From: Clostridia bacterium
GTDB lineage: Bacteria > Bacillota > Clostridia > UMGS1883
Assembly (NCBI GenBank): GCA_017472685.1
Contig: JAFUOO010000022.1
Location: 77,483 to 141,482, forward strand
DNA length: 64,000 bases
Reading direction: 5' to 3'
Below the pieces are notes generated by a model, which saw only the letters and a program-made list of their open reading frames with translations, was not told the origin of the DNA and did no database searches. The translations under genes and the position numbers were made by a program. This document shows, piece by piece, positions 1-64,000 of the stretch (positions within the stretch are counted from its first letter, which is position 1; the number at the start of each line of letters is the position of its first letter).

Positions 1-1666
1 TTACTGCTACAGCTGTGTAGAGTTCTGTCCCGGATGCGGAGCTTGTAGTTCCTGTGCAGTTTTGTGCAGTGAATGTGGAAACTATTGCTCGGAATGTGCC
101 GATTTATGTGAGGAATGCGGAGGCTGTGACGAGTGCGTAGAGCTTTGCGAGGTCTGCGGATTGTATTGCAGTAAATGCTATTCCGAATGTCCTGTTTGCG
201 GAACTTCAATCGCTATCAGAATAGATAATGTTTCTCTGTCAGGTCTTACAATCCCCAAGGAGGGCAAGACACCCGATTTTACCCTGTCAAGTGATGAGTT
301 TAGTAAATACGCTTTGGTTGGCGGCAGCTATCAGCCCATTACCTGGTGGGAAGACGGCAGGGAAATGAGCAGTACAGACACTTTCAAGGCAGGCAAGAAC
401 TACTCTGTTGATATCTGGGTTTATGCAAAGAACGGTTATGTTTTTGCAGTTGACAAAACAGGTGTTAACTTTGAAACAAAGGTAACAGCTACAATCGACG
501 GTCAAATGGTTACTGTAAGAAAGGCTTATGAGCAGTCCCCATGGGAGGTAATTGAACTTAGTATTGACTTTGGTGAATGTAGTGATGAAGTTATTGAACA
601 CGTTATTATTAATGATGTAACAGCACCCCTTGCAGGTGAATACCCCACTTACTTTGCAACAGTAAAGGGCACAGGCTACAAGATTAATACAAATAAGAAT
701 AGCTATTATGATGCTTACTGGGTAGGTGAAAAGTGGTACTATATCAAAAACGGTATCGGCTGGTTTGATATGACCGACTTTGATTGGGTATACGAAAACG
801 AAACCTTTATCCCCGGACACGAATATCAGGTAAGAATTTACCTTGCAACCAATGACGGATACGAATTTTACTACAATCGTTATTATGAAACACAAGTTAC
901 AGGTACAGTAAACGGTAATGAGGCTATAAATCAAACCACCAGCTGGACTCCTTACGAACAGGAATTTGGATACAACTTTACTTGCAGCGAGCGTGTTATA
1001 AACCAGATTGTTATTGACGATTTGATTGTTCCCTACCAAGGCAGCCGTCCCGATTTGGAAATTACGGTTGACAAACCTAACCTTTATCAGCCCGACCCCA
1101 ATTACGGCTATGCATACTGCGGCGTAATCTGGTACGATGAGAACGGCGCGGCGTTAGGTCGCTATGAAGAATTTGAAGCAGGCAAGAAATACCGTGCAGA
1201 GGTAAAACTCGTGCCCACAAAGGTGGACGGAGTATATATGTCAACCTTCGATAGGAACATGACAGTTGTGAACGTAACACCAACAGGTAAGATGGGCGAG
1301 AACGTATCATATCCTACTGAGCTTTACGTTATGAACAGAGTTGCTTACGCATACTTTGACTACGAATGCCGTGAAAGCGAAGGTACAACAAAGTTAACCC
1401 TCAACGCAAATCCCTCAAGCGGAAGTGTAACTATAGCAGCTTCTCTTTGTACTGACATATGGCAACGTGACCCCATTGTAAGAATTGCCTTCTACGATAA
1501 GAACGATATAATGATTCATACAGAATTTGTTGAAGTGGGACAGGGCTTTGTAACAACCTTTGCACTTATTGATATACCTTCCGGTGCAGTAAGGTGTAAG
1601 GCAATGCTTCTGGACGGAAAAACAATTGAACCTTTCTATGAAGCACAGGTTGCGGAGATTGAGTGA
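1..1666 (+). CDS. 5'-truncated Cys-rich heptad-repeat (CxxCxxx) protein with a beta-rich C-terminal region; function unknown
   Basis: Frame is open from window position 2 (YCYSCVEFCPGCGACSSC...). It continues into at least 10 consecutive 7-residue units of the form C-x-[ED/K]-C-x-x-x, and the remainder is Y/T/N/V-rich. The stop is at 1664-1666. Confidence 0.5.
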   Translation, partial: YCYSCVEFCPGCGACSSCAVLCSECGNYCSECADLCEECGGCDECVELCEVCGLYCSKCYSECPVCGTSIAIRIDNVSLSGLTIPKEGKTPDFTLSSDEFSKYALVGGSYQPITWWEDGREMSSTDTFKAGKNYSVDIWVYAKNGYVFAVDKTGVNFETKVTATIDGQMVTVRKAYEQSPWEVIELSIDFGECSDEVIEHVIINDVTAPLAGEYPTYFATVKGTGYKINTNKNSYYDAYWVGEKWYYIKNGIGWFDMTDFDWVYENETFIPGHEYQVRIYLATNDGYEFYYNRYYETQVTGTVNGNEAINQTTSWTPYEQEFGYNFTCSERVINQIVIDDLIVPYQGSRPDLEITVDKPNLYQPDPNYGYAYCGVIWYDENGAALGRYEEFEAGKKYRAEVKLVPTKVDGVYMSTFDRNMTVVNVTPTGKMGENVSYPTELYVMNRVAYAYFDYECRESEGTTKLTLNANPSSGSVTIAASLCTDIWQRDPIVRIAFYDKNDIMIHTEFVEVGQGFVTTFALIDIPSGAVRCKAMLLDGKTIEPFYEAQVAEIE

Positions 1667-1909
1667 AATTTCCTATTACGACACAAATTGGTAACAAAAA
1701 GTCACATTTTTCTATTGAAATGTGTGGAAACATGAGTTATAATTAAATTGCCTTTCAGGGAGAGCAGTCATGTTCCGGAGTAACCACGGAGCATGAGTGT
1801 TTTCCCTATTTTTTTTGAATTGCAGTGCTATTTGAAAAATAGGTTGATTTTATCCTATAATTGATATATATTTAGACTTAGAAATATATGGTAAGGATGT
1901 AGGTGACAA

Positions 1910-2887
1910 ATGAATAAAGTTAATTTCTGTATTCCTTTTACCGGATATAGCTGTCACAGTTTTTTGAGCGATTTTGCAGCAGTACATACTTATATTACTG
2001 AAACAATGCTAACGGGAGAGAGCGATAAGAATTTGGGCTGGTATCAAGAAATGTATTACTTTTTATTTGGTACCTTAACAGGTTGCAACTCATTTTTGCA
2101 GAATATGGAACAAAGCCGTAATGATCCTGCTGAAGATATTGAAACTGTAGATTTTTGCATGAAATTCTGCGGATATGCTTATGATATGGTTAGGCACAAC
2201 ATGGAAAATGCTTTAATTGAGTCGATAGACAGAGGATATCCTGTCATTGCGAAAATGAAGAATGCTGAATTTGGTCCGTCACGTGTGTTGATTGGCTATG
2301 ATAAGGATAAGATTATTGTTCCTGCTTGTAGCAATGAACAAAGCCCGCCACCTACTGCTCCTATTTATGAAGAAATCGAATGTTTATATATTATTCGTGG
2401 AATTGGTCGAAAAGAACGTACATTACTGGATGGCTTTAGAAACATTGAAAAATCGTTAAAGGAAAGTATCCAATATGGTGCATGGGCTAACTCTGCAGAG
2501 GTTTTTGATTATTTTGGCAAAAATATGAAAGATACGCCCTTTGAGGAAATAAAGTCCCGATTTGAGGCGGTGAAGAATATTGCGTGGAATTTTGACCGCT
2601 GTCACAATTTTGCTGAAACTTTTCGCAAACGTATAATACCAGACTTGAGGGATATTCGTTTAGATGAATATTGTAAGCAGATAGATTATTGGTATAAACA
2701 ATCTCTTGAACAGCAGTGGCAGTTAATTGCATTGCACGACTGCCGTGATTGGAGTGAACGGCGATGGGACTGCTTGGAAGCAGGTATGTGTACTTGCGTT
2801 AACTGGACAATGGAAAGCTTGGCAAAAAACGATGAAGAGGTATTGAAGGTTGTTCAGCAAATGATTGAAGTATTAGAAGCTGATTAA
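1910..2887 (+). CDS. hypothetical protein (325 aa)
   Basis: Long ORF following an AT-rich upstream region. No family recognised from the sequence. Confidence 0.4.
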   Translation: MNKVNFCIPFTGYSCHSFLSDFAAVHTYITETMLTGESDKNLGWYQEMYYFLFGTLTGCNSFLQNMEQSRNDPAEDIETVDFCMKFCGYAYDMVRHNMENALIESIDRGYPVIAKMKNAEFGPSRVLIGYDKDKIIVPACSNEQSPPPTAPIYEEIECLYIIRGIGRKERTLLDGFRNIEKSLKESIQYGAWANSAEVFDYFGKNMKDTPFEEIKSRFEAVKNIAWNFDRCHNFAETFRKRIIPDLRDIRLDEYCKQIDYWYKQSLEQQWQLIALHDCRDWSERRWDCLEAGMCTCVNWTMESLAKNDEEVLKVVQQMIEVLEAD

Positions 2888-2927
2888 GCGGACCGTCGGG
2901 GACGCCGGTCCCTACGGTAAATATATT

Positions 2928-2958
2928 AAAAGAGACGGTTCAATGAACCGTCTCTTTT
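2928..2958. terminator. bidirectional rho-independent terminator between convergent genes
   Basis: Perfect hairpin aaaagagacggtt-caatg-aaccgtctctttt, flanked by A/T runs on both sides. Confidence 0.7.
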
Positions 2959-2969
2959 AATATATTTAC

Positions 2970-3530
2970 TTATTCATTATGAGCAGCTAAATAAGCGTTT
3001 CTGCCCTGTTCGTAGAGGTTGTTGCCTTCGCTGTCAATAATAACAACCAAGGGCATATCTTCTACGTAGAGCTTTCTGAGTGCTTCTGCACCCAAATCTT
3101 CAAATGCGATGAGTTCGGCACTCTTAATGCACTTAGCAAGGAGTGCGCCTGCACCGCCGATAGCACCAAAGTATACACCACTATGTTCCTTCATAGCTTC
3201 AACTACTTCGGGAAGACGGGCACCCTTACCAATCATGCCGCGTGCACCCACGGACATCATTGTAGGAGCGTAAGCGTCCATACGACCGCTTGTTGTAGGG
3301 CCTGCAGAGCCGATAACCTGACCGGGCTTAGCAGGAGTAGGACCTACATAGTAGATTGTAGCATCAGTAGGGTCAAATGGAAGAGGTTCGCCTTTTGCGA
3401 TAGATTCACACATTCTCTTGTGACCTGCGTCACGGGATGTGTAAATAGTACCTGTAAGAAGTACGCTGTCGCCAGCCTTAAGAGTTTTTGCAAGCTCTGC
3501 GGTTAAGGGGAGTGTAATTCTCTTTTCCAT
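2970..3530 (-). CDS. class I fumarate hydratase / Fe-S hydro-lyase, beta subunit (fumarate/tartrate family)
   Basis: 186 aa with the beta-subunit motifs GPTTSGRMD, GKGARLPEV and YFGAIGGAGALL. Its stop overlaps the start of the alpha subunit. Confidence 0.8.
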   Translation of the reverse strand: MEKRITLPLTAELAKTLKAGDSVLLTGTIYTSRDAGHKRMCESIAKGEPLPFDPTDATIYYVGPTPAKPGQVIGSAGPTTSGRMDAYAPTMMSVGARGMIGKGARLPEVVEAMKEHSGVYFGAIGGAGALLAKCIKSAELIAFEDLGAEALRKLYVEDMPLVVIIDSEGNNLYEQGRNAYLAAHNE

Positions 3531-4372
3531 TATATCACCTCCGACTTATGTCTTGTAACGTGGCAGTTGATGTTGATAGCACAGGGCATACCTGCGATAT
3601 GTGTGGGCAAAGTTTCGATATTTAAACCGATAGCTGTGCTCTTGCCGCCAAAGCCCTGAGGACCAATGCCTAATTTATTAACCTTTTCAAGCATTTCCTT
3701 TTCCAAATCTGCATAGAAGGGGTCGGGGTTGGGAACATCGATAGGACGCATAAGAGCCTTCTTAGCAAGGAGCGCCGCCTTATCAAATGTACCGCCGATG
3801 CCTACGCCGATTGTCATGGGAGGACAGGGGTTGGGACCTGCAATTTCAACTGTTTCAAGAATGAAATCCTTAATGCCCTGTAAGCCAGCTGAGGGCTTGA
3901 ACATACGGATTGCACTCATGTTTTCGCTACCGAAGCCCTTGGGACCTACAGTAACCTTAACACTTTCACCGTCAACGATTTCTGTATAAATCATTGCGGG
4001 AGTGTTGTCGCCTGTGTTACCACGGCGAACGGGGTCAGCTACAACGCTCTTTCTAAGATAGCCGTTAGCATAACCACGGCGAACACCTTCGTTGATGGCA
4101 TCTGTAAGGTTGCCGCCAACAAAATGAACGTCCTGACCGATTTCAAGAAATACGCAAGCCATACCTGTGTCCTGACAAATGGGAACACATTCTTTTTCTG
4201 CGATTTCATAGTTTGTGATAATATTGTCTAATACACCTTTTGCAATGTCCCAGTCTTCACAAGCACGGCAGGTTTTGATAGCATCCTGCACGTCCTTGGG
4301 GAGGAACTGGTTTGCTTCGATACAAAGCTTTTCAACTACATCTGTAATTGTCTGTACCTGAATTTCGCGCAT
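3530..4372 (-). CDS. class I fumarate hydratase / Fe-S hydro-lyase, alpha subunit
   Basis: 280 aa. CQDTGMACVF and GVGIGGTFDKAALLAK motifs are typical of the FumA/TtdA alpha subunit. Confidence 0.8.
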   Translation of the reverse strand: MREIQVQTITDVVEKLCIEANQFLPKDVQDAIKTCRACEDWDIAKGVLDNIITNYEIAEKECVPICQDTGMACVFLEIGQDVHFVGGNLTDAINEGVRRGYANGYLRKSVVADPVRRGNTGDNTPAMIYTEIVDGESVKVTVGPKGFGSENMSAIRMFKPSAGLQGIKDFILETVEIAGPNPCPPMTIGVGIGGTFDKAALLAKKALMRPIDVPNPDPFYADLEKEMLEKVNKLGIGPQGFGGKSTAIGLNIETLPTHIAGMPCAININCHVTRHKSEVI

Positions 4373-4428
4373 TTTAAGTCACCTCTGTAATTAGAATGAA
4401 TAATGAATGATGAATAATGAATAATTTC

Positions 4429-4459
4429 GGAAGGAACACGAGCAAACCCGTGTTCCTTT
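4429..4459 (-). terminator. hairpin terminator downstream of the flavoprotein gene (minus strand)
   Basis: gaaggaacacg-agcaaaccc-gtgttccttc with a U-rich tract on the minus-strand transcript. It lies between the frdA-like stop and the fumarase start. Confidence 0.5.
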
Positions 4460-4473
4460 CTATTCATTATATC

Positions 4474-6072
4474 TTATCTTTCATGTCTTGCGTACTTGGG
4501 CAATAAGAGGGGAGAAACCTGTTCGGATTCAAGCCCTGCAGCGGCAAGTTCGTCAGCATATGCCTTAACGTGGTCAAGGTTCATGTTGCCAAGTTCAACT
4601 TCTCTAGCCTTAGCTGCAGCTGCCTTACCTGCGTTACGACCGAATACGATAATGTCAAGAAGAGAATTACCCATGAGACGGTTTCTGCCGTGGATACCAC
4701 CAACAGCTTCACCTGCAACGAGGAGGTTGTCGATAGCCTTTGTAAAGCCGTCGCCACCAATCTCAAGACCACCGTTCTGGTAGTGGAGTGTGGGGTAAAC
4801 AAGGATGGGCTCTTTTCTCATATCGATACCGTAGTTAAGGTACATTCTGAGCATTGCAGGGATTCTCTTTTCGATTGTGCCTTCGCCGTGGAGGATTTCA
4901 ATCATGGGAGTATCGAGCCATACGCCACTTCCAAGAGGTGTTTCTACACCCTTGCCGTTAGCACATTCGCGGATAATAGCGGATGCGGAAACATCTCTAG
5001 TTTCAAGAGGATGAGCGTAAGCTTCGCCGTCTTTGTTAACAAGCATCGCACCGATGGAACGAACTTTTTCTGTAACGAGTGCACCGAAAATCTGTGCGGG
5101 GTATGCAACACCTGTGGGGTGGTACTGAATTGTATCCTGATAAAGAAGAGGAGCACCTGCACGGTAGCCGAGGATTAAGCCGTCAGCTGTTGCGCCATAG
5201 TGGTTAGAGGTGGGGAAGCCCTGGTAGTGAAGTCTGCCTGCACCACCTGTTGCGATGATAACAGTCTTTGCCTTTGCTACCATGTAATCGCCTGTTTCCA
5301 TGTTGAGGAGAACTGCACCTGCAACCTGACCCTTATCGTCCTTGATAAGTTCAACAGCGGATGTGAATTCAACAACGGGAATCTTACGGTTAATAACTTC
5401 GTCGCGGAGTGTACGCATGATTTCAGCACCGGAATAGTCCTTACAAGCATGCATTCTCTTTCTGGAAGTGCCGCCACCGTGTGTTGTAACCATTTCGCCG
5501 TCTTCGTTCTTGTCAAACATAACGCCCAGGTCATTTAACCAACGGATAGCATCGGGAGCTTCCATAACAAGTCTCTTCAAAAGCTCGGGACGAGCTGCAA
5601 AGTGACCGCCACCGAAAGCATCGATATAGTGCTGAACGGGGGAGTCGTTTGCCTTATCAGCTGCCTGGATACCGCCTTCAGCCATCATTGTGTTAGCGTC
5701 ACCAATACGGAGCTTTGTAACGATCATAACATCTGCGCCTGCTTCGTGAGCTTCGATAGCCGCACTGCTGCCTGCGCCGCCGCCACCGATAACAAGCACG
5801 TCTGTTTCGTAGTCAACCTTACTAAGGTCAACGTCAACGTCTAAAAGACGGCTGTTGGAGTGGAGAAGGTTACCGAGTTCTGTAGGAATTTTTTCGCCCT
5901 TGTTGGGACCAATTTTAATTTCAACAAAGCCTTCTGCCTTATAGTCGGGATGATATGATTTAAGAAGTTCATCCTTTTCTTCAGCAGTCATACGACGAGG
6001 TTCTGTCTTCATTCTTTCTGCTCTTGTTGCTTCTACCTTTTTGATAGATTCACGCATTGCTTCTGTAAACAT
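4474..6072 (-). CDS. fumarate reductase / succinate dehydrogenase family flavoprotein (FrdA-like); non-covalent FAD predicted; about 90-aa N-terminal extension
   Basis: GGGGAGSS dinucleotide fold, catalytic-region motif QYHPTG, and C-terminal capping domain. There is no His in the segment MMAEGGIQAA where the covalent-FAD His sits in SdhA. The first 90 residues precede the FAD-binding fold. Confidence 0.8.
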   Translation of the reverse strand: MFTEAMRESIKKVEATRAERMKTEPRRMTAEEKDELLKSYHPDYKAEGFVEIKIGPNKGEKIPTELGNLLHSNSRLLDVDVDLSKVDYETDVLVIGGGGAGSSAAIEAHEAGADVMIVTKLRIGDANTMMAEGGIQAADKANDSPVQHYIDAFGGGHFAARPELLKRLVMEAPDAIRWLNDLGVMFDKNEDGEMVTTHGGGTSRKRMHACKDYSGAEIMRTLRDEVINRKIPVVEFTSAVELIKDDKGQVAGAVLLNMETGDYMVAKAKTVIIATGGAGRLHYQGFPTSNHYGATADGLILGYRAGAPLLYQDTIQYHPTGVAYPAQIFGALVTEKVRSIGAMLVNKDGEAYAHPLETRDVSASAIIRECANGKGVETPLGSGVWLDTPMIEILHGEGTIEKRIPAMLRMYLNYGIDMRKEPILVYPTLHYQNGGLEIGGDGFTKAIDNLLVAGEAVGGIHGRNRLMGNSLLDIIVFGRNAGKAAAAKAREVELGNMNLDHVKAYADELAAAGLESEQVSPLLLPKYARHER

Positions 6073-6084
6073 ATTTATCCCTCC

Positions 6085-6759
6085 TTATTTCTCAATTTCT
6101 CTTGTGTTGTAAAGTTCTTTCATTTCAGTGATGGGCTTAGCCATAACCTGTTCGATAAGCTCATCGTACTGACCGTGGTTGATTTCATCAACTCTTACCT
6201 TAAGGTGCTCTGTTTCAGGAGCAATGTACTTACCTGTAAGGCGTCTTGCAAGAAGACCAACCATGGGATGAGTGATGCCTGCAGGACAACGAACAGAGCA
6301 GCAGCCGCAGCCTACGCAGTCGAAGGATTCTTCTGCGCACTTTTCATATTCGCCACGCTGTGCGTAAGCGATGTACTGCATAACGTTCAAGTCCTGTGTA
6401 CAAGCATTTGTACAAGCGTTACAGCCGATACAGCTGTAAATTTCGGGATAAAGCTCCATCATAATCTGCTGAGTGGGCTTAATCTCCTGAATATCATAAG
6501 TTCTCTTGTCCTGGGGATAGAAGGGGATAGTAGCGATGTACATGCCTTCCTGCACCTGTGTCTGGCACGCAAGACAAGTCTTTAATTCGTTCTGACCTTT
6601 AATACGGTAAATAGTAGCACAAGCACCGCAGAAACCGTGACGGCAGCCACAACCGCGTGTAAGTGTGTAACCTGCGTATTCCATAGCTGTCATGATTGTC
6701 AAATCGGCAGGCACCTTGTACTGTTTACCGAAGAAATATACATTAACCATGTTTTCCAT
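6085..6759 (-). CDS. Fe-S subunit of fumarate reductase/succinate dehydrogenase type (2Fe-2S plus two Cys clusters), short soluble form
   Basis: 224 aa. CGCRHGFCGAC...C resembles a plant-ferredoxin 2Fe-2S motif, and CIGCNACTNAC and CVGCGCCSVRCP are cubane motifs. It sits immediately upstream of the flavoprotein gene. No membrane-anchor genes are present. Confidence 0.7.
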   Translation of the reverse strand: MENMVNVYFFGKQYKVPADLTIMTAMEYAGYTLTRGCGCRHGFCGACATIYRIKGQNELKTCLACQTQVQEGMYIATIPFYPQDKRTYDIQEIKPTQQIMMELYPEIYSCIGCNACTNACTQDLNVMQYIAYAQRGEYEKCAEESFDCVGCGCCSVRCPAGITHPMVGLLARRLTGKYIAPETEHLKVRVDEINHGQYDELIEQVMAKPITEMKELYNTREIEK

Positions 6760-6822
6760 TTCTGAATCTTCCTTTCGTTAATTTGAATGCAAGAGGGCGA
6801 GTAATGCATGCCCTCCCTTGCC

Positions 6823-7680
6823 TTAATACTCTGCCGGGATTTCGTCGAGCTCGTCGCAGTGGAATACGGGACCGTCCTTACAAACGTACTTACTACCTAT
6901 ATTACATCTGCCGCACTTGCCAACGCCGCACTTCATACGAAGCTCAAGTGTTGTGATAATCTGCTTCTTGTCAAAGCCCATTTCCTGTAAGCCCTGAAGT
7001 ACGAACTTAATCATAATCGGAGGACCGCAGATAAGAGCAACCTTGTTTGTATCAAAGCCGATTTCCTTAAGATAGGAAGGAACAAAGCCAACGTGACCGT
7101 CCCAGCCTTCCTGTTCGCGGTCGATTGTGAGGTACACATTTACGTTGGGAGCCTTCATCCATACTTCCTGGATTTCCTTGAGCTGAACGAGGTCGTCAGC
7201 ACTTCTTGAGCCATAGAGAATGTCAACTGTGCCGTAGTTTTCACGGTTGTCTAAAACATAGTTGATAACACTACGAAGAGGAGCAAGACCGATACCACCT
7301 GCGATGAAGAGAAGGTTTTTGCCTTTAAGCTCTGTTTCAACGGGGAAGTTGTTACCGTAAGGTCCTCTTACTGTGATTTCTTCGCCTACTTCCATAGCAT
7401 GGAGATAGTCTGTAAGAACACCACACTTTTTAATGGAAAATTCCTGGAATTCCTTATTTGTGGGGGAGGAAGTAATAGAAAACATTGCTTCACCCACACC
7501 GGGAACAGACACCATAGCGCACTGACCGGGCATGTGTTCAAAGAGTTTGCTTCCGTCGGGAGCTACCACGCGGAAGGTTTTAACGTCGGGAGTTTCCTGA
7601 CGAATATCTGTTACAACGCCAACCTTAGGAATGAGTGTATCCTCATAAAAGCTGTCGTGATTGCATGTGCATTCGCTCAT
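6823..7680 (-). CDS. FAD/NAD(P)-binding oxidoreductase with C-terminal 2Fe-2S (FlxA / AsrB / HydG-like)
   Basis: 285 aa. It has a ferredoxin-NADP-reductase-like fold (GGIGLAPL) and a C-terminal CGVGKCGRC...C motif. Its stop overlaps the upstream gene. Confidence 0.7.
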   Translation of the reverse strand: MSECTCNHDSFYEDTLIPKVGVVTDIRQETPDVKTFRVVAPDGSKLFEHMPGQCAMVSVPGVGEAMFSITSSPTNKEFQEFSIKKCGVLTDYLHAMEVGEEITVRGPYGNNFPVETELKGKNLLFIAGGIGLAPLRSVINYVLDNRENYGTVDILYGSRSADDLVQLKEIQEVWMKAPNVNVYLTIDREQEGWDGHVGFVPSYLKEIGFDTNKVALICGPPIMIKFVLQGLQEMGFDKKQIITTLELRMKCGVGKCGRCNIGSKYVCKDGPVFHCDELDEIPAEY

Positions 7681-8711
7681 TATCTGTTACCTCCCTTTTC
7701 AAAAGCTTTAATAACCTTTACAATGTTTAAGCCTATGGGGCACTTGTCAACGCAACGTCCGCAGCCTACGCAGGAGTACATACCGTCGTTATTCTGAGGG
7801 AAGTATACAAGCTTGTGCATAAATCTCTGGCGATAACGCTGCATCTGGCTTGTACGGTTGTTACCATGAGCCATCATTGTAAAGTCTGAATACATACAGG
7901 AGTCCCAGCAGCGATAGCGCTGTACGCCATTACCTGTGTTGTAGTCCTTAATATCGTAGCACTGGCATGTGGGGCACACGAAGGTACATGTACCGCAAGC
8001 AAGACAGGGCTTGTAGAGTTCTTCCCAGATGGGAGAATTGAACTTGTCAAGTAATACTGCGTCCTTACCCCAGCCTTCGAGAGAAAGACTTGAATAGGGA
8101 AGACGGGAAACGATTTCCTTAATGGAAGCCTTTTGGGCTTCTACCTTTGCTTCGTCAGCATCTGTAAGAAGAGAGGCAACCTGCTTTGTGAGCTTTTCGC
8201 CCTTCTCTGTAACTGCATTCCAGTACATTTCGTCGCCAATCATATATACCACTACATCGCCTTCGGGCTGGCTAGCATCAATGCCGAAAACGTTACAGAA
8301 GCAAGCTTCCTCGGGCTGAGAGCATGCGAGAGATACGATAATGCCGTGCTCTCTTCTTGCCTTGTAGTAGGAGTCAACAGGGTCAACAAGGAAAACCTTA
8401 TCAAGCACTGCTAAACCTCTTACATCACAAGCCTTCATGCCGAATACTACAAAATCCTTATTCTGTAACTCTTCGGGAGTAATGGAAAGCTTCTTGCCAT
8501 TTCTCTTACAGGAGTATAAAGTTTCGCTCTGGGGGAAGAATGCATCTTTAGGAGACTTAACAGTTTTTAATGTGTCAAGGTCCACAAGCTGCTCTTCGTC
8601 CCATGCTGCAAAGTTAACGCTGCCGTTAATATTACAGGGAACGTAAAGTTCGTTTGCGTCCGCAATGCAGGAGAATAATGCGGACAGATTTTCTTTATTT
8701 ATCTTGTACAT
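7680..8711 (-). CDS. 4Fe-4S protein of AsrA / HydB / FlxB type
   Basis: 343 aa with CLACGTCTFVCPTC and CVGCGRCVDKCP motifs. It is paired with the AsrB-like gene. Confidence 0.65.
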   Translation of the reverse strand: MYKINKENLSALFSCIADANELYVPCNINGSVNFAAWDEEQLVDLDTLKTVKSPKDAFFPQSETLYSCKRNGKKLSITPEELQNKDFVVFGMKACDVRGLAVLDKVFLVDPVDSYYKARREHGIIVSLACSQPEEACFCNVFGIDASQPEGDVVVYMIGDEMYWNAVTEKGEKLTKQVASLLTDADEAKVEAQKASIKEIVSRLPYSSLSLEGWGKDAVLLDKFNSPIWEELYKPCLACGTCTFVCPTCQCYDIKDYNTGNGVQRYRCWDSCMYSDFTMMAHGNNRTSQMQRYRQRFMHKLVYFPQNNDGMYSCVGCGRCVDKCPIGLNIVKVIKAFEKGGNR

Positions 8712-8714
8712 ACA

Positions 8715-9692
8715 TTATCCCCTTTCTGTAACAATACTGGGCTCAACATCATCAAAAGTGAATGCTGTGAGCGGGCCTTTTGTTTCGCTATCTTCGCCTG
8801 CCTGGAACTCGCCGTAGAATGTGTCAATATCCTTGATGAACTTGCGGTTGAAAAGGTGAAGCGGAATGCCCTGAGGACAAACACGGCTGCATTCACCGCA
8901 GTCAGTACATCTGCCTGCAACATGGAAGGCACGGATAATGTGGAACATCTTTTCTTCGAAGGAGTCAACGTTTGCCTTTGTTGCTTCGTCAAACTTATTT
9001 GAGTCAAATACGCACTTACGGCAGGAGCAAGCAGGGCATACGTTACGGCATGCGTTACAACGGATACACTTACTAAGCTCCTTCTTGAAAAATTCAAACT
9101 TTTCCATGGGGCTCATTGCTTCAATTTTTTCGATTTCGGCAAAGCGTTCCGCATCCTTTGTATCACGGCTGTCGAGCATTACTTCATCACAAATCTGATG
9201 CTCTTTGCCCTTACAAACGTGGCAGCGTTCAAGCATAGCGTCGTTGTAGCTTACTTCTTTATCACCGTAAAGTGTTTTAACTGTGAGTGTTTCGCAGTCG
9301 GAGTTAATGTCGGCACCGCTAACTTCAAGGATACCCTTAACACCCATAGCCTTAATAGCCTCAATATCAAGCTTACCCTTACAGCCAACGCCGATGATGT
9401 AAGCCTTTTCGCGGTCAACTCTGTGTTCCTTTATAAGCTGGTTGAAGCTGTAGGTATCGCAGGGCTTTAAGAACACAAGTGTCTTGCCGTCCTTCTTACT
9501 TGCTTCAATCATGTACTTTGAAAGGTTTGCACCACAGAAGCCGTCATAGACAAAGTCATTGTCTAAGCTTTCTGCAGTTTCAAAATAGGAGGGTTCGGGG
9601 TTGAAGCCTAAATCGCCTTTTTTCCAACCAAGGACACGAGCAACTTCACCCGATGCCAAAAGTTCTTTTGCGCGGTCGATTAATCTTTGCAT
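8715..9692 (-). CDS. F420-hydrogenase-beta-like (FrhB/FlxC-type) Fe-S flavoprotein
   Basis: 325 aa with CIRCNACRNVCPAC and CTDCGECSRVCP motifs, and the typical Hdr-cluster context. Confidence 0.6.
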   Translation of the reverse strand: MQRLIDRAKELLASGEVARVLGWKKGDLGFNPEPSYFETAESLDNDFVYDGFCGANLSKYMIEASKKDGKTLVFLKPCDTYSFNQLIKEHRVDREKAYIIGVGCKGKLDIEAIKAMGVKGILEVSGADINSDCETLTVKTLYGDKEVSYNDAMLERCHVCKGKEHQICDEVMLDSRDTKDAERFAEIEKIEAMSPMEKFEFFKKELSKCIRCNACRNVCPACSCRKCVFDSNKFDEATKANVDSFEEKMFHIIRAFHVAGRCTDCGECSRVCPQGIPLHLFNRKFIKDIDTFYGEFQAGEDSETKGPLTAFTFDDVEPSIVTERG

Positions 9693-10117
9693 CTCAAATC
9701 CCCCAATCTTACGTTTTCGCCAAGTGAACGGATTTTGTCAACAAATTCGTTCATTGTTGTGGAGAACTTAACGCCTTCTGCAGCAGATACCCATTCAACA
9801 CGTGTTCTGCCGTTCTCAATGCCTAAGTATTCAAGCATGGAGAAGAGGAGTGTCATTCTTCTTCTTGCGTAGTAGTTACCTGTGGAATAGTGACAGTCAC
9901 CGGGGTGGCAACCACACATGATTACGCCGTCAGCGCCCTTTTCAAATGCACGGAGAATAAACATGGGGTTTACTCGGCAGGAGCAGGGAACACGGATAAT
10001 CTTAACGTCGGCGGGGTACTGAAGACGGCTGCTGCCTGCAAGGTCAGCGCCTGCATAACTACACCAGTTACAGCAAAATGCCACTATTTTAGGCTTAAAT
10101 TCATTGTTCATCGACAT
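9680..10117 (-). CDS. mvhD: MvhD / FlxD-like methyl-viologen-reducing hydrogenase delta-subunit homolog
   Basis: 145 aa. FCCNWCSY...CSCRV...CGCHPGDCHY is the MvhD signature. It overlaps the hdrA stop. Confidence 0.8.
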   Translation of the reverse strand: MSMNNEFKPKIVAFCCNWCSYAGADLAGSSRLQYPADVKIIRVPCSCRVNPMFILRAFEKGADGVIMCGCHPGDCHYSTGNYYARRRMTLLFSMLEYLGIENGRTRVEWVSAAEGVKFSTTMNEFVDKIRSLGENVRLGDLRCKD

Positions 10118-12126
10118 ATTGCATCCACCTCCGCTATAATCTGTCTGTTACTAAAGCCCTGAAGGTCCATAGCACCGGAGGGACAAGCAACCGTACAAGC
10201 ACCGCAGCCCTGGCAGAGAGCGTTGTTAACACGAGCAACGCGTCTGTCTTCGCGGATACCGTGGTCGTTAACCTGTACAACCTCGTAGCTGATAGCACCG
10301 TAGGGACATACATTTGCACAAACGGAGCAACCGTTACAAAGAAGCTCGTCGCTCTTTGCTGTGCAGGGGTTGGTCAAAAGCTTATCCTTTGCAAGAAGAC
10401 CGATTGCCTTAACCGCTGCCGCACCTGCCTGTGCAACTGTTTCGGGAATATCCTTGGGTCCCTGACATACGCCGGAGAGGAAAATACCTGCTGTGGGCGA
10501 TTCAACGGGACGAAGCTTTGCGTGAGATTCTGTAAGGAAGTTGTTTGTGTCAATGCTTGCTGTGAGCATTGTTGCAATACCTCTTACACTTGCTTCGGGC
10601 TCAATAGCTGTTGCAAGAACAACCATGTCTGCCTTCATTTTAATCTGCTTGTTGTCAAGAAGGTCACTTGCCTGTACAAGAAGTGAGCCATCGGGCTGGG
10701 GAGCAACCTTACCAACCTGACCCTTGATGTAGTTTACGCCGTATTCTTCAACAGCTCTGCGGTAGAACTCATCAAAGTTCTTACCGGGAGTACGAACGTC
10801 GATATAGAATACAGTAACCTTAACATCCGGATACTTGTCACGGATGAGCATTGCGTGCTTAGCTGTGTACATACAGCAAATCTTTGAGCAGTAGCTCTTG
10901 CCGCGGTTGTCATTACAACGACTTCCTACGCACTGTACAAATACAATGTGCTCGGGGTGCTTGCCGTCACTAAGACGCTCAAGGTGACCCTTTGTAGGAC
11001 CTGCCGCGTTCATAACTCTTTCCAATTCCAAAGATGTGATAACATCCTTGGACTGGTTATAAGCGTATTCGTCGTAGTTATCAAGCTTTATTGTGTCAAA
11101 GCCTGTTGCAACAACGATTGCGCCGTACTTTTCTGTTACGATTTCGTCTACCTGGTCGTAATTGATAGCGCCTGCCTGACAAACCTTTTCACAAAGACCG
11201 CACTTGCCTGTCTTGAACTTGATGCAGGCATCACGGTCAATTACGGGAACATTGGGAATAGCCTGAGCAAAGGGAGTGTAGATAGCACTGCGATTGTTAA
11301 GACCACGGTTGAATTCGCTCGGTGTCTTCTTGGAAGGACACTTTTCCTGACAAACACCGCAGCCTGTACATTTGTCCATATCTACGCTTCTTGCTTTCTT
11401 TCTTATATCTACTGTGAAATCACCAACGAAGCCTGTTACCTTGTCAACCTCGCTGTATGTGTAGATGTTAATCTTTTCGTGAGCTGCAGCCTCAACCATT
11501 TTAGGTGTGAGGATACAAGCGGAACAGTCAAGTGTGGGGAAGGTCTTATCAAGCTGGCTCATTCTGCCGCCGATGGAAGGAGTCTTCTCAACAATGTCAA
11601 CCTCGTAGCCTGCATCTGCAATGTCGAGAGCTGTCTGGATACCTGCAATACCGCCACCGATAACAAGTGCACGCTTTGTAACGCGGCTTTCACCGGGGAA
11701 CAAGGGCGCATTGAGGTTAACCTTTGCAATAGCTGCTCTGGCAAGAATAACTGCCTTTTCGGTAGCTTCTTCCATATCCTTATGAATCCAGGAGCAGTGC
11801 TCACGGATGTTTGCAATTTCAACCATGTAGGGGTTAAGACCTGCTCTTTCAGCAGCCTTACGGAATGTACCCTCGTGCATTCTGGGAGAACAGGAGCAAA
11901 CTACGATACCGGAAAGATTCTTTTCCTTAACAGCATCCAATATTTTTGCCTGACCTGCCTCGGAGCACATGTACTGATAATCCTCGCAATGTACAACACT
12001 GGGCTCCTGTGATATAATTTCTACAACCTTTTTAACGTCAACTGTGGCTGCAATGTTACTGCCGCAGTGACATACAAATACACCAATTCTCTGCATTTTG
12101 TCACCTCCTGTAACGTCTGAACGCAC
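10108..12126 (-). CDS. hdrA: heterodisulfide reductase subunit A-like (HdrA; FAD, multiple 4Fe-4S)
   Basis: 672 aa. N-terminal VFVCHCGSNI, FAD fold VIGGGIAGIQTA, and several CxxCxxCxxxCP ferredoxin motifs. Confidence 0.85.
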   Translation of the reverse strand: MRSDVTGGDKMQRIGVFVCHCGSNIAATVDVKKVVEIISQEPSVVHCEDYQYMCSEAGQAKILDAVKEKNLSGIVVCSCSPRMHEGTFRKAAERAGLNPYMVEIANIREHCSWIHKDMEEATEKAVILARAAIAKVNLNAPLFPGESRVTKRALVIGGGIAGIQTALDIADAGYEVDIVEKTPSIGGRMSQLDKTFPTLDCSACILTPKMVEAAAHEKINIYTYSEVDKVTGFVGDFTVDIRKKARSVDMDKCTGCGVCQEKCPSKKTPSEFNRGLNNRSAIYTPFAQAIPNVPVIDRDACIKFKTGKCGLCEKVCQAGAINYDQVDEIVTEKYGAIVVATGFDTIKLDNYDEYAYNQSKDVITSLELERVMNAAGPTKGHLERLSDGKHPEHIVFVQCVGSRCNDNRGKSYCSKICCMYTAKHAMLIRDKYPDVKVTVFYIDVRTPGKNFDEFYRRAVEEYGVNYIKGQVGKVAPQPDGSLLVQASDLLDNKQIKMKADMVVLATAIEPEASVRGIATMLTASIDTNNFLTESHAKLRPVESPTAGIFLSGVCQGPKDIPETVAQAGAAAVKAIGLLAKDKLLTNPCTAKSDELLCNGCSVCANVCPYGAISYEVVQVNDHGIREDRRVARVNNALCQGCGACTVACPSGAMDLQGFSNRQIIAEVDAICR

Positions 12127-12490
12127 TTACCAGAAGCTGCTGAGGAAGCTCCTCGTCCAAAAGTTCGGGAATTTCGTCAGCCTTAAGGTAATCTGCGCCT
12201 TTTTCGCGGACAACAAGCTGTCTTGCCGCATCAATGAGCTTGCCGGGCTGTACACTTCTGGGACAACGCTCAATACAAGCAAAGCAGGAAAGACACTTCC
12301 AGAGAGACTTGGAAGAAGCTAAAGCTTCAATGTCGTCGTTTACTACATAAGAAACAAACTGATGAGGCTTAATGTCCATTTCATCAAAAGCGGGGCAGGT
12401 TGCAGAGCACTTACCGCACTTCATACATTTAAGAGGATTAACGCCGCTGATTTCTTTTATCTTGTCAGCTTTATTTGCACCATGACTCAT
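12101..12490 (-). CDS. hdrC: heterodisulfide reductase subunit C-like (two 4Fe-4S)
   Basis: 129 aa with CMKCGKCSATCP and CLSCFACIERCP motifs. Confidence 0.75.
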   Translation of the reverse strand: MSHGANKADKIKEISGVNPLKCMKCGKCSATCPAFDEMDIKPHQFVSYVVNDDIEALASSKSLWKCLSCFACIERCPRSVQPGKLIDAARQLVVREKGADYLKADEIPELLDEELPQQLLVSAFRRYRR

Positions 12491-13284
12491 TCTGCATCCT
12501 CCTTAACGCCCAAAGCTTCAGCAAGAAGCTCTGTGAAATAATATACGGGAACATCGCCTACTGTGTTCTTGTTTAAGTTATACATACAAAGAGGGCATGC
12601 AGTAATAAGCATTTCAGCACCGAAGCCCTTTGCGCTTTCTACAATTGTGTCACACATGGATTTAGCCATGTCCTTTTCTTTCAAGGAAATGTAACCGCCG
12701 CAGCATTCGTTGCGGTAGGGGTATACGACAGGTGTTGCACCAATTGCCTTGATAAAGTCTTCTATAATAGTGGGGTTTTCGGGATTGTCAAAAGCAAGGA
12801 TTTCGCCCGGGCGGAGAAGAAGGCAACCGTAGTATGCACCAATCTTCTTGCCTGTTAAGGGGTTTGTAACCATTTTCTTAAGGTTATCAAAGCCAACACG
12901 GTCGCGGAGAACTTCCAAAAAGTGAAGAACGTTTGTTTCACCCTTGTAAGGCTCCGGGAGCTTCATGTAGTTGTTGGCACGACTCTGAATGTCGGGTACA
13001 TTTTTCATGTCGTCGTTGACACGCTTTATAACGTGATGACACGCAGAACAGAGAGTAACCAGATCCTGACCCTTTTCCTTTGCTTCATTGAGAACACGAA
13101 CGGAAGAAAGCTTTGTTGCTATTTCATCACTGCCAAGGGGATACACGCCGCCGCAGCACTGCCACTGGGTAACTTCTTCAAGCTCGAAGCCGAGAGCTTT
13201 GGCAGATGCCTTTGCGTATGCATCAAGGTCCTTAGCCTTAGTTCTCAAAGTACAACCGGGATAATATGTGTACTTCATAGTCAA
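12487..13284 (-). CDS. hdrB: heterodisulfide reductase subunit B-like (two CCG domains)
   Basis: 265 aa with YPGC...CCGG...C and a second ...CCGG... cysteine-rich CCG motif. Confidence 0.8.
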   Translation of the reverse strand: MTMKYTYYPGCTLRTKAKDLDAYAKASAKALGFELEEVTQWQCCGGVYPLGSDEIATKLSSVRVLNEAKEKGQDLVTLCSACHHVIKRVNDDMKNVPDIQSRANNYMKLPEPYKGETNVLHFLEVLRDRVGFDNLKKMVTNPLTGKKIGAYYGCLLLRPGEILAFDNPENPTIIEDFIKAIGATPVVYPYRNECCGGYISLKEKDMAKSMCDTIVESAKGFGAEMLITACPLCMYNLNKNTVGDVPVYYFTELLAEALGVKEDAE

Positions 13285-13323
13285 TCGTCCTTTCGTAATA
13301 ATGATATATTGAGCAATTCTATT

Positions 13324-14289
13324 TTATTCAGCCTCGGGCATGGACATATCGATCTGAGCGATAATATCCTTAAGCACCTGAGCAGATGCCTTAAGCTTGT
13401 CAATTTCACTGTTCTTAAGGTCCATGGGAATCTTGCCCTGGATACCGTTGGGACCAACAAGTGTAAGTGTGGAAAGACATACATCGTCAATGCCGTATTC
13501 GCCATGCATCATGGAGGATACTGTAGCAACGGAGTCACTTGCTGCTGTTACGATAGAACAAATCTGGCAAACAGAAGCAGATACTGCGTAGAAGGTAGCA
13601 CCCTTAGAAGCAATGATTTCGCCGCCGGACTTCTGAACGTATGTGAGCATAGCTTCCTTGTTGAGGGGAGTGAGCTTCTTGCCCATGCGTTCTGCACATT
13701 CGTAGTAGTCTTCCAATGCTACGCCTGCAACGTCAGCACAGGACCAGGGAACGAAGGAAGAGTCACCGTGTTCGCCGTATACATAAGCATGAATGTTTTT
13801 CTGAGCAACCTGAAGCTGTTCGGACAAGCCCTGCTTGAGACGTGCTGTGTCAAGGATTGTACCGGAGCCGATGATCTGGTTTTCGGGAAGACCGGAAATC
13901 TTTGTGAACACATATGTCATAATGTCAACGGGGTTAGAAACGATGATGTAAAGAGCCTTGGGAGCATACTTTACAATTTCGGGAGTGATACTCTTTAAGA
14001 TGTTAACGTTTGTCTGTGTGAGCTCGAGACGTGTCTGACCGGGCTTACGAGCAAGACCGGATGTGATGATAACGATGTCGGAATCAACAGCGTCTTCATA
14101 TTCGCCTGCTGTAACCTTAATGGGGTTACGGAAGCAAGTACCCTGGATAATGTCCATTACTTCGCCCTTTGCCTTTGTCTTGTTGATATCAATCATCACG
14201 ATTTCGGATGCGATATCACCCTGACTGAGTGTGTAAGCGATTGTGGAACCTACGCTACCTGCGCCAATGATAGTGATTTTGCTGCTCAT
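13324..14289 (-). CDS. mdh: LDH-like malate dehydrogenase (L-lactate/malate dehydrogenase family; Arg at the substrate-specificity position)
   Basis: IIGAGSVGS Rossmann fold and catalytic GEHGDS. The specificity segment reads GLARKPGQTR, which has Arg where lactate dehydrogenases have Gln. It is the first gene of the hdr/flx/frd cluster. Confidence 0.7.
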   Translation of the reverse strand: MSSKITIIGAGSVGSTIAYTLSQGDIASEIVMIDINKTKAKGEVMDIIQGTCFRNPIKVTAGEYEDAVDSDIVIITSGLARKPGQTRLELTQTNVNILKSITPEIVKYAPKALYIIVSNPVDIMTYVFTKISGLPENQIIGSGTILDTARLKQGLSEQLQVAQKNIHAYVYGEHGDSSFVPWSCADVAGVALEDYYECAERMGKKLTPLNKEAMLTYVQKSGGEIIASKGATFYAVSASVCQICSIVTAASDSVATVSSMMHGEYGIDDVCLSTLTLVGPNGIQGKIPMDLKNSEIDKLKASAQVLKDIIAQIDMSMPEAE

Positions 14290-14603
14290 AGTAAAATCTC
14301 CTTTTTATAAAAATATTTTTTAAACTTAAACACGGTTTACACCACATCATATTGTACCATAATATATAAGTTGGGACAAGTGTTTTTTGCAAAAAAAATC
14401 GCTGAAAAAGCAGTAAAATATAAAAAAATATGTATAAAATGCCGTAAATACTGGATTTAAGAGTGATATGTGGATAATAACAGAATTTTTAACAAGATTT
14501 TGGTAATCTTTTTGTAGTTTTTCACATTGAATTTGAAACGGGAAAATGTTATACTTAAAATGTATTTCCAAAAAATTGTTTTTGAAGGAAAAGGAGAGTT
14601 ATC

Positions 14604-16016
14604 ATGGGCGGTTTTTTTGGTGTTGCAAGTAAAGAGGACTGCGTGTTTGACTTGTTCTTTGGTGTGGATTATCACAGCCATTTAGGCTCACGCCGTGGCG
14701 GTATGGCAGTCTACGATAAAGAAACAGGCTTTTCGAGGTCCATTCACAAAATAGACAATGCACCCTTCAGGACAAAATTTGAAAACGAAGCCAATACAAT
14801 GCACGGTAACTTAGGCGTTGCAAGTATTTCGGACTATGAGCCTCAGCCTATACTTGTGAGAAGCAATAACGGTACGTTTGCTATCACAACAGTAGGCAGG
14901 GTAAACAATATTGACCAAATCGTTGAAAAAATGCTCCAGAAGCATACTCACTTTTATGAAATGCAGTCTGGCGGCATCAACCAGACTGAGCTTATTGCTG
15001 CGCTTATCAACCAGAAGGATAATCTCATTGAGGGTATTCAGTATGCCCAGGAGGTTGTGGAGGGCTCAATAAGCATTCTGCTTTTAACACCCCTCGGTAT
15101 TTATGCAGCGCGTGATAAAATGGGCAGAACACCTGTTGTAATTGGCAAAAAGGACAACGCATTCTGCGTATGTATGGAATGCTATGCGCATAACAAGCTT
15201 GGCTATCATGACTATAAGGAGCTTGGTCCCGGCGAAATTGTTGTTATAGAGCCCGACAAGGTTACAACCTTGGTTGACCCCGGAAAAGAAATGAAAATGT
15301 GTACCTTCTTCTGGGTTTACTACGGCTATCCCTCCTCGGCTTATGAAGGCATGAGCGTAGAGCAGATGCGTTACAACTGCGGCAAGTGCCTTGCCCAGCG
15401 CGACGGCAACAACATAGATGTTGACATTGTAGCAGGTGTGCCCGACAGTGGCTTAGCAACAGCAATCGGCTATTCCAACGAATCTGTAAAGCCCTTTGCT
15501 CGTCCCTTTATAAAATATACTCCTGCATGGTCACGTTCCTTTACACCTACAATACAGGCAAAGCGCAAGCAGATTGCAAAAATGAAGCTTATTCCCATCA
15601 GAACACTTATTGAGGACAAAAAGCTATTAATGGTGGATGACTCAATCGTACGCGGTACACAGCTTGGCGAAACCACCGACTTTCTGTATGAATGCGGCGC
15701 AAAGGAAGTTCACATAAGAACAGCATCACCTCCGGTAATGTACGGCTGTAAGTATCTTAACTTCTCAACCTCGTCCTCCGAAATGGAGCTTATTACAAGA
15801 CGTGTTATAACCGAGCTTGAGGGCAAAGAGCCTGACCACAATACAATATATGAATATTCAATACCCGGCACGGAAAAGTACAACAAAATGGTTGAAACAA
15901 TCCGTCAAAAGCTTAATTTCACAACCTTGGAATATTTAAGACTTGACGATATGCTTAAGTCAACGGGTGTTGACGAAAGCAAGCTTTGTACTTACTGCTG
16001 GAACGGTAAAGAATAA
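14604..16016 (+). CDS. amidophosphoribosyltransferase (PurF)-like protein lacking the N-terminal nucleophile Cys
   Basis: 470 aa with the PRPP-binding motif LMVDDSIVRGTQ and a C-terminal CTYCWNGK Fe-S-type motif. The N-terminus is MGGFFGV rather than MCG... An AAGGAG ribosome-binding site lies 8 nt upstream. Confidence 0.7.
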   Translation: MGGFFGVASKEDCVFDLFFGVDYHSHLGSRRGGMAVYDKETGFSRSIHKIDNAPFRTKFENEANTMHGNLGVASISDYEPQPILVRSNNGTFAITTVGRVNNIDQIVEKMLQKHTHFYEMQSGGINQTELIAALINQKDNLIEGIQYAQEVVEGSISILLLTPLGIYAARDKMGRTPVVIGKKDNAFCVCMECYAHNKLGYHDYKELGPGEIVVIEPDKVTTLVDPGKEMKMCTFFWVYYGYPSSAYEGMSVEQMRYNCGKCLAQRDGNNIDVDIVAGVPDSGLATAIGYSNESVKPFARPFIKYTPAWSRSFTPTIQAKRKQIAKMKLIPIRTLIEDKKLLMVDDSIVRGTQLGETTDFLYECGAKEVHIRTASPPVMYGCKYLNFSTSSSEMELITRRVITELEGKEPDHNTIYEYSIPGTEKYNKMVETIRQKLNFTTLEYLRLDDMLKSTGVDESKLCTYCWNGKE

Positions 16017-16021
16017 AAAAT

Positions 16022-16054
16022 AACAGGTTGGATATCCAACCTGTTATTTTTTAT
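16022..16054 (+). terminator. rho-independent terminator
   Basis: aacaggttggatatccaacctgtt followed by attttttatt. Confidence 0.8.
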
Positions 16055-16342
16055 TCAGCGATATAAATTCCTTGCGGAATTTGCGATATTCCCCTTTGGG
16101 GAGCGATATGTTGCAAGCAACGTGATATGTCCTGCGGGACGTTGGGAATTTATATTATATCGAGTTTGTAGGGACCGGCGTCCTCGACGGTCCGAAAAAA
16201 CATATCGAATTTACGAAGTAAATATATCGAGCAAACGAAGTCTGCATATCGACAAACAAGCTGTCTTTTTATATAAAAAGCTTGAAATTCGGGGTTTTGT
16301 GTGCTATAATGGCAAGGATTTGGAAAAAGAAAGGTGAATAAA

Positions 16343-17005
16343 ATGACATTTTTGGAAAAGTTTGAAGAGCTTAAGTCAATCTGCAACGGTGCAGATATTA
16401 AGTTCGACCGTGACTTTGCGGTACAGATCAACATGACAGACGAAAACTGTGGCGGTACTTACTACATTGAACACCGCGCAGGCGTGTTGAACGTTGAGCC
16501 CTATGACTATCATGACAACAATGCTGTTATGACAGCTACTTCCGATATTCTTGAAAAAATGCTTACAGGTAAAATCGATTCCGTTGCGGCATTTTTTGAA
16601 GGCAAGTTCACAATTGACGGCGATGTTGAGGCAGTTCTGCAGCTTACAAAAATTTCAGATGCAGTAAAGGCAATGAGAAAAGCTGAAGAAAAGGCAAAGA
16701 AAGAAGCTGAAAAGGCAGCAAAAGAAGCTAAGAAGGCTGAAGAAAAAGCAAAGAAGGAAGCTGAAAAGAAAGCTAAAGCAGAGGCTGAAAAGAAAGCAAA
16801 GGCTGAAGCTGAGAAGAAGGCTAAAGCAGAAGCTAAAGCTGAGGCTGAGAAAAAGGCAGCTGAAGAAGCTAAAAAGGCTGAAGCAAAGAAGGCTCCCGTA
16901 AAAAAGACTGCCGCAAAGAAAACCGCTGAAAAGGCAGAAAAGAAGCCCGCTGCAAAGAAGAGTGCAGCAAAGAAAGCCGACAAGCAGATGAAGCTTGACA
17001 TATAA
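16343..17005 (+). CDS. SCP2 sterol-carrier-like domain fused to an Ala/Lys/Glu-rich repeat tail
   Basis: The N-terminal approx. 110 aa (GKFTIDGDVEAV...) resemble SCP2. The C-terminal approx. 105 aa consist of AEKKAKAEAEKK repeats. An ATG with ribosome-binding site AAAGGTG is preferred over the upstream GTG. Confidence 0.65.
   Translation: MTFLEKFEELKSICNGADIKFDRDFAVQINMTDENCGGTYYIEHRAGVLNVEPYDYHDNNAVMTATSDILEKMLTGKIDSVAAFFEGKFTIDGDVEAVLQLTKISDAVKAMRKAEEKAKKEAEKAAKEAKKAEEKAKKEAEKKAKAEAEKKAKAEAEKKAKAEAKAEAEKKAAEEAKKAEAKKAPVKKTAAKKTAEKAEKKPAAKKSAAKKADKQMKLDI
16675..16870 (+). repeat. in-frame tandem approx. 24-nt DNA repeats encoding the (AEAEKKAK)n tail
   Basis: gctgaaaagaaagctaaagcagag units are repeated at least 4 times. 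Confidence 0.7.
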
Positions 17006-17046
17006 TGTAATGCAGAATGCAGAGTGCAGAATGCAGAATTAAGGAA

Positions 17047-17076
17047 AAGACAGGCTCGAGAGCCTGTCTTTTTTGA
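17047..17076. terminator. bidirectional terminator
   Basis: aagacaggctcgagagcctgtctt followed by tttttt. It lies between convergent genes. Confidence 0.8.
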
Positions 17077-17078
17077 TG

Positions 17079-18035
17079 TTATTCTGTTTTGTTTGTGAAG
17101 TGAAGTATAATGTGCGTTAAAACGTATGATGCAATAATTACAGCTATATCAACAGGGGCGAGGATGATGTGGGGAATACCATCAAAGAAAAATCCTTGAC
17201 CGAAGCGGTATAAATGCCCTGACAAAAGAAACATTTCACCTATATACATTACCAGGGTTATAATTGACGAAACGATTGACGGAATAATAACTGAAAAGAT
17301 TGTTTTCCTGCCGATAAGAAACGAGCCCGTGTAAATGCCCATGGTAATACCAAAAACAATAAAAAACAGTATCATCAGAAATGCAGATAATGGCGAAACA
17401 ACAATATCACCTGTTCGGAAAAAGGCGGTAAAGCACGCAAAGATACAAAGAGCAAGGAAGAAAACTGCCGAAACTGACTGGAGGATAAGAGGCTTTAAGC
17501 GGCGATGGTCTTTGTGTTTTATCATTTGATAAAAGCCGTAGAAGCAGTTTAAGAATGCTAATATAAGCACGATTGAGATTATGTAAAAATGTATTTTGAA
17601 GGTGGGGGAATAGTCCCCTATGAAAAAGTCGACGACACGTTGTGTTTCGGTGGTTGTCTGTGTTTCAGATATATAGGGCGAAATGCACATAAATGATTGC
17701 CAGCCTTCGATTGTTGTTGTAACAACTGTTTCGGTTACTGTTGCAACGAGCATATTCTCAAAAATAAGTTCTGCCACAAAGAAAATAGCCGAAGAAAAGG
17801 CAGAAGAAAACAAAAGCGCGTATTTTTTAAAAATGTGAATAATTAAAGGCATAAGAAGCACGCCGACAATTATTGCTATACTTATGGGAGTATAAGGAAT
17901 AACATATTTAGGGTAATTTTGCTGCAGCACATAGCCGTCACGTATTATGTCACAAATTACCTGCGTACCCATCTTCAACGGATAAAAGGATGCTAAAAGA
18001 ACACCTATAACAGACAAAAAATAATACTTTTTCAT
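17079..18035 (-). CDS. polytopic membrane protein, function unknown
   Basis: 318 aa and highly hydrophobic, with multiple predicted transmembrane segments. Confidence 0.45.
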   Translation of the reverse strand: MKKYYFLSVIGVLLASFYPLKMGTQVICDIIRDGYVLQQNYPKYVIPYTPISIAIIVGVLLMPLIIHIFKKYALLFSSAFSSAIFFVAELIFENMLVATVTETVVTTTIEGWQSFMCISPYISETQTTTETQRVVDFFIGDYSPTFKIHFYIISIVLILAFLNCFYGFYQMIKHKDHRRLKPLILQSVSAVFFLALCIFACFTAFFRTGDIVVSPLSAFLMILFFIVFGITMGIYTGSFLIGRKTIFSVIIPSIVSSIITLVMYIGEMFLLSGHLYRFGQGFFFDGIPHIILAPVDIAVIIASYVLTHIILHFTNKTE

Positions 18036-18046
18036 TTGTAAACCTC

Positions 18047-18997
18047 CTATAGCGCATTAGTTAAAAGTGTGTAAAAAATCATGCATGAAAGCAAAACAAA
18101 ACATATTAGCGAAAACAGCGAAAGCCTTTTATAGGACAAAATATTTTTTATACGTGACGATAAATTTGCACCGCCGAAAGGAGAGGAAAACGCCGCTTTT
18201 CTCTCGAGAATATTTAAAAGAGAAAGAGCATAATCCTTCTTCTCTTTAAGGCTTAAATTTTTAACAACAGCTTCATCACAGGAGTGTTCCATATCCTGCA
18301 AAAAGCATTTCAAAAAGAGCCATGCAAAGGGGTTAAACCAATGAATGACAGCTGTTATAATTGCCAATATCCGCCGGAGATTGTCCATACGCTTTATGTG
18401 AATGCTTTCATGAGCAATAATGTAGGTAAGGTCAGCATCTCTAAAAGCTACGGGAATAATAATTTTAGGCTTAACAATGCCGTAAACGGCAGGGGAAGGT
18501 GTGCTTTCACAGGTGTAAATATTGTCTTTAAAATGAATGGCAGTTTTGTTGTTAAGAATTGTTTTTATGTAAAGACAAAGAAAAACAATAAAAAGGAACA
18601 GCACAACGCATAGCCATATGATTGCCGAAGTATTGAAAATGCCCTCCAACACATTTGTTTTGTAAGTTATGGGAAAGTAGCTTTCGGCTGCGCCCACAGA
18701 ATTCATCATGGACATTGACGGCGAATATGGATAATAAGAAGGAGCGCTGTATTCATATGCAACGGTGGTTTTAATTGAAAGCTCACTGAGCAAATTCATA
18801 AATGAATACTTGCTGTCAAGACCTATGGGCACCAAAAAACGAATAAACGGAATTATCCACAAAGCATAAATCATTCTTCGGGGAATTCTTTTTATATACC
18901 CAAGAAGCAAAATAATAATTCCCGTAAATGTGCCCATAATGCTCATGTTAAATACCCAATAGAATATTTCGCCGAGCATACTGTCACCTCTTTTCAA
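18047..18997 (-). CDS. BlaR1/MecR1-like M56 family membrane metallopeptidase (no sensor domain)
   Basis: 316 aa with a HESIH zinc motif (IIAHESIHIKRMD) and transmembrane segments. It overlaps the blaI-like stop. Confidence 0.7.
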   Translation of the reverse strand: MKRGDSMLGEIFYWVFNMSIMGTFTGIIILLLGYIKRIPRRMIYALWIIPFIRFLVPIGLDSKYSFMNLLSELSIKTTVAYEYSAPSYYPYSPSMSMMNSVGAAESYFPITYKTNVLEGIFNTSAIIWLCVVLFLFIVFLCLYIKTILNNKTAIHFKDNIYTCESTPSPAVYGIVKPKIIIPVAFRDADLTYIIAHESIHIKRMDNLRRILAIITAVIHWFNPFAWLFLKCFLQDMEHSCDEAVVKNLSLKEKKDYALSLLNILERKAAFSSPFGGANLSSRIKNILSYKRLSLFSLICFVLLSCMIFYTLLTNAL

Positions 18998-19337
18998 TCA
19001 TTTCACGCAAAGCAGAAAGTTCTTCGGAAGTTAAGCTTTCGTCCTCAAGGAGCGCCGAAAAAAGAGCACTTTTAGAGCCTTTGAAAAACTTGTCAATAAG
19101 ACTTTTGGTTTCTTTTTTGCATACCTCCTCACGTGGTATGAGCGAGGTGCAGACAAACCCCGGGTCATCACGCTTGACAAAACCTTTTTCAACAAGCTTT
19201 TTTATAACCGTGTAGGTTGTGTTTTTGTTCCAGCCTATTGTGCCTGCTGCAATAACGCTCAATTCCTTTGCACCTATGGGCTCGTTAGCCCAGATTAATT
19301 CCATAACCTTAATTTCGCTGTCAAATAATTTTTGCAT
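18984..19337 (-). CDS. BlaI/MecI/CopY family transcriptional repressor
   Basis: 117 aa with a winged-helix N-terminus (IWANEPIGAKEL) and a C-terminal dimerisation helix. Confidence 0.75.
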   Translation of the reverse strand: MQKLFDSEIKVMELIWANEPIGAKELSVIAAGTIGWNKNTTYTVIKKLVEKGFVKRDDPGFVCTSLIPREEVCKKETKSLIDKFFKGSKSALFSALLEDESLTSEELSALREMIEKR

Positions 19338-19347
19338 ATTAAAACCT

Positions 19348-19387
19348 CCAGACTATTTCTATAGTCTATACTATCAGAGTAGTCTGG
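19348..19387. promoter_or_regulatory. palindromic candidate operator upstream of the blaI-like gene
   Basis: ccagactatttctatagtctatactatcagagtagtctgg contains nested inverted repeats (agactat/atagtct and ccagacta/tagtctgg). Confidence 0.4.
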
Positions 19388-19566
19388 AAAAGTCAAGTAT
19401 TGAATTGAAATGTCGCAGATGATATAATAACCGCAAGAGTGCGATTATTATATCATCTGCAGGATTTTATGCGCCGCCGAAAATTTCCTCGCACACTCGG
19501 AAACGGCGATGTGCCTGTTATACCATTAAAAAATGGTATAATAAAACCCAATAAAGGAAGTGAAGC

Positions 19567-20683
19567 TATGTTAAACAGATTAACGGGTATTCTTATGAAT
19601 TTAATATACATTCTGGCTTTCGGGTATTGCGGAATACTGGTAAGTATATATGAACATATTTATGACATACCCCGGGGAGTGAGTGTCATCTTTTCAATAA
19701 CGGGTATTATCCTGGTTTATGCGGCAATGTTTCTGCAAACGATAATTCATGAAGCAGGGCATCTTGTGTTCGGGCTTTTGTCGGGATATAAGTTTTCGTC
19801 CTTCAGGATATTGAAATATACTTTTGTAAAAGTGAACGGAAAAATCAAAGTGAAAAAGTATAACATCCCGGGTACATTGGGGCAGTGTCTTATGGAGCCG
19901 CCTGAGCTTAAGAATGGCAAAATACCCGTTGTGCTGTTTAATTACGGCGGCGTTATTTTCAATTTTTCAGCATCGCTTTTATGCTACGGAATTTATTATG
20001 CCATCGGTTATGTAAGCTACTCAGATATGTTTTTGCGTATAATGATTGTTGTGGGGCTGTGCCTTGGCTTGACAAACGGAATACCCATGAAAAACAAACT
20101 ACTCGCCAATGACGGTTATCATATAATTTCCATGCTGAAAAACCAAAAGGCGTTATTAAGCATGTGGACGCAACTGAAAATTAATGCAATGCTGACAAAG
20201 GGCGTGCGTATTAAGGATATGCCCGATGAGTGGTTTTATTTGCCCGATGACGAGGCAATGCAAAACAATTCCGAGGCTGTCATGGGTGTGTTTTACTGTA
20301 GCCGTATGGTGGACGAGGGCAGGTTTCTTGATGCGGGCGAGCTGATAGAGCATTTGCTCAACATAAAGAGCGGTATTACAGGTTTGCACCGTATTCAGCT
20401 TACATTGGATTATATGTTCTGCGAAATGATGACTGAAAGCCGCAAGGCTGTGATAGACAAGCTCTGCACAAAGCAAATTGCAAAATCAATGAAAGCAATG
20501 AGCTGCTTTTTGTCCACAATAAGAACAGAATATGCATATGCGCTGTTGGTTGAAAAGGACATGGCAAAGGCAGAGCTTGTTATGAAACACTTTGAAAAAA
20601 CAGCAAAAAGCTACCCTTATCCTGCAGAGATAGCTGCGGAGTATGAATTTATAAAGCTGGTAAACGAAAAGGTCAAAGCTTAA
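19567..20683 (+). CDS. membrane zinc metalloprotease, site-2-protease (M50)-like
   Basis: HEAGH lies in a predicted transmembrane helix (IIHEAGHLVFG), with a downstream NDGYH motif. The ATG at 19567 with a GGAAG ribosome-binding site is preferred over the ORF-track start at 19439. Confidence 0.5.
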
Positions 20684-20799
20684 GCATTTAAAAAAGGACT
20701 TTTGCAGTACAAAATTGCACAAGTCCTTTTTTTACTATGGTTGAATTGCAGTAATTGTTGTGGTAAAATTACAGTAACAAACTTAAAAGGGTGATTATT

Positions 20800-21345
20800 A
20801 TGCTTACAAAACAGGATTACGAAAAATACAGCAGCCTTGCACTTGAATACCTTGAAAAAGCAGGTATCGTCATAACAGAAACGGAAAAGAAAAATGTTGA
20901 GGTTGCAGAATATGAGCTTGGCTGCATTGAAAAGGTAGGGCTTGAGCTTGTTGTGTACGTTAACACTGAAAAATGCTGTGCAAAGGAGCTTGTTTTGCTC
21001 CCGGGGCAGACCTGTCCCGAGCACCGTCACCCTGCAATAGGTGGGGAGGACGGCAAGGAGGAAACCTTCCGCTGCCGCTACGGTAAGGTGTATCTTTACG
21101 TTGAGGGCGAAGAAACCGAAAACAGGCAGACAAATCCTCCCGAAGGCATGGAGGAATACTTTACCTGCAAAAAGGAAATTGTGCTTAACCCCGGCGAACA
21201 GTACACCATCATGCCAAACACCCTTCACTGGTTCCGTGCAGGGGACTGCGGTGCAATCGTGTCGGAATTTTCTACAAAGAGCAGGGATGAATACGACATT
21301 TACACAGACCCACGGATTATAGCTGCAGGAGCGAGACAAGTATGA
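20800..21345 (+). CDS. D-lyxose/D-mannose isomerase-like cupin
   Basis: About 180 aa cupin with the metal motif CPEHRHP...E...H and the size typical of D-lyxose ketol-isomerases. Confidence 0.55.
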   Translation: MLTKQDYEKYSSLALEYLEKAGIVITETEKKNVEVAEYELGCIEKVGLELVVYVNTEKCCAKELVLLPGQTCPEHRHPAIGGEDGKEETFRCRYGKVYLYVEGEETENRQTNPPEGMEEYFTCKKEIVLNPGEQYTIMPNTLHWFRAGDCGAIVSEFSTKSRDEYDIYTDPRIIAAGARQV

Positions 21346-22283
21346 AAAAATTTGACGTTACAGCCTTAGGCGAAATTCTTATCGACATGACCTATGCAGG
21401 GAAAAGCGATTGTGGGCAGACCCTTTTTGAACAAAACCCCGGTGGCGCACCTGCAAATGTTTTAAGTGCAGTAAGCCGTCTGGGCGGAAAATGTGCATTT
21501 ATTGGCAAGGTTGGCAGCGATATGCACGGCAGATTTTTGCTCGATGTTTTAAAGAGTGAGGGCATATCTGCCGACGGCGTTATAGAAGATGAAAAATATT
21601 TCACAACACTTGCCTTTGTAAACCTTGACGAAAAGGGCGAAAGGAGCTTTTCCTTTGCACGTAAACCCGGTGCAGACACCTGTCTTACTGAAAGCGAAGT
21701 GCGCTTTGACATAATTGAACAGAGCAAAATATTCCACGTTGGGTCGCTGTCCTTAACAGACGAGCCTTGTCGCAGTGCAACCTTTGCCGCATTAAAGCAT
21801 GCCAAAGAAAAAGGGCTTTTAATTTCCTATGACCCGAACTACCGCGCAATGCTCTGGCAGAGCGAGGAAAAGGCAATTATGGGCATGAAGTCAATAATTG
21901 CCTACGTTGATATAATAAAAGTTTCCGACGAGGAGATAAAGCTCTTAACAGGCTTTGAGGATGAAGTAAAGGCTTCGGAAGCACTTTTGAATATGGGGGT
22001 AAAAGTTGTTATCGTAACCCTTGGAGCAAAGGGTGCCCTTGTGAGAAACAAGGAGGGCTATATTTATTCAGAAGCCCGAAAGGTCAATGCAATTGACACC
22101 ACTGGTGCAGGGGATGCATTTATGGGCGGCTTTCTTTATAAAGTGATTGAAAGCGGAAAAGGTGAATTCACCCTCAGAGAAATTGAAAACTTTGCCGCAT
22201 TTGCAAACCGTGTGGCAGCACATTGTGTTCAAAGGCGTGGCGCGATAAACGCAATGCCGTTTATTGACGAGATAAAGAACTGA
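21342..22283 (+). CDS. PfkB family carbohydrate kinase (fructokinase-like)
   Basis: 313 aa with the GGAPANV and DTTGAGDAF signature motifs. Confidence 0.8.
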   Translation: MKKFDVTALGEILIDMTYAGKSDCGQTLFEQNPGGAPANVLSAVSRLGGKCAFIGKVGSDMHGRFLLDVLKSEGISADGVIEDEKYFTTLAFVNLDEKGERSFSFARKPGADTCLTESEVRFDIIEQSKIFHVGSLSLTDEPCRSATFAALKHAKEKGLLISYDPNYRAMLWQSEEKAIMGMKSIIAYVDIIKVSDEEIKLLTGFEDEVKASEALLNMGVKVVIVTLGAKGALVRNKEGYIYSEARKVNAIDTTGAGDAFMGGFLYKVIESGKGEFTLREIENFAAFANRVAAHCVQRRGAINAMPFIDEIKN

Positions 22284-22288
22284 AAAAA

Positions 22289-22314
22289 CGACAGACCGAT
22301 GGTCTGTCGTTTTT
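22289..22314 (+). terminator. rho-independent terminator
   Basis: acgacagaccgatggtctgtcgt followed by tttt. Confidence 0.8.
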
Positions 22315-22362
22315 GATTGAAATTGATAAAAGAATATTGTATAATAAATTTGGGGTGATATC

Positions 22363-22659
22363 ATGATGGATTACGTAATTGGAATTTTGGTTATAGGATT
22401 AATGGGGCTCTGCTATTGGAACTTGTTCAAAAAAAGCTTTGCAAAAGTAAAAAAGGTTAAGGCACAGCTTGTGGAAAAGTATACATATACGCCTGTTTCA
22501 AGAAGCGAGGCTAACCCTAAGGTTTATGTTCTGGTGTTTGAATGTGAAAAGGGCAAGCGGCTTTCATTTAATGTGCCTCAGTTTTCCTATGGCGGCTATA
22601 AGCTTAAAAAGAAAGGCACTCTCAAATATAAGGGCGACATGATATTGGAGTTTAAGTGA
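22363..22659 (+). CDS. small hypothetical protein with N-terminal transmembrane segment
   Basis: 98-aa ORF with a GGTG ribosome-binding site upstream. Confidence 0.35.
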   Translation: MMDYVIGILVIGLMGLCYWNLFKKSFAKVKKVKAQLVEKYTYTPVSRSEANPKVYVLVFECEKGKRLSFNVPQFSYGGYKLKKKGTLKYKGDMILEFK

Positions 22660-22671
22660 GGAGAATGAAAA

Positions 22672-23019
22672 GTGAAAAAAGACAAGCTTTTAATGCTTCT
22701 GCGTTTTTTGGGCGTAGCAATTTTTATTATAGGCGCATTTGCCCGTGAGTGGTTACCTGACGATAAAGAATACCTTTCACTTATGCTGATGGTAATTGGT
22801 ATTGCAACTAATTTGTCTGCTGTTTTTCAAACAAAAATTGTGTATGTGTGCCCTGTGTGTAAAACACAGTTTGACATGCCCAAGGGCGAACTTGTGTTAA
22901 CTGCAGGCACCCATAGAAGCGCACTTAAAGCATCGCTTTTAACCTGCCCTTGCTGTAAAAAAACCAATTTTTGCATGAGAAAAAGAGTGGCAAAAGTAAA
23001 GGAGATAGAAAATGATTGA
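22672..23019 (+). CDS. small membrane protein with zinc-ribbon (CPVC...CPCC)
   Basis: 115 aa with two transmembrane helices followed by 4 Cys arranged as two CxxC-type pairs. Confidence 0.35.
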   Translation: MKKDKLLMLLRFLGVAIFIIGAFAREWLPDDKEYLSLMLMVIGIATNLSAVFQTKIVYVCPVCKTQFDMPKGELVLTAGTHRSALKASLLTCPCCKKTNFCMRKRVAKVKEIEND

Positions 23020-23470
23020 ATTCGGTAGCGAAAATATTGGCATGGAAAAGGGAGCTTTTCTTGAAAGATTAGAAGAAGGCGAGGATAACAAGCTTACTGT
23101 TACCATTTCACTTTCAACAAATGGAGAAGTTGGGGAGAATATCCCTAATTATGAAGAAGATGTCATAAAACGTATACTTGAAAAAGCAAAGCCCGTATAT
23201 CCCGATAAGGAAAATACATATGAAATATATTTTGATAACTACGTTATGTATCAGGTGCGAAACGAATCCTTTGCAGCCTTTGATGAAGATGAGGCAAGGT
23301 GCGGAAACAGACTTATAATTTTTGAAAAGTCAAAGCTTCTGGATTATGTGAAAACAGTTGTATGGGCTGATGAAAAATATTTTGGTGGATATAAGCACTA
23401 TGGTATATATACCGAAAATCAGATTATAGATGTAATTTCACAAATTGAGCCGACAGTTAAGAAGCTGTAA
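23012..23470 (+). CDS. hypothetical protein (152 aa)
   Basis: ORF overlapping the previous stop. No family recognised. Confidence 0.35.
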   Translation: MIEFGSENIGMEKGAFLERLEEGEDNKLTVTISLSTNGEVGENIPNYEEDVIKRILEKAKPVYPDKENTYEIYFDNYVMYQVRNESFAAFDEDEARCGNRLIIFEKSKLLDYVKTVVWADEKYFGGYKHYGIYTENQIIDVISQIEPTVKKL

Positions 23471-23555
23471 AACGCTCCCTTGAAAGGCTCCCTTGTGTAA
23501 AGGGAGCTGTCACGAAGTGACTGAGGGATTGGCTGAAAAAATCGGAGGAATTGTA

Positions 23556-23915
23556 ATGGATAGAAAACACAACAAAGATATAGTGCCATTTGCGAAAAAC
23601 TTACGTAAAAATATGACAAAAGAAGAACGGCATCTTTGGTATGATTTCTTAAGAAGCTATCCTGTGAAATTTTTGCGGCAAAAAGTATTGGGAAAATACA
23701 TAGCAGATTTTTATTGTGCAAAAGCGATGCTGGTTATAGAACTTGACGGCTCGCAACACTATGAGGAAAAAGGCCTGGAAAATGATTTGCAGAGAACGAA
23801 ATTCTTAGAAGAATATGGGATAAAGGTTATAAGAATTTCAAACCTTGATGTGAACAGGAATTTTGAAGGTGTATGTGAATATATAGATTGTTTGGTAAAA
23901 CAATCTATTGGATAA
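23556..23915 (+). CDS. DUF559 / Vsr-like endonuclease-fold protein
   Basis: MDRKHNKD...LRKNMTKEERHLW...VIELDG.QH is typical of DUF559. It is followed by two short hairpins (catgctgaagcatg and ccctcctttacacaaggaggg). Confidence 0.6.
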   Translation: MDRKHNKDIVPFAKNLRKNMTKEERHLWYDFLRSYPVKFLRQKVLGKYIADFYCAKAMLVIELDGSQHYEEKGLENDLQRTKFLEEYGIKVIRISNLDVNRNFEGVCEYIDCLVKQSIG

Positions 23916-24021
23916 AACAATCCTCCCGTCATGCTGAAGCATGCCACCCTCCTTTACACAAGGAGGGCTATCGTGAAGAAAGTTAAGTAGTGGACATTCG
24001 AAAAAAGAAAAGGAGAAAAAT

Positions 24022-25114
24022 TATGTTTAATTATTTAATGCCCACAAAGGTAATTGTAGGCGAAAACTGTGTTAAGGAAAACGCAAGCGAATTAATCTTA
24101 GGCTCAAAATGCATGATTGTAACAGGCAGAACAAGTGGTGCAAAGAGTGGTGCCCTTGGCGATGTAACAGAGGTTTTAAAGGAAAAGGGAATCGAATACC
24201 TTGTGTATGACCATATTGGCAACAACCCCACCATTGAAGAATGCGCAGAGGGTGGAAAGGTAGCCAAGGATTTCGGAGCCGACTTTTTAATAGGCATTGG
24301 CGGTGGCTCGCCCCTTGATGCGTGCAAGGCTATCGCGGTGTATGCCGTTAATGATATGGATATGTATGATATTTTTGAGGGTAAATTTACTAACAAGCCT
24401 CTGCCCATGGCGGCAATCCCCACAACTGCAGGCACAGGCAGCGAAACTACGCCTTATTCCATTTTAACGCTTCACAAAATCAATAACAAGCAGAGCTTTG
24501 CCCACCCGGATGTTTTCTACAAGGTGGCATTCTTAGACGGCAGATACACCGTTAAGTTGCCGCTTCAGATTGCACGCAACACTGCAATTGATGCAATGAG
24601 CCATCTTTTAGAAGGCTTTACGGATAAAAAGGCGAGCATGGCAAGCGACTACATTGCCCTTGAAGGCTTGCGCATTATCGGCAAGTATGTTGACAATTTA
24701 AGAAACGGCAATTTCAACACCCAAATCTGCACCGACCTTTTGTGGGCTGCGAGCTTAGGCGGCATTGTTATCAGCCAGACGGGCACAACAATCGTTCACT
24801 CCATGGGCTATGCCTTAACTTACAACAAGGACATACCTCATGGCATGGCAAACGGGCTTCTATTGGGCGAATACCTTGAACGCACAAAGGCAGTATTGCC
24901 CGAGAAAATTGCTTTGGCAATGAATGCTCTGGGTATGAGCTTAGAGGCTTTTAAAGCCTTTCTTAAAGAGTGCCTGCCCTGCAATGCCCATTTTGACGAG
25001 GAGGAGCTTATAAAATGGAGCGAAACCGCCATCAAGGCTAAAAACGCTATGGTTTGCCCCTTTGATATAACACAGGAGGACGAGATAGAAATTTACAAAA
25101 AGTGTCTTTTATAA
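24022..25114 (+). CDS. iron-containing (group III) alcohol dehydrogenase
   Basis: GGGSPLD, metal-binding His residues and about 365 aa. Ribosome-binding site AAGGAG. Confidence 0.8.
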
Positions 25115-25126
25115 GGAGGAAAAACA

Positions 25127-26377
25127 ATGTCAACTTTACTTTGTTTATTGTACCTTTTGGCAAGTGTGATATTTCTTATTATCCCTAAAACCCGACATAT
25201 CGGCAAAATAATGCTTACAGTCGGAATTGTTGCATTTTCGCCCCTTATGGTGCTGTACGCTTTTATACTTGCGGCGTTTTCTTCGGGAAACATTCTCGTA
25301 CCCATATGCTCGGTTGCATTGTGCGTTTGTTTATCCGTTCTTATTTTAGGCGTAATCTGGGGCTTTATCAAAAACAAAAAGTGTTACATACCTGTTATCT
25401 CGGTGCTTGTTTTAAGCGCAGGAGTACTCGGCGGTATATACGCACACAAGGCGTATATTAATTCCATACCCACAGTGGGCGAGGGCAGAAATGTTTTGTA
25501 CGACTATACCCCTTATGAATACAATTCAAAAACAGCCTCTCTTGAAAAAGAAGCATCCCTTCTTTTAAGCGAGGATTTACCGAAAATGGACGGCGCAACA
25601 GCGCTGTACCCCGTTTATGCAGCTTTTGCAAAGGCGGTTTATCCCAAGGAGGTTTTCTTCGACGAAAACGGTAACGTTGAAAATTATCACAACAACAAAT
25701 ACGTTACCTGCACAACCACAAGTAATGCCTACGGAAAAATTGTAACAGGTGAGGCTGATATTATTTTTGTGGCATCACCCAGCAAGGAGCAGGACCAATT
25801 TGCCCATGAGTGCGGAGTTGAGCTTGTATACACTCCCATCGGGAACGAGGCCTTTGTGTTCTTTGTAAACAGCAAAAACCCCATAGAGGATATTACTCTG
25901 GAGGCTGTGCAGAAAGTATATTCTGGCGAAATAAAAGATTGGAGCGAGCTTGGTGTTGCGTCTTTGGGCAAAATCCGTGCCTTCCAGCGCGAAGAGGGCA
26001 GCGGAAGCCAGTCAACGATTATAAAGCTCATGGCGGGCAAAGCCTTAAAGGAGCCCGAGATGGAAGATGTGGTGGACGGCATGGGCGGAATAATAAGCCG
26101 CACGGCAGATTACAAAAACTACAAAAATGCCATCGGCTATTCCTTCAGGTTTTATTCAACCGAGATGGTCAAGAACAACATGATAAAGCTTCTTAAGATA
26201 AACGGCATTGAGCCTACTCTCGAGAACATTGAAAACGGAACATACCCCATAACAGGCAATTTTTACGCTGTGACAAGAAGCAACATGAGCGAAAACACAA
26301 AAAAGCTTCTGGAATGGATACAGGGCGAGGAAGGACAGAAGCTCATTGAACTTACGGGGTATACGCCACTTAAATAA
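25127..26377 (+). CDS. membrane-anchored PstS-like periplasmic-binding-domain protein (orphan)
   Basis: 3-4 N-terminal transmembrane helices followed by a phosphate-binding-protein-like domain. No adjacent ABC permease genes. Confidence 0.5.
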   Translation: MSTLLCLLYLLASVIFLIIPKTRHIGKIMLTVGIVAFSPLMVLYAFILAAFSSGNILVPICSVALCVCLSVLILGVIWGFIKNKKCYIPVISVLVLSAGVLGGIYAHKAYINSIPTVGEGRNVLYDYTPYEYNSKTASLEKEASLLLSEDLPKMDGATALYPVYAAFAKAVYPKEVFFDENGNVENYHNNKYVTCTTTSNAYGKIVTGEADIIFVASPSKEQDQFAHECGVELVYTPIGNEAFVFFVNSKNPIEDITLEAVQKVYSGEIKDWSELGVASLGKIRAFQREEGSGSQSTIIKLMAGKALKEPEMEDVVDGMGGIISRTADYKNYKNAIGYSFRFYSTEMVKNNMIKLLKINGIEPTLENIENGTYPITGNFYAVTRSNMSENTKKLLEWIQGEEGQKLIELTGYTPLK

Positions 26378-26393
26378 TACGGGCGGTGAAAAA

Positions 26394-27632
26394 ATGGCTT
26401 ACAAAGAGCTTGTAAAAAGCTTTGAAAAAATAAGAATGTATATGCGTGATTTTTATGTTTACGGCTTTAAAACGCGCAATGATTTCAATAAAAAAAGCCT
26501 TCGTAGCTATGATGACGAAAAGCGCAGGATAGAGAGCTATCTGGGAAATTATATGTATTTTGAAAGCTCAAGTGACGGAAAAAGAGTTTTTTTATCAATC
26601 GACAGCAGAGAGGCTGTGCACAATCCGCTTTTTAAGGCATGGAAAGCAAAGAGCTTTACCGACGGTGACATAACACTGCACTTTATATTGTGCGATATTT
26701 TGTCAAAAGGGGTAAGTATGTCACCTGTTGATATTGTAGCAGAGGTTGACAGGTATTTGTCTGTATTTGAAAAGCCTATGACCTTTGACGAGTCCACCGT
26801 AAGAAAAAAGCTGAAGGAATACGAAAAAACAGGTATTGTAGTCAGCGAAAAGCAGTCGCGGAAAACACTCTACCGCATGGCAGAATGTACAGACATTTCC
26901 CATATGACAGATATGCTCAACTTTTTTGCCGAGGCATCTCCGTTAGGTGTTATTGGCTCGTTTTTGCTGGATAAAACACAGGAGAAGAAAACAAGCTTTT
27001 CCTTCAAGCACCATTACATAACCGCCACCATGGATTGTGGGATTTTATACAGGCTCCTTTGCGCAATCCATGAAAGAAAAAGCTGTGAGACACAGATTGT
27101 TTCCGCAAAAACAGGAGCAGAGTATGCCTATAGCATTGTTCCTTTACGAGTGTTGTGGAGCGTGCAATCCGGGCGTTATTATTGCATGGGCTATAACAAT
27201 TTAAGGCATAGAATAGAAACCTACAGGATTGACCACATAACCGATGTAAAGAAAGGGGATGTGAGCCCTGATTTTGACAAGTACCGCACAAGGCTTGCCA
27301 ACATAGAAAAGCACATGTGGGGTGCATCTGTTCCCATAGCTAAGGACAAACTGCAAACGGTATCGTTCACACTTTTTGTAAACGAAGGTGAAGAATACAT
27401 AATAAGGCGTCTTGAGCGAGAAAAAAGGTGTGGCAGCATAGAGCAGGTTGATGAAAATCATTATAAATTTACTGCCACCGTTGCAGATGAATGGGAATTA
27501 ACCCCCTGGATAAGAACATTTATCTGCCGTATAACCAATATAAGCTTTTCTGATAAGGAAAACGAGAAAAGGTTTAAAAATGATATAGCTGCCATGTGTA
27601 CGCTTTACGGTATCGGAGGTGAAAAGGTATGA
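26394..27632 (+). CDS. WYL-domain protein (HTH-WYL-WCX architecture), PafB/C-like
   Basis: The central region (IVPLRVLWSVQSGRYYCMGYN...RIETYRIDHI) resembles a WYL domain. It is translationally coupled to a second WYL gene. Confidence 0.5.
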   Translation: MAYKELVKSFEKIRMYMRDFYVYGFKTRNDFNKKSLRSYDDEKRRIESYLGNYMYFESSSDGKRVFLSIDSREAVHNPLFKAWKAKSFTDGDITLHFILCDILSKGVSMSPVDIVAEVDRYLSVFEKPMTFDESTVRKKLKEYEKTGIVVSEKQSRKTLYRMAECTDISHMTDMLNFFAEASPLGVIGSFLLDKTQEKKTSFSFKHHYITATMDCGILYRLLCAIHERKSCETQIVSAKTGAEYAYSIVPLRVLWSVQSGRYYCMGYNNLRHRIETYRIDHITDVKKGDVSPDFDKYRTRLANIEKHMWGASVPIAKDKLQTVSFTLFVNEGEEYIIRRLEREKRCGSIEQVDENHYKFTATVADEWELTPWIRTFICRITNISFSDKENEKRFKNDIAAMCTLYGIGGEKV

Positions 27633-28531
27633 TGTTTTCCGAGCTTTACGGAGCATACTACAATACTGTTGCAAAGCTTATTGAACATGCCATTGACGGA
27701 AACCTTACACTTGACCTTATGCGTGAAATTATTAACAGCAACGCCTTTTCGGAAAGCGGATGGCTTATTGAGGATGCAATAAAAACAGAGCGTTGGCAGC
27801 TTATTACACAAGACTGGAAAACACCTGTTACGTGTAAGCCTGTAATGCCATTAACCGAGCTTGAAAAGAGCTGGCTTAAGGCAATCAGCCTGGATGAAAG
27901 AGTAAAGCTCTTTGGTGTGGATTTTGGTTTTCTTGAAGGTGTTGAACCGCTTTTTACAAGTGAAGACATAAGAATTTATGACCAATATCTTGACGGAGAT
28001 AATTACTCGGATGCGGGATATATTGAGCGTTTTAAAATAATACTGGAAGCCGTAAAAAAGGGTCTGCCTCTTGAAATTGTAATGCTCAACCGCCGTGGCG
28101 AAGAAATACTCAGATACGTTCAACCAAAAAAGATAGAATATTCACCCAAGGACGATAAGTTCCGTCTTATTGCCAGAGGTCTCAGGAGCTTTGAAACAAT
28201 AAATCTGCAGAAGATTACCTCCTGCAAAATAAAGGACGGCAAGCTCAGATTTGAGCGAAGAACACAAAAAGAGGAGCCCTCCTTTGTAACCTTTGAGCTC
28301 TATGACGAGCGAAAGGCATTGGAGAGAGTGCTTTTGCACTTTGCACATCTTAAAAAGAAAACCGTGCAGACAGGGGACAACACCTATTTGGTAACCATCT
28401 ATTACGATAAGTTCGACGAAACGGAAATCCTGATAAGGATACTGTCCTTCGGGCCTATGATAAAGGTTACGGCACCTGATAAGTTTGTAGAGCTTGTAAA
28501 AGAAAGACTAATTAAACAGCTGGAAATTTGA
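27629..28531 (+). CDS. WYL-domain protein, second member of the tandem pair
   Basis: LEIVMLNRRGEEILRYVQPKKIEYSPKDDKFRLIARG is a WYL-like core. Its start overlaps the upstream stop (ATGA). Confidence 0.5.
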   Translation: MMFSELYGAYYNTVAKLIEHAIDGNLTLDLMREIINSNAFSESGWLIEDAIKTERWQLITQDWKTPVTCKPVMPLTELEKSWLKAISLDERVKLFGVDFGFLEGVEPLFTSEDIRIYDQYLDGDNYSDAGYIERFKIILEAVKKGLPLEIVMLNRRGEEILRYVQPKKIEYSPKDDKFRLIARGLRSFETINLQKITSCKIKDGKLRFERRTQKEEPSFVTFELYDERKALERVLLHFAHLKKKTVQTGDNTYLVTIYYDKFDETEILIRILSFGPMIKVTAPDKFVELVKERLIKQLEI

Positions 28532-28534
28532 AAA

Positions 28535-28564
28535 AGTTGCGAAATGTTTTCGCAACTTTTTTTC
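28535..28564 (+). terminator. rho-independent terminator; also left copy of an approx. 50-bp direct repeat
   Basis: agttgcgaaatgttttcgcaact followed by ttttttt. Confidence 0.75.
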
Positions 28565-28605
28565 CGTGCCAAAATACAAAAAATGGGCTATTATGTAATC
28601 AACAA
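28546..28605. repeat. direct repeat copy A (ttttcgcaactttttttccgtg... aaaata..aaatggg.tatt..gtaat)
   Basis: It shares a 22-nt exact core and about 85% identity over about 55 bp with 31044-31100. Confidence 0.7.
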
Positions 28606-28638
28606 AGCAATTACATAAATGAAAGGACGTTATATTTT

Positions 28639-28812
28639 ATGAATTTTGTAGCATCTGTTTTAACAGGAGCAAGCCTTGGGAGTATGATGGGGAGCACGGT
28701 TGCAACCATTGGAAAAAAGTCGGTTGATGTGGCTATTGCCATAGGAACACTGGTTGGTGCAGCAATAGGTCTTATTGCTGAAATGGCAGAAACACGAAGA
28801 AAAGAAAGGTAG
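28639..28812 (+). CDS. mini membrane protein with glycine-zipper motif (57 aa)
   Basis: ATG with AAAGGA ribosome-binding site. GxxxGxxxG-type hydrophobic segment. Confidence 0.3.
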   Translation: MNFVASVLTGASLGSMMGSTVATIGKKSVDVAIAIGTLVGAAIGLIAEMAETRRKER

Positions 28813-28820
28813 GATTAACA

Positions 28821-29165
28821 ATGGCTATATACAAACCCGGAAGACCTGTAAAATATAACCTTGGCACAGAAAAAGGTACAAAACCGCCTTCTAAGCCGGG
28901 CGAATACCGGATAAGAGACAACTCTGGGCAGATATCCTATGTGGGCGAAACAAACAACCTTGCCCGCAGGATGTATCAGCACACCAAAAGCGGAAAGCTG
29001 TCTGTGGAGAAGGGTAACAGTACCTTTGAGTATAAGATTGCCGACGGCAGGTCAAGCTCAAGAACAAGGCGTATCCACGAGAAAGAGAAAATAGCAAAGC
29101 ACAATCCTTATCTTAATAAATCAGGCGGAGGAGAAGGCAGGCTTGCAAAAAAGAAAGGTGCATGA
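28821..29165 (+). CDS. small GIY-YIG nuclease-domain protein
   Basis: GEYRIRDNSGQISYVGETNNLARRMYQH fits the GIY-(x10)-YIG...R...H/Q pattern. It has a basic C-terminal tail. Confidence 0.6.
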   Translation: MAIYKPGRPVKYNLGTEKGTKPPSKPGEYRIRDNSGQISYVGETNNLARRMYQHTKSGKLSVEKGNSTFEYKIADGRSSSRTRRIHEKEKIAKHNPYLNKSGGGEGRLAKKKGA

Positions 29166-29208
29166 AAAAAGCAGAAAAGCGAAAGCTTTTCTGCTTTTTT
29201 GTTATATG

Positions 29209-30978
29209 TTACTCGTCATCAGAGGAGTCGGTTTCATCTTCATCGGGCTGAATAAGCTCAGGAGCAAGCCAGTCAGATTCAGGACGGCAGATGAGGCGTG
29301 CATTGTTATAAGCCATTTCGTGAGTGAGAATGGTATTAATCTGATAATAAATTTCACCGTCGTCACGGATGCGGCGTTCAACCACCAGTGCTATAGGCTT
29401 ATCATCGTTGTCGTCAAATCGAACGGGGATAAGCCAGGAAAGTGTATTATCTTCAGGATAATAACAAGGAATGGCAGAACGCCAGTTCCAACGCACATTG
29501 CGAAGAGCATTTTCCGTAAATTGTTTTAACCTATCCTTAAGTGACTGAAAATCTTTCCCTAACTCTGCAGAGGCAGAGAGTTCATCATGGTCTTTGATAT
29601 AATCGTAGATTTGTTGTCTCTTGTCTTTAACGGAAATTTCGTCGTTGTCAAGCATTTTTCGTATGGCACCATTATTCCAATAAATTTTGAAGAAGGATAA
29701 CGGCAAACGGTCAAAGCGCTCTTTTATAATATGCTTAAAGTTAATTTCTGTTGTGGGGTTAATCGGCGGCTGCAAAAAGGTGTCTTCATGTTTGCTGAAA
29801 TATACCGGTCTGGACGGAAGATTGGATGAAAAGTGTTCGTTGAATATTTTTCCGTCACCATAGGTTTTACCCGTATCGCTGTCAATAAACGCTATAAATT
29901 TGTATTGATGTGGGAGGTGTAACGGACTGCATTCATTTTTAGCTGAGTCAACCTTTTTGAAAAGTGCATAAATCTCTTTGTATTCTTTATCGGGAAGACC
30001 GGTATTGAACGCTGCATAATTTCCGCTAAAGCATATCTGATTGTTGAAAGCAGCAGAAGTGTTGCCTGAAATATAATTGTTGTAAAGTCGGCAAAACGTG
30101 TAATTAAGATAGTTGAATAAAATGCTGTCTTTCTTTGTGCCTAAAGACCAGTGTTCAGGCAGAGTTTTTGAAGCAAGATTGCCGATTGCGTCGAAAAAGT
30201 TGTCAAAGGATGCCCATTTCTGAAGCCACAGCTTTTTAGGGAACAGCTCAAGCGACGGGTTTTCATATATTAAATGCTGATAATACCAACCAGTACCGCG
30301 TATTCCTTTACGGTAAGAAAATAAAGCATAGACTGTTTTTTCTTTATTTTCTTTGGTATCTGTAAAAGTGAAACCCGTATCGATACAACGCGACGATAAA
30401 TATATTGGATTATTTAGTGTAGCCCCGTCACGATTTATGTATATGGATTTATCCTTGTTTGCATTAACAGTATTATGTATATCCTGAGCCGGGGTGGTTG
30501 TATCACCGCAAAGGGCAACTATATCGCTCTTTAAGTCGTTCCAGTCATCAAAAAGGTCGTCCTTAATCGGAGCTACAAGCTTTTCGCAGTACCATATAGT
30601 TTTGTTGTCTTTATCTTTTACACATAAAAGTTTAAGACAAGCTCCTTCTTTATCAGGAATACCTGTTTTTAACACAAGACGGTTATTGTCAGATGCTATT
30701 TCAGAATCCGAAAGCTTGTAATAGGTTTCTTTAATTGTTTTCAAGAGCTTAGCCTTCTGCTCCGATTCGGATAAGCCTTCAAAAAAACCTTCATGTGCAT
30801 GTTTTTTTGCGTATGCAAATATCATATCATCTTTTAATGTGATGAATTTGTCAAATTCAACTCGGGACGGAGTCGGCGTTATTACTTTATCCTCCTGAAT
30901 CTGAGGAGCGGAGGCTTGCTGACTAACAGTAGCTTTAGATTCGGTTGATTGTCTGAATATCTTTTTTAATAAGTTCAT
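29209..30978 (-). CDS. large hypothetical protein (589 aa) with an acidic C-terminal tail; low GC
   Basis: Long ORF convergent with the GIY-YIG gene. No confident family. Ends ...PDEDETDSSDDE. Confidence 0.5.
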   Translation of the reverse strand: MNLLKKIFRQSTESKATVSQQASAPQIQEDKVITPTPSRVEFDKFITLKDDMIFAYAKKHAHEGFFEGLSESEQKAKLLKTIKETYYKLSDSEIASDNNRLVLKTGIPDKEGACLKLLCVKDKDNKTIWYCEKLVAPIKDDLFDDWNDLKSDIVALCGDTTTPAQDIHNTVNANKDKSIYINRDGATLNNPIYLSSRCIDTGFTFTDTKENKEKTVYALFSYRKGIRGTGWYYQHLIYENPSLELFPKKLWLQKWASFDNFFDAIGNLASKTLPEHWSLGTKKDSILFNYLNYTFCRLYNNYISGNTSAAFNNQICFSGNYAAFNTGLPDKEYKEIYALFKKVDSAKNECSPLHLPHQYKFIAFIDSDTGKTYGDGKIFNEHFSSNLPSRPVYFSKHEDTFLQPPINPTTEINFKHIIKERFDRLPLSFFKIYWNNGAIRKMLDNDEISVKDKRQQIYDYIKDHDELSASAELGKDFQSLKDRLKQFTENALRNVRWNWRSAIPCYYPEDNTLSWLIPVRFDDNDDKPIALVVERRIRDDGEIYYQINTILTHEMAYNNARLICRPESDWLAPELIQPDEDETDSSDDE

Positions 30979-31043
30979 TTAAATCTTCTCCTGTCTATGA
31001 TAAAGAATTATAGCATAAATGAAAGTGCATTTGCAACAATTTG

Positions 31044-31100
31044 TGAGTTTTCGCAACTTTTTTTCCGTGTAAAAATAAATGGGATATTTTAGTATGTAAT
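31044..31100. repeat. direct repeat copy B
   Basis: ttttcgcaactttttttccgtgtaaaaataaatgggatattttagtatgtaat matches 28546-28605. Confidence 0.7.
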
Positions 31101-31453
31101 TGTCGGACGGATGCGGGTGTGTTGCCTCACCCGGGTGCATAAGGTGTACCAAAATGTATGCTTGCCGACAACGCAGGTTCAACTCCTGCCTGTACATGTG
31201 TACAGCCAAGTGGTTTTGGATATCGTCCGAAAGGACTCGCCTTAAAGAAAAAGTCTAAAACGCAATTTCTCCGCCTTCTCTGAACAGAGTTTCGGGCAAT
31301 GAGTAAAGGATTTTGCCAAGCGTGGATACCGTATGCTGTCGCATAATGCCAGAGCACAGCTTCCGCACAATGGGAGAACATACTCAAATTGCTTGCCATC
31401 CCTACTCATGAGAAATTGCAACGATTATTATTACCGAAAGGGGTTTATACATA

Positions 31454-32548
31454 ATGAAAAGAATAACAGTTAAAGAAACACAGAGAGCACTTTTATTTAA
31501 AAACGGAAAATTTGAGGGCGTACTTGAAAGCGGCAGATATTTCGACTCGAAAAACAAGCTGTTTGTAATCTGTTCGATTGACAAGGCGGTGGATACATCC
31601 AACTGTTCTTTGGAGGTTATGCTGAAAAACAACAGCTTCAAGGCTGCCGTTACAACAGTGGAAGTTAAGGATGCACACCTTAAAATGCATTTTGTAAACG
31701 GTAAGTTTACACATGTTCTTTCCTCGGGTAGCTATGCGTTCTGGAACGCAGCAGGTGAGCACACCTTTTGGGAGGTTGACCTGTCCTCTCCCGAGGTTGA
31801 TGCAGGCTTTCCCGAGTATCTTTTCAAAATGATGCCTGCAGCCTACTACGAGAAAATACAGGTTCGGGAATACGAAAAAGCAAGGCTTTATTTTGATAAA
31901 AAATTTGTACGCCTTCTTGACAGCGGTGTTCACTACTTCTGGAAAACAAATGTAGAGGTTGATTATTCGCTGGCAGATACACGCCTTTTGGAAAAGAACA
32001 TTACAGGACAGGAAATGCTCACACGTGACAAGGTCTCTGTAAGGATAAACTGCGTATGCACCTACCGTATTGTAGATTATGTTAAAATAGTAACCGAGGT
32101 TGATGATTACGAGGGTCAGCTTCACACTGCGCTGCAGATGGCACTCCGTGATTTTGTAGGTCGCTACAGACTGGACGAGATCCTTGAAGAAAAGGAAAAA
32201 ATGAGCGAATATGTTCTTGAAAAGCTCAAGGAAAAGGAAGAGGAGCTCTATATTGACGTTAAAAGCGCAGGTGTTAAGGACATTATTCTGCCCGGAGAAA
32301 TCCGCGATATTATGAACACTGTTCTTATTGCGGAGAAAAAGGCACAGGCTAATGTTATATCGCGTCGTGAGGAGGTTGCGTCAACACGCTCACTTCTTAA
32401 TACTGCACGGCTTATGGACGAAAATGAAACACTTTACAAGCTTAAAGAGCTTGAATACATGGAAAGAATATGCGAAAATGTAGGTAATATAAATATTGAC
32501 AACGGAACTAATATAATTGCACAGCTTTCACGTCTGTGCGAAAGGTGA
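31454..32548 (+). CDS. SPFH/band-7 domain protein (no obvious transmembrane anchor)
   Basis: The central region (TRDKVSVRINCVCTYRIVD...AQANVISRREEVASTRSL) is typical of stomatin/prohibitin-like domains. Confidence 0.55.
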   Translation: MKRITVKETQRALLFKNGKFEGVLESGRYFDSKNKLFVICSIDKAVDTSNCSLEVMLKNNSFKAAVTTVEVKDAHLKMHFVNGKFTHVLSSGSYAFWNAAGEHTFWEVDLSSPEVDAGFPEYLFKMMPAAYYEKIQVREYEKARLYFDKKFVRLLDSGVHYFWKTNVEVDYSLADTRLLEKNITGQEMLTRDKVSVRINCVCTYRIVDYVKIVTEVDDYEGQLHTALQMALRDFVGRYRLDEILEEKEKMSEYVLEKLKEKEEELYIDVKSAGVKDIILPGEIRDIMNTVLIAEKKAQANVISRREEVASTRSLLNTARLMDENETLYKLKELEYMERICENVGNINIDNGTNIIAQLSRLCER

Positions 32549-32553
32549 TTAAA

Positions 32554-33762
32554 ATGATTGAAATTAAAGGATTATATAATACTGCACTTTGCTATACGGA
32601 CACTCTTGAGGAAGAGTCGGAAAAGCAGATTGCAAAGTTTTGCGACAGGGAAGAATTCAAGGATTGCCGTATACGCATTATGCCCGACGTACACGCAGGT
32701 AAGGGGTGTACAATAGGCACAACCATGACGCTCATCGATAAGGTTGTGCCTAACATGGTGGGCGTTGACATAGGGTGCGGTATGGAAACTGTTAAGATAG
32801 CCGAAAAGGAAGTTGACTTTGAAAAGCTTGGCAGAATTATAAGAGGGAACATACCCTCGGGGTTTAATGTGCGAAAGTTTTCACACAGGTACAATGATGA
32901 AATCGACCTTAATGAATTAAGGTGCATTGAGTATATTAACAAAGAGCGTGCGGTGCATAGCCTCGGCACACTTGGAGGCGGAAATCACTTTATAGAAATG
33001 GACCGTGACGACGAGGGGAATTTGTACCTTGTTATACATTCGGGCAGCAGGCATTTGGGTGTTGAGGTGGCTGAATATTACCAGGAATCGGGCTTTCGGA
33101 TGCTTTACGGAGGCTTCAGGACGCAGATTGAGGAAACTATAGCGTCTCTTAAGGCATACGGACGTGAAAATGAGATTGAGAGAACAATCAAGGATATACG
33201 CGATAAGATTAAAAAGGTGAGGCATGAACAGGAGTTTGCATATGTAGAGGGCGACCTTTTCGAGGATTATATTCACGATATGAGGATTGTACAGCGCTTT
33301 GCAACCTTGAACCGAAAGGCAATGTGTGATGTTATCTTTCGCGGAATGGGCTTTAACGAGGTTGAAAGCTTTACAACAATTCATAATTATATTGATACTG
33401 ATGAAATGATACTCAGAAAGGGAGCGGTTTCAGCAAAGAAGGGCGAAAGACTTCTGATTCCGATTAATATGCGTGACGGAAGCATTATCTGCACAGGTAA
33501 GGGCAATGAGGAATGGAATTGCTCCGCACCTCACGGTGCAGGCAGGCTTATGAGCCGCAAAGCGGCGTTCAAGGCACTTGATATGGATGAGTATATTGAG
33601 CAGATGAAAAATGTTTACTCCACAAGCGTTGTACCCGATACATTGGATGAGTCACCCATGGCATATAAAAGCATGGAGCATATTATATCGCAGATTGAAC
33701 CTACCTGTGAGATTGAGGCGATTATAAAGCCTGTATATAACTTCAAGGATTCGGGAAGATAG
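32554..33762 (+). CDS. rtcB: RtcB family RNA ligase
   Basis: Metal-binding motifs MPDVHAGKG, GGGNHFIE and HGAGR. An ATG with GAAAGGTG ribosome-binding site lies inside the ORF-track start and overlaps the SPFH gene end. Confidence 0.85.
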   Translation: MIEIKGLYNTALCYTDTLEEESEKQIAKFCDREEFKDCRIRIMPDVHAGKGCTIGTTMTLIDKVVPNMVGVDIGCGMETVKIAEKEVDFEKLGRIIRGNIPSGFNVRKFSHRYNDEIDLNELRCIEYINKERAVHSLGTLGGGNHFIEMDRDDEGNLYLVIHSGSRHLGVEVAEYYQESGFRMLYGGFRTQIEETIASLKAYGRENEIERTIKDIRDKIKKVRHEQEFAYVEGDLFEDYIHDMRIVQRFATLNRKAMCDVIFRGMGFNEVESFTTIHNYIDTDEMILRKGAVSAKKGERLLIPINMRDGSIICTGKGNEEWNCSAPHGAGRLMSRKAAFKALDMDEYIEQMKNVYSTSVVPDTLDESPMAYKSMEHIISQIEPTCEIEAIIKPVYNFKDSGR

Positions 33763-33898
33763 AACATTGCCCTTGCGGTGCCATATGTTTTTGCTTTGCA
33801 AAACGAGAATTTGAAAAGCTGTTGAAAAAAATAGAAGAATATGATATGCTGAAAAAGGATACTGAAATGTATCCTTTTTGTTTAAGAAGGAGAATGAG

Positions 33899-34250
33899 TA
33901 TGCTTAAATTTATCTGCTACCCTAAATGCACCACCTGCCAGAAGGCGCAGGCGTGGCTCAATGAAAAAGGGATAAAATACGAAACAAGAAACATTAAAGA
34001 GGACAAGCCCACATACGATGAGCTTAAGGCATGGTATGAGGCGTCAGGCTTAGATATAAAGCGGTTTTTCAACACCTCGGGGCTACTTTATAAGTCATTG
34101 GATTTAAAGAATAAGTTGCCCGGAATGACAATAGAAGAAAAGCTCAAGCTTTTATCGAGCGACGGCATGCTTGTTAAAAGACCCATTGTAATTGGCGACG
34201 GAGTTGTGCTCCTCGGCTTTAAGGAAAAGGAATGGATTGATACAATATGA
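33899..34250 (+). CDS. ArsC/Spx-family thioredoxin-fold protein (YffB-like)
   Basis: N-terminal YPKCTTC CxxC motif with a glutaredoxin-like fold. About 117 aa from the ATG with AGGAGA ribosome-binding site. Confidence 0.55.
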
Positions 34251-34795
34251 TTATAGAAACAGAAAGGCTGATACTGCGTCCGTGGGAAGAGTCGGATGCT
34301 GAAAGCCTGTACACTTATGCAAGTGACCCTGACATAGGGCACCCTGCCGGCTGGAGCGCGCATACAAGCGTGGAAAACAGCCTGGAAATTATAAAAAATG
34401 TTCTTTCTGCCAATGAAACATATGCCGTGTGCTTAAAGGCAGACAATAAAGCTATCGGAAGCGTGGGGCTGAAAATGGGCAGTGCAACGGACATGACAGA
34501 GCGTGACGACGAATGCGAGCTTGGCTATTGGCTCGGAAAGCCCTTTTGGGGAAGAGGCATAATACCTGAAGCGGCAAGAGCGCTTATTTGTCATGGCTTT
34601 CAAAACCTCGGCATGCGTGCAATATGGTGCGGATATTATGACGGCAATGAAAAATCAAAAAGGGCTATGTCAAAATGCGGATTTAAATATCATCATACAA
34701 CAGAAGGCTTGGAGGTGCCGCTTTTGGGTGAAGTGCGTACAGGTCATGTTACGCTTTTGACAAAAGAGGAGTGGTTAAACTATGGCAACAAGTAG
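34247..34795 (+). CDS. GNAT family N-acetyltransferase (RimJ/RimL-like)
   Basis: ERLILRPWEESDAESLY N-terminus and an acetyl-CoA binding region (GRGI). Confidence 0.7.
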   Translation: MIIETERLILRPWEESDAESLYTYASDPDIGHPAGWSAHTSVENSLEIIKNVLSANETYAVCLKADNKAIGSVGLKMGSATDMTERDDECELGYWLGKPFWGRGIIPEAARALICHGFQNLGMRAIWCGYYDGNEKSKRAMSKCGFKYHHTTEGLEVPLLGEVRTGHVTLLTKEEWLNYGNK

Positions 34796-35096
34796 GGAAT
34801 ATTTGGATTTTGTAATGGATAATCTGTCACTTTTGGATAATATTTCGTACAAGCAGATGATGGGCGAGTACATAATTTATTACCGTGGCAAGATTGCGGC
34901 ATATGTTTGTGACGACCGCCTTTTGGTAAAGGTTGTACCCTCTTCAATAAAAATGTTTCCCGATGCAAAAAGAGAAGCACCCTATGAAGGTGCAAAGGAA
35001 ATGCTTTTGATTGAGAATGTCGAGGGAAAGGAATTCTTAAAGGAATTGTTTGATGCGATGTATGACGAATTGCCAATGCCGAGGAAAAAGAAATGA
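34782..35096 (+). CDS. TfoX N-terminal-domain-like protein
   Basis: About 100 aa with EYLDFV...L...Y and a GK pattern. Confidence 0.45.
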   Translation: MATSREYLDFVMDNLSLLDNISYKQMMGEYIIYYRGKIAAYVCDDRLLVKVVPSSIKMFPDAKREAPYEGAKEMLLIENVEGKEFLKELFDAMYDELPMPRKKK

Positions 35097-35413
35097 TTTG
35101 TGAACATAAAGCTTTTGAAATCATAAAAGAATATGACCCAAAGCCTAAAAACCCCGACGGAAGCACAAGGTGGTTTTTGTTTCGCTGGGACGACGGCAAG
35201 GACGGTTACAGACAGCTTGTAAAATGTAAAAGCTGTAACGCATATTTCTTGGTGCAATGCTATCGCTTAAGTAAATTTGCTGACGGCGAGGGCAGAATGC
35301 ACCGTGATTGGTATGCCATTCGTGACGAAAAAGACGCTGATGTGCTGAACGCAAAATACACGGGTATGGAGCTGGAGAGGAATTTTGAATCTGCAAGAAA
35401 AGAGGTGTTGTAA
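35093..35413 (+). CDS. hypothetical protein (106 aa)
   Basis: Overlapping ORF within the operon. Confidence 0.35.
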   Translation: MICEHKAFEIIKEYDPKPKNPDGSTRWFLFRWDDGKDGYRQLVKCKSCNAYFLVQCYRLSKFADGEGRMHRDWYAIRDEKDADVLNAKYTGMELERNFESARKEVL

Positions 35414-36045
35414 TGCCGTTTGATTTTAAGAAAGAATTTAAAGAGTTTTATATGCCTAAAAATAAACCCGAGATTGTGAATGTGCCAAAAATGAACTATA
35501 TAGCAGTACGCGGTAAGGGCAACCCGAACGAAGAAGGAGGGGCATACCAAAAGGCGATAAGTGTACTGTATGCTATTGCGTATACCCTTAAAATGAGTTA
35601 TAAGTCAGACTATAAAATCAAAGGCTTTTTTGAATATGTTGTGCCACCGCTTGAAGGATTCTGGTGGCAGGGTGGCATTGATGGAGTTGACTACAGCGAT
35701 AAAGATAAATTTAACTGGATAAGTGTCATCCGCCTGCCCGATTTTGTAACAAAAGAGAATTTTGACTGGGCAGTTGAAACTGCAACAAAGAAAAAGAAAA
35801 TCGATTGTAGTGAGGCAGAGTTTTTAACAATAGACGAAGGCTTATGTGTGCAAATAATGCACAGTGGCTCTTTTGACGATGAGCCTGAAACAGTTGCATT
35901 GATGGATAAATTCATAGAAGAAAACGGATATGCAAACGACTTGGGAAACGAGAGACTACATCACGAAATTTACCTTTCTGATGCAAGGAAAGTTCCCTGT
36001 GAGAAGTGGAAAACGGTTATACGACATCCTGTAAAGAAGATTTGA
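35413..36045 (+). CDS. GyrI-like small-molecule-binding domain protein
   Basis: 210 aa with PEIVNVPKMNYIAVRGKG and FLTIDEGLCVQIMHSGSFD, typical of the GyrI-like (AraC effector-binding) fold. Confidence 0.55.
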   Translation: MPFDFKKEFKEFYMPKNKPEIVNVPKMNYIAVRGKGNPNEEGGAYQKAISVLYAIAYTLKMSYKSDYKIKGFFEYVVPPLEGFWWQGGIDGVDYSDKDKFNWISVIRLPDFVTKENFDWAVETATKKKKIDCSEAEFLTIDEGLCVQIMHSGSFDDEPETVALMDKFIEENGYANDLGNERLHHEIYLSDARKVPCEKWKTVIRHPVKKI

Positions 36046-36047
36046 AG

Positions 36048-36076
36048 CAGTCGGGTAAACCCGACTGTTTTGTTTT
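36048..36076 (+). terminator. rho-independent terminator
   Basis: cagtcgggtaaacccgactg followed by ttttgtttt. Confidence 0.75.
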
Positions 36077-36084
36077 ATCAATAT

Positions 36085-36164
36085 CTGTTTAGAGAAATAT
36101 CTAAATAGCTATTGACAGGAGTAATGCGGTATGATATATTCTGTTTAGAAACTTTTCTAAATAG
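36085..36164 (+). promoter_or_regulatory. sigma-70-like promoter flanked by two near-identical palindromic operators (autoregulatory site of the ArsR/SdpR-like gene)
   Basis: IR1 ctgtttagagaaatatctaaatag (36085-36108) and IR2 ctgtttagaaacttttctaaatag (36141-36164). TTGACA at 36112-36117, a 17-nt spacer, and TATATT at 36135-36140. Confidence 0.6.
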
Positions 36165-36183
36165 CTTGAAAGGAGTGACATAA

Positions 36184-36453
36184 ATGGGATTAAACGAAAC
36201 CTTAAAGGCAATAAGTGACCCTGCAAGGCGTGATATACTGTTAATGCTTAAGGGCGGGCGAAAGTCGGCAGGGGAGATTGCAGAGCATTTCAACCTTACG
36301 GGTGCAACGGTTTCCTACCATCTGGCAAAATTAAAAAGTGCGGATTTAATAAGTGAAGAAAAATACAAAAATTTTATATATTACACACTTAACGCCTCTG
36401 TTTTCGAAGAGGTGTTAACCTGGATATATCAGTTAGGAGGCAAAAAGGAATGA
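36184..36453 (+). CDS. ArsR/SdpR-family winged-helix repressor
   Basis: ISDPARRDILLML...GEIAEHFNLTGATVSYHL. Confidence 0.75.
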   Translation: MGLNETLKAISDPARRDILLMLKGGRKSAGEIAEHFNLTGATVSYHLAKLKSADLISEEKYKNFIYYTLNASVFEEVLTWIYQLGGKKE

Positions 36454-37067
36454 AATTTATTAAATGGAAAACTCTTTTTATAACAAGCTTAGTGTGCTTA
36501 TTGCCCATAGCTTTCGGCATAGCGTTGTGGGACTATCTTCCCGACAGCATTGCCATACATTTTGACATCAATAACAACCCCGACAACTTTGCGTCCAAGG
36601 GCTTTGCAGTTTTCGTAATGCCTTGCCTGATGGCAGCATTGCAGGCTTTCTGCTGTTTTGTAAACGATATAAACGCGTATAAGCACGGCGAAAGGAAAAA
36701 GTTTGAAAAAGTGACAAAATGGACAATACCAATCATGACTGTTATACTGCAGGCAGTGACCTTTGGCTATGCATTAGGCTTTAATTTGGACATAAGGCGC
36801 GTTGCGGCTTTCATTGTAGGTGCGGTGCTCATTGCTATTGGCAACTATCTGCCAAAGTTTGATTATATAAAGAATTATGATGTCGAAAAGGAAAAGGCGA
36901 GAAAAATTAACCGCTTTATAGGCTTTGAAACTGTTGTTATGGGTCTGTGCTTTATTGTGAGCATATTTATGCCGCCCATTGCAACGGTTTGCTGCCTTAT
37001 ATTATTATTGCCTTATACACTTATAGGTGTTGTGTACGGAATTAAGGTAGGACGAAAAAATCAATAG
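36450..37067 (+). CDS. SdpI/YhfL-family membrane protein
   Basis: 205 aa with about 5 transmembrane helices and a DUF1648-like N-terminus. Coupled to the ArsR-like gene, as in sdpR-sdpI. Confidence 0.6.
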   Translation: MKFIKWKTLFITSLVCLLPIAFGIALWDYLPDSIAIHFDINNNPDNFASKGFAVFVMPCLMAALQAFCCFVNDINAYKHGERKKFEKVTKWTIPIMTVILQAVTFGYALGFNLDIRRVAAFIVGAVLIAIGNYLPKFDYIKNYDVEKEKARKINRFIGFETVVMGLCFIVSIFMPPIATVCCLILLLPYTLIGVVYGIKVGRKNQ

Positions 37068-37176
37068 CAAAAGGCTTGTTGACAAAATATTACGGTAGCA
37101 ATATAATTTTAACAGTGGTATTTGGCAAAACAAAAAATCTGTACAAGAGTATCTTTAAAAACGGAGGCGGAAAATC

Positions 37177-37851
37177 ATGAAAAAACTGATGAGTATAGTT
37201 TTGGGTGCAATATTGATTGCATGGGGTGTTGTTTATATTTTAGGCTTGTTCGGGATTGCGGATATCGAATTTTCCCTTGATGGCTGGTGGACGCTTTTTA
37301 TAATTATTCCTTGTCTCAACAGTCTTATCACAAGCCGTGACAAGACAGGCAGTGCGATTGGTCTGGGTGTTGGTATTTTGCTTCTTCTTGCGGCGCAGGA
37401 AGTAATAGAATACGATGTGATCTGGAAGCTTATTGTGCCAATTATAATAATTATGATAGGAATTAAGATGATAAAAAAATCAATCTGTTCCGAAAAAGCG
37501 GTAAAAAAGGAGGCTGAAGAAAACGGAGAAAAGGAATGTATGGCGGCGTTTTCTTCAGAGACAGTTGATTATTCGGATGAAGAAATAAGTGTAGCTAAGG
37601 TTTCGGCGGTTTTTGGCGGCGTAAAATGTAACCTCACCGATGCAAAATTGAAAGATGGCAGTATAATTGACCTGCTGTGTTTGTTTGGCGGAGCAGATAT
37701 AATCGTGCCTGAAAATGTTAATGTTAAGATGAACGCATTCTGCCTCTTTGGCGGAATCAGTGATAAAAGACAAAACAAAAGCAATGATTTAAATGCACCT
37801 ACTGTTAATATAAACGGATTTTGTATGTTTGGCGGTGCAGACATAAAATAA
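37177..37851 (+). CDS. LiaF-like membrane protein with C-terminal FGG-repeat beta domain
   Basis: N-terminal transmembrane helices and a C-terminal repeated (F/L)FGG motif, as in the LiaF/DUF2154 domain. Confidence 0.45.
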   Translation: MKKLMSIVLGAILIAWGVVYILGLFGIADIEFSLDGWWTLFIIIPCLNSLITSRDKTGSAIGLGVGILLLLAAQEVIEYDVIWKLIVPIIIIMIGIKMIKKSICSEKAVKKEAEENGEKECMAAFSSETVDYSDEEISVAKVSAVFGGVKCNLTDAKLKDGSIIDLLCLFGGADIIVPENVNVKMNAFCLFGGISDKRQNKSNDLNAPTVNINGFCMFGGADIK

Positions 37852-37976
37852 ACTGAAGTAGTAATAATGTGTGGAGGCAGGGATAGTCCGGCCTCCGCTT
37901 TTTCTTAAGAAATATTAATAATTTTAGTGGTTAAATATTAAGAAATTGGTGTTACAATAAAGCCGAGGTGAGGAGA

Positions 37977-38657
37977 ATGAACATATTGATTGTTGACGAT
38001 GACAGAGAAATTGTTGAAAGTATTTCCATATTTTTGTCGGGTGAAGGCTATAAAATACTTAAGGCATATAACGGGCTTGACGCGTTGGACATTTTAAGTC
38101 AAAACGAAGTGCATCTTATGGTGCTGGACATTATGATGCCCGAGCTGGACGGAATAAAAACGCTTATGAAATTACGCGAGAGTAAGAACATTCCTGTTAT
38201 TATCCTGTCGGCAAAGAGCGAGGATGCCGATAAAATACTTGGGCTTACAGCAGGGGCTGATGATTATGTGACAAAGCCCTTTAACCCCTCGGAATTGGTG
38301 GCGAGGGTAAAGTCACAAATAAGGCGGTATACAACCCTTGGCTCAATAGAAAGCAAGGCAGGAGAGATTGTGATAAAAGGGCTCGTAATTAATACCGAAG
38401 AAAAAACTGTAGCGGTTGACGGTGAAGACGTGCGCCTTACGCCTATTGAGTATAAAATACTGGAGCTTTTGGCAAAGAACAAAGGAAAAGTGTTTTCAGC
38501 AGATGAAATTTACAAGAGGGTTTGGCGTGAGGATACTGTTGTGGGTGACAACACCATTGCGGTGCATGTGCGCCATATCCGTGAAAAAATCGAGATAAAC
38601 CCCAAAGACCCAAAATACCTAAAGGTGGTTTGGGGAATAGGCTACAAAATAGATTGA
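37977..38657 (+). CDS. OmpR-family response regulator
   Basis: Receiver domain (ILIVDDD...D...K) and winged-helix output domain. Confidence 0.85.
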   Translation: MNILIVDDDREIVESISIFLSGEGYKILKAYNGLDALDILSQNEVHLMVLDIMMPELDGIKTLMKLRESKNIPVIILSAKSEDADKILGLTAGADDYVTKPFNPSELVARVKSQIRRYTTLGSIESKAGEIVIKGLVINTEEKTVAVDGEDVRLTPIEYKILELLAKNKGKVFSADEIYKRVWREDTVVGDNTIAVHVRHIREKIEINPKDPKYLKVVWGIGYKID

Positions 38658-38667
38658 GGAGGTAACC

Positions 38668-40662
38668 ATGAAGAGATTTATATATTCATCGTATACAAAA
38701 TTTGCAGTATTAGTGCTTGTTGTTTGCTCTTTGGCATTTGCCGCGAATGTGGTGCTTGATACAATATACATTTACACCAATGAATACCAGTTATACGGAT
38801 TTGAGGAAAGTTTTGAAAAATCGCGCTATTTTGCGGCAATTCTTAACGACCCGTCAGGATATGTTGATAACGCGTATGCTCAATATTATCACAGTGAAGA
38901 TAAAACCGATATGAGCGTTGAAGATAATTTGAAAACGGCACTGGAATATCTTGATGCGTCAAAAATAAACTATTTTATTTCCATAGACGATACGGTGTTC
39001 ACAAACTGCGGAGCAGAAAGTGAAGATGATATTGTAGATGCTAAATATTATATGCTTCAAAAGAGACACGCTGGCGGACGGTTGGAATATGAATCAAATT
39101 ATGCTGAAATTTACGGACTATTAGAAGGGATATATGAATATAACAGTGAAGACGAAATAGTGGTTGCTGCAAGCGTTAAGGAGGATTACGCAAAAGAGTG
39201 TGAGGCATTGTGGACCCGTCAGGCGGCATATATCAAGGATGCTTTTATTAAGGGTGTTGCCCTGTGCATAATTGCACTTTTACTTCTCATTTACTTAGTT
39301 GCAGTTTCGGGAAAAACATATACGGGCGAACACAAAAAAATGTGGCTTGACTCTATCTGGACAGAATTGCATCTTGCGGACATAATTTTTGCAGGCGGAT
39401 TGGCAATAGGTGCTTGGTCTATTGTATTTGATATGTATTTTTATAATCAGATACCCTATTACATGGCAAAAACAATTGTGATTTTTGCGCTTTGTGCAGG
39501 ATGTTTGCTTGTTATAACTTCGCTCTTATCAATAGTACGTAAGATAAAATGCGGCATATTTGTAAATAGCAGTATCAGCTGTAAATTACTTATATGGGCA
39601 TGGAAAGTATTTGTGTATGTAATCCGATATGTGCGGGGCTGCGTTGTCCGTGTGAGAAATGCAGTGAAAATTGGTGTTAACAGGAAAACAGCCTCAATTC
39701 TTATAGGAATGCTGTTTGTGTATACGGCGTTAATTGGGCTTTGCGGAATATTTACACCCGAGACGGGTACGGCGTTGGTGTTTGGAATAGTGCTGTTTGC
39801 TTTTGCATCTTTTATACTCATGTATCGCGCTAAGGATATTGACAGCATCCGAAAGGGTGCAAATGAAATAAGAAAAGGCAACCTCACATATAAGATAAAC
39901 GATATAAAAAGCGAGGACTTGAAAGCCTTGGCAGACGATATCAACGGAATAGGCATGGGGCTTGACGAGTCCGTATCCGCAAAGATGAAGGCAGAACGGT
40001 TAAAAACTGAGCTTATAACCAATGTGTCTCACGATTTGAAAACGCCGCTTACATCAATCATAAGCTATACAGAGCTATTGTCAAATGTGGAAAAACTGCC
40101 CGAGGAAGCGAAGGATTATATCCGGATTATTGAAAAGAAGAGCCAGAGGCTTAAGAATCTTACGCAGGATTTGTTCGATATTTCAAAGGTGCAGAGCGGC
40201 AATGAGGTTATAAATTGTGAAAGACTGGATATTGCACTTCTAATTAATCAGGCTTTAGGTGAGCATGACAGTGAGATTAAAAATGCAGACCTGGCATTTT
40301 GCGTAAACGTTGAAAAAGAGCTGTTTGTAAATGCGGACGGAAGAAAAATGTCCAGAGTTATGAGCAACCTTATAAGCAATGCATTGAAGTATTCCATGAA
40401 GAACACAAGAGTGTTTGTGTCGGCAGTTGAAAAGGGCTACGAGGTGATTGTTGAGTTCAAGAACATTGCCTCATATGCCATGGATTTTGATGCCGAGGAA
40501 ATAATGGGAAGATTTGTAAGAGGCGACGAATCCAGAACAACAGAAGGAAGCGGCTTGGGGCTTGCGATTGCAAAAAGCTATACCGAAGCCTCGGGAGGAA
40601 GCTTTAATGTGGTAACAGACGGCGATTTGTTCAAGGCGATAATAAAGTTTAATAAAGCATAA
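38668..40662 (+). CDS. sensor histidine kinase (large N-terminal sensor region, HAMP, HisKA, HATPase)
   Basis: H-box ITNVSHDLKTPLTSI and a C-terminal ATPase with G-boxes. Confidence 0.8.
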   Translation: MKRFIYSSYTKFAVLVLVVCSLAFAANVVLDTIYIYTNEYQLYGFEESFEKSRYFAAILNDPSGYVDNAYAQYYHSEDKTDMSVEDNLKTALEYLDASKINYFISIDDTVFTNCGAESEDDIVDAKYYMLQKRHAGGRLEYESNYAEIYGLLEGIYEYNSEDEIVVAASVKEDYAKECEALWTRQAAYIKDAFIKGVALCIIALLLLIYLVAVSGKTYTGEHKKMWLDSIWTELHLADIIFAGGLAIGAWSIVFDMYFYNQIPYYMAKTIVIFALCAGCLLVITSLLSIVRKIKCGIFVNSSISCKLLIWAWKVFVYVIRYVRGCVVRVRNAVKIGVNRKTASILIGMLFVYTALIGLCGIFTPETGTALVFGIVLFAFASFILMYRAKDIDSIRKGANEIRKGNLTYKINDIKSEDLKALADDINGIGMGLDESVSAKMKAERLKTELITNVSHDLKTPLTSIISYTELLSNVEKLPEEAKDYIRIIEKKSQRLKNLTQDLFDISKVQSGNEVINCERLDIALLINQALGEHDSEIKNADLAFCVNVEKELFVNADGRKMSRVMSNLISNALKYSMKNTRVFVSAVEKGYEVIVEFKNIASYAMDFDAEEIMGRFVRGDESRTTEGSGLGLAIAKSYTEASGGSFNVVTDGDLFKAIIKFNKA

Positions 40663-40663
40663 A

Positions 40664-40697
40664 AGTAAAGCGCAGAAAAACTCTGCGCTTTACTTTT
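40664..40697 (+). terminator. rho-independent terminator
   Basis: agtaaagcgcagaaaaactctgcgctttact followed by tttat. Confidence 0.75.
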
Positions 40698-40745
40698 ATG
40701 ATAGAGTGATATATAATACAAACAAAATTAGTTTTGGAGTGAATT

Positions 40746-41672
40746 ATGAAGCTTTTATTTGCGCCCTTAGAGGGCATTACAAATTTTGTGTACCGAAACA
40801 CCCATAACGAAATGTTCGGTCACTTAGACGAATACTATTCGCCCTTTATAACCCCCAGTGAGGACGACAAGGTAAACCGCAAGGGACTTAACGATATTAT
40901 CCCCGAAAATAACCCGAACATTGTTATAAAGCCACAGGTTTTAACAAACAGCGCTGAAGCCTTTTTAAAGTTTACCGAAAAGCTAATGAATGTGGGCTAT
41001 GACGAGGTTAACCTTAACTTCGGCTGCCCCAGTCAGACCGTTGTTAAAAAGGGCAAGGGCTCGGGCATTTTAAAGGACCCTGACAAGGTGGAGGAGCTCC
41101 TTTACAAGGTTTTTGAAGAAAAGCCCATGAAAATATCCGTCAAAACAAGAACAGGCTTTCTCGATGGAAGAGAAATGGATAAGCTAATGGAAATTTATAA
41201 CAAATATCCTATAGAGCTTCTCATTATCCACCCAAGGACACGGAGCGATTTTTATAACGGCGTGCCCGACCTGGAGGTTTTTAAAAAAGCGTTTTACAGC
41301 TCAAAAAACCCTGTCTGCTACAACGGTAACATTGACACTGTGGAGGACTATGAGCGTATTAAAAATATGTTCCCCGAGCTGGATTGTATGATGCTTGGCA
41401 GAGGACTCATCCGCAATCCTGCTCTCCCGCGGTATATACGGGGCGGAAAAAATATTACAACCGAGGAAATCGTGGCGTTTTCAAAGTGTCTTGCGGACAA
41501 CTATCAGGCAACACTACGAAGCGAAACCTTTACCCTCAACAAGCTCAAAGAGGTATGGATGTATATGATACAAAACTACCCTACGGAAAAGAAGATTTTT
41601 AAAACAATACGTAAGGCAAATAAGCTTGCGGAATTTATCGGTGCAATTGAAGCTTTGCCTGAATTAAATTAA
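40746..41672 (+). CDS. tRNA-dihydrouridine synthase (Dus family)
   Basis: TIM-barrel motifs NLNFGCP and KISVKTR, and an LGRGL motif. Confidence 0.8.
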   Translation: MKLLFAPLEGITNFVYRNTHNEMFGHLDEYYSPFITPSEDDKVNRKGLNDIIPENNPNIVIKPQVLTNSAEAFLKFTEKLMNVGYDEVNLNFGCPSQTVVKKGKGSGILKDPDKVEELLYKVFEEKPMKISVKTRTGFLDGREMDKLMEIYNKYPIELLIIHPRTRSDFYNGVPDLEVFKKAFYSSKNPVCYNGNIDTVEDYERIKNMFPELDCMMLGRGLIRNPALPRYIRGGKNITTEEIVAFSKCLADNYQATLRSETFTLNKLKEVWMYMIQNYPTEKKIFKTIRKANKLAEFIGAIEALPELN

Positions 41673-41767
41673 TGTTTTCTGGAAATATATAAATATTGAC
41701 ACATACGTATATTTTTATTATACTGCAATTGTAGGGGAAATCCCTTAAATATACGAAAAAAGGAAGA

Positions 41768-42256
41768 ATGACGATGAAAAGAATAATCACACTTGCATTG
41801 GTTTTAATAATGGCTTTGTCCTTAGCTGCATGTGGCGGCAATAATGAGGCAGAAAACTTAACTGTAGGGCAGACACTTCTTAAAGACTTTGAAGAAAGAG
41901 CCGAAAAGGAAGATGTTACTGCCATTGCAGAAGGGCTTCTCTCTAACGAAATTATTCAGTTTATGGGCGGCAGCATGCCTATTGAGCCCGGTTACCTTAC
42001 AGGCTTCGGCGAGTATGAGGTTACAGGCTTCTCCGAGGGCGCTATGTTTTCTCCCATGATTGGCACAATACCCTTTGTAGGCTATGTTTTCCAGCTTGAA
42101 GAGGGTACTGATGCGGACGAATTCATTGCAAGCCTCGAAAAAAATGCAGACCTTCGCTGGAACATATGCACCGAGGCTGAGGAAATGGTTTCGGGCAAAA
42201 AGGGCGACAAGGTGTTCTTTGTTATGTGCCCCACAGCTTTTGAAGAGGTTGAGTAA
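41768..42256 (+). CDS. lipoprotein, function unknown
   Basis: Signal peptide with lipobox LAAC (LSLAACGG). Confidence 0.5.
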   Translation: MTMKRIITLALVLIMALSLAACGGNNEAENLTVGQTLLKDFEERAEKEDVTAIAEGLLSNEIIQFMGGSMPIEPGYLTGFGEYEVTGFSEGAMFSPMIGTIPFVGYVFQLEEGTDADEFIASLEKNADLRWNICTEAEEMVSGKKGDKVFFVMCPTAFEEVE

Positions 42257-42266
42257 ATAATTAATT

Positions 42267-42294
42267 AAAGGCGGGCATAAAAGCCCGCCTTTTA
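42267..42294 (+). terminator. rho-independent terminator
   Basis: aaaggcgggcataaaagcccgcctttt. Confidence 0.8.
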
Positions 42295-42311
42295 AGCATA
42301 GGAGAGAGGAC

Positions 42312-43709
42312 ATGCTTTTTTCAAGTATTCCGTTTTTGTACTACTTTTTGCCCATAGTTTTAATATGCTACTTTCTGGCACCGAAAGGTTTAAAAAACGC
42401 GGTGCTTTTAGTGTTTTCCTTAGGCTTTTACGCATGGGGCGAGCCCAGGTATGTTTTTTTGATGATTGCTACCGTCCTTGTGAACTATTTCATGGGGCTT
42501 CTCATTGACAGATACCGCGGAACATTAAAAGCCAAGGCTTCTTTAGCAATCTCCTGCATATTCTCCTTAGGCAGTCTTGCGTATTTCAAATACGCTGACT
42601 TTTTCATTGAAAACTTCAATCTGGCAACAGGGCTTGGTGTAAAGCTTTTAAACATTGCGCTTCCCATCGGCATAAGCTTTTACACCTTCCAGATTTTAAG
42701 CTACACCATCGATGTGTACCGTAATGATGTCAAGGTGCAGAAAAGCGTTGTGGCATTGGGTGCATATGTGTCGCTTTTCCCGCAGCTTATTGCAGGTCCC
42801 ATCGTGCGGTATTCCGATGTGGAACGTGAGCTCAAGGGAAGAGTGCACAGCTTCGATAAAGCCGCAGAGGGCATAAGGCGGTTTGTAATCGGCTTGTCAA
42901 AAAAGGTAATCATCGCCAACACAATGGGCGAAATGTGCGACGCTTTTAAAATGAGTGACGACAAATCCGTTCTCTTTTACTGGCTTTTTGCAATAGGCTA
43001 CACCCTCCAGATTTATTTCGACTTTTCGGGCTACAGCGATATGGCAATCGGTCTTGGCAAAATACTCGGCTTTGAATTTATGGAAAACTTTAACTACCCC
43101 TTTACATCAAAGAGCATAACCGAGTTCTGGCGCAGATGGCACATATCACTCGGCAGCTGGTTTCGTGACTATGTCTACATTCCCATGGGCGGAAACCGCG
43201 TGGGAAAGGCAAGGCTCTTTGTAAACATTTTTACGGTGTGGTTTCTCACCGGCTTTTGGCACGGTGCCGAATGGAATTTCATTGTGTGGGGGCTGTTCTT
43301 CGGTGTTTTGCTTACACTGGAAAAGTTCTTTTACGGCAAATGGCTCCAAAAGCTTAAAGGGCTTAACCACGTGTACGTTCTTTTTGCGGTTTTAATAAGC
43401 TTTGTAATTTTCAGTGCATCAGGAATGGGCGAGGCAATGGAGTATGTTGGCGGAATGTTCGGCTACGGAAACTTGCCCTTGGTGTCTGAAAGCTTTGTAT
43501 ATAATGCTGTAAGCTATATCTTTGTTATTATACTGGCTGTTGTCGGCTCAACACCCATAGTTAAAAATGCGTACAACAAGCTGCATAGGACAAAGGCGAG
43601 GGGTTTCCTTGATGTGCTCGAGCTGCCGATTCTTTTGGTTTTGCTTTTTGTTGTGACGGCATATCTTGCAGACGGGTCCTTCAACCCGTTCTTATATTTC
43701 AGGTTTTAG
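42312..43709 (+). CDS. MBOAT family membrane O-acyltransferase (AlgI/DltB-like)
   Basis: 465 aa, polytopic, with the conserved His-containing region (FWRRWHISL). Confidence 0.8.
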   Translation: MLFSSIPFLYYFLPIVLICYFLAPKGLKNAVLLVFSLGFYAWGEPRYVFLMIATVLVNYFMGLLIDRYRGTLKAKASLAISCIFSLGSLAYFKYADFFIENFNLATGLGVKLLNIALPIGISFYTFQILSYTIDVYRNDVKVQKSVVALGAYVSLFPQLIAGPIVRYSDVERELKGRVHSFDKAAEGIRRFVIGLSKKVIIANTMGEMCDAFKMSDDKSVLFYWLFAIGYTLQIYFDFSGYSDMAIGLGKILGFEFMENFNYPFTSKSITEFWRRWHISLGSWFRDYVYIPMGGNRVGKARLFVNIFTVWFLTGFWHGAEWNFIVWGLFFGVLLTLEKFFYGKWLQKLKGLNHVYVLFAVLISFVIFSASGMGEAMEYVGGMFGYGNLPLVSESFVYNAVSYIFVIILAVVGSTPIVKNAYNKLHRTKARGFLDVLELPILLVLLFVVTAYLADGSFNPFLYFRF

Positions 43710-43719
43710 GAGGTAGGCT

Positions 43720-44805
43720 ATGAAAAGTAAAATAACAACTTTTGTGTTTGCCATTGTGCTTTTTGTAACCTCCGCAATCTGTATTGTTAAGCCTTCGGGA
43801 AGCTATTCGGAAAGCGAAAGGCGCCCCTTGGAAAAAATGCCTGCATTTACTGCCGAAAAGGTTTTTGACGGCACTTTCATGACAGGCTTTGAAAAATATG
43901 CAACGGACCAATTTCCCGCACGTGATTTTCTCAGGGGAGTGAAAGCCGCCTTTGTAACGGATGTTTTAATGAAAAAGGACAACAACTCGCTTTTTGTCAA
44001 GGACGGACACATTTCAAAGCTCGACGGCAGCATCAACGAAAGTATGCTTGACTATGCGGCAACGCTTTTTGAAAGGCTTGCAGCTAAGCACGCAAAGGGC
44101 AAGGTTTATTTTTCAATCGTGCCCGACAAAAACCTTTATCTCACAGAAAATAGCATATATCCTTCCATGGATTACACCGCATTTATCGAAAGCATGAAAC
44201 AAAAAACGCCCTTTATGGAGTATGTTGACATAACGCATCTCTTGGATATTGATGACTACTACAAAACCGACACCCATTGGCGACAGGAGAAAATTGCCCC
44301 CGTGGCAGCCTTTCTCGCAAATACAATGGGCACCGTAATCCCTGCCGAATACACCGAAAACGAAGTGGAGCGGGATTTTTACGGGGTGTATCACGGACAG
44401 CTGGCGTTGCCTTTTGAGGCTGACAAAATGGTTTATCTCACAAACAGCGTTATTGACCAATTCAATGTGACCTATCTCAGCACGGGTGAAGCTGTCCGTG
44501 GCGATGTGTACAACATGAAAAAGGCAATGGGACGCGATATGTACGAAATGTTCCTTTCGGGCTCAGAAAGTGTGGTTGTCATTGAAAACCCCATGGCAGA
44601 AAACACTAAGGAGCTTGTTATCTTCCGCGATTCGTATGCATCAAGCCTTGCACCACTTCTTGCACAAGGCTACAAAAAAACAACTCTTGTTGACATTCGC
44701 TACATGCAGTCAGCATTTTTAGAAAATTACGTTGATTTCAGTAGCTGCGATGTGCTGTTTTTGTACAGTACATCGGTACTGAATACAAGCACATCTATGA
44801 AGTAA
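43720..44805 (+). CDS. DHHW family protein (AlgJ/AlgX-like partner of MBOAT)
   Basis: N-terminal anchor, the motif DTHWRQE, and placement downstream of the MBOAT gene. Confidence 0.7.
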   Translation: MKSKITTFVFAIVLFVTSAICIVKPSGSYSESERRPLEKMPAFTAEKVFDGTFMTGFEKYATDQFPARDFLRGVKAAFVTDVLMKKDNNSLFVKDGHISKLDGSINESMLDYAATLFERLAAKHAKGKVYFSIVPDKNLYLTENSIYPSMDYTAFIESMKQKTPFMEYVDITHLLDIDDYYKTDTHWRQEKIAPVAAFLANTMGTVIPAEYTENEVERDFYGVYHGQLALPFEADKMVYLTNSVIDQFNVTYLSTGEAVRGDVYNMKKAMGRDMYEMFLSGSESVVVIENPMAENTKELVIFRDSYASSLAPLLAQGYKKTTLVDIRYMQSAFLENYVDFSSCDVLFLYSTSVLNTSTSMK

Positions 44806-44833
44806 AAAAAGCTTGCCGACGGCAAGCTTTTTT
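44806..44833. terminator. bidirectional terminator between convergent genes
   Basis: aaaaagcttgccgacggcaagcttttt. Confidence 0.85.
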
Positions 44834-44836
44834 ACT

Positions 44837-45350
44837 TCATATGTACGATACAATATCGTCAATGTTTTTAAACTGTGAGTGCATGTCAATAGGTGCGCTA
44901 TCCTCAGCCGGGTAACCCATAACAAGTAGTGCAACAGGCACAAGATTTTCGGCAATTTCAAATTCCTCAACCATTTTCTGAGGGTTAAAGTGCATAACCC
45001 ATGTTGAGCCTACGCCTAATTCCGTTGCTTCCAGCATCATGTGTGTTGTCACGATAGACGCATCAACAAAGCCCGAGCTTTCGCCGTCATACTTTCTTAC
45101 CCAGCATTCGTCCTTATTGTAGCAAACAAGCATTGCCAAGGGTGCATCAAAGTGACAGCGTGTGCAACTCTTGAGCTTTTCAAGCCCCTGGGGGGAATTG
45201 ATAACAAAAATCCTCTGGGGCTGGTAATTGCAGGCTGTAGGCGCAACGTGACCTGCCTTAAGAATCTTGTCAATAACTTCTTTTTCCACGCTTTCGTTTC
45301 TGAACTTACGCACAGAGTATCTTTCTTCTGCTAATTTTAAAAAATCCATT
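44837..45350 (-). CDS. nitroreductase family protein
   Basis: MDFLKLAEERYSVRKF start with AAGGAG ribosome-binding site, an FMN-binding fold, and RCHFDAP. Confidence 0.7.
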
Positions 45351-45465
45351 CTCAATCGCTCCTTTTTATTGATTGTATCATAAGAAAATCCTTTTCGCAA
45401 CTGTTTGACAGAAATATTCTGTTATGATAAAATGTTCTTAATTAAGCATTTTTTGGAGTGGTTTC

Positions 45466-47190
45466 ATGCGAATACTGAATAAATATCTCAAAAAATATTA
45501 CCCCAGGATGGCACTGGGCTTTTCCATAAAAAGCATTGGTACTCTCAGCGAGCTGATGCTTCCTTACATTCTTAGTCATATCCTTACAAATGTATTGGGC
45601 AAAAATGTTGGCGAGATAATTATGTGGGGCGGGCTGATGGTTTTATTCTCCGCCATTGCTTGTAGCTTCAATATTGTTGCCAACCGTATGGCGGCAAAGG
45701 TATCAAGAAATTTTGCCGAAGCACTCAGAAGGGATTTGTTTTATAAAACCCTGCATCTGTCAGCGAGACAGACGGATAAATTCACCATACCGTCCCTTGA
45801 GTCGAGAATTACCACCGATACATACAATGTGCACCATTTTGTGAATATGATACAGCGCCTTGGTGTAAGAGCGCCCATGCTGCTTATAGGCGGCATTGCT
45901 GTTACTCTTGTGATGGATGCATATTTGTCTCTTGTTATGATTTCCATGCTTCCGCTCATGTTTATTGTGGTGTATTTCATATCACGCAAGGGTGTGCCTC
46001 TTTACACAAAGGTACAGAAAAGGGTTGACTCAATGGTGCGTGTTGTACGCGAGGACGCTCACGGCATACGGGTGATAAAGGCATTGTCAAAGACAGATTA
46101 CGAAAACCGACGTTTTGACAAGGTCAACCGCGAGCTTGTAGGCGAGGAAACAAAATCCGGTGTTATCATGGGCAGCGTTAACCCCATTATGACCCTTTTC
46201 ATGAATATGGGCAGTGTGGCAGTTATTGCAATCGGTGCTCACAGAGTGACGGGCAGCTTGTCCAGTGCGGAAACCGTAATCGCTTTTATGCAGTATTTTA
46301 CCCTTATTTCAAATGCTATGATGTCTGTTACAAGAATGTTTGTTATGTATACAAAGTCTGCCGCTTCTGCAAGACGAATTTCCGAAGTTCTCTATACAGA
46401 GGAGGAGCAAAGGGTTGAAGCGAAAGAAAAATTCCCGGATATTAAAACCGACGCTCATATAAAATTTGACAAAGTATGTTTTTCCTATAACGGCAAAAGG
46501 AACAACCTTACAAATATTGATTTTGAAATCAAAAAGGGCGAATCCTTGGGCATTATCGGCGCAACAGGCGCAGGTAAGTCCACAATTGTGAAGCTTCTTC
46601 TCAGGTTTTACGATGCAAATTCGGGAGGCATATACATAAATGGGGAAGACATACGCACCGTTGAAAAGAGCAGGCTTTATGAAATGTTCGGCTCTGCACT
46701 CCAGCACGACTTTTTGTACGCCGATACAATAGAGGAAAACATCCGCTTCGGTCGCAATGCTGTTTCACACGACGATGTAGAACGAGCAACAAAAACAGCT
46801 CAGGCAGAGGAATTTATAAAAGCCTTCCCCGAAGGGTATGAGCATGTGTTATCCCAGCATGGAACAAACATTTCAGGCGGTCAGAAGCAGAGGCTTTTAA
46901 TATCCCGAGCCATATGTACAAAGCCCGACATTCTTATTCTTGACGACTCGTCCTCCGCGCTGGATTACAAAACCGACGCGGCGTTAAGGCGTGCTCTTAA
47001 GGAACAAATGGCAGGCACCACAGTTGTAACCGTTGCTCAAAGAGTGAGCAGCATAAAGGACTGCGAGCTTATAATTGTCCTTGACGAGGGCAGGATTATC
47101 GGCATGGGAGACCATTCCTGCCTTATGGAAAACTGCAGTGAATATAACGAAATTGCATTATCCCAGATGGGAGGTGCCTTTGTTGACTAA
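45466..47190 (+). CDS. ABC transporter permease/ATP-binding protein (exporter half, type I fold)
   Basis: Six transmembrane helices plus Walker A GATGAGKST, the LSGGQKQR signature, and Walker B ILILDD. Confidence 0.85.
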   Translation: MRILNKYLKKYYPRMALGFSIKSIGTLSELMLPYILSHILTNVLGKNVGEIIMWGGLMVLFSAIACSFNIVANRMAAKVSRNFAEALRRDLFYKTLHLSARQTDKFTIPSLESRITTDTYNVHHFVNMIQRLGVRAPMLLIGGIAVTLVMDAYLSLVMISMLPLMFIVVYFISRKGVPLYTKVQKRVDSMVRVVREDAHGIRVIKALSKTDYENRRFDKVNRELVGEETKSGVIMGSVNPIMTLFMNMGSVAVIAIGAHRVTGSLSSAETVIAFMQYFTLISNAMMSVTRMFVMYTKSAASARRISEVLYTEEEQRVEAKEKFPDIKTDAHIKFDKVCFSYNGKRNNLTNIDFEIKKGESLGIIGATGAGKSTIVKLLLRFYDANSGGIYINGEDIRTVEKSRLYEMFGSALQHDFLYADTIEENIRFGRNAVSHDDVERATKTAQAEEFIKAFPEGYEHVLSQHGTNISGGQKQRLLISRAICTKPDILILDDSSSALDYKTDAALRRALKEQMAGTTVVTVAQRVSSIKDCELIIVLDEGRIIGMGDHSCLMENCSEYNEIALSQMGGAFVD

Positions 47191-48961
47191 GAAGAAAAAT
47201 GTAAAAGGCATATTTTTACGACTGTGCGGATATGTTTTTTGTTACTGGTATCTTTTTATCCCTGCGGTTATACTGACGCTTCTGTCAAACCAGCTTTCTC
47301 TTCTCGGGCCCAGGTTTTCGGGCGATGCAATTGACGCCATTGCAGCAGTGGGCGGAGTTCAGTTTGACAAGGTGCAAAGCGCTGTAATAGCTATGGTAGT
47401 ATGTTACATCCTTTCGGCGCTTTTGAGCTACATACTTGCGGTGCTGATGATTTTTATCGGTCAGAAAATTGTTTATACCATGCGCCGTGAGGTTTTTGAA
47501 AAACTGACAAGTCTTCCTGTGGGCTACTTTGACACACATCCTGCAGGTGATTTGATAAGCCGTATTTCATATGATATAGACACAATCAATTCAACTCTTT
47601 CTCATGACCTTGTACAGGTTATGACAAGCGTGTATACGGTTGTGGGGTCACTTATATTCATGTGGAATATATCAAAGCCCCTTATTCTTGTTTTTACAAT
47701 TACAGTGCCCTGCGCAGTGTTGTTCACAAGATTCCGTTCAAAAAGGATAAGACCCCTGTTCTCTGAACGAAGTAAAAAGCTGGGCGAGCTGAACGGATAT
47801 GCCGAGGAAATGCTTTCAGGCGTAAGAAGCATACAGGCATATGAAAGGGAGGAGGAAATTTCCTCCAGGTTCAATAAACGGAACAAGGAGTCTATGGACG
47901 CTTATTATAAAGCCGATTATTACGGCTGTACCATGGGTCCTACGGTGAATTTTATCAACAATCTGTCAATCTCTCTTGTTATGATAATGGGCGGCATTTT
48001 ATACCTTTATTCTCAGAACGGCGTGGCACCAATTGGCTCTTTCTTTTTCATAACATTGGGCGGCGTTGCACAGTTTGTGCAGTATTCGAGAAAATTTGCA
48101 GGCCCCATAAACGAATTTGCCAATATTTTAAGCGAATTCCAGTCTGCATTTTCCGCAGCAGAGCGAGTTTTCAGAATTATTGATGCGGATGCCGAAAAAG
48201 CCGATTGTGAAAATGCAAAAATTCTTGAAAATGTAAAAGGCGATGTTGAGTTCGAAAACGTAAAATTCGGTTACGTGCCCGATAAAACAATTCTGCACGG
48301 CATATCCTTCAAGGCTCCAAAAGGCAAAACGGTTGCCATTGTTGGCCCTACGGGAGCGGGTAAAACAACAATAATCAGTCTTCTCATGCGCTTTTACGAC
48401 GCAACAAGCGGAAGGATAACCGTTGACGGGGCTTCTTCCACCGCCGTAACGCGGAAATCTCTTCGCAGCGCATATACAATGGTGCTTCAGGATACATGGC
48501 TTTTTGCAGGCAGCATATATGATAATATTGCCTACGGCCGCGAAGGTGCAACCATGGACGAGGTAATTGCCGCGGCGAAATCGGCGCGAATTCACTCTTA
48601 TATTGAAAGTCTGCCTGAAGGCTACAATACCATTCTGACGGATGACGGCATAAACATTTCAAAGGGGCAGAAACAGCTTATAACAATTGCACGTGCTATG
48701 ATTTCCTCTTCGCCCATGCTTATACTGGACGAAGCAACAAGCAACGTTGACTCAAGGACCGAGATTAAAATTCAGGAAGCAATGAAAGAGCTTATGAAAG
48801 GACGAACCTGTTTCATTATTGCTCATCGTTTGTCGACAATTCAGAATTCTGATGTTATTCTTGTTCTTCAGGACGGTAAAATAACAGAAATGGGCAACCA
48901 TGACGAGCTGATGGCAAAGGGTGGATTTTACAGCAGCCTTTACAATTCTCAATACGAATAA
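47177..48961 (+). CDS. ABC transporter permease/ATP-binding protein (second half of a heterodimeric exporter)
   Basis: Walker A GPTGAGKTT and Walker B LILDEATS; the C-loop here reads ISKGQKQL instead of the canonical LSGGQ. A TTG start with GGAGG ribosome-binding site overlaps the upstream stop. Confidence 0.8.
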   Translation, partial: PLLTKKKNVKGIFLRLCGYVFCYWYLFIPAVILTLLSNQLSLLGPRFSGDAIDAIAAVGGVQFDKVQSAVIAMVVCYILSALLSYILAVLMIFIGQKIVYTMRREVFEKLTSLPVGYFDTHPAGDLISRISYDIDTINSTLSHDLVQVMTSVYTVVGSLIFMWNISKPLILVFTITVPCAVLFTRFRSKRIRPLFSERSKKLGELNGYAEEMLSGVRSIQAYEREEEISSRFNKRNKESMDAYYKADYYGCTMGPTVNFINNLSISLVMIMGGILYLYSQNGVAPIGSFFFITLGGVAQFVQYSRKFAGPINEFANILSEFQSAFSAAERVFRIIDADAEKADCENAKILENVKGDVEFENVKFGYVPDKTILHGISFKAPKGKTVAIVGPTGAGKTTIISLLMRFYDATSGRITVDGASSTAVTRKSLRSAYTMVLQDTWLFAGSIYDNIAYGREGATMDEVIAAAKSARIHSYIESLPEGYNTILTDDGINISKGQKQLITIARAMISSSPMLILDEATSNVDSRTEIKIQEAMKELMKGRTCFIIAHRLSTIQNSDVILVLQDGKITEMGNHDELMAKGGFYSSLYNSQYE

Positions 48962-48964
48962 ACA

Positions 48965-48997
48965 AAAAGCGGTGTTCTGAAAAGAAACACCGCTTTT
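48965..48997. terminator. bidirectional terminator
   Basis: aaaagcggtgttctgaaaagaaacaccgctttt. Confidence 0.8.
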
Positions 48998-48998
48998 G

Positions 48999-49487
48999 TC
49001 ATATGAATTTAACAGGCAAGGGCTCGCAATCCATGCTCTTTAAAATATCCGACACCGACTGTCTTCCGTGAAGGCTCAAAAGCTTGCTCGTGCCGTAGGC
49101 AATTATTTTACCTGTTTCGTCTGTCATGGTAACCTCGCACAGAACAATGCTTCTGCCTTCTTTAATGGCAGTAGCTGTTGCAATGAGCTTGCCCGAGTAT
49201 GCCATGGCAAGGTTTGTCACCTCTAAATCAAGGCTTGTGAAGCCGCTGTCCTCGTCCTTGTTGCAGTAGGCTGCCCAGTATGCGGCAGAGTCAATGAGCG
49301 AAGCGTAACAGCCTCCGTGAACACTGCCGAAGGGGTTTAAGTGCTTGGGCTCTATATCCATTTCGATTATGGAAAACCCCGGTCCCAGGTCAACAAGCTT
49401 CATATTCAGCAGGACTGAATAGGGGCTCTGGTTAACAACATCCTTAAGCTTTTCAATATGCAAAGGATTAATCTTTTTCTGCTCCAT
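48999..49487 (-). CDS. PaaI/hotdog-fold thioesterase
   Basis: GSVHGGCYASLID motif and 162 aa. Confidence 0.7.
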   Translation of the reverse strand: MEQKKINPLHIEKLKDVVNQSPYSVLLNMKLVDLGPGFSIIEMDIEPKHLNPFGSVHGGCYASLIDSAAYWAAYCNKDEDSGFTSLDLEVTNLAMAYSGKLIATATAIKEGRSIVLCEVTMTDETGKIIAYGTSKLLSLHGRQSVSDILKSMDCEPLPVKFI

Positions 49488-49560
49488 AATAACTGCTCCT
49501 TAATTGTACTGATAAAATTATATCATTGAATAACAGGAAATTCAATGATATAATTGTGTT

Positions 49561-50103
49561 ATGATAAAGCATATTATTTTAAACGGACGCAAAATTGAAT
49601 ACACCCTGCAGTATAAAAGTGTGAAAAACATAAATCTTCGCATCAAAGGTGATGGCAGTGTGCATGTTTCGGCAAACAGGAGGACACCGCTTGATGCCAT
49701 TGAAGATTTTATGCACAAAAAAGCACACCTGATACTGAAAGCCATTGACAATTGCCAAAAGAGTGAACTGAAAGAATATTTCACCGAGGATGACTTGAAA
49801 CGCTTTATACTGTTGTCTTGTGAACGGGTTTACCCATACTATGCAGAAAAAGGCATAGCAAAGCCCGAGGTTAAATTCCGCAAAATGGTTTCCAAATGGG
49901 GCTGCTGTAATATTACAAAGAAAACAATCACCTTTTCAACTAATCTCAAGTTTGCACCTGCCGAGTGTGTGATGTATGTAATATGGCACGAATTTACGCA
50001 CCTTTTGGTGCCAAACCATTCCAAGGCGTTTTACCTTGAGCTTGAAAAGGTGTGCCCCGATTGGAAAGGGTGCAGACAAAAGATGAAAGGGATAAAAATA
50101 TGA
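49561..50103 (+). CDS. YgjP-like (DUF45, M48-related) metal-dependent hydrolase
   Basis: VKNINLRIKGDG N-terminus and a C-terminal WHEFTHL HExxH motif. Confidence 0.6.
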   Translation: MIKHIILNGRKIEYTLQYKSVKNINLRIKGDGSVHVSANRRTPLDAIEDFMHKKAHLILKAIDNCQKSELKEYFTEDDLKRFILLSCERVYPYYAEKGIAKPEVKFRKMVSKWGCCNITKKTITFSTNLKFAPAECVMYVIWHEFTHLLVPNHSKAFYLELEKVCPDWKGCRQKMKGIKI

Positions 50104-50816
50104 AAATGACAAGGCCATACATAATTTGTCACATGGTGACAAGTATTGACGGAAAGGTCACGGGGGACTTTTTGTACCGTCCCGAATGTGAAAAGGCAAC
50201 GGAGGTCTATTACGAAATCAACCGCAATTATAATGTTGACGGCTTTATCTGCGGGAGGGTAACCATGGAAAGTAGCTTTACAAATTGTTGGTATCCCGAT
50301 TTGTCAGCATATGATAGTGTTGAGGACAAGCGTGATTTTATTCCCCATAACCTTTCAGGCTTTTATGCTATAGCTTTTGACCCCAAGGGCAAGCTGGGCT
50401 GGAAGAGCAGCATTATTATTGACGATGACCCCGGCTATGGAAATGCGCAGATAATCGAGGTTTTAACAAAGCAGGTTGACTGTCGCTATCTTGGCTATCT
50501 TCAAAAAACGGGCATTCCGTACATCTTTGCAGGTGAAACCGAAATTGATGTTAAGACAGCTCTTTTTAAGCTTAAAAACCTTATGGGTATAGGCACCCTT
50601 CTTTTAGAGGGCGGAAGCATTGTAAACGGCTACTTTGAGCGTGCAGATGCTATCGACGAGCTTAGTTTGGTTGTGGCGCCTGTGGTTGCAAAGGGTGAGG
50701 ACAAGCCGCTTTTTACGGATGCATGCATTGCAGACTACAGATTGCTTGATGTTAAAAAATGTGATTATAGCGTTATATGGTTAAACTACAAAAAAGATAA
50801 AAGCTGCACAGAATAA
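50099..50816 (+). CDS. RibD-C-terminal / dihydrofolate-reductase-like domain protein
   Basis: ICHMVTSIDGKV...LLLEGGSIVNGYF. ATG at 50099 with ribosome-binding site. Confidence 0.55.
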
Positions 50817-50832
50817 TCAAAGGAGCAAGGTT

Positions 50833-52305
50833 ATGTCAAACATGTTGATACTTTCTATTACGAAAATCGGTGATTTACTGACTGAAAAAAGAATAACGAA
50901 AGACGAAAACGGACAACCAATAGATAATATTAATTTAGTCATACCCGAATATCAGCGCCCATATAAGTGGACCGCAAAAAATGTTAATCAGCTGCTGGAT
51001 GATATTATACAGGCAAAGAGTGAGAACAAGGAAGTATACCGCGTCGGAACACTCATTTTACATAAGGATAGAAACCGCGGAGAATACAATGTTGTGGACG
51101 GACAGCAACGAATAACAACCTTTGCATTGCTTCTGAAAGCATTGGGCGTTGGAAATGTTTCATTTCTTGAGCAGAAAATGACAGATAATCCCTATAACAG
51201 ATTTAACATTATCAATAACTATCGCACACTGAAGCGTCGTGTGGATAATTTGGCTGTTCAGAAGGGCGACCTTTGCAATTACATAAAAAACAATTGTGAA
51301 TTGATAGTTGTCATTACCGAAAATATTTCAGAGGCATTCCAATTTTTTGACTCCCAGAATGCACGCGGAAAAAAGCTATACCCACATGACCTCCTGAAAG
51401 CATACCATTTGCGGGAGATGAATGATTTGGATGCGGAGGAAACCGAAAAGATTGTTAAAACGTGGGAGGATTTAGACCAAAAAACACTTGCTGAGCTGTT
51501 TTCTGATTACTTATACCGTTTGAAAGAATGGATAAAGGGAAATAAGTCGGGTGAACTTAATGAGCACAATTATGATATGTTCAAGGGTGTAACGATGCAC
51601 GATAATTTTCCTTACGCACAGTTTTATAAAGGTGCATTTGCATACGCAGACAACATCAACAATTCGCCCATCCCGTTTGTTACGGGAATGCGTAAGCTCA
51701 GCGCTTTTCAGTTAGATACGCCTATTGTTGCCGGAAAACCGTTTTTTGACTATGCAAAACACTATTTTGAGCTTCTGGCGGATATAAGAAATAACGACAA
51801 ATACGAGGGGCATTTTATAAATGATAATAAAATAATGAAAACCTTAAATTTAAGGGAAAATCGCAATGGTGTAGGTAACACAATAGTAAGACGTATGCTT
51901 GACGCTGCCATACTTCTGTATATAGACAGATTCTGCCCTGAAAAGCCCACCGGCACAGATACCGAAATGCTTGACCAATTTGTAGTGTTTGCTTTTGTAT
52001 GGGCATACTCTCTCAGGGCACAATATCAAAATCTTGGTTGGCAAGCCGCTCAGAATTACATTATGGGAAACAATGGCAAAGTAACCAATTCGTTCAATCT
52101 TTATAAAGTCATAACAGAGAGCGATTCGCCCGTTGAACTTTTCAGCACACTTTCTGATAAAATTTTGCCACTGTCATATAATGATTTACCTGCATCCGAT
52201 AAGTACAGAGAAGCGAAAGTAGCAAATATAAACGAAAAAGATAAGAATGATGTTTATCAGAATTATCTTCATTTCTTCGTTGAGCATAATTTTTGGAGGG
52301 GATAA
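50833..52305 (+). CDS. DUF262 (ParB/GmrS-like NTPase) domain protein
   Basis: Hallmark motifs IPEYQRPYKW and DGQQRITT. Very low GC. Confidence 0.7.
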   Translation: MSNMLILSITKIGDLLTEKRITKDENGQPIDNINLVIPEYQRPYKWTAKNVNQLLDDIIQAKSENKEVYRVGTLILHKDRNRGEYNVVDGQQRITTFALLLKALGVGNVSFLEQKMTDNPYNRFNIINNYRTLKRRVDNLAVQKGDLCNYIKNNCELIVVITENISEAFQFFDSQNARGKKLYPHDLLKAYHLREMNDLDAEETEKIVKTWEDLDQKTLAELFSDYLYRLKEWIKGNKSGELNEHNYDMFKGVTMHDNFPYAQFYKGAFAYADNINNSPIPFVTGMRKLSAFQLDTPIVAGKPFFDYAKHYFELLADIRNNDKYEGHFINDNKIMKTLNLRENRNGVGNTIVRRMLDAAILLYIDRFCPEKPTGTDTEMLDQFVVFAFVWAYSLRAQYQNLGWQAAQNYIMGNNGKVTNSFNLYKVITESDSPVELFSTLSDKILPLSYNDLPASDKYREAKVANINEKDKNDVYQNYLHFFVEHNFWRG

Positions 52306-52307
52306 AA

Positions 52308-54359
52308 ATGAAAAATAAAGCATTGCCTCTTAAAGAGATTTCGGTTTCGGAATTGTATAACGGCAGCAACAAAATGATTTTTGAAGTGCCTGTTTATCAA
52401 AGAAATTACGCATGGGAAAAAGATGAAATATCCGCCCTGATCCAGGATGTATACGATGCCTGTATAAAGGGCTCGGATGTGTATTTCATCGGAACTCTCG
52501 TGACTTTTAATAAAGGTGATAATGTTTACGAGGTTATTGATGGTCAGCAGCGACTTACTACAATAAATCTTATTTTAAATGCCTTGCATATAAAGCCGAA
52601 CAACCCTCTCACGTATAAAGCACGAAAAAAATCAAATAACACAATAAAGCACATTCCATCCTTTGACATAGATGAAAAAGATCATGGCATTGTTAATGGC
52701 TTCAAGTATGCTGAAACATCGATAAACGAAAAAATTGCAAGTGATGATTTTGAAGCGTTTAAAACATATTTTCAAAACAATGTACACATCATTCATTACG
52801 AGGTCCCACGTGATATTGATTTGAATCATTATTTTGAGATAATGAATTCCCGCGGCGAACAGCTTGAAAAACACGAAATTGTAAAAGCACGTTTAATAAG
52901 CTATATAAAAAATGATTACGATAAAAGCACATTTAATTTTATATGGGAATGCTGCTCGGAAATGGGTGTATACGTACAGCAAAAATATAAGGAAAAAGAC
53001 GTTTTCGGACCTGATTTGTGTGAACTTATTGTCGATGCGTTTGAGCAGCTGCCTTTCACTAAAAAAGATTCCGAAGAACAGCTTTCCATTAATGCATTGA
53101 TTGAAAGCGAAGCTAAGTACGAATTGAAAAATCCTAACATATCAGATGACAAGCCCGATTCCTTTCAGCCTGTTATTGATTTTCAGAATTTCTTGCTGAT
53201 AGTTCTTAAAATAACAAGAATAACTAATGAGCATAATTTTAATCCCATCAGCTTTAACCTTGACGACAAAGAACTGATTAATGAATTTGAGAAAGTAGCC
53301 TGTGATAATTATGGCGGAAAGGAAAGCTTTGCAAAAAACTTTGCTTACAACTTATTAAAAATAAAATATCTGCTTGATAATTATGTGGTGCATCATTCCA
53401 ATGAGGAAGACACTATCGAAAACAACCCATGGAAGCTGCAGTATTGGCAGTATAATACTGATAAGAAAAAAGGTCCTCTCAGGTCATTGTGTAGTGATGA
53501 AGAGTTGCAACACAAGCTTGTGCAGCTGTTGTCCATGTTTGAGGTGTCATTTACTGCCCGACAAAGAAAAAATTATTTATTTTATTGCCTGCTGTTTTTG
53601 TTTGAAAAATATAATTCCCATACTTACGATGAAGACCTTTTGCCTGAATACGGGAATTTTGTGGAAGCTCTGGCAAAAAAATATTTTTGTGATGTTTATT
53701 TAGTTGAGGATAAACTGAATAATATCAACACGCCCAAGCCGGGCAGCTTTGACGAGGTTGTTTTATGTAATAATAAACTCAATGTGATAGCTGATAATCT
53801 GAACATCCATGTTTTTGAAAAAATTTACGGTGACGGAACTGTAGCCTCGAAAGGTGTACCGTTGTTTATTTTTAACTATCTGGACTATAAACTGTGGGAA
53901 TATTATGCAGAAAATCTGCGCGGTGAAAAACTGAAAGAAAAAAGTCCCGCACGTCGGGAGTTCTTTAACGAACTGGGGTGTAGCGATTTTGGACTTGATG
54001 TTTTTAATCAGTTTTATTTTTCAAGAACAAGGAGGAGCCTGGAGCACTACTATCCTCAGGCAAATATTACGAATTCAACCATGGATGATAATCAGATTAA
54101 TTGTTTGGGTAACTATGCAATGATAGGCAGTGCAATAAACAGCGCCGGTTCAAATTGGAGCCCAAAAACAAAATTAGACTGTTATCTGGACACATCGGGG
54201 AAAATAAAACAGGTTAGCGTAGCTTCGTTAAAGTTTATGATTATGATGCAAAAATGTAAGGATGAAGACAGAAAAGGTGAGAGAAATCCGGGGTGCGAAT
54301 GGATATTTGAGGACATAAAGGAACACCAGAAAAAAATGCTGAAATTTTTTGAAAAGTAA
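52308..54359 (+). CDS. DUF262-DUF1524 (GmrSD-like) protein with C-terminal His-Me-finger nuclease
   Basis: PVYQRNYAW and DGQQRLTT N-terminally. C-terminally SLEHYYPQ...N...GN is a DUF1524/HNH-like motif. ATG with GGAGGGG ribosome-binding site. Confidence 0.7.
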   Translation: MKNKALPLKEISVSELYNGSNKMIFEVPVYQRNYAWEKDEISALIQDVYDACIKGSDVYFIGTLVTFNKGDNVYEVIDGQQRLTTINLILNALHIKPNNPLTYKARKKSNNTIKHIPSFDIDEKDHGIVNGFKYAETSINEKIASDDFEAFKTYFQNNVHIIHYEVPRDIDLNHYFEIMNSRGEQLEKHEIVKARLISYIKNDYDKSTFNFIWECCSEMGVYVQQKYKEKDVFGPDLCELIVDAFEQLPFTKKDSEEQLSINALIESEAKYELKNPNISDDKPDSFQPVIDFQNFLLIVLKITRITNEHNFNPISFNLDDKELINEFEKVACDNYGGKESFAKNFAYNLLKIKYLLDNYVVHHSNEEDTIENNPWKLQYWQYNTDKKKGPLRSLCSDEELQHKLVQLLSMFEVSFTARQRKNYLFYCLLFLFEKYNSHTYDEDLLPEYGNFVEALAKKYFCDVYLVEDKLNNINTPKPGSFDEVVLCNNKLNVIADNLNIHVFEKIYGDGTVASKGVPLFIFNYLDYKLWEYYAENLRGEKLKEKSPARREFFNELGCSDFGLDVFNQFYFSRTRRSLEHYYPQANITNSTMDDNQINCLGNYAMIGSAINSAGSNWSPKTKLDCYLDTSGKIKQVSVASLKFMIMMQKCKDEDRKGERNPGCEWIFEDIKEHQKKMLKFFEK

Positions 54360-54370
54360 AGGAGTAAAAA

Positions 54371-54931
54371 ATGAGAAAAAATTTTGGAGCAAAAGCAATG
54401 CTTTATCCCATGCCGGTACTTATTATCGGCACATACGACAGTGAGGGAAGAGCAAACGCAATGAACGCCGCATGGGGCGGAATAAGCGAAGCGGATGAAA
54501 TATCCATCTGCGTGGACGACGGGCACAAAACGGCAGAAAACGTTATTGAAAGAAAAGCCTTTAGTGTAAGCGTGGCAGATTGTGAAAATGTTGTTTCTTG
54601 CGACTATGTAGGTATTGTTTCGGGCAACAACGAGCCGGACAAAATCAAAAAAGCGGGGTGGAGCGTTATAAAAAGCGAATTTGTGGACGCACCGCTTTTT
54701 GACAAGCTGCCCATGGCACTTGAATGCGAATTAAAGAGCTACGACAAGGAAACCTGCCGCTTGGTGGGACGGATTGTTAACGTCTGTGCCGACGAAAGCA
54801 TCCTGGGCGAGGACGGGCAGATAGACCTTAGCAAATTTAAACCCATAACCTACGACAGTGTGCATCATAACTATATCGCCTTGGGTGAAGTGGTGGGTAA
54901 AGCGTTTAATGACGGAAAGAAATTGAAGTAA
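54371..54931 (+). CDS. flavin reductase-like domain protein
   Basis: About 186 aa with an FMN-binding split-barrel (LYPMPVLIIGT...). Confidence 0.6.
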   Translation: MRKNFGAKAMLYPMPVLIIGTYDSEGRANAMNAAWGGISEADEISICVDDGHKTAENVIERKAFSVSVADCENVVSCDYVGIVSGNNEPDKIKKAGWSVIKSEFVDAPLFDKLPMALECELKSYDKETCRLVGRIVNVCADESILGEDGQIDLSKFKPITYDSVHHNYIALGEVVGKAFNDGKKLK

Positions 54932-54945
54932 AATTCCACAAAACA

Positions 54946-54978
54946 AAAGACAGCACCTTTTGGTACTGTCTTTTGTTT
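54946..54978 (+). terminator. rho-independent terminator (imperfect stem)
   Basis: aaagacagcaccttttggtactgtcttttgtttt. Confidence 0.65.
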
Positions 54979-54999
54979 TGTGGCGGAGAAGGTGGGATT
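54972..54999 (-). repeat. attachment-site-like direct repeat copy 1 (tRNA 3'-end core plus flank)
   Basis: tttgttttgtggcggagaaggtgggatt is repeated at 55074-55102. Confidence 0.6.
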
Positions 55000-55073
55000 T
55001 ACCCGTTCGGGCATAAACTTCGAATCCTTTCATCATCCAAAAAACAAAAAGCACTATCTTTCGATAATGCTCT

Positions 55074-55130
55074 TTGTTTTTTGTGGCGGAGAAGGTGGGA
55101 TTCGAACCCACGTCCCTCGGGGGGCATCAT
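55074..55130 (-). other. tRNA 3'-end fragment (T-arm, acceptor 3' strand, G discriminator, CCA) = attachment-site direct repeat copy 2; no complete cloverleaf
   Basis: The minus-strand sequence reads ...GGGACGTGGGTTCGAATCCCACCTTCTCCGCCA. The T-loop TTCGAAT is canonical. No matching 5' acceptor strand or D-arm could be found upstream on that strand. Confidence 0.55.
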
Positions 55131-55367
55131 GATTTCGAGTGATATACACTCTGACTTTCTTAATCGTTTCTACAATCTGATATAACTCTCTTGAAAGAGC
55201 TGAAAACCTGGAAAAATAAGGGTTTTTGGCTCTTTTTTGTGTGCTTAAGACTTGATTTTTGTGGCTTTTGAAAAATGTGATTTTAACACAAAAAATTCAC
55301 TTTGGGCAAAACTAGGGCAAAACAGATTTATACTTAAAAACCATTAAAACGTATGAAAGGGCACATT

Positions 55368-55643
55368 ATGAAAACGAAATGGAAGGAATTTTGCGAAGCT
55401 TGGCTTGCTGACGAGCCTGATATATTAACCGTGCTTGAAGTCAAACGTATCACAGGCTATTGCAAAAGCTCGGTGCAAGGCTGGATTGACAGAGGACTTG
55501 TTGTTGCCTTTCGGGCAAAACGGTCAAATAAAATTCCCAGGTCATCGCTGCTCAAATTTATGGCAAGTGATTATTTTCGCAATATGCACGTTAAATCAAA
55601 AAAGCTGAAGGAAAAATTAAGTGAGTTTGAAAGGATGGATTGA
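55368..55643 (+). CDS. excisionase/HTH-type DNA-binding protein
   Basis: VKRITGYCKSSVQGWIDRGLV resembles an HTH_17/Xis-like helix-turn-helix. Confidence 0.45.
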   Translation: MKTKWKEFCEAWLADEPDILTVLEVKRITGYCKSSVQGWIDRGLVVAFRAKRSNKIPRSSLLKFMASDYFRNMHVKSKKLKEKLSEFERMD

Positions 55644-55646
55644 TTT

Positions 55647-55997
55647 ATGAGGGTTGATTATATCAAATACGGAAGGGGCTATTTGCCCACTGCAGCACCG
55701 AAGGAGAGCTATGATATTTGCAGATTCGGACACGCATATTTAAGCTACTTAAAGCAAAATAAACGAGTATTATATTCACGGTTATTGATTACCGGAAGGC
55801 TTTTAAAGCATGTTGCACACGTGGATAAACTGGCCCGGCAGATGTACGATGATATCATTCGTGACAGAATTGGAGATGCACCGCCCAGAGAAAACCAGAA
55901 GGAATGGGACGAGTTTATAAATAGACTTCGCAATAGTGCCGAGAAAATCGTGTATAAGGAAATTCTTTTCAAAGATGAAAGAATCAGAGAGGTGTAA
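55647..55997 (+). CDS. hypothetical protein (116 aa)
   Basis: ORF within the island operon. Confidence 0.35.
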   Translation: MRVDYIKYGRGYLPTAAPKESYDICRFGHAYLSYLKQNKRVLYSRLLITGRLLKHVAHVDKLARQMYDDIIRDRIGDAPPRENQKEWDEFINRLRNSAEKIVYKEILFKDERIREV

Positions 55998-56004
55998 GAA
56001 AACC

Positions 56005-56814
56005 ATGAGAATAGCATACCCAATCGGATTTACACAAATACCCAATTACATACTACGCAGCAAGGTGTTAAAGCCCTTGCAAAAGGTCGTGCTTGCCGTT
56101 TTGTGTAGCTATGCCAATGATGAAAATCTCGCATTCCCGTCTTACCAGACTATTGCAAATGACAGCGGAATCAGCAGAAGAAAAGCCATTGAGATTATTG
56201 GTGACTTGGAAAGGCTTGGTTGCATCAGAAAGATTGCACAGAAAAGCACTAAGGGCGATAATACCGCCAATGATTATGTAGTTCTGATAGGTGGTGCAGA
56301 TTTTGCACTACCCGGTGAATCTCCTGCACTACCTGGTGAATATGGTGCACCACCCTGTGGTGAATCTCCTGCACCACGTGGTGAACGTCGTGCACCCAAT
56401 CAATATATAGATAATAATATTAATATTTATTTTAATAATAACCATCAATCCATCACGGCTGCCGAGATGGATGAGATGGAAGAACAAATCAAAGAAAATA
56501 TTGATTATACGATTTTGAAACAGAGCTATACAGACGGTATGCTTGAAGAAATTGTCAGCGTAATGGTAGAAGCTACTTGCGCTACTGCTACGACGATTCG
56601 TATTGGAGACAACGAATTTCCGCGAGAGGTTGTTAAAGCCCAAATGCTGAAGCTCGGCAGCGAGCATGTGGAGTATGTAATCGATTGCATCAAGAAAAAC
56701 ACTACCAAGGTACGAAACATAAAAGCCTATATGCTAAGGTGCATTTACAACGCTCCGCAGACCATAGCCCACTACTACACCGCAGAGGTGAATCACGATT
56801 TGTACGGCGGATAG
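56005..56814 (+). CDS. replication initiator / replisome organiser (N-terminal HTH, C-terminal DnaD-like domain) with internal Pro/Gly-rich tandem repeat
   Basis: The N-terminus (FPSYQTIANDSGISRRKAIEII) is a Rep-type winged helix. The C-terminus (KAQMLKLGSEHVEYVIDCIKKN...KAYMLRCI) is DnaD-like. DNA repeats lie at about 56290-56400. Confidence 0.55.
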   Translation: MRIAYPIGFTQIPNYILRSKVLKPLQKVVLAVLCSYANDENLAFPSYQTIANDSGISRRKAIEIIGDLERLGCIRKIAQKSTKGDNTANDYVVLIGGADFALPGESPALPGEYGAPPCGESPAPRGERRAPNQYIDNNINIYFNNNHQSITAAEMDEMEEQIKENIDYTILKQSYTDGMLEEIVSVMVEATCATATTIRIGDNEFPREVVKAQMLKLGSEHVEYVIDCIKKNTTKVRNIKAYMLRCIYNAPQTIAHYYTAEVNHDLYGG

Positions 56815-56925
56815 CTCAGAGCTGTAAAACGATAGTTTTTGTATTAGCAAGCACGGCATTTGTATAGACAAAAGCCGCTTGTTAGGGATAATCCCTAATA
56901 CCCATTTGTTATTGGAGGTGGAACT

Positions 56926-57243
56926 ATGAGATACAAGCAAAAGCAATTAAATTTTTATGTTTCTGATAAGGTGTGGGAAAAACTTCAAAAATTGAAAAAG
57001 AAATCAGGCTTAACTATGACAGCGATAATATCAAAACTTATCATGGGTTACGAAATTCATCCTCTTAAAACTGAAGAGCTTTTTAGAATATACAAAGAGC
57101 TGAACCATATAGGCAATAACATAAATCAAATTGCTCATATCGCCAATTTGGAAAAACATGTGTCTAAAGAAAAAATTAGCGAGGTAGAAAAGCTTATGGA
57201 CCAAATATGGGAATGTGTCTTAAGCTACGATGAGAAGAAATGA
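56926..57243 (+). CDS. MobC-like mobilisation accessory protein (no cognate relaxase present)
   Basis: About 105 aa with YKELNHIGNNINQIAHIAN, typical of MobC / Bacterial_mobilisation. Confidence 0.55.
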   Translation: MRYKQKQLNFYVSDKVWEKLQKLKKKSGLTMTAIISKLIMGYEIHPLKTEELFRIYKELNHIGNNINQIAHIANLEKHVSKEKISEVEKLMDQIWECVLSYDEKK

Positions 57244-57391
57244 TTATGAGCTTTGAAAAAACTGTATTACGAAAATCTAAATTCTGGCGAAAAACAGATT
57301 GGATGAGCGTATTTATAACCTTGAAAAAAGTTGACACAGAAAAAGAAATGTATATAATAAATTACAGAAGCTTTTTATTTTCCAAGGAGTT

Positions 57392-57604
57392 ATGATTATG
57401 AGTAAAGAAGGAAAGTTTTTAGTTTTTTGTATTGAACAATATAAGTCGGCCAAAAATTTAACAGGAAAACAGGTTGCAGAATTGTTCAGGAAGTATGAAG
57501 TATATGAATATATTTTTAGTTGCTACGGAGCGTTGCATACTACAGGAACAAACTATATTATTGCAGATATAGACTTATTTATCGAGGCACGACAAGCAGG
57601 CTGA
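57392..57604 (+). CDS. small hypothetical protein (DUF3791-like)
   Basis: 70-aa ORF with a GGAG ribosome-binding site. Confidence 0.4.
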   Translation: MIMSKEGKFLVFCIEQYKSAKNLTGKQVAELFRKYEVYEYIFSCYGALHTTGTNYIIADIDLFIEARQAG

Positions 57605-57799
57605 TAAAATTTAATTATGATAAACAATGAGGTTATGCACGTGAGAGCATAACCTCGTTTTTGTTGGTTTAAGCTTATAGGACTTTATGCTGATGATAAC
57701 GCGAAAGCCAATTAGTCAATCGTGAATTACTCATTTATACTTGACTAAATTGCTTTGTATGTGCTATACTATAGATAACCAAAAATGGAGGTCATACAT

Positions 57800-59194
57800 A
57801 TGTTTATTGGCAGAGAACGCGAGCTTAATGCTCTGAATAAACTTTATGAATCGAATAAATTTGAATTTGCTGTTATCTATGGCAGACGTCGTGTTGGTAA
57901 AACTGCGCTCATAAATGAGTTCATAGGCGATAAAAAAGCTATTTACTTTATGGGCGTTGAAAGCAACGCAAAGCAGAATCTTGAAAACTTTTCAAAAAGT
58001 ATTATGGAGTTTGCAAGCGGTATTGAAACGGAGTCCTCTTTCCTTTCTTTTCAGGCTGCATTAGAGTATGTTTTTAAGCTTGCAGAGAACGAAAGAATAA
58101 TCCTTGCTATTGACGAATACCCTTACGTGGCTCGTTCATCAAAAAGCCTTGCATCTACCTTACAGCTTTTAATTGATAAATATAAAGATAACTCAAAGTT
58201 GATGCTCATTCTCTGCGGTTCCTCTATGTCATACATGGAAGACCACGTGCTTGCATACAAAGCACCCTTATACGGTCGCAGAACGGCTCAAATGAAGCTT
58301 TTGCCATTTGACTTTGAAGAAACTTGCCGATATTTCAAAAACCTTTCTGACGAGGATAAGGCGCTTATTTACGGTATAGCAGGCGGTACGCCTCAGTACC
58401 TTTTGCAGATGGATGACAATTTAAGCGTTGAGGATAATATCAAAAACACATACTTGAATCCGATTTCATTCCTTTACGAAGAACCGACTAACCTTTTAAA
58501 ACAAGAGGTTCGTGAGCCTGCAATTTATACAGCTATCATTACAGCGATTGCAACAGGTTCATCAAGAATGTCGGAGATTTCAAGCAAGGTTGGCGAAGAT
58601 ACTAATGTTTGCACAAATTACATTAAGAACCTTATGAACCTTGGTATTGTGCAAAAGGAAACTCCCTACGGAGAAAAGGCTTCTCGTAAGTCGATTTACT
58701 CTATTGAGGATAATATGTTCCGTTTCTGGTATCGCTTTGTGCTTGATAATAATTCAATCATTGCCCGTGGTGCTGCTGATCTGGTTTATAAGAGAATTGA
58801 GCCTCAGCTTTCAGACTATATGGGTAAGGTTTTTGAAGAAATCTGTAAGCAGTACCTTTGGAAACAGCTTCTTTCAGGCAACTGCCCGGTAGAGTTCACT
58901 TCCCTTGGTCGTTGGTGGGGCAACGATCCTACAGAAAAATGCCAGGCAGAAATCGATATTATGGGCGAACAGGACAAAAACACAGCCCTCTTTGCAGAAT
59001 GCAAATGGACAAATGAAAAGGTTGACCTTGGCGTTTTAGAAACACTTGTAAAACGCGGCAATCTGTTCCCGTATAAAACAAAGCATTATTACCTGTTCTC
59101 AAAATCCGGATTTTCAAAGGGATGTGTGGATAAAGCGAATGAAATGGGTAATGTGAGTTTGGTAAATTATCGAGATATGGTGGAGGAAAAATAA
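57800..59194 (+). CDS. AAA-type ATPase of the COG1672 family with DUF234 C-terminal domain
   Basis: MFIGRERELNAL...YGRRRVGKTAL Walker A, and a conserved C-terminus. ATG at 57800. Confidence 0.6.
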   Translation: MFIGRERELNALNKLYESNKFEFAVIYGRRRVGKTALINEFIGDKKAIYFMGVESNAKQNLENFSKSIMEFASGIETESSFLSFQAALEYVFKLAENERIILAIDEYPYVARSSKSLASTLQLLIDKYKDNSKLMLILCGSSMSYMEDHVLAYKAPLYGRRTAQMKLLPFDFEETCRYFKNLSDEDKALIYGIAGGTPQYLLQMDDNLSVEDNIKNTYLNPISFLYEEPTNLLKQEVREPAIYTAIITAIATGSSRMSEISSKVGEDTNVCTNYIKNLMNLGIVQKETPYGEKASRKSIYSIEDNMFRFWYRFVLDNNSIIARGAADLVYKRIEPQLSDYMGKVFEEICKQYLWKQLLSGNCPVEFTSLGRWWGNDPTEKCQAEIDIMGEQDKNTALFAECKWTNEKVDLGVLETLVKRGNLFPYKTKHYYLFSKSGFSKGCVDKANEMGNVSLVNYRDMVEEK

Positions 59195-59279
59195 GATGGG
59201 ATAGTTAAGCTATAACTAATGGATTTGGAGATTTCTTTAAGATAATCATTTAAAAAAATAAACAAAAGGAGAATGAATT

Positions 59280-61310
59280 ATGCGTTTAATTAAAGCACGA
59301 GTACAAGGATATCGAAGTATAATTGATACAGGGTATTTTGAAGTGGAAAATGACAAAACAATTTTGGTTGGACCAAACGAAGCGGGAAAAACCGCAATTT
59401 TGCAAGCGTTACAAAAACTTAATCCTCCGGAAGGGGTTGCGTTATTTGATCCTTTGAGAGATTATCCTCGTTCTAAATATGATGAGGATATTAAAAACGG
59501 CAATATTGATTCTAGCACATTTACTGTAGTAGAAGGTCATTTTGCTTTGGAAGATGACGATAGAGATGAATTGCCAGAAGCCTACAAGGATGTTATTTAT
59601 GTCTGCGGACGATACTTAGATAATACAATGTGGCATCGACTGGATAACGCACCATCAAAACTTATTTTTTCTGAAATTGAAAAGGATTTATTGAAGATTT
59701 GTCAACATTACAAAAATACAAGCGTGGCAAATGGAGACCCAGAAGCCAAGCAGGTAGCTATACAAACTGGGTATGATACTGCAGTTTTATATCTTCGCAG
59801 GACAAGTGTTATCTCTAGCGTTAAGGCAAAACAAATCACTACTTGGTTGAAAAACAATTTAGTATATCTTGAAGATGATAATGCAACAGAAGAAAAGAGG
59901 TATGAAAAACTTCTTGAACTATTGGAAAAACCTATAGAACGCAATGATGTTCTTACAATTTGCGAAGAGAGATTACCTAAATTTATACTTTTTAGTAATT
60001 ATTTTAGAATTAAGCCAGTGTTGCATTTGAAGAAGTTAGCAGAACGCATCGACAAAAAAATGTTGGATGATGAACAGTATGACTACGGAAATATATGTTT
60101 GCTTAAATTTTTAGGGTTTACTCCCAAAGAACTTGCAGAAGCAGGCGAAACTTCAAAATATGATCTGAATAAACCGGATCAGTACGAGCAATATCGAGCG
60201 CAATTAGACAAAAGAGATTATCAACTAAATGCTGCTACTATTAGGCTTACAGATGCAATTTGTGAAATTTGGAATCCAAAAAAAGATGGGCGAGACGCAA
60301 ATAAGCTTAGAATTAAGGTTGATGGACAATATCTCAAGGTTGTTGTTGAAGACGATTTGGGTGTAGAAGTAGAACTTGATCAGCGTTCTGAAGGTTTCCA
60401 ATGGATGGTATCATTCTATGTTGTGTTCTTCGCAGAGGCATCTGATAAACATAAAAATGCAATTTTATTGTTAGATGAACCGGGTCAAAGTTTACATGCT
60501 CTTAAACAAGCAGAGTTTATTGAAACATTGACAAAATTGAGTAAGAAAAACCAAACATTGTATACTACACATTCCCCATTCCTTGTTGGGACAGATGAAC
60601 TTGATAAGGTCCGTGTTGTTGAGATGACAGATAGAACAACCGGTACAAAAGTAAATTTGTCGTTAACGGCTAGCGATAGTGGTGCAATGCTTCCATTACA
60701 AGAAGCGTTAGGCTACGATTTGGCGCAAAGTTTATTCTTCCATAAAAAGAACCTCGTTCTTGAAGGATTGACTGACATGTGGTATATAGAAAGTTTATCA
60801 GAGTTGTTTAAGGCCGATGGAAAAACTGGGATTAACGAACAAATTGCATTAATTCCTGCTAACTGCGCGAGCAAGGTAGTATATTTTGCAACAATTCTGC
60901 ACGCACAAAATCTTAAAATTTCGGCACTTTTGGATTCGGATGCAGAGGGAGAATTGGCGGCGAAACAAGAGACATTAATTAACGCAGTAGGTGCTAAGCG
61001 TATCCTAAGGACAAAGGATGTTTACAGTGGACAAGTATCTGCTGTTGAAATTGAGGATATACTTAGGGATACATTGTTGAATATCGCAAAAGATCAATGC
61101 GGTTGGGATGCTATAGCTGTTGCTAAAACACAAGCAAAACGTCCAATTGTAGATGTTTTAAAGAGTGTAGCAAAAGCTGATTTTTCTAAGTATAAGTTAT
61201 CTAAAGCTTTTATAAGATGGTCTCGGGATCACGGATTAAACGATTTACAACCTCATGAAATTGCACAGGCAGGACAACTTATAGAAAAGATTAACAAATC
61301 TCTTCAGTAA
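59280..61310 (+). CDS. OLD-family nuclease: ABC-type ATPase fused to a TOPRIM domain (stand-alone, class-1-like)
   Basis: N-terminal Walker A GPNEAGKT, and an ABC signature/Walker B region (LLLDEPGQSLH). C-terminal TOPRIM (LVLEGLTDMWYIE...DSDAEG). Confidence 0.7.
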   Translation: MRLIKARVQGYRSIIDTGYFEVENDKTILVGPNEAGKTAILQALQKLNPPEGVALFDPLRDYPRSKYDEDIKNGNIDSSTFTVVEGHFALEDDDRDELPEAYKDVIYVCGRYLDNTMWHRLDNAPSKLIFSEIEKDLLKICQHYKNTSVANGDPEAKQVAIQTGYDTAVLYLRRTSVISSVKAKQITTWLKNNLVYLEDDNATEEKRYEKLLELLEKPIERNDVLTICEERLPKFILFSNYFRIKPVLHLKKLAERIDKKMLDDEQYDYGNICLLKFLGFTPKELAEAGETSKYDLNKPDQYEQYRAQLDKRDYQLNAATIRLTDAICEIWNPKKDGRDANKLRIKVDGQYLKVVVEDDLGVEVELDQRSEGFQWMVSFYVVFFAEASDKHKNAILLLDEPGQSLHALKQAEFIETLTKLSKKNQTLYTTHSPFLVGTDELDKVRVVEMTDRTTGTKVNLSLTASDSGAMLPLQEALGYDLAQSLFFHKKNLVLEGLTDMWYIESLSELFKADGKTGINEQIALIPANCASKVVYFATILHAQNLKISALLDSDAEGELAAKQETLINAVGAKRILRTKDVYSGQVSAVEIEDILRDTLLNIAKDQCGWDAIAVAKTQAKRPIVDVLKSVAKADFSKYKLSKAFIRWSRDHGLNDLQPHEIAQAGQLIEKINKSLQ

Positions 61311-61312
61311 AC

Positions 61313-61355
61313 AAAAATAGAAGGTAGGTGTGTTTTACCTACCTTCTATTTTTGT
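61313..61355. terminator. strong bidirectional terminator
   Basis: aaaaatagaaggtaggtgtgttttacctaccttctattttt. Confidence 0.85.
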
Positions 61356-61363
61356 TTACTATA

Positions 61364-62305
61364 CTATCTGAATTCATCAAGCCAGGCTTGGAATTGCTCG
61401 AGGGTGATTTCACCGTTATAGCATTTTTTTCGTTCTGCACGGGCGAGCTTACCGAATTCTTTGAATTCTTCCTTTGTGATGAGCTTTGCTCTCTGACGGG
61501 AATCCATACGACGATAAGCCGTGATGTAGGCTTTGTGGATTGCATCATCTTTATGAACAATATCAAAGGTTTTAATTGCGCCGATTTCGCTACAAGGCTT
61601 TGTTTCACCTGACATAATTCTTTCGCAGTATTCGCTGTTTACACGACCACGGGGGATAAAATATTCACCGCAGCATTTACAGGGCTTAAGCTTAATCTTA
61701 TTTACAAGCATAAGCATTATATCAAAGCGGATTACATCGTCTATTGTTTCAAGGGGATAGACTGTGATGCCATTATCTGCATCAAATTGAGTTACAAAAT
61801 CAAAATTAAACAGCTTGCTCTCTTCACGGTGCTTTGTAAAGCGCTGAGGAAGAGAGCCTTCTTTATCTTTAATAATTTCATCTAACAATGGTTTGATTTC
61901 TGTCTTTTTCTTATGGATGCTTACGAGTATCGCATTAAGAAATTTTTCAAAATACTTTTTAGAGCCTTCTTCGGGTGCAATAAAATCACTTCCAAGGAAG
62001 GTTATAAATTCACTGCTACCGTTAGCAAGATAATCAATGAAAGAAGCAATATATATGGTCAAATAGCTGTTCTTGTCAACATAAGCAGCAGCTTTCTTGA
62101 CTGCCTGTTCTATGTCTCCGCCACCGAATGCAATAATTATATCAATGAAAATCAGTCTGAACATTTCGGTGTCAATCCAAAGAAAGTCAAAAAGAGCCTT
62201 GCCGGAGGTTGTGCCGACAACGGTTTCTTCTATCTGATCAAATTTTAACTTATATGAGGTCTGGTTGCCATTGGCAAAGCCAAAGATTTTTGTATTTTCT
62301 TTCAT
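61364..62305 (-). CDS. hypothetical protein with Cys cluster (CKCCG...C...C)
   Basis: The ORF extends to 62380. The preferred start is MKENTK at 62305, with a GAGGA ribosome-binding site. Confidence 0.4.
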   Translation of the reverse strand: MKENTKIFGFANGNQTSYKLKFDQIEETVVGTTSGKALFDFLWIDTEMFRLIFIDIIIAFGGGDIEQAVKKAAAYVDKNSYLTIYIASFIDYLANGSSEFITFLGSDFIAPEEGSKKYFEKFLNAILVSIHKKKTEIKPLLDEIIKDKEGSLPQRFTKHREESKLFNFDFVTQFDADNGITVYPLETIDDVIRFDIMLMLVNKIKLKPCKCCGEYFIPRGRVNSEYCERIMSGETKPCSEIGAIKTFDIVHKDDAIHKAYITAYRRMDSRQRAKLITKEEFKEFGKLARAERKKCYNGEITLEQFQAWLDEFR

Positions 62306-62529
62306 AATACATCCTCTTGATAAACGATTATAAATAATTCCTGAAAGTATTATATCGCGTCGTTTTTGAAAAGTCAACACAAATGCATAAAACGATTATT
62401 TGAAAACAAATTTTGAATAAACTTGACAAGCGTTGGGCGGTATGGTACACTATGAACGACGATAAGAAAAAATAAGTATAATAATCGCCAGAAACGCAAA
62501 CTAAGAATAACTAATGAGGAGGTGAAATC

Positions 62530-62724
62530 ATGAATGTATTAAACTATACACAAAAATTAAAGCATTATCCTGATGTGCTGACTACCGATCAGGCGGCTGA
62601 AATTCTTAATGTCAGCAAGAAAACGATTTATATGGCAATTAAAAACAAGGAACTACACGCTGTAAAAATTGGACGAGAATACAGGATAGTAAAAGCAAAG
62701 CTTGTTGAAATGCTGGTATCGTAA
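62530..62724 (+). CDS. excisionase-family HTH protein
   Basis: LTTDQAAEILNVSKKTIYMAIKNKEL is a classic Xis/MerR-type HTH. It lies directly upstream of int. Confidence 0.6.
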   Translation: MNVLNYTQKLKHYPDVLTTDQAAEILNVSKKTIYMAIKNKELHAVKIGREYRIVKAKLVEMLVS

Positions 62725-62732
62725 GAGGGTGA

Positions 62733-63929
62733 GTGTTTTTGAAAAAAGAAATTAAGGTTTCCGGACATCTGGAGGTTATCAAGGGCGTTTACCATATGAA
62801 GCTATCTTGGGTGTCTGCAGAGGGTAAGCGACAGAGAAAATCAAAAAGCACGAATTTACCTGAACGAGGAAACAAAAAGCGAGCGCATGATATGCTGATT
62901 GATTTTCAGCGTGAGCAAGAGGCAGAGCTTATAGCTAACGGAAACGGAATAAAGGATATACTTTTCACCGATTATTTGAAGCAATGGCTTGAAAAGACCA
63001 AACTACAAATCCGCCTTACTACCTACAGTGGTTATCATGATAATATACACGGGGTAATAATTCCATACTTTGAGCCCATGAAGCTTAAGCTTAGAGAGGT
63101 TACTCCGAAGCATATTCAGGATTTTTATACGAATCAAAGAAAGCGTGTAAAAGGAACAACGGTCAAAAGCTATCATGCAAATATTCATAAGGCATTTAAG
63201 GATGCAAGGAAGCTACAGCTTATAGACTCAAACCCTATGGAATGTGTAGATCCACCCAAAAAGGAACCCTATCATGGTCAGACCTACACCGTTGAGGAGG
63301 CACAAAAAATACTTGCATTAGTAAGTGATACTATTTATGAAATACCTATAACCGTGATGCTGTTTTACGGTCTTCGTCGTGAGGAGGCAATCGGGCTTAA
63401 GTGGCAGAACATTGATTTTGAAAGCAATACTTTTTTGATTGCACATACTGTAACCGAAACAAGTATCGATGGACGCCTGCAGGTGATTAAAGAGGATTTG
63501 ACTAAAAACAACAGCAGCTACCGTTCACTTCCGTTGGTGCCTCCTGTTAGGGAGCTGCTTTTAGAAAAGAAGCAAAGCATTCGGGAATACAGAAAGCTTT
63601 TCAGAAAAGGTTATTGCTTCAAGGATTCGGATTATGTCTGTGTGAATGAGCTTGGTGAGTTAATCAGACCGAGAACCCTGTCGGATAACTTCAAAAGAAT
63701 TATTCGCAAGAACAGGCTCAGAACTTTAAGATTATACGATTGCAGACATACTGCGGCGAGCATAATGTTGAAAAACGGTGTCAATATGAAGCAGATTCAA
63801 ATGATACTGGGACACAGTGATTTTGCGACAACTGCAAATATTTATTCTCACCTTGATTATTCCGATAAAATATCAGCAGCAGAAAAAATGAGAAATATAA
63901 TCTACGGTGAAGATAATGAATCGGTTTAG
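62733..63929 (+). CDS. tyrosine site-specific integrase
   Basis: N-terminal SAM-like domain. The catalytic domain has R (GLRREEA), HxxR (CRHTAAS) and a C-terminal Y (ANIYSHLDY). The exact start is uncertain (GTG/TTG). Confidence 0.85.
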   Translation: MFLKKEIKVSGHLEVIKGVYHMKLSWVSAEGKRQRKSKSTNLPERGNKKRAHDMLIDFQREQEAELIANGNGIKDILFTDYLKQWLEKTKLQIRLTTYSGYHDNIHGVIIPYFEPMKLKLREVTPKHIQDFYTNQRKRVKGTTVKSYHANIHKAFKDARKLQLIDSNPMECVDPPKKEPYHGQTYTVEEAQKILALVSDTIYEIPITVMLFYGLRREEAIGLKWQNIDFESNTFLIAHTVTETSIDGRLQVIKEDLTKNNSSYRSLPLVPPVRELLLEKKQSIREYRKLFRKGYCFKDSDYVCVNELGELIRPRTLSDNFKRIIRKNRLRTLRLYDCRHTAASIMLKNGVNMKQIQMILGHSDFATTANIYSHLDYSDKISAAEKMRNIIYGEDNESV

Positions 63930-64000
63930 GGCAAATCGAGGCAAATTTGGGCAAAACAAGCCCTGTTTTAGATAAAGTAAATGCGGGCTTGCAACATAGC

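Follow-up and report, generated by a model that had tools for sequence, protein, structure and literature searches.

A clostridial operon joining Flx-Hdr subunits to a soluble fumarate reductase-like pair: a candidate NADH:fumarate/ferredoxin oxidoreductase

Introduction

FlxABCD-HdrABC of Desulfovibrio vulgaris has been described as an NADH dehydrogenase/heterodisulfide reductase (Ramos et al. 2015, as cited in PMC7282089 and PMC6315080). A fumarate-reducing enzyme with related parts is the thiol:fumarate reductase TfrAB of Methanothermobacter (Heim et al. 1998, as cited in PMC6315080), in which TfrB combines [2Fe-2S], dicluster, and CCG regions in one protein.

The idea of a bifurcating fumarate reductase is not new. 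A ferredoxin-reducing fumarate reductase was put forward for the "succinate operon" of Pseudoclostridium thermosuccinogenes, first in a preprint (Koendjbiharie and van Kranenburg 2019; 10.20944/preprints201912.0288.v1) and again in the paper that followed (PMC7282089). This operon is highly expressed and co-regulated in a species that makes succinate, and the addition of H2 abolished succinate formation, which the authors read as a sign of ferredoxin coupling (Koendjbiharie et al. 2020, BMC Microbiol; PMC7282089). Similarly, tfrAB was proposed to act with flxABCD-hdrABC in the rTCA gene clusters of tubeworm symbionts and Thioflavicoccus (Rubin-Blum et al. 2019; PMC6315080), and tfrAB is interspersed with Hdr-based modules in rTCA clusters of Cloacimonadota (PMC8542988). 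The searchable literature contains no biochemical evidence of bifurcation or activity for the complex encoded by the operon described here or for any homologous complex.

Results and discussion

We analyzed a 64,000-nt stretch of clostridial DNA (the window). An earlier note on it had described twelve co-directional, tightly spaced or overlapping genes, in the order mdh, hdrB, hdrC, hdrA, flxD/mvhD, flxC, flxB, flxA, frdB-like, frdA-like, fumA, and fumB. All twelve were confirmed on the minus strand between positions 2970 and 14289 (Table 1). With the exception of three gaps (mdh-hdrB, about 45 nt; flxA-frdB, 63 nt; frdA-fumA, 101 nt), neighbors overlap (hdrB/hdrC by 4 nt, hdrA/flxD by 10 nt, flxD/flxC by 13 nt, flxB/flxA and fumA/fumB by 1 nt each) or lie 12 nt or less apart (flxC-flxB, 3 nt; hdrC-hdrA, 4 nt; frdB-frdA, 12 nt). 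A Shine-Dalgarno-like motif precedes each gene. In the 314-nt intergenic region upstream of mdh, a consensus scan revealed a sole extended -10 type site, which is a prediction only. At the other end lies a terminator (minimum free energy [MFE], -37.3 kcal/mol; z, -8.5) with a stem of about 25 pairs according to RNAfold and at most 20 according to the terminator scan. That scan found no canonical terminator inside the operon. The hairpin in the frdA-fumA gap (MFE of the region, -27.8 kcal/mol; z, -4.3) was not called as a terminator in the minus-strand scan, and its position is occupied by an AAE transporter gene in many relatives. The best reading is that the twelve genes form one operon, with a single promoter-like site upstream and a single strong terminator downstream. 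Genes for ferredoxin, Rnf, or a hydrogenase were not found within the window.

Table 1. Predicted features of the operon, in the direction of transcription
Feature	Position	Strand	Basis
Promoter-like site TTGTCC-17 nt-(TG)TACAAT, 5' of mdh	14351..14379	-	consensus scan and sequence
mdh, LDH-family malate dehydrogenase, 321 aa	13324..14289	-	Ldh_1_N/C
hdrB, 263 aa from ATG (ORF reaches 13284)	12487..13278	-	two CCG domains
hdrC, HdrC-type dicluster protein, 129 aa	12101..12490	-	two CxxCxxCxxxC motifs
hdrA, 662 aa from ATG at 12096 (ORF reaches GTG at 12126)	10108..12096	-	HdrA2 model
flxD/mvhD-like, 145 aa	9680..10117	-	PF02662 FlpD, E 1e-55; VhuD, 135 bits
flxC-like FeS protein, 325 aa	8715..9692	-	dicluster motifs; HydB/AsrA-like
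flxB-like FeS protein, sulfhydrogenase beta/AsrA type, 343 aa	7680..8711	-	Fer4_22, E 1.5e-31
flxA-like NAD(P)H/FAD/[2Fe-2S] subunit, 285 aa	6823..7680	-	FAD_binding_6, NAD_binding_1, DHODB_Fe-S_bind
frdB-like FeS subunit, 224 aa	6085..6759	-	Fer2_4 and dicluster
frdA-like flavoprotein, 532 aa	4474..6072	-	FAD_binding_2, E 2e-68
12-bp G+C-rich hairpin, frdA-fumA gap	4429..4460	-	no U-tract
fumA, class I fumarate hydratase alpha subunit, 280 aa	3530..4372	-	NF004885, PF05681 (Fumerase)
fumB, class I fumarate hydratase beta subunit, 186 aa	2970..3530	-	NF005310, PF05683 (Fumerase_C)
Bidirectional intrinsic terminator, operon end	2920..2966	.	stem flanked by A/T runs

We searched species-representative genomes with sufficiently long contigs for the same gene order. 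All 59 species loci carried the nine-gene core hdrBCA-flxDCBA-frdBA unbroken and with its genes in identical succession, which is far beyond chance. The flanks vary: mdh usually stands in front of the core (directly 5' of hdrB in 48 of the 58 loci with room), and an AAE-family transporter gene and/or fumAB stand behind it. The transporter, with two Asp-Al_Ex domains, lies 3' of frdA in 39/57 loci with room. Across the relatives, frdB is always directly 5' of frdA (median gap, 14 nt; the two are one fused protein in one relative), and flxA and frdB are separated by a median of 20 nt. This constancy and these short gaps strongly support the functional link between Flx-Hdr and FrdBA that the earlier note had drawn. 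Independent transcription of the frd genes gains no support from the window, where the flxA-frdB gap showed neither a canonical terminator nor a convincing promoter.

The operon of P. thermosuccinogenes, for which orthology was judged by gene order and sizes only, has the same succession of hdrB-, hdrC-, (hdrA, flxD, flxC, flxB, flxA)-, frdB-, and frdA-sized genes. These measure 783, 324, 5347 (five genes), 675, and 1602 bp, compared to 792, 390, about 5270, 675, and 1599 bp in the window, and the frdB-frdA gap is 12 nt in both. The ends differ, with class II fumC first and a small hypothetical gene last in P. thermosuccinogenes and mdh first and class I fumAB last in the window. The proposed role, a ferredoxin-reducing fumarate reductase, is common to both.

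Profile searches supported the Hdr, Flx, Mvh, and Frd identities of the individual subunits, with all scores of the Hdr, Flx, and Frd subunits under the NCBIfam curated equivalog cut-offs. HdrA matched the HdrA2 model (786 bits; E 5e-236) and carries an FAD/Rossmann domain and cysteine sets for six [4Fe-4S] clusters; its start agrees with the gene call on an identical contig. The alignment of HdrB with its methanogen counterparts of known structure (8rvv and 5odc; E 2e-35) runs end to end, and all ten of their cluster-ligand cysteines are kept. Every cluster ligand is retained in HdrA, HdrB, and HdrC. The FlxB-like protein scored 197 bits with ShyB and 153 bits with AsrA, FlxC is its weak paralogue (about 300 residues; E 3e-5), and the FlxA-like product resembles HydG/ShyC/AsrB. 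The seven subunit types and their cofactor motifs are thus those of the D. vulgaris complex, in which the gene order is flxABCD-hdrABC as opposed to hdrBCA-flxDCBA. Both systems are presumed to draw their electrons from NADH and to bifurcate them at HdrA. They differ in the proposed high-potential acceptor, which is the DsrC disulfide in D. vulgaris and fumarate through FrdBA in the window, and in their genomic partners, an alcohol dehydrogenase versus dicarboxylate enzymes.

The earlier note had called the first gene product an LDH-like malate dehydrogenase. NCBIfam favors lactate dehydrogenase (346 bits, above the cut-off of 339; malate dehydrogenase, 276 bits, below the cut-off of 283). However, the substrate-specificity position Q102/R102 holds an Arg (GLARKPGQTR), as in malate dehydrogenases, and this residue is kept in all readable operon-head homologues. 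FumA (NF004885, 416 bits against a cut-off of 276; the tartrate dehydratase model stayed under its own cut-off) and FumB (NF005310, 288 bits against 238) both exceeded their cut-offs. Together with the transporter, the specificity Arg and the fumAB scores point to succinate.

The FrdA-like protein has FAD and capping domains and a 90-residue N-terminal extension, and a domain search did not find the C-terminal domain Succ_DH_flav_C. It aligned with SdhA/FrdA structures (E 5e-66 to 1e-49), and the top fold match of its AF2 model (pTM 0.86) was 1kf6_A, E. coli FrdA. The dicarboxylate-binding and catalytic residues H317, E334, R337, R358, H429, and R464 are invariant across the family. By residues and predicted fold, the protein looks like a fumarate/succinate enzyme. 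It has no flavinylated (covalent-FAD) His, which, in light of established work on FrdA/SdhA, suits fumarate reduction better than succinate oxidation. Its partner is only remotely similar to SdhB/FrdB (E about 3e-5), with an SdhB-type [2Fe-2S] motif and two CxxCxxCxxxC(P) motifs; its dicluster half is closer to RnfC, and its predicted model is poor (pLDDT 60). The pair shares with complex II (quinol:fumarate reductase/succinate dehydrogenase) the flavoprotein fold and active site and the [2Fe-2S] motif. Unlike complex II, it lacks a membrane anchor, covalent FAD, Succ_DH_flav_C, and a quinone, and in place of the [3Fe-4S] cluster of complex II it has a [4Fe-4S]-type motif. The description of a membrane-anchorless FrdAB holds as to a fumarate-type pair and understates the divergence from canonical FrdAB. 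Assignment to another substrate, such as L-aspartate or another enoate or dicarboxylate, with fumarase and malate dehydrogenase as neighbors for other reasons, would suit the divergent architecture and the FrdA, TfrA, and NadB scores, all under curated cut-offs, but is highly improbable given the invariant residues, the lower score of L-aspartate oxidase than of Tfr/Sdh models (258 bits, versus 343 for TfrA, the best NCBIfam match), the absence of an FeS partner in NadB, and the presence of fumAB, mdh, or malic enzyme beside FrdBA in bacteria and a bathyarchaeon.

FrdBA also occurs with other electron-input modules. An Asgard archaeon MAG has hdrA-mvhDGA-hdrCB-frdBA, an H2-driven counterpart of the Hdr-fed fumarate reductase idea, and marine Gammaproteobacteria have frdB-frdA-nuoF-like. 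Since the pair is joined to such varied modules, FrdB would accept electrons from protein FeS partners. The Asgard and clostridial arrangements suggest that FrdBA became coupled to Hdr in two settings, each with its own electron donor. In the gammaproteobacterial variant FrdBA probably runs on NADH without Hdr, so that Hdr would be dispensable for catalysis itself.

Our best reading, held with moderate confidence, is that the operon encodes an electron-bifurcating NADH:fumarate/ferredoxin oxidoreductase within a cytoplasmic, quinone-independent reductive branch (oxaloacetate to malate to fumarate to succinate). Malate dehydrogenase and the two-subunit class I fumarase would supply fumarate. 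NADH would be oxidized by FlxA, and the FAD of HdrA would receive the electrons by way of FlxB, FlxC, and FlxD and split each pair. The low-potential electron would leave through the ferredoxin domains of HdrA to ferredoxin. The high-potential electron would pass through HdrC and the noncubane clusters of HdrB to the FrdB-like FeS chain and from there to the FrdA-like subunit, which would reduce fumarate at its non-covalently bound FAD. The net reaction would be 2 NADH + fumarate + 2 Fd(ox) -> 2 NAD+ + succinate + 2 Fd(red), with reduced ferredoxin consumed by Rnf or a hydrogenase. The standard potentials of NADH (-320 mV) and fumarate (+30 mV) differ enough to pay for ferredoxin reduction. 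That NADH is the donor, that an FeS wire leads straight from HdrBC to FrdB, and that the reaction runs toward succinate are inferences; the coupling of ferredoxin reduction to fumarate reduction is deduced from the intact HdrA. Points that weigh against this reading are the sub-cut-off profile scores of the Hdr, Flx, and Frd subunits, the poor FrdB-like model, the apparently complete disulfide-reducing site of HdrB, the Hdr-free gammaproteobacterial variant, and the absence of ferredoxin, Rnf, and hydrogenase genes from the window. The gut Clostridia operon probably turns oxaloacetate into succinate and conserves energy as reduced ferredoxin, and the bifurcating NADH:fumarate reductase of the earlier note is partly supported. 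The rTCA clusters with tfrAB and flx-hdr or mvh-hdr share the idea that Hdr-based modules feed a soluble fumarate reductase directly; they are autotrophic and contain OGOR and ATP-citrate lyase, whereas the context here is fermentative.

The intact ten-cysteine site of HdrB allows for a two-step thiol shuttle, in which Flx-HdrABC, as in sulfate reducers and methanogens, would bifurcate NADH electrons to ferredoxin and to a disulfide bound at HdrB, and FrdBA with HdrB, acting like Tfr, would re-oxidize the thiol using fumarate. In keeping with this, TfrA is the top model for the flavoprotein; the FrdB N terminus, HdrC, and HdrB align with positions 19-85, 122-220, and 354-487 of the TfrB model, jointly covering its architecture; and published descriptions have Flx-Hdr deliver to "ferredoxin (and thiols)" and give its partner as tfrAB. 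TfrAB is soluble and anchor-free and reduces fumarate, as is predicted for the pair in the window. The two systems differ in that, in the window, the FeS and CCG parts are on separate proteins, the flavoprotein reached 343 of the 718 bits of the TfrA equivalog cut-off, and it has the N-terminal extension and at its C terminus falls about 120 residues short of the TfrA model. Against the shuttle, the domain search found no CCG domain in the FrdB-like protein, which would consequently have no thiol-oxidizing site of its own, and the NuoF-like pairing has no CCG protein nearby. A DsrC-like or other thiol-carrier gene was absent from the operon and every conserved flank. To our knowledge, bacteria of this Clostridia group make neither coenzyme M nor coenzyme B, and we would not expect CoM-SH and CoB-SH in Clostridia as in the Methanothermobacter setting. 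We therefore regard the shuttle as unlikely. A thiol/disulfide couple could still be involved, as the disulfide-reducing site appears complete.

In a non-bifurcating NADH:fumarate oxidoreductase, Flx and Hdr would be a mere wire to FrdBA and ferredoxin would be untouched. The simple NuoF-like pairing is compatible with this, and bifurcation is beyond proof from sequence. Nevertheless, seven extra subunits are strictly conserved, including a complete HdrA with C-terminal ferredoxin domains, which would be wasteful for a wire; every characterized HdrA complex known to us bifurcates; and the H2 effect on succinate in P. thermosuccinogenes was read as ferredoxin coupling. The wire is, in our judgment, distinctly unlikely.

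Hdr-type bifurcating enzymes are in principle reversible, and mdh, fumarase, and the AAE transporter would equally suit uptake and oxidation. The complex might then oxidize succinate to fumarate, with reduced ferredoxin pulling electrons up to NAD+, in succinate catabolism. This direction is very unlikely. Family-wide, Asn (Asn126 in the window) replaces the flavinylated His of the FrdA-like subunit; in FrdA/SdhA His mutants, non-covalent FAD allows fumarate reduction and not succinate oxidation. Moreover, the homologous operon is strongly expressed in a succinate producer.

HdrB scored equally with the model of SdhE, the CCG subunit of type E complex II (138 bits), and the HdrB model (133 bits); SdhE is a precedent for a CCG protein beside an SdhB-type subunit.

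Operon organization and transcription

The twelve ORFs that the earlier note had read from the sequence are all present on the minus strand and run mdh-hdrBCA-flxDCBA-frdBA-fumAB. Six gene junctions overlap or leave a gap of at most 4 nt, and frdB and frdA lie 12 nt apart. Only three gaps are longer: mdh-hdrB (about 45 nt), flxA-frdB (63 nt), and frdA-fumA (101 nt). Every one of the twelve genes is preceded by a Shine-Dalgarno-like motif, and the gene caller yielded the same twelve genes on L002, a metagenome contig identical to the window.

A promoter-like site lies upstream of mdh and a very strong terminator follows fumB, while no canonical intrinsic terminator was found inside the cluster on the minus strand. 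The earlier note had treated independent transcription of frdBA as an argument against coupling to hdr and flx. We rejected it: the flxA-frdB gap contains neither a canonical terminator nor a good promoter, and the hairpin in it falls short of significance (z -1.4). Most species have a gap of only 20 nt here (medians, 20 nt for flxA-frdB and 14 nt for frdB-frdA). The hairpin between frdA and fumA may have a role in attenuation, processing, or stabilization. No Rfam family was found upstream of mdh.

Features of the operon and of the remaining window
Feature	Position	Strand	Remarks
Twelve-gene operon	2970-14289	-	mdh to fumB
Promoter-like site	14379-14351		predicted; extended -10; upstream of mdh
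Bidirectional terminator	2920-2966		3' of fumB; z -8.5
frdA-fumA gap hairpin	4373-4473 (gap, minus strand)		12 bp, G+C-rich; z -4.3; no U-tract; TTCATTA-like repeats after hairpin
Large protein	62-1666	+	no family found
Conserved 325-aa protein	1910-2887	+	convergent with fumB
purF-like gene	14604-16016		divergent from operon
Gut-1 RNA motif (RF01706)	16056-16133	+	52.2 bits (gathering score, 50)
BlaI/CopY-type repressor and BlaR1-type sensor peptidase	18047-19337	-	117 aa and 316 aa, overlapping
Defence island or mobile element (likely)	49561-63929
GmrSD_N protein	50833-52305
GmrSD_N protein	52293-54359		adjacent to preceding
DUF234 ATPase	57785-59194
AAA_15/AbiEii-like ATPase	59280-61310
Phage-type integrase	62733-63929

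Hdr and Flx subunits

Profile searches of each subunit confirmed the family identities proposed earlier, and all seven subunit types of FlxABCD-HdrABC are present with the required cofactor motifs. HdrA combines a thioredoxin-reductase-like FAD domain with complete cysteine sets for six [4Fe-4S] clusters. It scores 786 bits against the HdrA2 model (E 5e-236), under the cut-off of 1100 because that model contains a fused MvhD domain, here a separate gene. HdrB has two CCG domains and can be aligned over its whole length with the methanogen HdrB structures 8rvv and 5odc (E 2e-35). Its two noncubane [4Fe-4S] sites retain all ten cysteines. It scores equally for the HdrB model and for that of SdhE, a CCG protein that is a subunit of type-E complex II. 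HdrC has two CxxCxxCxxxC motifs. FlxD is an MvhD/FlpD protein (E 1e-55), FlxA an NAD(P)H/FAD/[2Fe-2S] protein, and FlxB a HydB/AsrA-like FeS protein, as is FlxC, which is assigned solely by dicluster motifs and weak paralogy to FlxB.

Malate dehydrogenase and fumarase

The mdh product is an LDH-family dehydrogenase by profile search. It exceeds the NCBIfam L-lactate dehydrogenase cut-off (346 against 339 bits) and falls just below that of the malate dehydrogenase model. However, its specificity position is Arg (GLARKPGQTR), as in all readable operon-head homologues (xRK[PA]GQ[ST]R). We take this to be the classical Gln102Arg site of LDH/MDH specificity, which holds Gln in LDH, and the enzyme is therefore probably oxaloacetate reducing. 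We accordingly treat it as a putative LDH-like malate dehydrogenase, although the whole-protein scores favor lactate dehydrogenase. The fumA and fumB products score above the curated NCBIfam cut-offs for class I fumarate hydratase alpha (416 against 276 bits) and beta (288 against 238 bits) subunits. Tartrate dehydratase was rejected, both the TtdA and TtdB models remaining below their own cut-offs.

The FrdBA pair

The FrdA-like protein (532 aa) matches FAD_binding_2 (E 2e-68) and aligns with SdhA/FrdA structures over residues 88-505 (E 5e-66 to 1e-49). Its AF2 model (pLDDT 81, pTM 0.86) has E. coli FrdA (1kf6_A, E 4e-30) as best PDB neighbor. Six residues, H317, E334, R337, R358, H429, and R464, do not vary within the family and make up the dicarboxylate binding and protonation set: the His-Pro-Thr, the Glu/Arg, the proton-donor Arg, and the binding His and Arg. 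By residues and fold, the protein is a member of the SdhA/FrdA superfamily.

Canonical FrdA/SdhA of complex II has covalent FAD, a Succ_DH_flav_C domain, and anchor subunits, and all three are missing here. An invariant Asn126 replaces the His that binds FAD covalently. The helical and C-terminal domains are absent, PF02910 (Succ_DH_flav_C) is not matched, and the alignment to FrdA stops at about residue 428 of 577-602. No membrane anchor genes occur in the operon. The "membrane-anchorless FrdAB" of the earlier note is not a canonical FrdAB. The protein also has a conserved N-terminal extension of 90 residues, modelled at high confidence; at 50% clustering, it is kept in no more than about ten full-length clusters.

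All NCBIfam models stay below their cut-offs for this protein. TfrA is the best (343 bits; cut-off, 718), and the TfrB model, which describes a fused FeS and CCG protein, is covered only in pieces, each by a different protein of three, so that the operon differs from TfrAB in the equivalog sense. The best model of L-aspartate oxidase, the assignment that had been raised against a fumarate enzyme, scored 258 bits (cut-off, 639), lower than the Tfr and Sdh models. NadB is a stand-alone flavoprotein that works with NadA. The FrdA-like protein has an obligate FeS partner.

Canonical FrdB/SdhB has [2Fe-2S], [4Fe-4S], and [3Fe-4S] clusters. The FrdB-like protein (224 aa) is a [2Fe-2S] and dicluster protein by profile search. 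Besides a CxxxxCxxC...C motif of SdhB type, it carries two CxxCxxCxxxC(P) motifs, the second dicluster motif with four Cys, and it has no CCG domain. It is remotely SdhB-like by sequence (E about 3e-5), and its dicluster half resembles RnfC. It reached 22 bits with TIGR00384 (cut-off, 88), and PDB profile searches gave only weak SdhB and RnfC-type matches. Its AF2 model, built with 32 close homologues, was too poor for a fold search (pLDDT 60, pTM 0.38).

Conservation and spread of the cluster

Relatives of the FrdA-like protein at about 90% identity number in the hundreds in gut and rumen Clostridia MAGs, and some FrdB clusters have thousands of metagenomic members. A scan of one genome per species returned at least 596 loci, of which the best 80 (71-91% identity) were examined. 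These belong to genomes and MAGs labelled Oscillospiraceae, Acutalibacteraceae, Lachnospiraceae, and Christensenellaceae, and include the cultured Sporofaciens musculi, Fusicatenibacter faecihominis, Christensenella tenuis, Ohessyouella blattaphilus, and Lachnospiraceae bacterium 3-2. The synteny comparison called for in the earlier note gave a constant order: the full core hdrB-hdrC-hdrA-flxD-flxC-flxB-flxA-frdB-frdA is present in 59 of these 80 loci, the other 21 are interrupted by contig ends, and none is rearranged.

The flanks vary more. Where there was room, mdh directly precedes hdrB (48 of 58 loci). Among the 57 loci with at least 3 kb downstream of frdA, 26 have an AAE-family transporter gene and fumAB, 13 the transporter only, 11 fumAB only, and 7 neither; the window belongs to the fumAB-only class. 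The transporter, with two Asp-Al_Ex domains, thus follows frdA in 39 of the 57, and in 26 of those it lies between frdA and fumA. Since it is common at this position in relatives, the window may have lost it. Among the members of the Asp-Al_Ex/AAE family are SucE, which exports succinate in Corynebacterium, and AspT, an aspartate:alanine exchanger.

The operon (3000-14000) has 45-49% G+C, against 36-42% in the 3-kb flanks on either side. FrdA identity is 80-90% among MAGs labelled Lachnospiraceae, Oscillospiraceae, and Acutalibacteraceae, and still 74% in a MAG labelled Treponema (L080). The G+C contrast and the high identity across differently labelled MAGs suggest either horizontal transfer of the cluster as a whole between gut anaerobes or errors in binning.

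FrdBA with other partners

FrdBA also occurs outside this operon. A large archaeal clade (55-57% identity) comprises Bathyarchaeia and Asgard members. In the Asgard MAG GCA_052584985.1 (L085 2563-11656), the order is hdrA-mvhD-mvhG-mvhA-hycI-hdrC-hdrB-frdB-frdA, an apparent H2-driven counterpart of the window operon. The hdrA ORF of this locus is broken near 4143; selenocysteine, a frameshift, or an assembly error may be the cause. FrdBA would thus be coupled to HdrBC with two donors, NADH via Flx and H2 via Mvh. In a bathyarchaeon, FrdBA follows malic enzyme and fumAB. Marine Gammaproteobacteria MAGs (L086 and L087 9366-12891) carry a frdB-like, frdA-like, and NuoF-like unit with 4-nt overlaps; the NuoF-like product has Complex1_51K and NADH_4Fe-4S domains, those of an NADH/FMN/FeS subunit. 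This unit may be a simple, soluble NADH:fumarate reductase that uses the same FrdBA pair. The occurrence of FrdBA beside Flx-Hdr, Mvh-Hdr, and NuoF-like genes points to a portable fumarate-reducing module fed by protein FeS partners. Two further family members are P0123 (L088 5250-7433), a natural FrdB-FrdA fusion of 727 aa from a MAG with unrelated neighboring genes, and P0404, a 542-aa protein annotated in Prochlorococcus sp. MIT 1201.

Proposed mechanism and alternatives

The best reading of the operon, to which we give slightly better than an even chance, is a cytoplasmic NADH:fumarate/ferredoxin oxidoreductase. FlxA would oxidize NADH and feed the HdrA flavin via FlxB, FlxC, and FlxD. Ferredoxin would take the low-potential electron, and the high-potential electron would pass through HdrC and HdrB to FrdB and on to the non-covalent FAD of FrdA, where fumarate would be reduced. 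Malate dehydrogenase and fumarase would supply the fumarate, and succinate would be exported by the AAE transporter in carriers that have one. No PEP carboxykinase, Rnf, hydrogenase, ferredoxin, or AAE transporter gene was found in window 20-64 kb.

Electrons could instead reach FrdBA through a thiol shuttle, for which HdrB does keep its noncubane sites; we consider this unlikely. A direct FeS wire is favored because the FrdB-like protein has no CCG domain, FrdBA also occurs with a NuoF-like partner, contact between CCG and SdhB-type proteins has precedents in TfrB and SdhE, and no thiol-carrier gene is present; no dsrC-like gene was found in the operon or its conserved flanks. The complex might also be a plain electron wire from NADH to fumarate that leaves ferredoxin out. 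For the electron-bifurcating NADH:fumarate reductase of the earlier note, there is good support for functional linkage and for specificity towards fumarate, while bifurcation is plausible but unproven. The intact HdrA and the thermodynamics (about 350 mV from NADH to fumarate) argue for bifurcation; the plain wire seems rather improbable. Reverse operation, in which succinate oxidation is confurcating, seems highly improbable, since the flavinylated His is missing and the host of a homologous operon makes succinate. Finally, action of the flavoprotein on L-aspartate or another substrate, which its low model scores might invite, was rejected as extremely doubtful on the relative scores, the residues, the FeS partner (fused in P0123), and the context.

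Beyond the cytoplasmic NADH:fumarate/ferredoxin oxidoreductase itself, we suggest tentatively, at a little under an even chance, that the HdrB noncubane clusters have been repurposed as a relay into an SdhB-like FeS subunit, with no disulfide reduction. This would be the first Hdr complex with a C=C bond (fumarate) as terminal high-potential acceptor. FrdBA would be a portable cartridge on at least three input modules, those of gut Clostridia (Flx-Hdr), Asgard archaea (Mvh-Hdr), and marine Gammaproteobacteria (NuoF-like). Quinone-free energy conservation from succinate fermentation would be widespread among Clostridia of the gut and rumen, with hits in at least 596 species-level genomes.

Published precedents and significance

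The earlier note overestimated the novelty of this hypothesis, which was already in print in 2019-2020. The "succinate operon" of Pseudoclostridium thermosuccinogenes holds fumarate hydratase, a seven-gene Flx-Hdr set, a two-gene fumarate reductase, and a hypothetical gene, as described by Koendjbiharie et al. (PMC7282089); its FPKM ranges from about 600 to 12,700 over two conditions, with coordinated regulation (PMC7282089 supplement). This species is not among the best 80 of the at least 596 scanned loci, and we compared it through the supplement coordinates. In order and lengths, the features on which the likeness was judged, the operons agree, with near-identical sizes (675-bp frdB, 12-nt gap, 1602-bp frdA). 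They differ in that the window has mdh and class I fumAB, whereas P. thermosuccinogenes has fumC. For tfrAB interspersed with flxABCD-hdrABC, a complex delivering electrons to fumarate reductase was proposed by Rubin-Blum et al. (PMC6315080), and TFR-Mvh-Hdr clusters were reported by Williams et al. (PMC8542988). Because the proposal is published, the window operon is a further case of a known, still hypothetical kind, and the idea is unsurprising to a specialist who knows the 2019-2020 literature. The literature searched holds genomic proposals only, with no biochemical evidence for a bifurcating fumarate reductase.

If the hypothesis is true, fumarate would join crotonyl-CoA, caffeyl-CoA, heterodisulfide, and others as a high-potential acceptor of flavin-based electron bifurcation. 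It would also explain how quinone-poor Clostridia gain energy from succinate, reduced ferredoxin going to Rnf or H2. In gut and rumen, succinate plays a key part in cross-feeding and signalling. FrdBA relatives carry no public annotation beyond "FAD-binding protein" or "4Fe-4S ferredoxin," and metabolic reconstructions therefore probably overlook the cluster. Its abundance, poor annotation, modular relatives, and cultured carriers make it a good case for a decisive enzyme assay, and the hypothesis is directly testable in P. thermosuccinogenes, S. musculi, F. faecihominis, C. tenuis, and O. blattaphilus.

Other features of the window

The conserved protein convergent with fumB occupies the same place on three metagenome contigs; a transporter function was rejected, as it has no Pfam or NCBIfam match. 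The large protein is encoded by the next gene. The Gut-1 motif sits just downstream of the purF-like gene. The BlaR1-type protein lacks the penicillin-binding half of the model. The likely defence island or mobile element also encodes HTH_36/DUF6017 and DUF6076 proteins.

Follow-up and report, generated by a model that had tools for sequence, protein, structure and literature searches.

Coupling of fumarate reduction to a FlxABCD–HdrABC complex has been proposed before in two settings. For Pseudoclostridium thermosuccinogenes the proposal comes with evidence of co-transcription and co-regulation of the operon (PMC7282089), and the same scheme has been proposed for tubeworm symbionts (PMC6315080). 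Electron bifurcation by bacterial Flx–Hdr is in general still a proposal, and we found no biochemical characterization of Flx–Hdr-linked fumarate reduction in the literature searched. The coupling idea is already in the literature; to it, the locus described here adds a new member of a predicted, uncharacterised type. It lies in a 64,000-nt stretch of contig JAFUOO010000022.1 from a Clostridia bacterium of the UMGS1883 lineage (the window, to whose first letter all positions below refer).

The locus is a 12-gene operon on the minus strand, with the order mdh–hdrBCA–flxDCBA–FeS–flavoprotein–fumAB and tight intergenic gaps. The first gene (13324..14289, Pfam Ldh_1_N/C) encodes an LDH-like malate dehydrogenase whose substrate loop, GLARKPGQTR, carries Arg at the LDH Gln102 position, a position known to set substrate specificity. 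HdrB (12487..13284) contains two complete CCG motifs, seen as two Pfam CCG domains and as Cys motifs in the translation; it matches the NCBIfam models MFR SdhE and HdrB about equally (5.6e-40 and 9e-39) and PDB HdrB chains at E 1e-30 to 1e-35. HdrC (12101..12490; Pfam and NCBIfam) is the 2x[4Fe-4S] subunit. HdrA (10108..12126) is a full-length homologue of the bifurcating flavoprotein of methanogen heterodisulfide reductase (NCBIfam HdrA2, 786 bits), matching 5odc_A with E 8e-203 over residues 12–670; translation of it probably begins at the ATG of residue 11.

The four Flx assignments are matches at the level of domains: FlxD (9680..10117; Pfam FlpD, E 1e-55), an MvhD-like [2Fe-2S] electron-transfer protein; the Fe-S protein FlxC (8715..9692; Pfam Fer4_8 and related models); a second Fe-S protein, FlxB (7680..8711; Pfam Fer4_22, and in NCBIfam like sulfhydrogenase beta/AsrA); and FlxA (6823..7680; Pfam FAD_binding_6, NAD_binding_1 and DHODB_Fe-S_bind), an NAD(P)H-binding FAD/[2Fe-2S] protein. 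The last resembles hydrogenase and sulfhydrogenase gamma subunits in NCBIfam and is the predicted NADH entry point. Downstream of the iron–sulfur and flavoprotein genes, the operon closes with a class I fumarate hydratase (2970..4372), comprising an alpha part (3530–4372; Pfam Fumerase, E 1e-116) and a beta part (2970–3530; Pfam Fumerase_C, E 3e-59). A hairpin with a 20-bp stem and T-runs follows fumB (2920..2966) and is likely a bidirectional terminator ending the operon. As an earlier sequence-only reading of this DNA had it, the reductase pair is soluble: the operon holds no membrane-anchor gene, and none of its 12 proteins has a TM-like segment, the highest Kyte–Doolittle 19-residue mean being 1.47.

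The flavoprotein (4474..6072, minus strand; 532 aa) is of the SdhA/FrdA type and is the predicted catalytic subunit of a soluble fumarate reductase, with FAD-binding and capping domains. FAD_binding_2 (PF00890) spans residues 91–471 (Pfam, E 2e-68), and the motifs GGGGAG, MMAEGGIQAA and QYHPTG fall at residues 96–101, 129–138 and 316–321. In an AlphaFold2 (AF2) model (pLDDT 87.9, pTM 0.91), these domains most closely resemble E. coli FrdA, the top Foldseek match (1kf6_A, E 2e-31), with about 445 columns aligned in the FAD and capping domains only. The PDB alignment recovers the full set of six residues that serve catalysis and substrate binding in E. coli SdhA: H242, T254, E255, R286, H354 and R399 correspond to H318, T334, E335, R359, H430 and R465. 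This set is invariant in a 63-sequence family alignment, and at least about 98% of the larger group of relatives that bear the N-terminal extension described below keep it.

The sequence-only reading had reported QYHPTG together with loss of the His that carries covalent FAD, and both observations hold. In a HMMER alignment, His45 of E. coli SdhA (1nek_A; 'SHT') falls on Asn127 ('ANT'; codon 5692..5694, minus strand), and Asn stands at this position in 242/242 complete extension-bearing relatives and in 271/271 extension-bearing sequences that cover the column. Because the His is replaced by Asn127, the FAD is predicted to be bound non-covalently.

That reading also placed the enzyme nearer to methanogen thiol:fumarate reductase than to a respiratory complex II. 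The ranking stands, TfrA being the top NCBIfam model at 343 bits against 278–281 for the SdhA/FrdA models, but the protein is no TfrA equivalog: the TfrA model NF004900 has a cutoff of 718 bits and is matched over positions 6–425 of 546. The SdhA/FrdA model TIGR01812 likewise scores below its cutoff (278 against 567 bits), and Pfam finds no match to Succ_DH_flav_C (PF02910).

Immediately upstream lies the gene for the iron–sulfur subunit (6085..6759, minus strand; 224 aa; Pfam Fer2_4 and Fer4_7/8), which resembles SdhB and the N-terminal part of TfrB. Its matches to TfrB and SdhB are weak, with only positions 19–85 of the TfrB profile covered. Cys39, 44, 47 and 65 fit a [2Fe-2S] cluster, and Cys109, 112, 115 and 119 together with Cys147, 150, 153 and 157 fit two [4Fe-4S] clusters; these 12 residues are invariant (12/12) across Clostridia, fusions and Chloroflexi. 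The description of this partner as short is apt against TfrB, whose NCBIfam profile has 488 positions, and less so against classical SdhB/FrdB of about 240 aa, which it falls only slightly below. The two genes of the pair share a reading frame, with a stop codon and 4 further codons lying between them. Natural fusions of the two proteins exist among relatives, and the proteins therefore act as one unit. An artificial in-frame fusion, modelled as a single chain, gave pTM 0.70, with low confidence in the iron–sulfur part (pLDDT 40–80).

We consider it probable, at roughly 60%, that this pair is where fumarate is reduced in an electron-bifurcating FlxABCD–HdrABC complex, as its high-potential arm. 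We infer the physical assembly, the electron path and the bifurcation itself as follows. The pair would form the catalytic core of a fumarate reductase that is cytoplasmic and does not depend on quinone. NADH would be oxidised at FlxA and its electrons passed through FlxB, FlxC and FlxD to the bifurcating FAD of HdrA, from which one electron would go uphill to ferredoxin. The other would go downhill through HdrC and HdrB to the 224-aa subunit, acting as a [2Fe-2S] plus 2x[4Fe-4S] wire, and on to the non-covalent FAD, where fumarate would be reduced at a complete SdhA/FrdA-type active site. Malate dehydrogenase and fumarase of the operon would supply the fumarate from oxaloacetate, and the net reaction would be 2 NADH + fumarate + oxidised ferredoxin → 2 NAD+ + succinate + reduced ferredoxin. 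Given standard potentials of −320 mV for NAD, about +30 mV for fumarate and about −450 mV for ferredoxin, this reaction would be exergonic.

Conservation of the locus strongly supports a functional tie of the pair to Hdr and Flx. The order [mdh]-hdrB-hdrC-hdrA-flxD-flxC-flxB-flxA-FeS-flavo-[fumAB] recurs in all 80 of 80 related species-level genomes, a set of gut and rumen Clostridia at 70–90% identity, as far as their contigs reach; fumarase is not adjacent to the locus in the 70–75% identity group. Carriers include Lachnospiraceae, Oscillospiraceae and Christensenellaceae, among them the cultured Sporofaciens musculi, Christensenella tenuis, Fusicatenibacter faecihominis and Ohessyouella blattaphilus, and some homologue clusters contain thousands of metagenomic copies.

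The same components could also serve a two-step, methanogen-like route, in which a disulfide, either soluble or on a protein, is reduced by Flx–Hdr at HdrB, and the resulting thiol is re-oxidised by the pair acting as a thiol:fumarate reductase. The top rank of TfrA among the flavoprotein models fits such a route, as do published descriptions that send electrons to 'ferredoxin (and thiols)' (PMC7282089). Both CCG motifs of HdrB are intact, and with this complete disulfide-reducing cluster site kept, a thiol intermediate is possible. We nevertheless regard the route as unlikely, since Pfam and NCBIfam find only Fer2 and Fer4 domains in the iron–sulfur subunit and no CCG domain, the thiol-oxidising site of TfrB, and since the operon holds a single HdrB and no gene for a DsrC-like or other thiol carrier. 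CoM-SH and CoB-SH are the electron donors of TfrAB; bacteria are not known to have CoM/CoB, nor are Clostridia, the hosts here, known to make them. Further, in Gammaproteobacteria a three-gene unit combines the pair with a NuoF-like NADH module and includes no CCG protein, an arrangement that speaks for direct electron transfer from a protein partner to the iron–sulfur subunit.

This gammaproteobacterial unit resembles a plain NADH:fumarate reductase and so raises a second, simpler alternative: FlxA, whose gene lies immediately upstream of the iron–sulfur gene, might feed that subunit directly and without bifurcation, leaving Hdr another role. The persistence of nine Hdr, Flx and Frd genes together and in the same order across the 80 genomes speaks against this arrangement. 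So do two Chloroflexi loci (L083 and L085), which retain Hdr, MvhD and a FlxC-like protein beside the iron–sulfur and flavoprotein genes and have no FlxA or FlxB. On this evidence we judge direct feeding from FlxA distinctly improbable.

That the flavoprotein works on another substrate, either L-aspartate in the manner of NadB or another enoate, is more doubtful still. NadB models come close to the SdhA models in score (256–258 bits), but every one of them falls below its cutoff (for TIGR00551, 256 against 452.75 bits). Among relatives lacking the N-terminal extension, the closest are encoded in polysaccharide gene clusters with ATP-grasp and Lyase_1 genes as neighbours; fumarate reduction is probably not their function, which would fit a different substrate. 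Against this, the fumarate-binding His/Arg set of the flavoprotein is complete, and its operon includes fumarase and malate dehydrogenase. NadB is not known to have an Fe-S partner, and a dedicated one would be atypical of that family. Finally, flavin-based bifurcation can in principle run backwards, but it is highly improbable that the complex does so, reducing NAD+ with succinate and reduced ferredoxin (confurcation), given the reductive-branch enzymes of the operon, hosts that are gut fermenters, and a lost covalent FAD link of the kind that, in E. coli FrdA His44 mutants, reportedly abolishes succinate oxidation and leaves fumarate reduction intact.

Two parts of the flavoprotein set it apart from SdhA, FrdA and TfrA. 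The first is an extension of about 88 residues before Rossmann strand 1 (residues 1–88; 5809..6072, minus strand), predicted to form three helices, with a short beta hairpin between the second and the third, at an AF2 pLDDT of 86–97. It has two conserved motifs, HPDY (41–44) and G55-x-N-K-G59...P63-x-E-L, within which H41, P42, G55 and G59 are invariant among relatives down to 24% identity. The sequence-only reading had noted some 90 residues assignable to no domain and had taken the upstream Met as the start, and we agree on both counts. Pfam gave nothing credible for the extension, the single sub-threshold hit (E 0.15) being at chance level, and PDB gave no match to it as a single sequence or as a 20-sequence profile. 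The upstream ATG is the sole start with a Shine–Dalgarno sequence (GGAGG, 8 nt before it), and homologues are conserved from residue 2 onward. An internal start is ruled out by this placement and by the position of the one alternative start codon in the vicinity of the FAD fold, a GTG at residue 92, inside Rossmann strand 1. By these sequence criteria the upstream ATG is the genuine start and the extension is real. We also considered the extension as a relocated C-terminal domain, for which hhalign against a profile of the SdhA/TfrA C-terminal domain offered no sequence support (probability 0.7%).

The further suggestion that the extension docks the Hdr/Flx module is not borne out by comparison with relatives. 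The same extension occurs with no Hdr or Flx genes nearby in the Gammaproteobacteria with the NuoF-like partner, in the bare flavoprotein–FeS pair of a Prochlorococcus-like genome, in natural FeS–flavoprotein fusions and in members whose flavoprotein gene has no Fe-S gene beside it, so a docking role, though conceivable in this particular complex, is not supported. Its distribution points instead to a folded hallmark of the flavoprotein clade as a whole and away from an adaptor specific to Hdr/Flx.

The second part is the C-terminal tail (residues 491–532; 4477..4602, minus strand), a helix and short strands that make up the only 42 residues after the FAD domain and stand in place of the helical/C-terminal domain of about 120–150 aa found in SdhA, FrdA and TfrA. 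Its conserved residues are L499, H501, P521, LLP (523–525) and Y527. Every examined member with an adjacent or fused Fe-S partner has the tail, and both examined members without such a partner lack it (n=2). An Fe-S neighbour is missing from two short relatives that lack the extension and also from two extension-bearing members that lack the tail; the latter two partly reject the idea that the extension tracks the Fe-S partner. In these few cases the presence of a partner correlates better with the tail than with the extension, making the tail the better candidate for contact with the Fe-S subunit.

At even odds, we would place the complex in a new class of flavin-based electron-bifurcating enzymes, NADH-dependent fumarate:ferredoxin oxidoreductase, with the pair representing an undescribed modular clade, marked by the extension, the Asn and the missing C-terminal domain, that plugs by phylum into Hdr–Flx, Hdr–MvhD, a NuoF-like module or no module. 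The flavoprotein family is currently annotated just as 'FAD-binding protein' or 'FAD-dependent oxidoreductase' and is therefore missed in metabolic reconstructions. If the predicted coupling is true, many Clostridia of gut and rumen would conserve energy when they form succinate, without quinones or membranes, as reduced ferredoxin, in the way known from crotonyl-CoA or caffeyl-CoA reduction. It would amount to a cytoplasmic 'fumarate respiration' in quinone-free gut Clostridia, with the reduced ferredoxin driving Rnf or hydrogenase, and fumarate would join the short list of high-potential acceptors in flavin-based bifurcation. Redox and ATP balances would change wherever gut fermentation or the cross-feeding of hydrogen and succinate is modelled.

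Among described systems, the 'succinate operon' of P. thermosuccinogenes (PMC7282089; Koendjbiharie & van Kranenburg 2019 preprint cited there) has by description the same content: beside the two genes of its fumarate reductase there are a fumarase and seven Flx/Hdr genes; the operon in the window adds the LDH-like malate dehydrogenase and carries its fumarase at the 3′ end. That case is likewise a prediction, backed by transcript data. In tubeworm symbionts and Thioflavicoccus mobilis, tfrAB is interspersed with flxABCD–hdrABC in rTCA clusters, again linking a TfrA-like soluble fumarate reductase to Flx–Hdr in what the authors suggested to be a joint complex (PMC6315080), but these hosts are autotrophic Gammaproteobacteria and the context is the rTCA cycle.

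Methanothermobacter TfrAB (NF004900/NF004898) provides the top family for the flavoprotein and shares solubility and the [2Fe-2S] plus 2x[4Fe-4S] motifs. Compared with TfrA, the flavoprotein lacks the last roughly 120 profile positions and has an 88-aa extension; compared with TfrB, the CCG half, with its two HdrB-like domains, is missing from the iron–sulfur subunit and exists separately as HdrB (224 + 265 aa against a 488-position profile). E. coli FrdABCD (1kf6) and complex II are structurally closest in the FAD and capping domains, have identical catalytic residues, and differ in having the covalent-FAD His, the C-terminal domain, membrane anchors and a [3Fe-4S] signature, and in lacking the extension. 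In type E SQR and 8-methylmenaquinol:fumarate reductase (SdhABE), an SdhAB-type core has a CCG (HdrB-like) protein as its direct partner, as proposed here; there, this subunit makes the connection to quinone at the membrane, whereas HdrB of the window belongs to a soluble HdrABC module. Finally, methanogen HdrABC–MvhAGD (5odc) and Desulfovibrio FlxABCD–HdrABC contain clear homologues of HdrA, HdrB, HdrC and MvhD/FlxD and would follow the same bifurcation logic, with the difference that the proposed high-potential acceptor in the window is fumarate, reached through the FrdAB-like pair, in place of heterodisulfide or DsrC.

The 532-aa flavoprotein (4474–6072, minus strand) has FAD_binding_2 (residues 91–471) as its sole Pfam match, and the same search found no Succ_DH_flav_C. 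It contains all the motifs cited in the sequence-only reading: GGGGAG (96–101), MMAEGGIQAA (129–138) and QYHPTG (316–321). That reading had also claimed that the histidine carrying covalent FAD is missing, and HMMER agrees, aligning Asn127 with His45 of E. coli SdhA (1nek_A). The same alignment maps SdhA H242, T254, E255, R258, R286, H354 and R399 to H318, T334, E335, R338, R359, H430 and R465. These residues do not vary across a 63-sequence family alignment and hardly vary among about 250 relatives. Because the catalytic residues are kept and Asn occupies the His45 position, the active site is, on these alignments, of the fumarate/succinate-enzyme type, and the FAD should be non-covalent. An AlphaFold2 model built with the 63-sequence alignment (mean pLDDT 87.9, pTM 0.91) matches E. 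coli FrdA (1kf6_A) in Foldseek with an E-value of 2e-31 over about 445 columns, comprising the FAD and capping domains only. Unlike complex II flavoproteins, the protein lacks two of their defining features, and it falls below the curated NCBIfam thresholds for TfrA, SdhA/FrdA and NadB, so it should not be classed as any of these.

The roughly 90 residues ahead of the FAD fold, noted previously, prove genuine by sequence criteria: GGAGG precedes the ATG at 6072 with the right spacing, and conservation among homologues begins at residue 2. A conserved internal start was considered and rejected, as no GGAGG-type site precedes the other in-frame ATGs and the only start codon close to the FAD fold is a GTG within Rossmann strand 1. 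The extension (residues 1–88) matches nothing in Pfam, nothing in the PDB with a 20-sequence profile, and its profile does not resemble that of the C-terminal domain in SdhA/TfrA-type relatives (hhalign probability 0.7%). AlphaFold2 gives it a pLDDT of 86–97 by ten-residue block, with helices at 4–20, 30–40 and 64–70 and strands at 49–51 and 61–63, so it is predicted to be a folded portion of the protein rather than a floppy tether. Conservation is lower in the extension than in the core (mean pairwise identity 0.44 versus 0.69); down to 24% identity, H41, P42, G55 and G59 never change and R17, L37 and E65 hardly do.

We searched 1.84 billion representatives for homologues and built alignments from the matches. 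Among 242 complete extension-bearing sequences, all have Asn at the covalent-His position and none has the C-terminal domain; His occupies that position in 18 of 34 relatives that have the C-terminal domain but no extension. In these alignments, extension-bearing flavoproteins show themselves to be a distinct clade with three linked traits: extension, Asn and no C-terminal domain. The nearest extension-less relatives (L090 4749–8704 and L091 4789–8740, loci in other genomes) are about 410 aa long and also lack the C-terminal domain. They lie in polysaccharide-synthesis clusters, flanked by ATP-grasp and Lyase_1 (fumarase/aspartase family) genes with no Fe–S partner alongside, and probably have another, biosynthetic role.

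The 224-aa Fe–S subunit (6085–6759, minus strand) has a 2Fe–2S domain and a 4Fe–4S dicluster domain (Pfam), and its 12 cysteines are invariant in Clostridia, fusion proteins and Chloroflexi. C39, C44, C47 and C65 would suit a [2Fe–2S] cluster, and two complete CxxCxxCxxxC motifs lead us to expect two [4Fe–4S] clusters, in contrast to classical complex II with its [3Fe–4S] cluster. The subunit weakly resembles SdhB and the N-terminal portion of TfrB; no CCG domain was found in it. Its gene shares a reading frame with the flavoprotein gene, 12 nt away, with TAA plus four codons (6073–6087) between the two ORFs. Five natural FeS–flavoprotein fusions (P0123, P0271–P0274) show that the two proteins form one functional unit; dropping the single stop codon between the window ORFs would yield a similar fusion.

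The pair lies in a tight minus-strand operon encoding an LDH-like malate dehydrogenase, HdrB, HdrC, HdrA, FlxD (MvhD-like), FlxC, FlxB, FlxA, the Fe–S subunit, the flavoprotein, and fumarase alpha and beta. Membrane-spanning segments are absent from all 12 products. HdrA is homologous over its full length to the bifurcating HdrA of known structure (5odc_A, E 8e-203). HdrB has both CCG motifs and matches solved HdrB chains; its score is just as good for the type E fumarate reductase CCG subunit. The first gene (13324–14289, minus strand) exceeds the NCBIfam L-LDH cutoffs, so that automatic mis-annotation is likely; an Arg where LDH has the specificity residue Gln102 (GLARKPGQTR), a position known to shift specificity to oxaloacetate, indicates that its product is probably malate dehydrogenase. 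A strong hairpin (2920–2966) lies at the operon end. A second, with a 12-bp stem (4429–4460), sits in the 101-nt flavoprotein–fumA gap and may be an internal attenuator or RNA-processing site.

A scan of species-representative genomes found 80 loci with 70–90% identity, all with the genes present in identical order, in Lachnospiraceae, Oscillospiraceae, Acutalibacteraceae and Christensenellaceae. Cultured carriers include Sporofaciens musculi, Christensenella tenuis, Fusicatenibacter faecihominis and Ohessyouella blattaphilus. The downstream fumarase is restricted to the group above about 75% identity, and some Fe–S homologue clusters have thousands of metagenomic members. The clade extends past Clostridia to Chloroflexi/Anaerolineae, Defluviitaleaceae, Megasphaera, marine Gammaproteobacteria and one Prochlorococcus genome. 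In a marine gammaproteobacterial MAG (L088 9366–12891), a NuoF-like protein (Complex1_51K and NADH_4Fe-4S) comes after a 212-aa Fe–S subunit and a 545-aa extension-bearing flavoprotein (46% identity), with no Hdr/Flx at the locus; the trio has the appearance of a soluble NADH:fumarate reductase with three subunits. Chloroflexi loci keep Hdr, MvhD and FlxC-like genes beside the pair without FlxA/B, suggesting that one donor module can be exchanged for another. A small hydrophobic PQ-loop-like protein (94–110 aa; L081 12153–12479, L093 6731–7015, L086 7290–7607, L087 9548–9880) adjoins family members in two subgroups, FeS–flavoprotein fusions and an Fe–S-less member. Two compared copies share 45% identity (E 1e-27), and the 64-kb window has no homologue; the protein may serve as a membrane partner or transporter.

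These settings bear on the suggestion that the extension docks Hdr/Flx, which they leave unsupported. With no Hdr/Flx nearby, the extension occurs beside the NuoF-like partner, in a bare flavoprotein–FeS pair, in fusions amid cell-envelope genes and in two members without any Fe–S neighbour, so it is not an adaptor specific to Hdr/Flx. The C-tail (residues 491–532) is present in every examined member with an adjacent or fused Fe–S subunit and missing in both without one. As its presence tracks the Fe–S subunit, it is, in the few cases sampled, a better candidate for the Fe–S interface than the extension. The interface model of the pair has low confidence over the Fe–S portion.

The best model, which reaches beyond gene content and motifs, is direct wiring of the pair to Hdr/Flx. 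NADH would enter at FlxA and electrons would go on to the bifurcating FAD in HdrA; ferredoxin would take one electron of the bifurcated pair, and the second would pass through HdrC, HdrB, the Fe–S subunit and FAD to fumarate. Several lines of evidence favour this model. First, the Hdr and Flx modules are complete in the operon. Second, the Fe–S subunit is without a thiol-oxidising CCG domain. Third, type E enzymes provide a precedent for a CCG subunit acting directly with an SdhAB core. Fourth, Gammaproteobacteria join the pair only to a NuoF-like NADH module, suggesting that it can draw electrons directly from a protein partner. Fifth, the FlxA/B-less Chloroflexi arrangement points the same way.

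Elsewhere in the window, a 534-aa protein (62–1666, plus strand) has dense CxxC pairs at its start (CSECGNYCSECADLCEECGGCDECVELCEVCGLYCSKCYSECPVC), then repeated beta-rich segments, and its sole match is a weak, sub-threshold one to CBM_4_9. A 223-aa protein (16334–17005, plus strand) has an SCP2-like N-terminal domain and then a long tail of highly repetitive Lys/Ala/Glu sequence (AEKKAKAEAEKKAKAE...). At 17079–19337 (minus strand), the gene for a 117-aa BlaI/MecI-type repressor overlaps that for a 316-aa M56 peptidase sensor of the BlaR1 type; the next gene encodes a multi-pass membrane protein of 318 aa that nothing in Pfam matches. The stretch 50833–63929, of lower GC (~0.36–0.40), resembles a defence or mobile island: it encodes two neighbouring GmrSD_N (DUF262) proteins, an ATPase_2/DUF234 protein, an AAA_15/AAA_21 ATPase and DUF6017 and DUF6076 proteins, with a tyrosine integrase where the window ends.

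Overall, the observations of the sequence-only reading are confirmed and its interpretation is right in part: the enzyme is soluble and TfrA-like, its FAD is predicted to be non-covalent, and it is functionally linked to Hdr/Flx, while docking by the extension is left unsupported. Our literature search found no biochemical characterisation of such an enzyme, and a demonstration of bifurcation would raise the interest of the locus. By its gene content, the locus is of a kind already predicted, and what is modestly new is the architecture shared by the clade, together with the modular way in which it is used. In tubeworm symbionts, tfrAB is linked to flxABCD–hdrABC (PMC6315080). The 'succinate operon' of P. 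thermosuccinogenes, as described in PMC7282089, has the same gene combination, and there Flx–Hdr is proposed, citing a 2019 preprint, to tie fumarate reduction to ferredoxin reduction.

Follow-up and report, generated by a model that had tools for sequence, protein, structure and literature searches.

A pair of overlapping WYL-domain genes as the probable regulator of RtcB RNA-repair operons in Clostridia

Two overlapping genes, here referred to as A and B, were analyzed in a stretch of 64,000 nucleotides from a Clostridia bacterium (hereafter the window) and in homologous loci. Their products most likely constitute a dedicated regulator of an RtcB RNA-repair operon, and not a DNA-damage or phage-defence switch, since the pair adjoins a near-invariant element predicted to drive the RtcB operon across gut Clostridia. 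Judging from sequence comparisons, A and B would probably act together as a heteromeric PafBC-like WYL transcription factor of a Clostridial RtcB regulon, working at this 21-nt element. The pair and its element were not described in the literature searched, a search that did not cover Burroughs and Aravind (2016). The features of the locus are collected in Table 1.

Table 1. Features of the A-B locus and of the units located downstream, in window coordinates.
Feature	Position	Strand	Description
Gene A	26394..27632	+	412 aa; ORF with ribosome-binding site (RBS); ATG at 26394 with GGCGGTGA ahead; TGA stop at 27630-27632
Gene A domains			basic N-terminal region aa 1-100 (conserved, extra); winged HTH aa ~105-165; WYL aa 218-286; WCX aa ~320-400
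ATGA stop/start overlap of A and B	27629..27632	+	RBS GGAGGTGA at 27615-27622, within the 3' end of A
Gene B	27629..28531	+	300 aa; ORF; ATG at 27629 with GGAGGTGA ahead; stop at 28529-28531
Gene B domains			acidic helical N-terminal region; divergent WYL barrel aa ~148-201; WCX aa ~218-299
Intrinsic terminator of the A-B unit	28531..28567	+	hairpin with 14-nt arms and T run; inverted repeat I14, 100% complementary
54-nt direct repeat	28546..28599 and 31047..31100
Element copy 1 (TTCGCAACTTTTTTTCCGTGC)	28549..28569	+	candidate A/B operator, promoter P1
P1 -10 hexamer TATTAT	28589..28594	+	starts 19 nt past element copy 1
Small membrane ORF	28639..28812	+	57 aa, glycine-zipper-like; first gene of P1; RBS; weak glycine-zipper/TM profile matches
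Stand-alone GIY-YIG nuclease-domain protein	28821..29165	+	114 aa; second P1 gene; Pfam GIY-YIG 8.2e-8, 32.9 bits vs. cut-off 22.6
Bidirectional terminator hairpin	29165..29200	.	16 pairs; separates the GIY-YIG and DUF3825 genes, which converge; recovered as inverted repeat I7 and by terminator scan
DUF3825-domain protein	29209..30978	-	589 aa; Pfam DUF3825 5.2e-46
Promoter of the DUF3825 gene	31036..31007	-	own sigma-70-like promoter, 14 nt from element copy 2; promoter scan
Element copy 2 (TTCGCAACTTTTTTTCCGTGT)	31050..31070	+	in promoter P2 of the leader-SPFH-RtcB unit
P2 -10 hexamer TAGTAT	31090..31095	+	starts 19 nt past element copy 2
Structured leader or non-coding RNA of the SPFH-RtcB unit	31102..31440	+	T-arm-like hairpin at 31173-31189
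SPFH/Band-7 protein	31454..32548	+	364 aa; Pfam Band_7 1.2e-25
RtcB RNA ligase	32554..33762	+	Pfam RtcB 8.9e-59; ATG at 32554 preceded by RBS GAAAGGTGA; the mechanical ORF list uses GTG at 32536

The layout given in the preliminary description, a tandem coupled pair in which the second start lies over the first stop, was borne out by the comparison of loci. The same -4 (ATGA) overlap was present at 61 of 78 homologous A-B junctions, and thus does not reflect chance, and B came directly after A in 78 of the 80 genomes. All the A-B loci were from Clostridia, where the pair is a large family; A alone accounted for more than 6,000 protein clusters at 90% identity, in hundreds of Clostridia species. 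Cultured strains that carry the pair include Faecalimonas umbilicata DSM 103426 (L002) and Blautia sp. XA-2221 (L003). Natural fusions of both genes also occurred: the sequence of one protein (P0389, 763 aa) reads as A-linker-B, and two others (P0351 and P0241, of 756 and 685 aa, respectively) were recognized by BLASTP to A. A fourth candidate, P0322 (726 aa), consisted of a sugar-kinase-like N-terminal part and a partial B; it is probably an artefact and was not counted. The conserved ATGA coupling together with the fusion proteins indicated that A and B are likely to form a heteromer. No conserved genes were found 5' of A in the homologous loci. The region 5' of A usually contained a consensus sigma-70 promoter without the 21-nt element, and an autoregulatory element at this position was discarded, as it is absent in most loci (L019 and L002 being the exceptions). 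In this respect the pair resembles the constitutively expressed PafBC more than the autoregulated BrxR and CapW.

The protein products were compared with profile and structure collections. The WYL-like core announced for A was confirmed by Pfam (26.3 bits vs. a gathering cut-off of 21.8), and among 20 members of the A family matches were obtained with WYL in all of them, with PaaX in 18, and with WCX in 9. The window's A displayed a weak PaaX-like wHTH match and a WCX match of 14.5 bits; weak ArsR/SmtB matches were located at aa 110-182, and the Foldseek alignments to DriD and PafBC covered the HTH. The winged helix of A is, then, PaaX-like/ArsR-like, and wHTH-WYL-WCX is the domain order of class A of WYL transcription factors (PMC6789036). 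The predicted structure of A had a pLDDT of 66 overall, with values <50 for aa 1-31 and 59-89, and its best Foldseek match was DriD (8.5e-10), PafBC being found at 2e-9.

The core announced for B stood with regard to structure and to other profiles, but not with regard to Pfam, whose WYL family matched none of 36 members of the B family. A PADLOC WYL model (PDLC01652) matched aa 132-294 of B (E 9.8e-9), the AF2 model of B (pLDDT 85) contained a five-stranded barrel at aa 148-201, and Foldseek retrieved PafC (1.1e-9) and DriD (9e-9), with PafC, PafB, and DriD ranging overall from 1e-9 to 1e-8. In hhalign the A and B families were related over WYL and WCX (E 2.3e-4, probability 44.6%). From these profiles and models the WYL domain of B appears to be real, if divergent, and the paralogy of A and B, as judged from sequence, weak but detectable. 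WCX was found in all 36 B-family members (best E 2.1e-7), although the window's B, with 19.8 bits, remained below the cut-off of 23.9. Regarding the HTH, the profile searches retrieved it in A, whereas none of the 36 B-family members matched any HTH family; the N-terminus of the B model was made of three helices without wing strands, and this region presented a net charge of -6.6. A cryptic copy of A's HTH in B was discarded after hhalign of the B N-terminus against both N-terminal modules of A gave no similarity.

Over ~300-350 columns, the AF2 models of A and B matched DriD, PafB/PafC, CapW, and BrxR at 1e-9 to 1e-7. Sequence-profile search of the PDB with A produced only marginal PafB/PafC/SmtB matches (E 0.1-0.6 for PafB/PafC), and the same search with B produced no match. 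NCBIfam held no family for A or B, and neither CARF nor AAA+ was found in either protein with Pfam, NCBIfam, or PADLOC. The likeness to PafBC initially proposed was thus sustained by the tandem arrangement and by PafB/PafC and DriD being the closest structures, and it failed for B, with no detectable HTH. This absence, together with the acidic N-terminus, suggests that the complex is not a simple copy of the two-HTH PafBC, and B could work off DNA.

The same features of B (HTH detected in 0/36 members, acidic N-terminal region) also favour a different reading, which we consider unlikely, in which the transcription factor is a homodimer of A alone and B stays out of the DNA-bound complex; like WYL1 with Cas13d, B would then be an accessory or modulator that binds RNA and works on the substrates of RtcB or on the tRNA-like RNA. 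The Sm-like fold of WYL and the ferredoxin-like fold of WCX are both typical of RNA binders (PMC6789036). Against such a division, the ATGA coupling and the natural fusions point to a stoichiometric physical complex, the WCX domain, a dimerisation module in PafBC (PMC6789036), is present in both proteins, and the two HTH domains of PafBC are functionally unequal too.

The 21-nt element TTCGCAGCTTTTTTTCCGTGA, candidate target of the proposed heteromer, lies between B and the repair operon and is near-invariant (TTCGCA(G/A)CTTTTTTTCCGTGA); relative to the promoter, of sigma-A type, it extends from about -52 to -32. Two exact 20-mer matches of the element were present in the 64-kb window, compared with 0.02 expected by chance. 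Allowing up to three mismatches, 62 of the 80 genome loci contained it, in general 2-5 nt past the stop of B, and almost all loci without it end before this stop or just past it. Its information content was near-maximal across species whose proteins are only ~50% identical. Its spacing to the -10 was rigid, a -10-like hexamer beginning exactly 19 nt past it in 70 of 75 copies. The -35 position was occupied by a fixed GTGA(A/T)A and the TTGACA consensus appeared in none of the 75 copies, as expected if a factor, and not sigma region 4, sets the constraint.

A set of 120 metagenome contigs with the exact 21-mer gave the same picture: B was directly 5' of the element in 83 of the 93 contigs with at least 1 kb upstream, and among the 45 that extended 3.5 kb or more past it, 41 carried RNA-repair genes. 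The element remained with the repair operon, and in the orientation of the latter, where the operon was divergent (L083) or convergent (L062) with respect to the pair and in about 10 contigs in which it was unlinked from A-B. At one locus (L046) the element preceded an AAA ATPase instead of repair genes, and at another (L051) A-B occurred without nearby element or repair genes. A scan of viral contigs retrieved the element in two only, both of them with A-B and RtcB; there is, therefore, no sign of capture of the element by phage.

The 3' arm and T run of the A-B terminator coincide with the 5' part of element copy 1, and an equivalent hairpin, with compensatory changes, was present in 45 of 47 B-adjacent element copies. 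Part of the conservation of the element (stem arm, T run) could thus derive from its role as terminator. A role as the terminator of B only was discarded, because copies devoid of the hairpin (copy 2 of the window, L011, and L083) keep the whole element, and because the element tracks the repair operon when this is inverted or unlinked.

The promoter itself matched the -35 consensus at 4 of 6 positions, with a 17-nt spacer; of the 75 copies, 41 had TAAAAT as -10 and 37 a TGn extension. Such a promoter would be fairly competent by itself, so that repression fits as well as activation, and an activator may be dispensable. It is accordingly conceivable, although we give it less than an even chance, that the same complex at the same site is a repressor that occupies the -35/UP region of a promoter active by itself and is released by ligand, as in regulators of the CapW/BrxR type. 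The overlap of the element with the -35 region is a classic repressor position, and CapW and BrxR were among the structural matches; DriD and PafBC, the best of these matches, are nonetheless activators, most loci show no autoregulation of the pair, in contrast to BrxR/CapW, and the -35 hexamer was never at consensus. None of the points against repression is decisive.

Concerning the genes downstream of the element, RtcB was found 3' of A-B in 37 of the 41 loci with at least 4.5 kb past B, and some RNA-repair gene (RtcB, SPFH, DUF2828/DUF7788, or RlaP) in 39 of the 41 loci with enough sequence. SPFH separated RtcB from the element in 18 of 80 loci. The repair operons were of two types, RtcB with SPFH or RtcB with a DUF2828 protein and RlaP, in both cases behind structured tRNA-like leaders; those of the DUF2828-RtcB-RlaP loci were Y-RNA-like, and DUF2828 is Ro/TROVE-vWA-like. 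An alignment of 18 sequences of the leader RNA contained conserved blocks, and three helices, the covarying T-arm-like hairpin among them, were 97.9% paired, with five pairs changed on both sides, whereas slid controls attained at most 59% pairing. The leader was similar to the predicted band-7-associated tRNA-like RNA, and it was called neither by Rfam, at gathering and permissive thresholds, nor by ARAGORN; that of the window was devoid of the anticodon-like arm present at other loci. RtcB operons with SPFH/Band-7 and b7a-tRNA, or with Ro/TROVE-like proteins and Y RNA, were predicted by Burroughs and Aravind (2016), as cited in bioRxiv 10.1101/312249. The unit of the window, in which SPFH and RtcB come after a structured leader that appears to be tRNA-like, resembles the former. 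As presented in that preprint, the prediction concerns the repair module, to which a regulator pair and an element are added here.

A repeat-flanked insert with a nuclease gene had been noticed directly 3' of the pair, and indeed the 54-nt direct repeats flank the small membrane ORF and the GIY-YIG and DUF3825 genes. What is repeated there, however, is the conserved promoter element of the regulon, present in two copies, and not an insertion scar of the usual kind. Target-site duplications of a mobile insert were considered and set aside in favour of a duplicated promoter, which is simpler; other loci (e.g., L031, L035, L055, and L059) also have two element copies heading separate units. The insert was common only to the window and its closest relative (L081), where the small membrane ORF is called as a 57-aa gene; it appeared in none of the 80 genome loci and was also missing from L082, a more distant relative that keeps the same synteny upstream. 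The role in DNA damage or defence that its vicinity had implied was not supported, the conserved neighbour being the RtcB operon. We regard as highly improbable that A and B are a defence-island regulator of the BrxR/CapW type with the GIY-YIG/DUF3825 insert as real target, even though in the window the promoter with element copy 1 would serve the GIY-YIG gene and the small TM ORF ahead of it, and both A and B match WYL models that PADLOC labels as CRISPR-associated signalling: these models are generic, the genes flanking A-B had no significant match to the defence-system models of PADLOC, the insert is restricted as described, and the conserved partner is RtcB.

The pair could also be a true DNA-damage regulator of the PafBC/DriD type, with ssDNA as its signal and a dispersed DNA-repair regulon under its control, the RtcB operon being just one nearby member. 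The ligands of DriD, CapW, and PafBC are ssDNA, tandem paralogous WYL genes are to our knowledge otherwise found only in PafBC, and regulon members were sought in local sequence only. We nevertheless attach a low probability to this explanation, as the element occurred only ahead of RNA-repair units or lineage-specific cargo (41/45 metagenome contigs with repair genes), just two copies were present in the 64-kb window, and recA, lexA, and proteasome genes were linked in no locus; in addition, the element is unlike the RecA-NDp promoter.

Among known systems, PafBC of Actinobacteria (PafB/PafC heterodimer; PDB 6SJ9, 7P5X, and 9FND) is the best or near-best structural match for A and B. Both are encoded by two adjacent paralogous WYL-WCX genes, with natural fusions and apparently without autoregulation, which suggests constitutive expression, and in both the element is non-palindromic, promoter-proximal, and 5' of the -10 box, where A/B is predicted to act. 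In contrast with PafBC, with a wHTH in both subunits, B has none detectable, and ~100 aa of conserved basic sequence are added at the N-terminus of A; sequence similarity is marginal (E 0.1-0.6), and the element is a different one (TTCGCAGCTTTTTTTCCGTGA, with the -10 box 19 nt on). Furthermore, PafBC belongs to the Pup-proteasome locus and controls a DNA-damage regulon through the RecA-NDp promoter, whereas the A/B loci are found in Clostridia with RNA-repair neighbours. DriD of Caulobacter, a homodimeric wHTH-WYL-WCX activator bound by ssDNA (PDB 8TP8 and 9PFQ), has the same domain order as A and, being an activator that is switched on by its ligand and works at the promoter together with RNA polymerase, is comparable to what we propose for A/B; it is, nevertheless, a single gene of the DNA-damage response, as opposed to an obligate two-gene pair linked to RNA-repair genes. 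The WYL repressors BrxR and CapW, of BREX and CBASS, share the wHTH-WYL-WCX fold (structural matches of 1e-7 to 1e-5) but are autoregulated single-gene homodimers 5' of defence operons, while A and B are a gene pair, the element is absent 5' of A in most loci, and their neighbours match no known defence-system model. Finally, RtcR, the sigma-54 enhancer-binding protein with a CARF domain that adjoins and controls the rtcBA operon of E. coli and Salmonella (PMC7790460, PMC4012209), is like A/B in role only, the family and mechanism being unrelated: A/B has no CARF, AAA+, or sigma-54 features and its promoter is of sigma-A type.

Taking PafBC as template, we propose that A and B are made constitutively and in a 1:1 ratio through their coupled genes, A being the subunit that would supply the DNA-binding winged helix and B its paralogous WYL-WCX partner without recognisable HTH. 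The complex would act on the 21-nt element at about -52 to -32, in the window at P1, predicted to drive the small membrane and GIY-YIG proteins, and at P2, predicted to drive the tRNA-like leader RNA, SPFH, and RtcB. RNA damage may be signalled to the WYL domains by single-stranded nucleic acid, for instance fragments of cleaved tRNA or rRNA, and the ligand-bound complex would switch the promoter on, most likely by activation. Seen in this way, A/B would be a functional analogue of RtcR, the sigma-54/CARF regulator of Proteobacteria. Against an RNA ligand, the structures of DriD, CapW, and PafBC mostly contain ssDNA as ligand; whether WYL domains bind ssDNA or RNA in vivo is still debated. WYL and CARF factors have been proposed as sensors of RNAs with cyclic-phosphate ends and as regulators of RNA-repair pathways (PMC9503650), and RtcR is a sensor of damaged tRNA (PMC7790460). 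More tentatively, the WYL domains of A/B might bind cleaved tRNA-type fragments (e.g., with 2',3'-cyclic phosphate ends), possibly derived from the tRNA-like or Y-RNA-like RNA, which as first product of the controlled promoter would serve as a decoy; attack on the decoy by an anticodon nuclease would then turn RtcB repair on.

If this more tentative reading is correct, human-gut Clostridia would have in A and B a widespread counterpart of the RtcR-CARF circuit, built on a heteromeric WYL factor and dependent on sigma-A, and no earlier WYL transcription factor would have been shown to respond to RNA in place of ssDNA. The heteromeric design of PafBC would also extend beyond Actinobacteria in an asymmetric form, with the HTH kept by one subunit only. 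The element may be used as a genomic marker of regulon members, including lineage-specific cargo such as the GIY-YIG cassette of the window or the AAA ATPase found elsewhere, and the locus, compact and found very widely, would be suited as a test system, with two small proteins, one element at a fixed spacing from the -10 box, and a defined output, RtcB and a tRNA-like RNA.

Genes A and B, the two overlapping WYL-type genes, were found precisely where the preliminary description had placed them, and the reported overlap was seen as ATGA shared by the stop of A and the start of B. The junction overlap was ATGA in 61 of 78 homologous loci, and a B homologue lay directly after A in 78/80 genome loci, every one from a Clostridia-type MAG or isolate, the 2 remaining contigs ending at that point. 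In the window, a perfect hairpin with 14-nt arms and a T run lay directly 3' of the B stop. At least 6,419 A and at least 4,792 B clusters at 90% identity were obtained (E < 1e-3), the majority ~50-55% identical to the window proteins and the few named ones being WYL-domain proteins of Clostridia, Lachnospiraceae, Mogibacterium, and Selenomonadales. The B search across 1.84 billion cluster representatives also returned three natural fusions (P0241, P0351, and P0389; 685-763 aa) in which a linker joins an A-like to a B-like part. PafB-PafC natural fusions occur in some Actinobacteria (PMC6789036). The fusions, together with the ATGA coupling, argue for a physical complex of A and B.

Features of the A-B region and its surroundings (window positions)
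Feature	Position	Strand	Remarks
Gut-1 RNA	16056-16133	+	Rfam RF01706; 52.2 bits, gathering score 50
Fe-alcohol-dehydrogenase-like and PBP_like_2 genes	23990-26377		end 17 nt before gene A
Gene A	26394-27632	+	412 aa; ATG 26394, 8 nt after GGCGGTGA; TGA stop 27630-27632
Gene B	27629-28531	+	300 aa; ATG 27629, preceded by GGAGGTGA; stop 28529-28531
Element copy 1 (promoter P1)	28549-28569	+	-10 at 28589-28594; heads small ORF and GIY-YIG unit
Glycine-zipper-like ORF		+	57 aa; first gene behind copy 1
GIY-YIG protein		+	114 aa; second gene behind copy 1
Bidirectional terminator	29165-29200		closes copy-1 unit
DUF3825 gene	29209-30978	-	589 aa; own promoter 31036-31007
Element copy 2 (promoter P2)	31050-31070	+	-10 at 31090-31095; heads leader, SPFH, RtcB
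Large structured leader or ncRNA	31102-31440		upstream of SPFH-RtcB
SPFH	31454-32548	+	repair operon
RtcB	32554-33762	+	repair operon

Profile searches for HTH, WYL, and WCX domains recovered all three in A, but WCX and no HTH in B. Pfam WYL scored 26.3 in A vs. a gathering score of 21.8, whereas a PaaX-like winged helix (aa 125-164) and WCX matched weakly; among 20 members of the A family, WYL, winged helix, and WCX appeared in 20, 18, and 9, respectively. WCX was the sole Pfam match of B (36/36 family members, sub-threshold in the window protein), and neither Pfam WYL nor any HTH family matched any of these 36 members. Tandem WYL cores, as initially proposed, were thus evident from Pfam for A but not for B, where a WYL domain was nevertheless supported by the PADLOC WYL profile (E 9.8e-9, aa 132-294), by the profile-profile comparison of both families over WYL+WCX (E 2.3e-4, probability 44.6%), by a five-stranded barrel at aa 148-201 of the AF2 model (pLDDT 85), and by Foldseek matches to PafC (1.1e-9) and PafB (3.9e-9), and also to DriD, BrxR, and CapW. 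The model of A was weaker (pLDDT 66) but still matched DriD (8.5e-10), PafBC (2e-9), CapW, and BrxR over ~350 columns. A and B belong to the WYL class of regulators, as public annotation already records for A.

The N-terminal ~100 residues of A were extra, extremely conserved, and basic (net charge +3.3), with no confident AF2 model; the first ~125 residues of B were acidic (net charge -6.6) and resembled neither N-terminal module of A. Since an HTH-like domain was detected only in A, the pair is asymmetric, A being its only member with a recognisable DNA-binding domain. Residues 1-100 of A (window 26394-26700) were the most conserved part of the protein and contained numerous invariant Arg, Lys, Tyr, and Phe (RSYDxExRR and KSFTDGDITLHF are examples); no family matched them, and AF2 confidence was below about 57 in this region.

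Nothing was conserved upstream of A in the genome loci compared. The Fe-alcohol-dehydrogenase-like gene of the window was recognized from Pfam labels on homologues in the relatives L081 and L082, and this upstream synteny was the same in L082 and partial in L081. As no room is left for a separate promoter before A, A-B may be co-transcribed with these genes in this genome. Downstream of B, RtcB was found on the same strand in 37 of the 41 loci whose sequence extends 4.5 kb or more beyond B, and at least one of RtcB, SPFH/Band-7, DUF2828+DUF7788 protein, and RlaP (PF10127, the "RNA repair pathway" nucleotidyltransferase) in 39, the other 2 having no repair genes nearby; MAG contigs limit these locus counts, and the regulon is viewed from local sequence only. 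The operon was arranged as leader-SPFH-RtcB(-RlaP), as leader-DUF2828-RtcB-RlaP, or as RtcB alone or with DUF2828, the latter being presumably Ro/TROVE-vWA-like.

The 21-nt element, TTCGCA(G/A)CTTTTTTTCCGTGA, stood directly after the B stop in 62/80 genome loci (up to 3 mismatches), as a rule beginning 2-5 nt past it, and nearly all element-negative loci ended before or just past that position. Information content was near maximum across ~23 positions, whereas the flanking proteins were only about half identical. In 70 of 75 copies a -10-like hexamer followed exactly 19 nt after the element, most commonly TAAAAT (41 copies), then TAGAAT, TACAAT, and others, preceded by TGn in 37/75; the would-be -35 hexamer was fixed as GTGA(A/T)A and was never consensus in the 75 copies. 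This placed the element between about -52 and -32 in a promoter of the sigma-A type. The 64-kb window contained 2 copies without mismatch to the 20-mer, vs. 0.02 expected. The metagenome scan with the exact 21-mer gave at least 120 contigs; among the matches listed, B was directly upstream in 83 of 93 contigs that had 1 kb or more on that side, RNA-repair genes were downstream in 41 of 45 that had 3.5 kb or more there, and about ten contigs carried the element before RtcB, DUF2828, or SPFH with no A-B nearby.

In locus L083 the repair operon was divergent from A-B and shared its strand with the element; the -10 box came 19 nt later, and then a Y-RNA-like leader and three ORFs (498, 400, and 280 aa), of which the second was RtcB by tblastn and the other two matched DUF2828 and RlaP in size only. 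As L062 behaved in the same way, the element belongs to the repair promoter. When adjacent to B, its first 8 nt formed the 3' arm of a hairpin whose 5' arm lay in the last codons of B (the conserved KQKxCG tail), folding in 45/47 copies with compensatory changes, so that the same DNA also terminates the A-B transcript; copies without the partner arm still kept the whole element. At window 28500-28531 and its equivalents in 45/47 loci, protein tail and RNA/DNA element thus constrain each other. One MAG, JAZQKM01, had two A-B pairs with the same element on separate contigs (L022 and L034); one pair preceded SPFH-RtcB and the other preceded a Y-RNA-like leader, a pattern suggestive of regulator duplication and perhaps of cross-talk.

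The preliminary description had also regarded a repeat-flanked nuclease insert as lying next to the pair. The 54-nt repeats were indeed present and turned out to be the two promoter copies, but the insert did not hold as the pair's partner: the closest relative, with 86% identity in A and 92% in B, shared the GIY-YIG/DUF3825 cassette, all 80 genome loci lacked it, a 58%-identical relative whose upstream genes were the same had A-B-element-RtcB with nothing between, and the neighbour kept was the RNA-repair operon. This cassette is most readily understood as lineage-specific cargo under the regulon promoter. Since the DUF3825 promoter is 14 nt from element copy 2, that gene could be co-regulated divergently; the N-terminal half of its product (267 aa) was unannotated, and DUF3825 is associated with OST-HTH, an RNA-binding domain. 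Other genome loci, among them L031, L035, L055, and L059, likewise had two element copies, each at the head of its own unit, the first unit being an AAA ATPase in some two-copy loci. At L046:8258-11095, L035:8217-9398, and L031:8217-9443, the first gene after the element encoded a ~370-400-aa AAA/STAND-like ATPase, with a 573-aa protein of no matching family next to it in L046; these units are further lineage-specific cargo of the element promoter.

The ~340 nt leader from P2 to SPFH aligned with 17 other SPFH-type loci, with strongly conserved blocks including a T-arm-like hairpin (window 31173-31189). Three helices in it were 97.9% paired, 5 pairs having changed on both sides, vs. at most 59% in slid controls. 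Neither Rfam nor ARAGORN recognized the window leader, which is consistent with the "band-7-associated tRNA" that Burroughs and Aravind, as bioRxiv 10.1101/312249 cites them, predicted beside RtcB. In other leaders (L012, L018, L034, L072, L077, and others in leader alignment A3) an anticodon-like arm appeared, absent from the window copy, with 7-nt loops CUGUCAA, CUGUAAA, UUGUGAA, and CUGUUAA. These loops correspond to GUN anticodons (Asp, Tyr, His, Asn), presumably the set of tRNAs cleaved by colicin E5-type nucleases. DUF2828-type leaders (L001, L002, L003, L027, L043, L053) were Y-RNA-like, 60-400 nt after the element, and shared AAAGGCGCAGACAGCAA ... GCGCCTT and stem-loops with loops CUUAAAA, CUGAAAA, and CUUUUAA; that of L053 gave two marginal Rfam tRNA matches (33 and 29.9 bits; L053:8717-8786 and L053:8899-8970).

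A PafBC/DriD-like fold was seen in both A and B, pair, element, and operon showed a three-way linkage, and promoter geometry was fixed; the functions proposed for A/B, element, and regulon are comparative. A and B would form a heteromer through WCX, as in PafBC, the winged helix of A, perhaps with its basic N-terminal region, would bind the element, and the WYL domains would bind a single-stranded nucleic-acid signal. This ligand would most plausibly be damaged RNA, given that an RNA ligase system is the output. WYL and CARF factors have been proposed to sense RNAs with cyclic-phosphate ends and to regulate RNA-repair pathways (PMC9503650), and RtcR, which senses damaged tRNA (PMC7790460), offers a parallel. 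Repression of the element promoter by A/B is a serious alternative, this promoter looking fairly competent alone; we favour activation, as the nearest relatives by structure are activators, the A-B genes mostly have a consensus promoter of their own that lacks the element, and the -35 position is never consensus.

The initial likening to a PafBC heterodimer was supported by coupling, fusions, and fold, but not as regards an HTH in B, a proteasome locus, or a DNA-repair regulon, and the element is another one. Unlike RtcR, the pair has neither CARF nor AAA+ domain; unlike BrxR/CapW, it is a pair, is not autoregulated in most loci, and has no defence partner. Full-text literature on WYL with RtcB or RNA repair, one likely source lying outside that coverage, gave general statements only and no description of pair or element. 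We infer that A/B is a WYL regulator, heteromeric and asymmetric in build, with RNA repair as its dedicated target, a design that would be new within the known class of WYL regulators.
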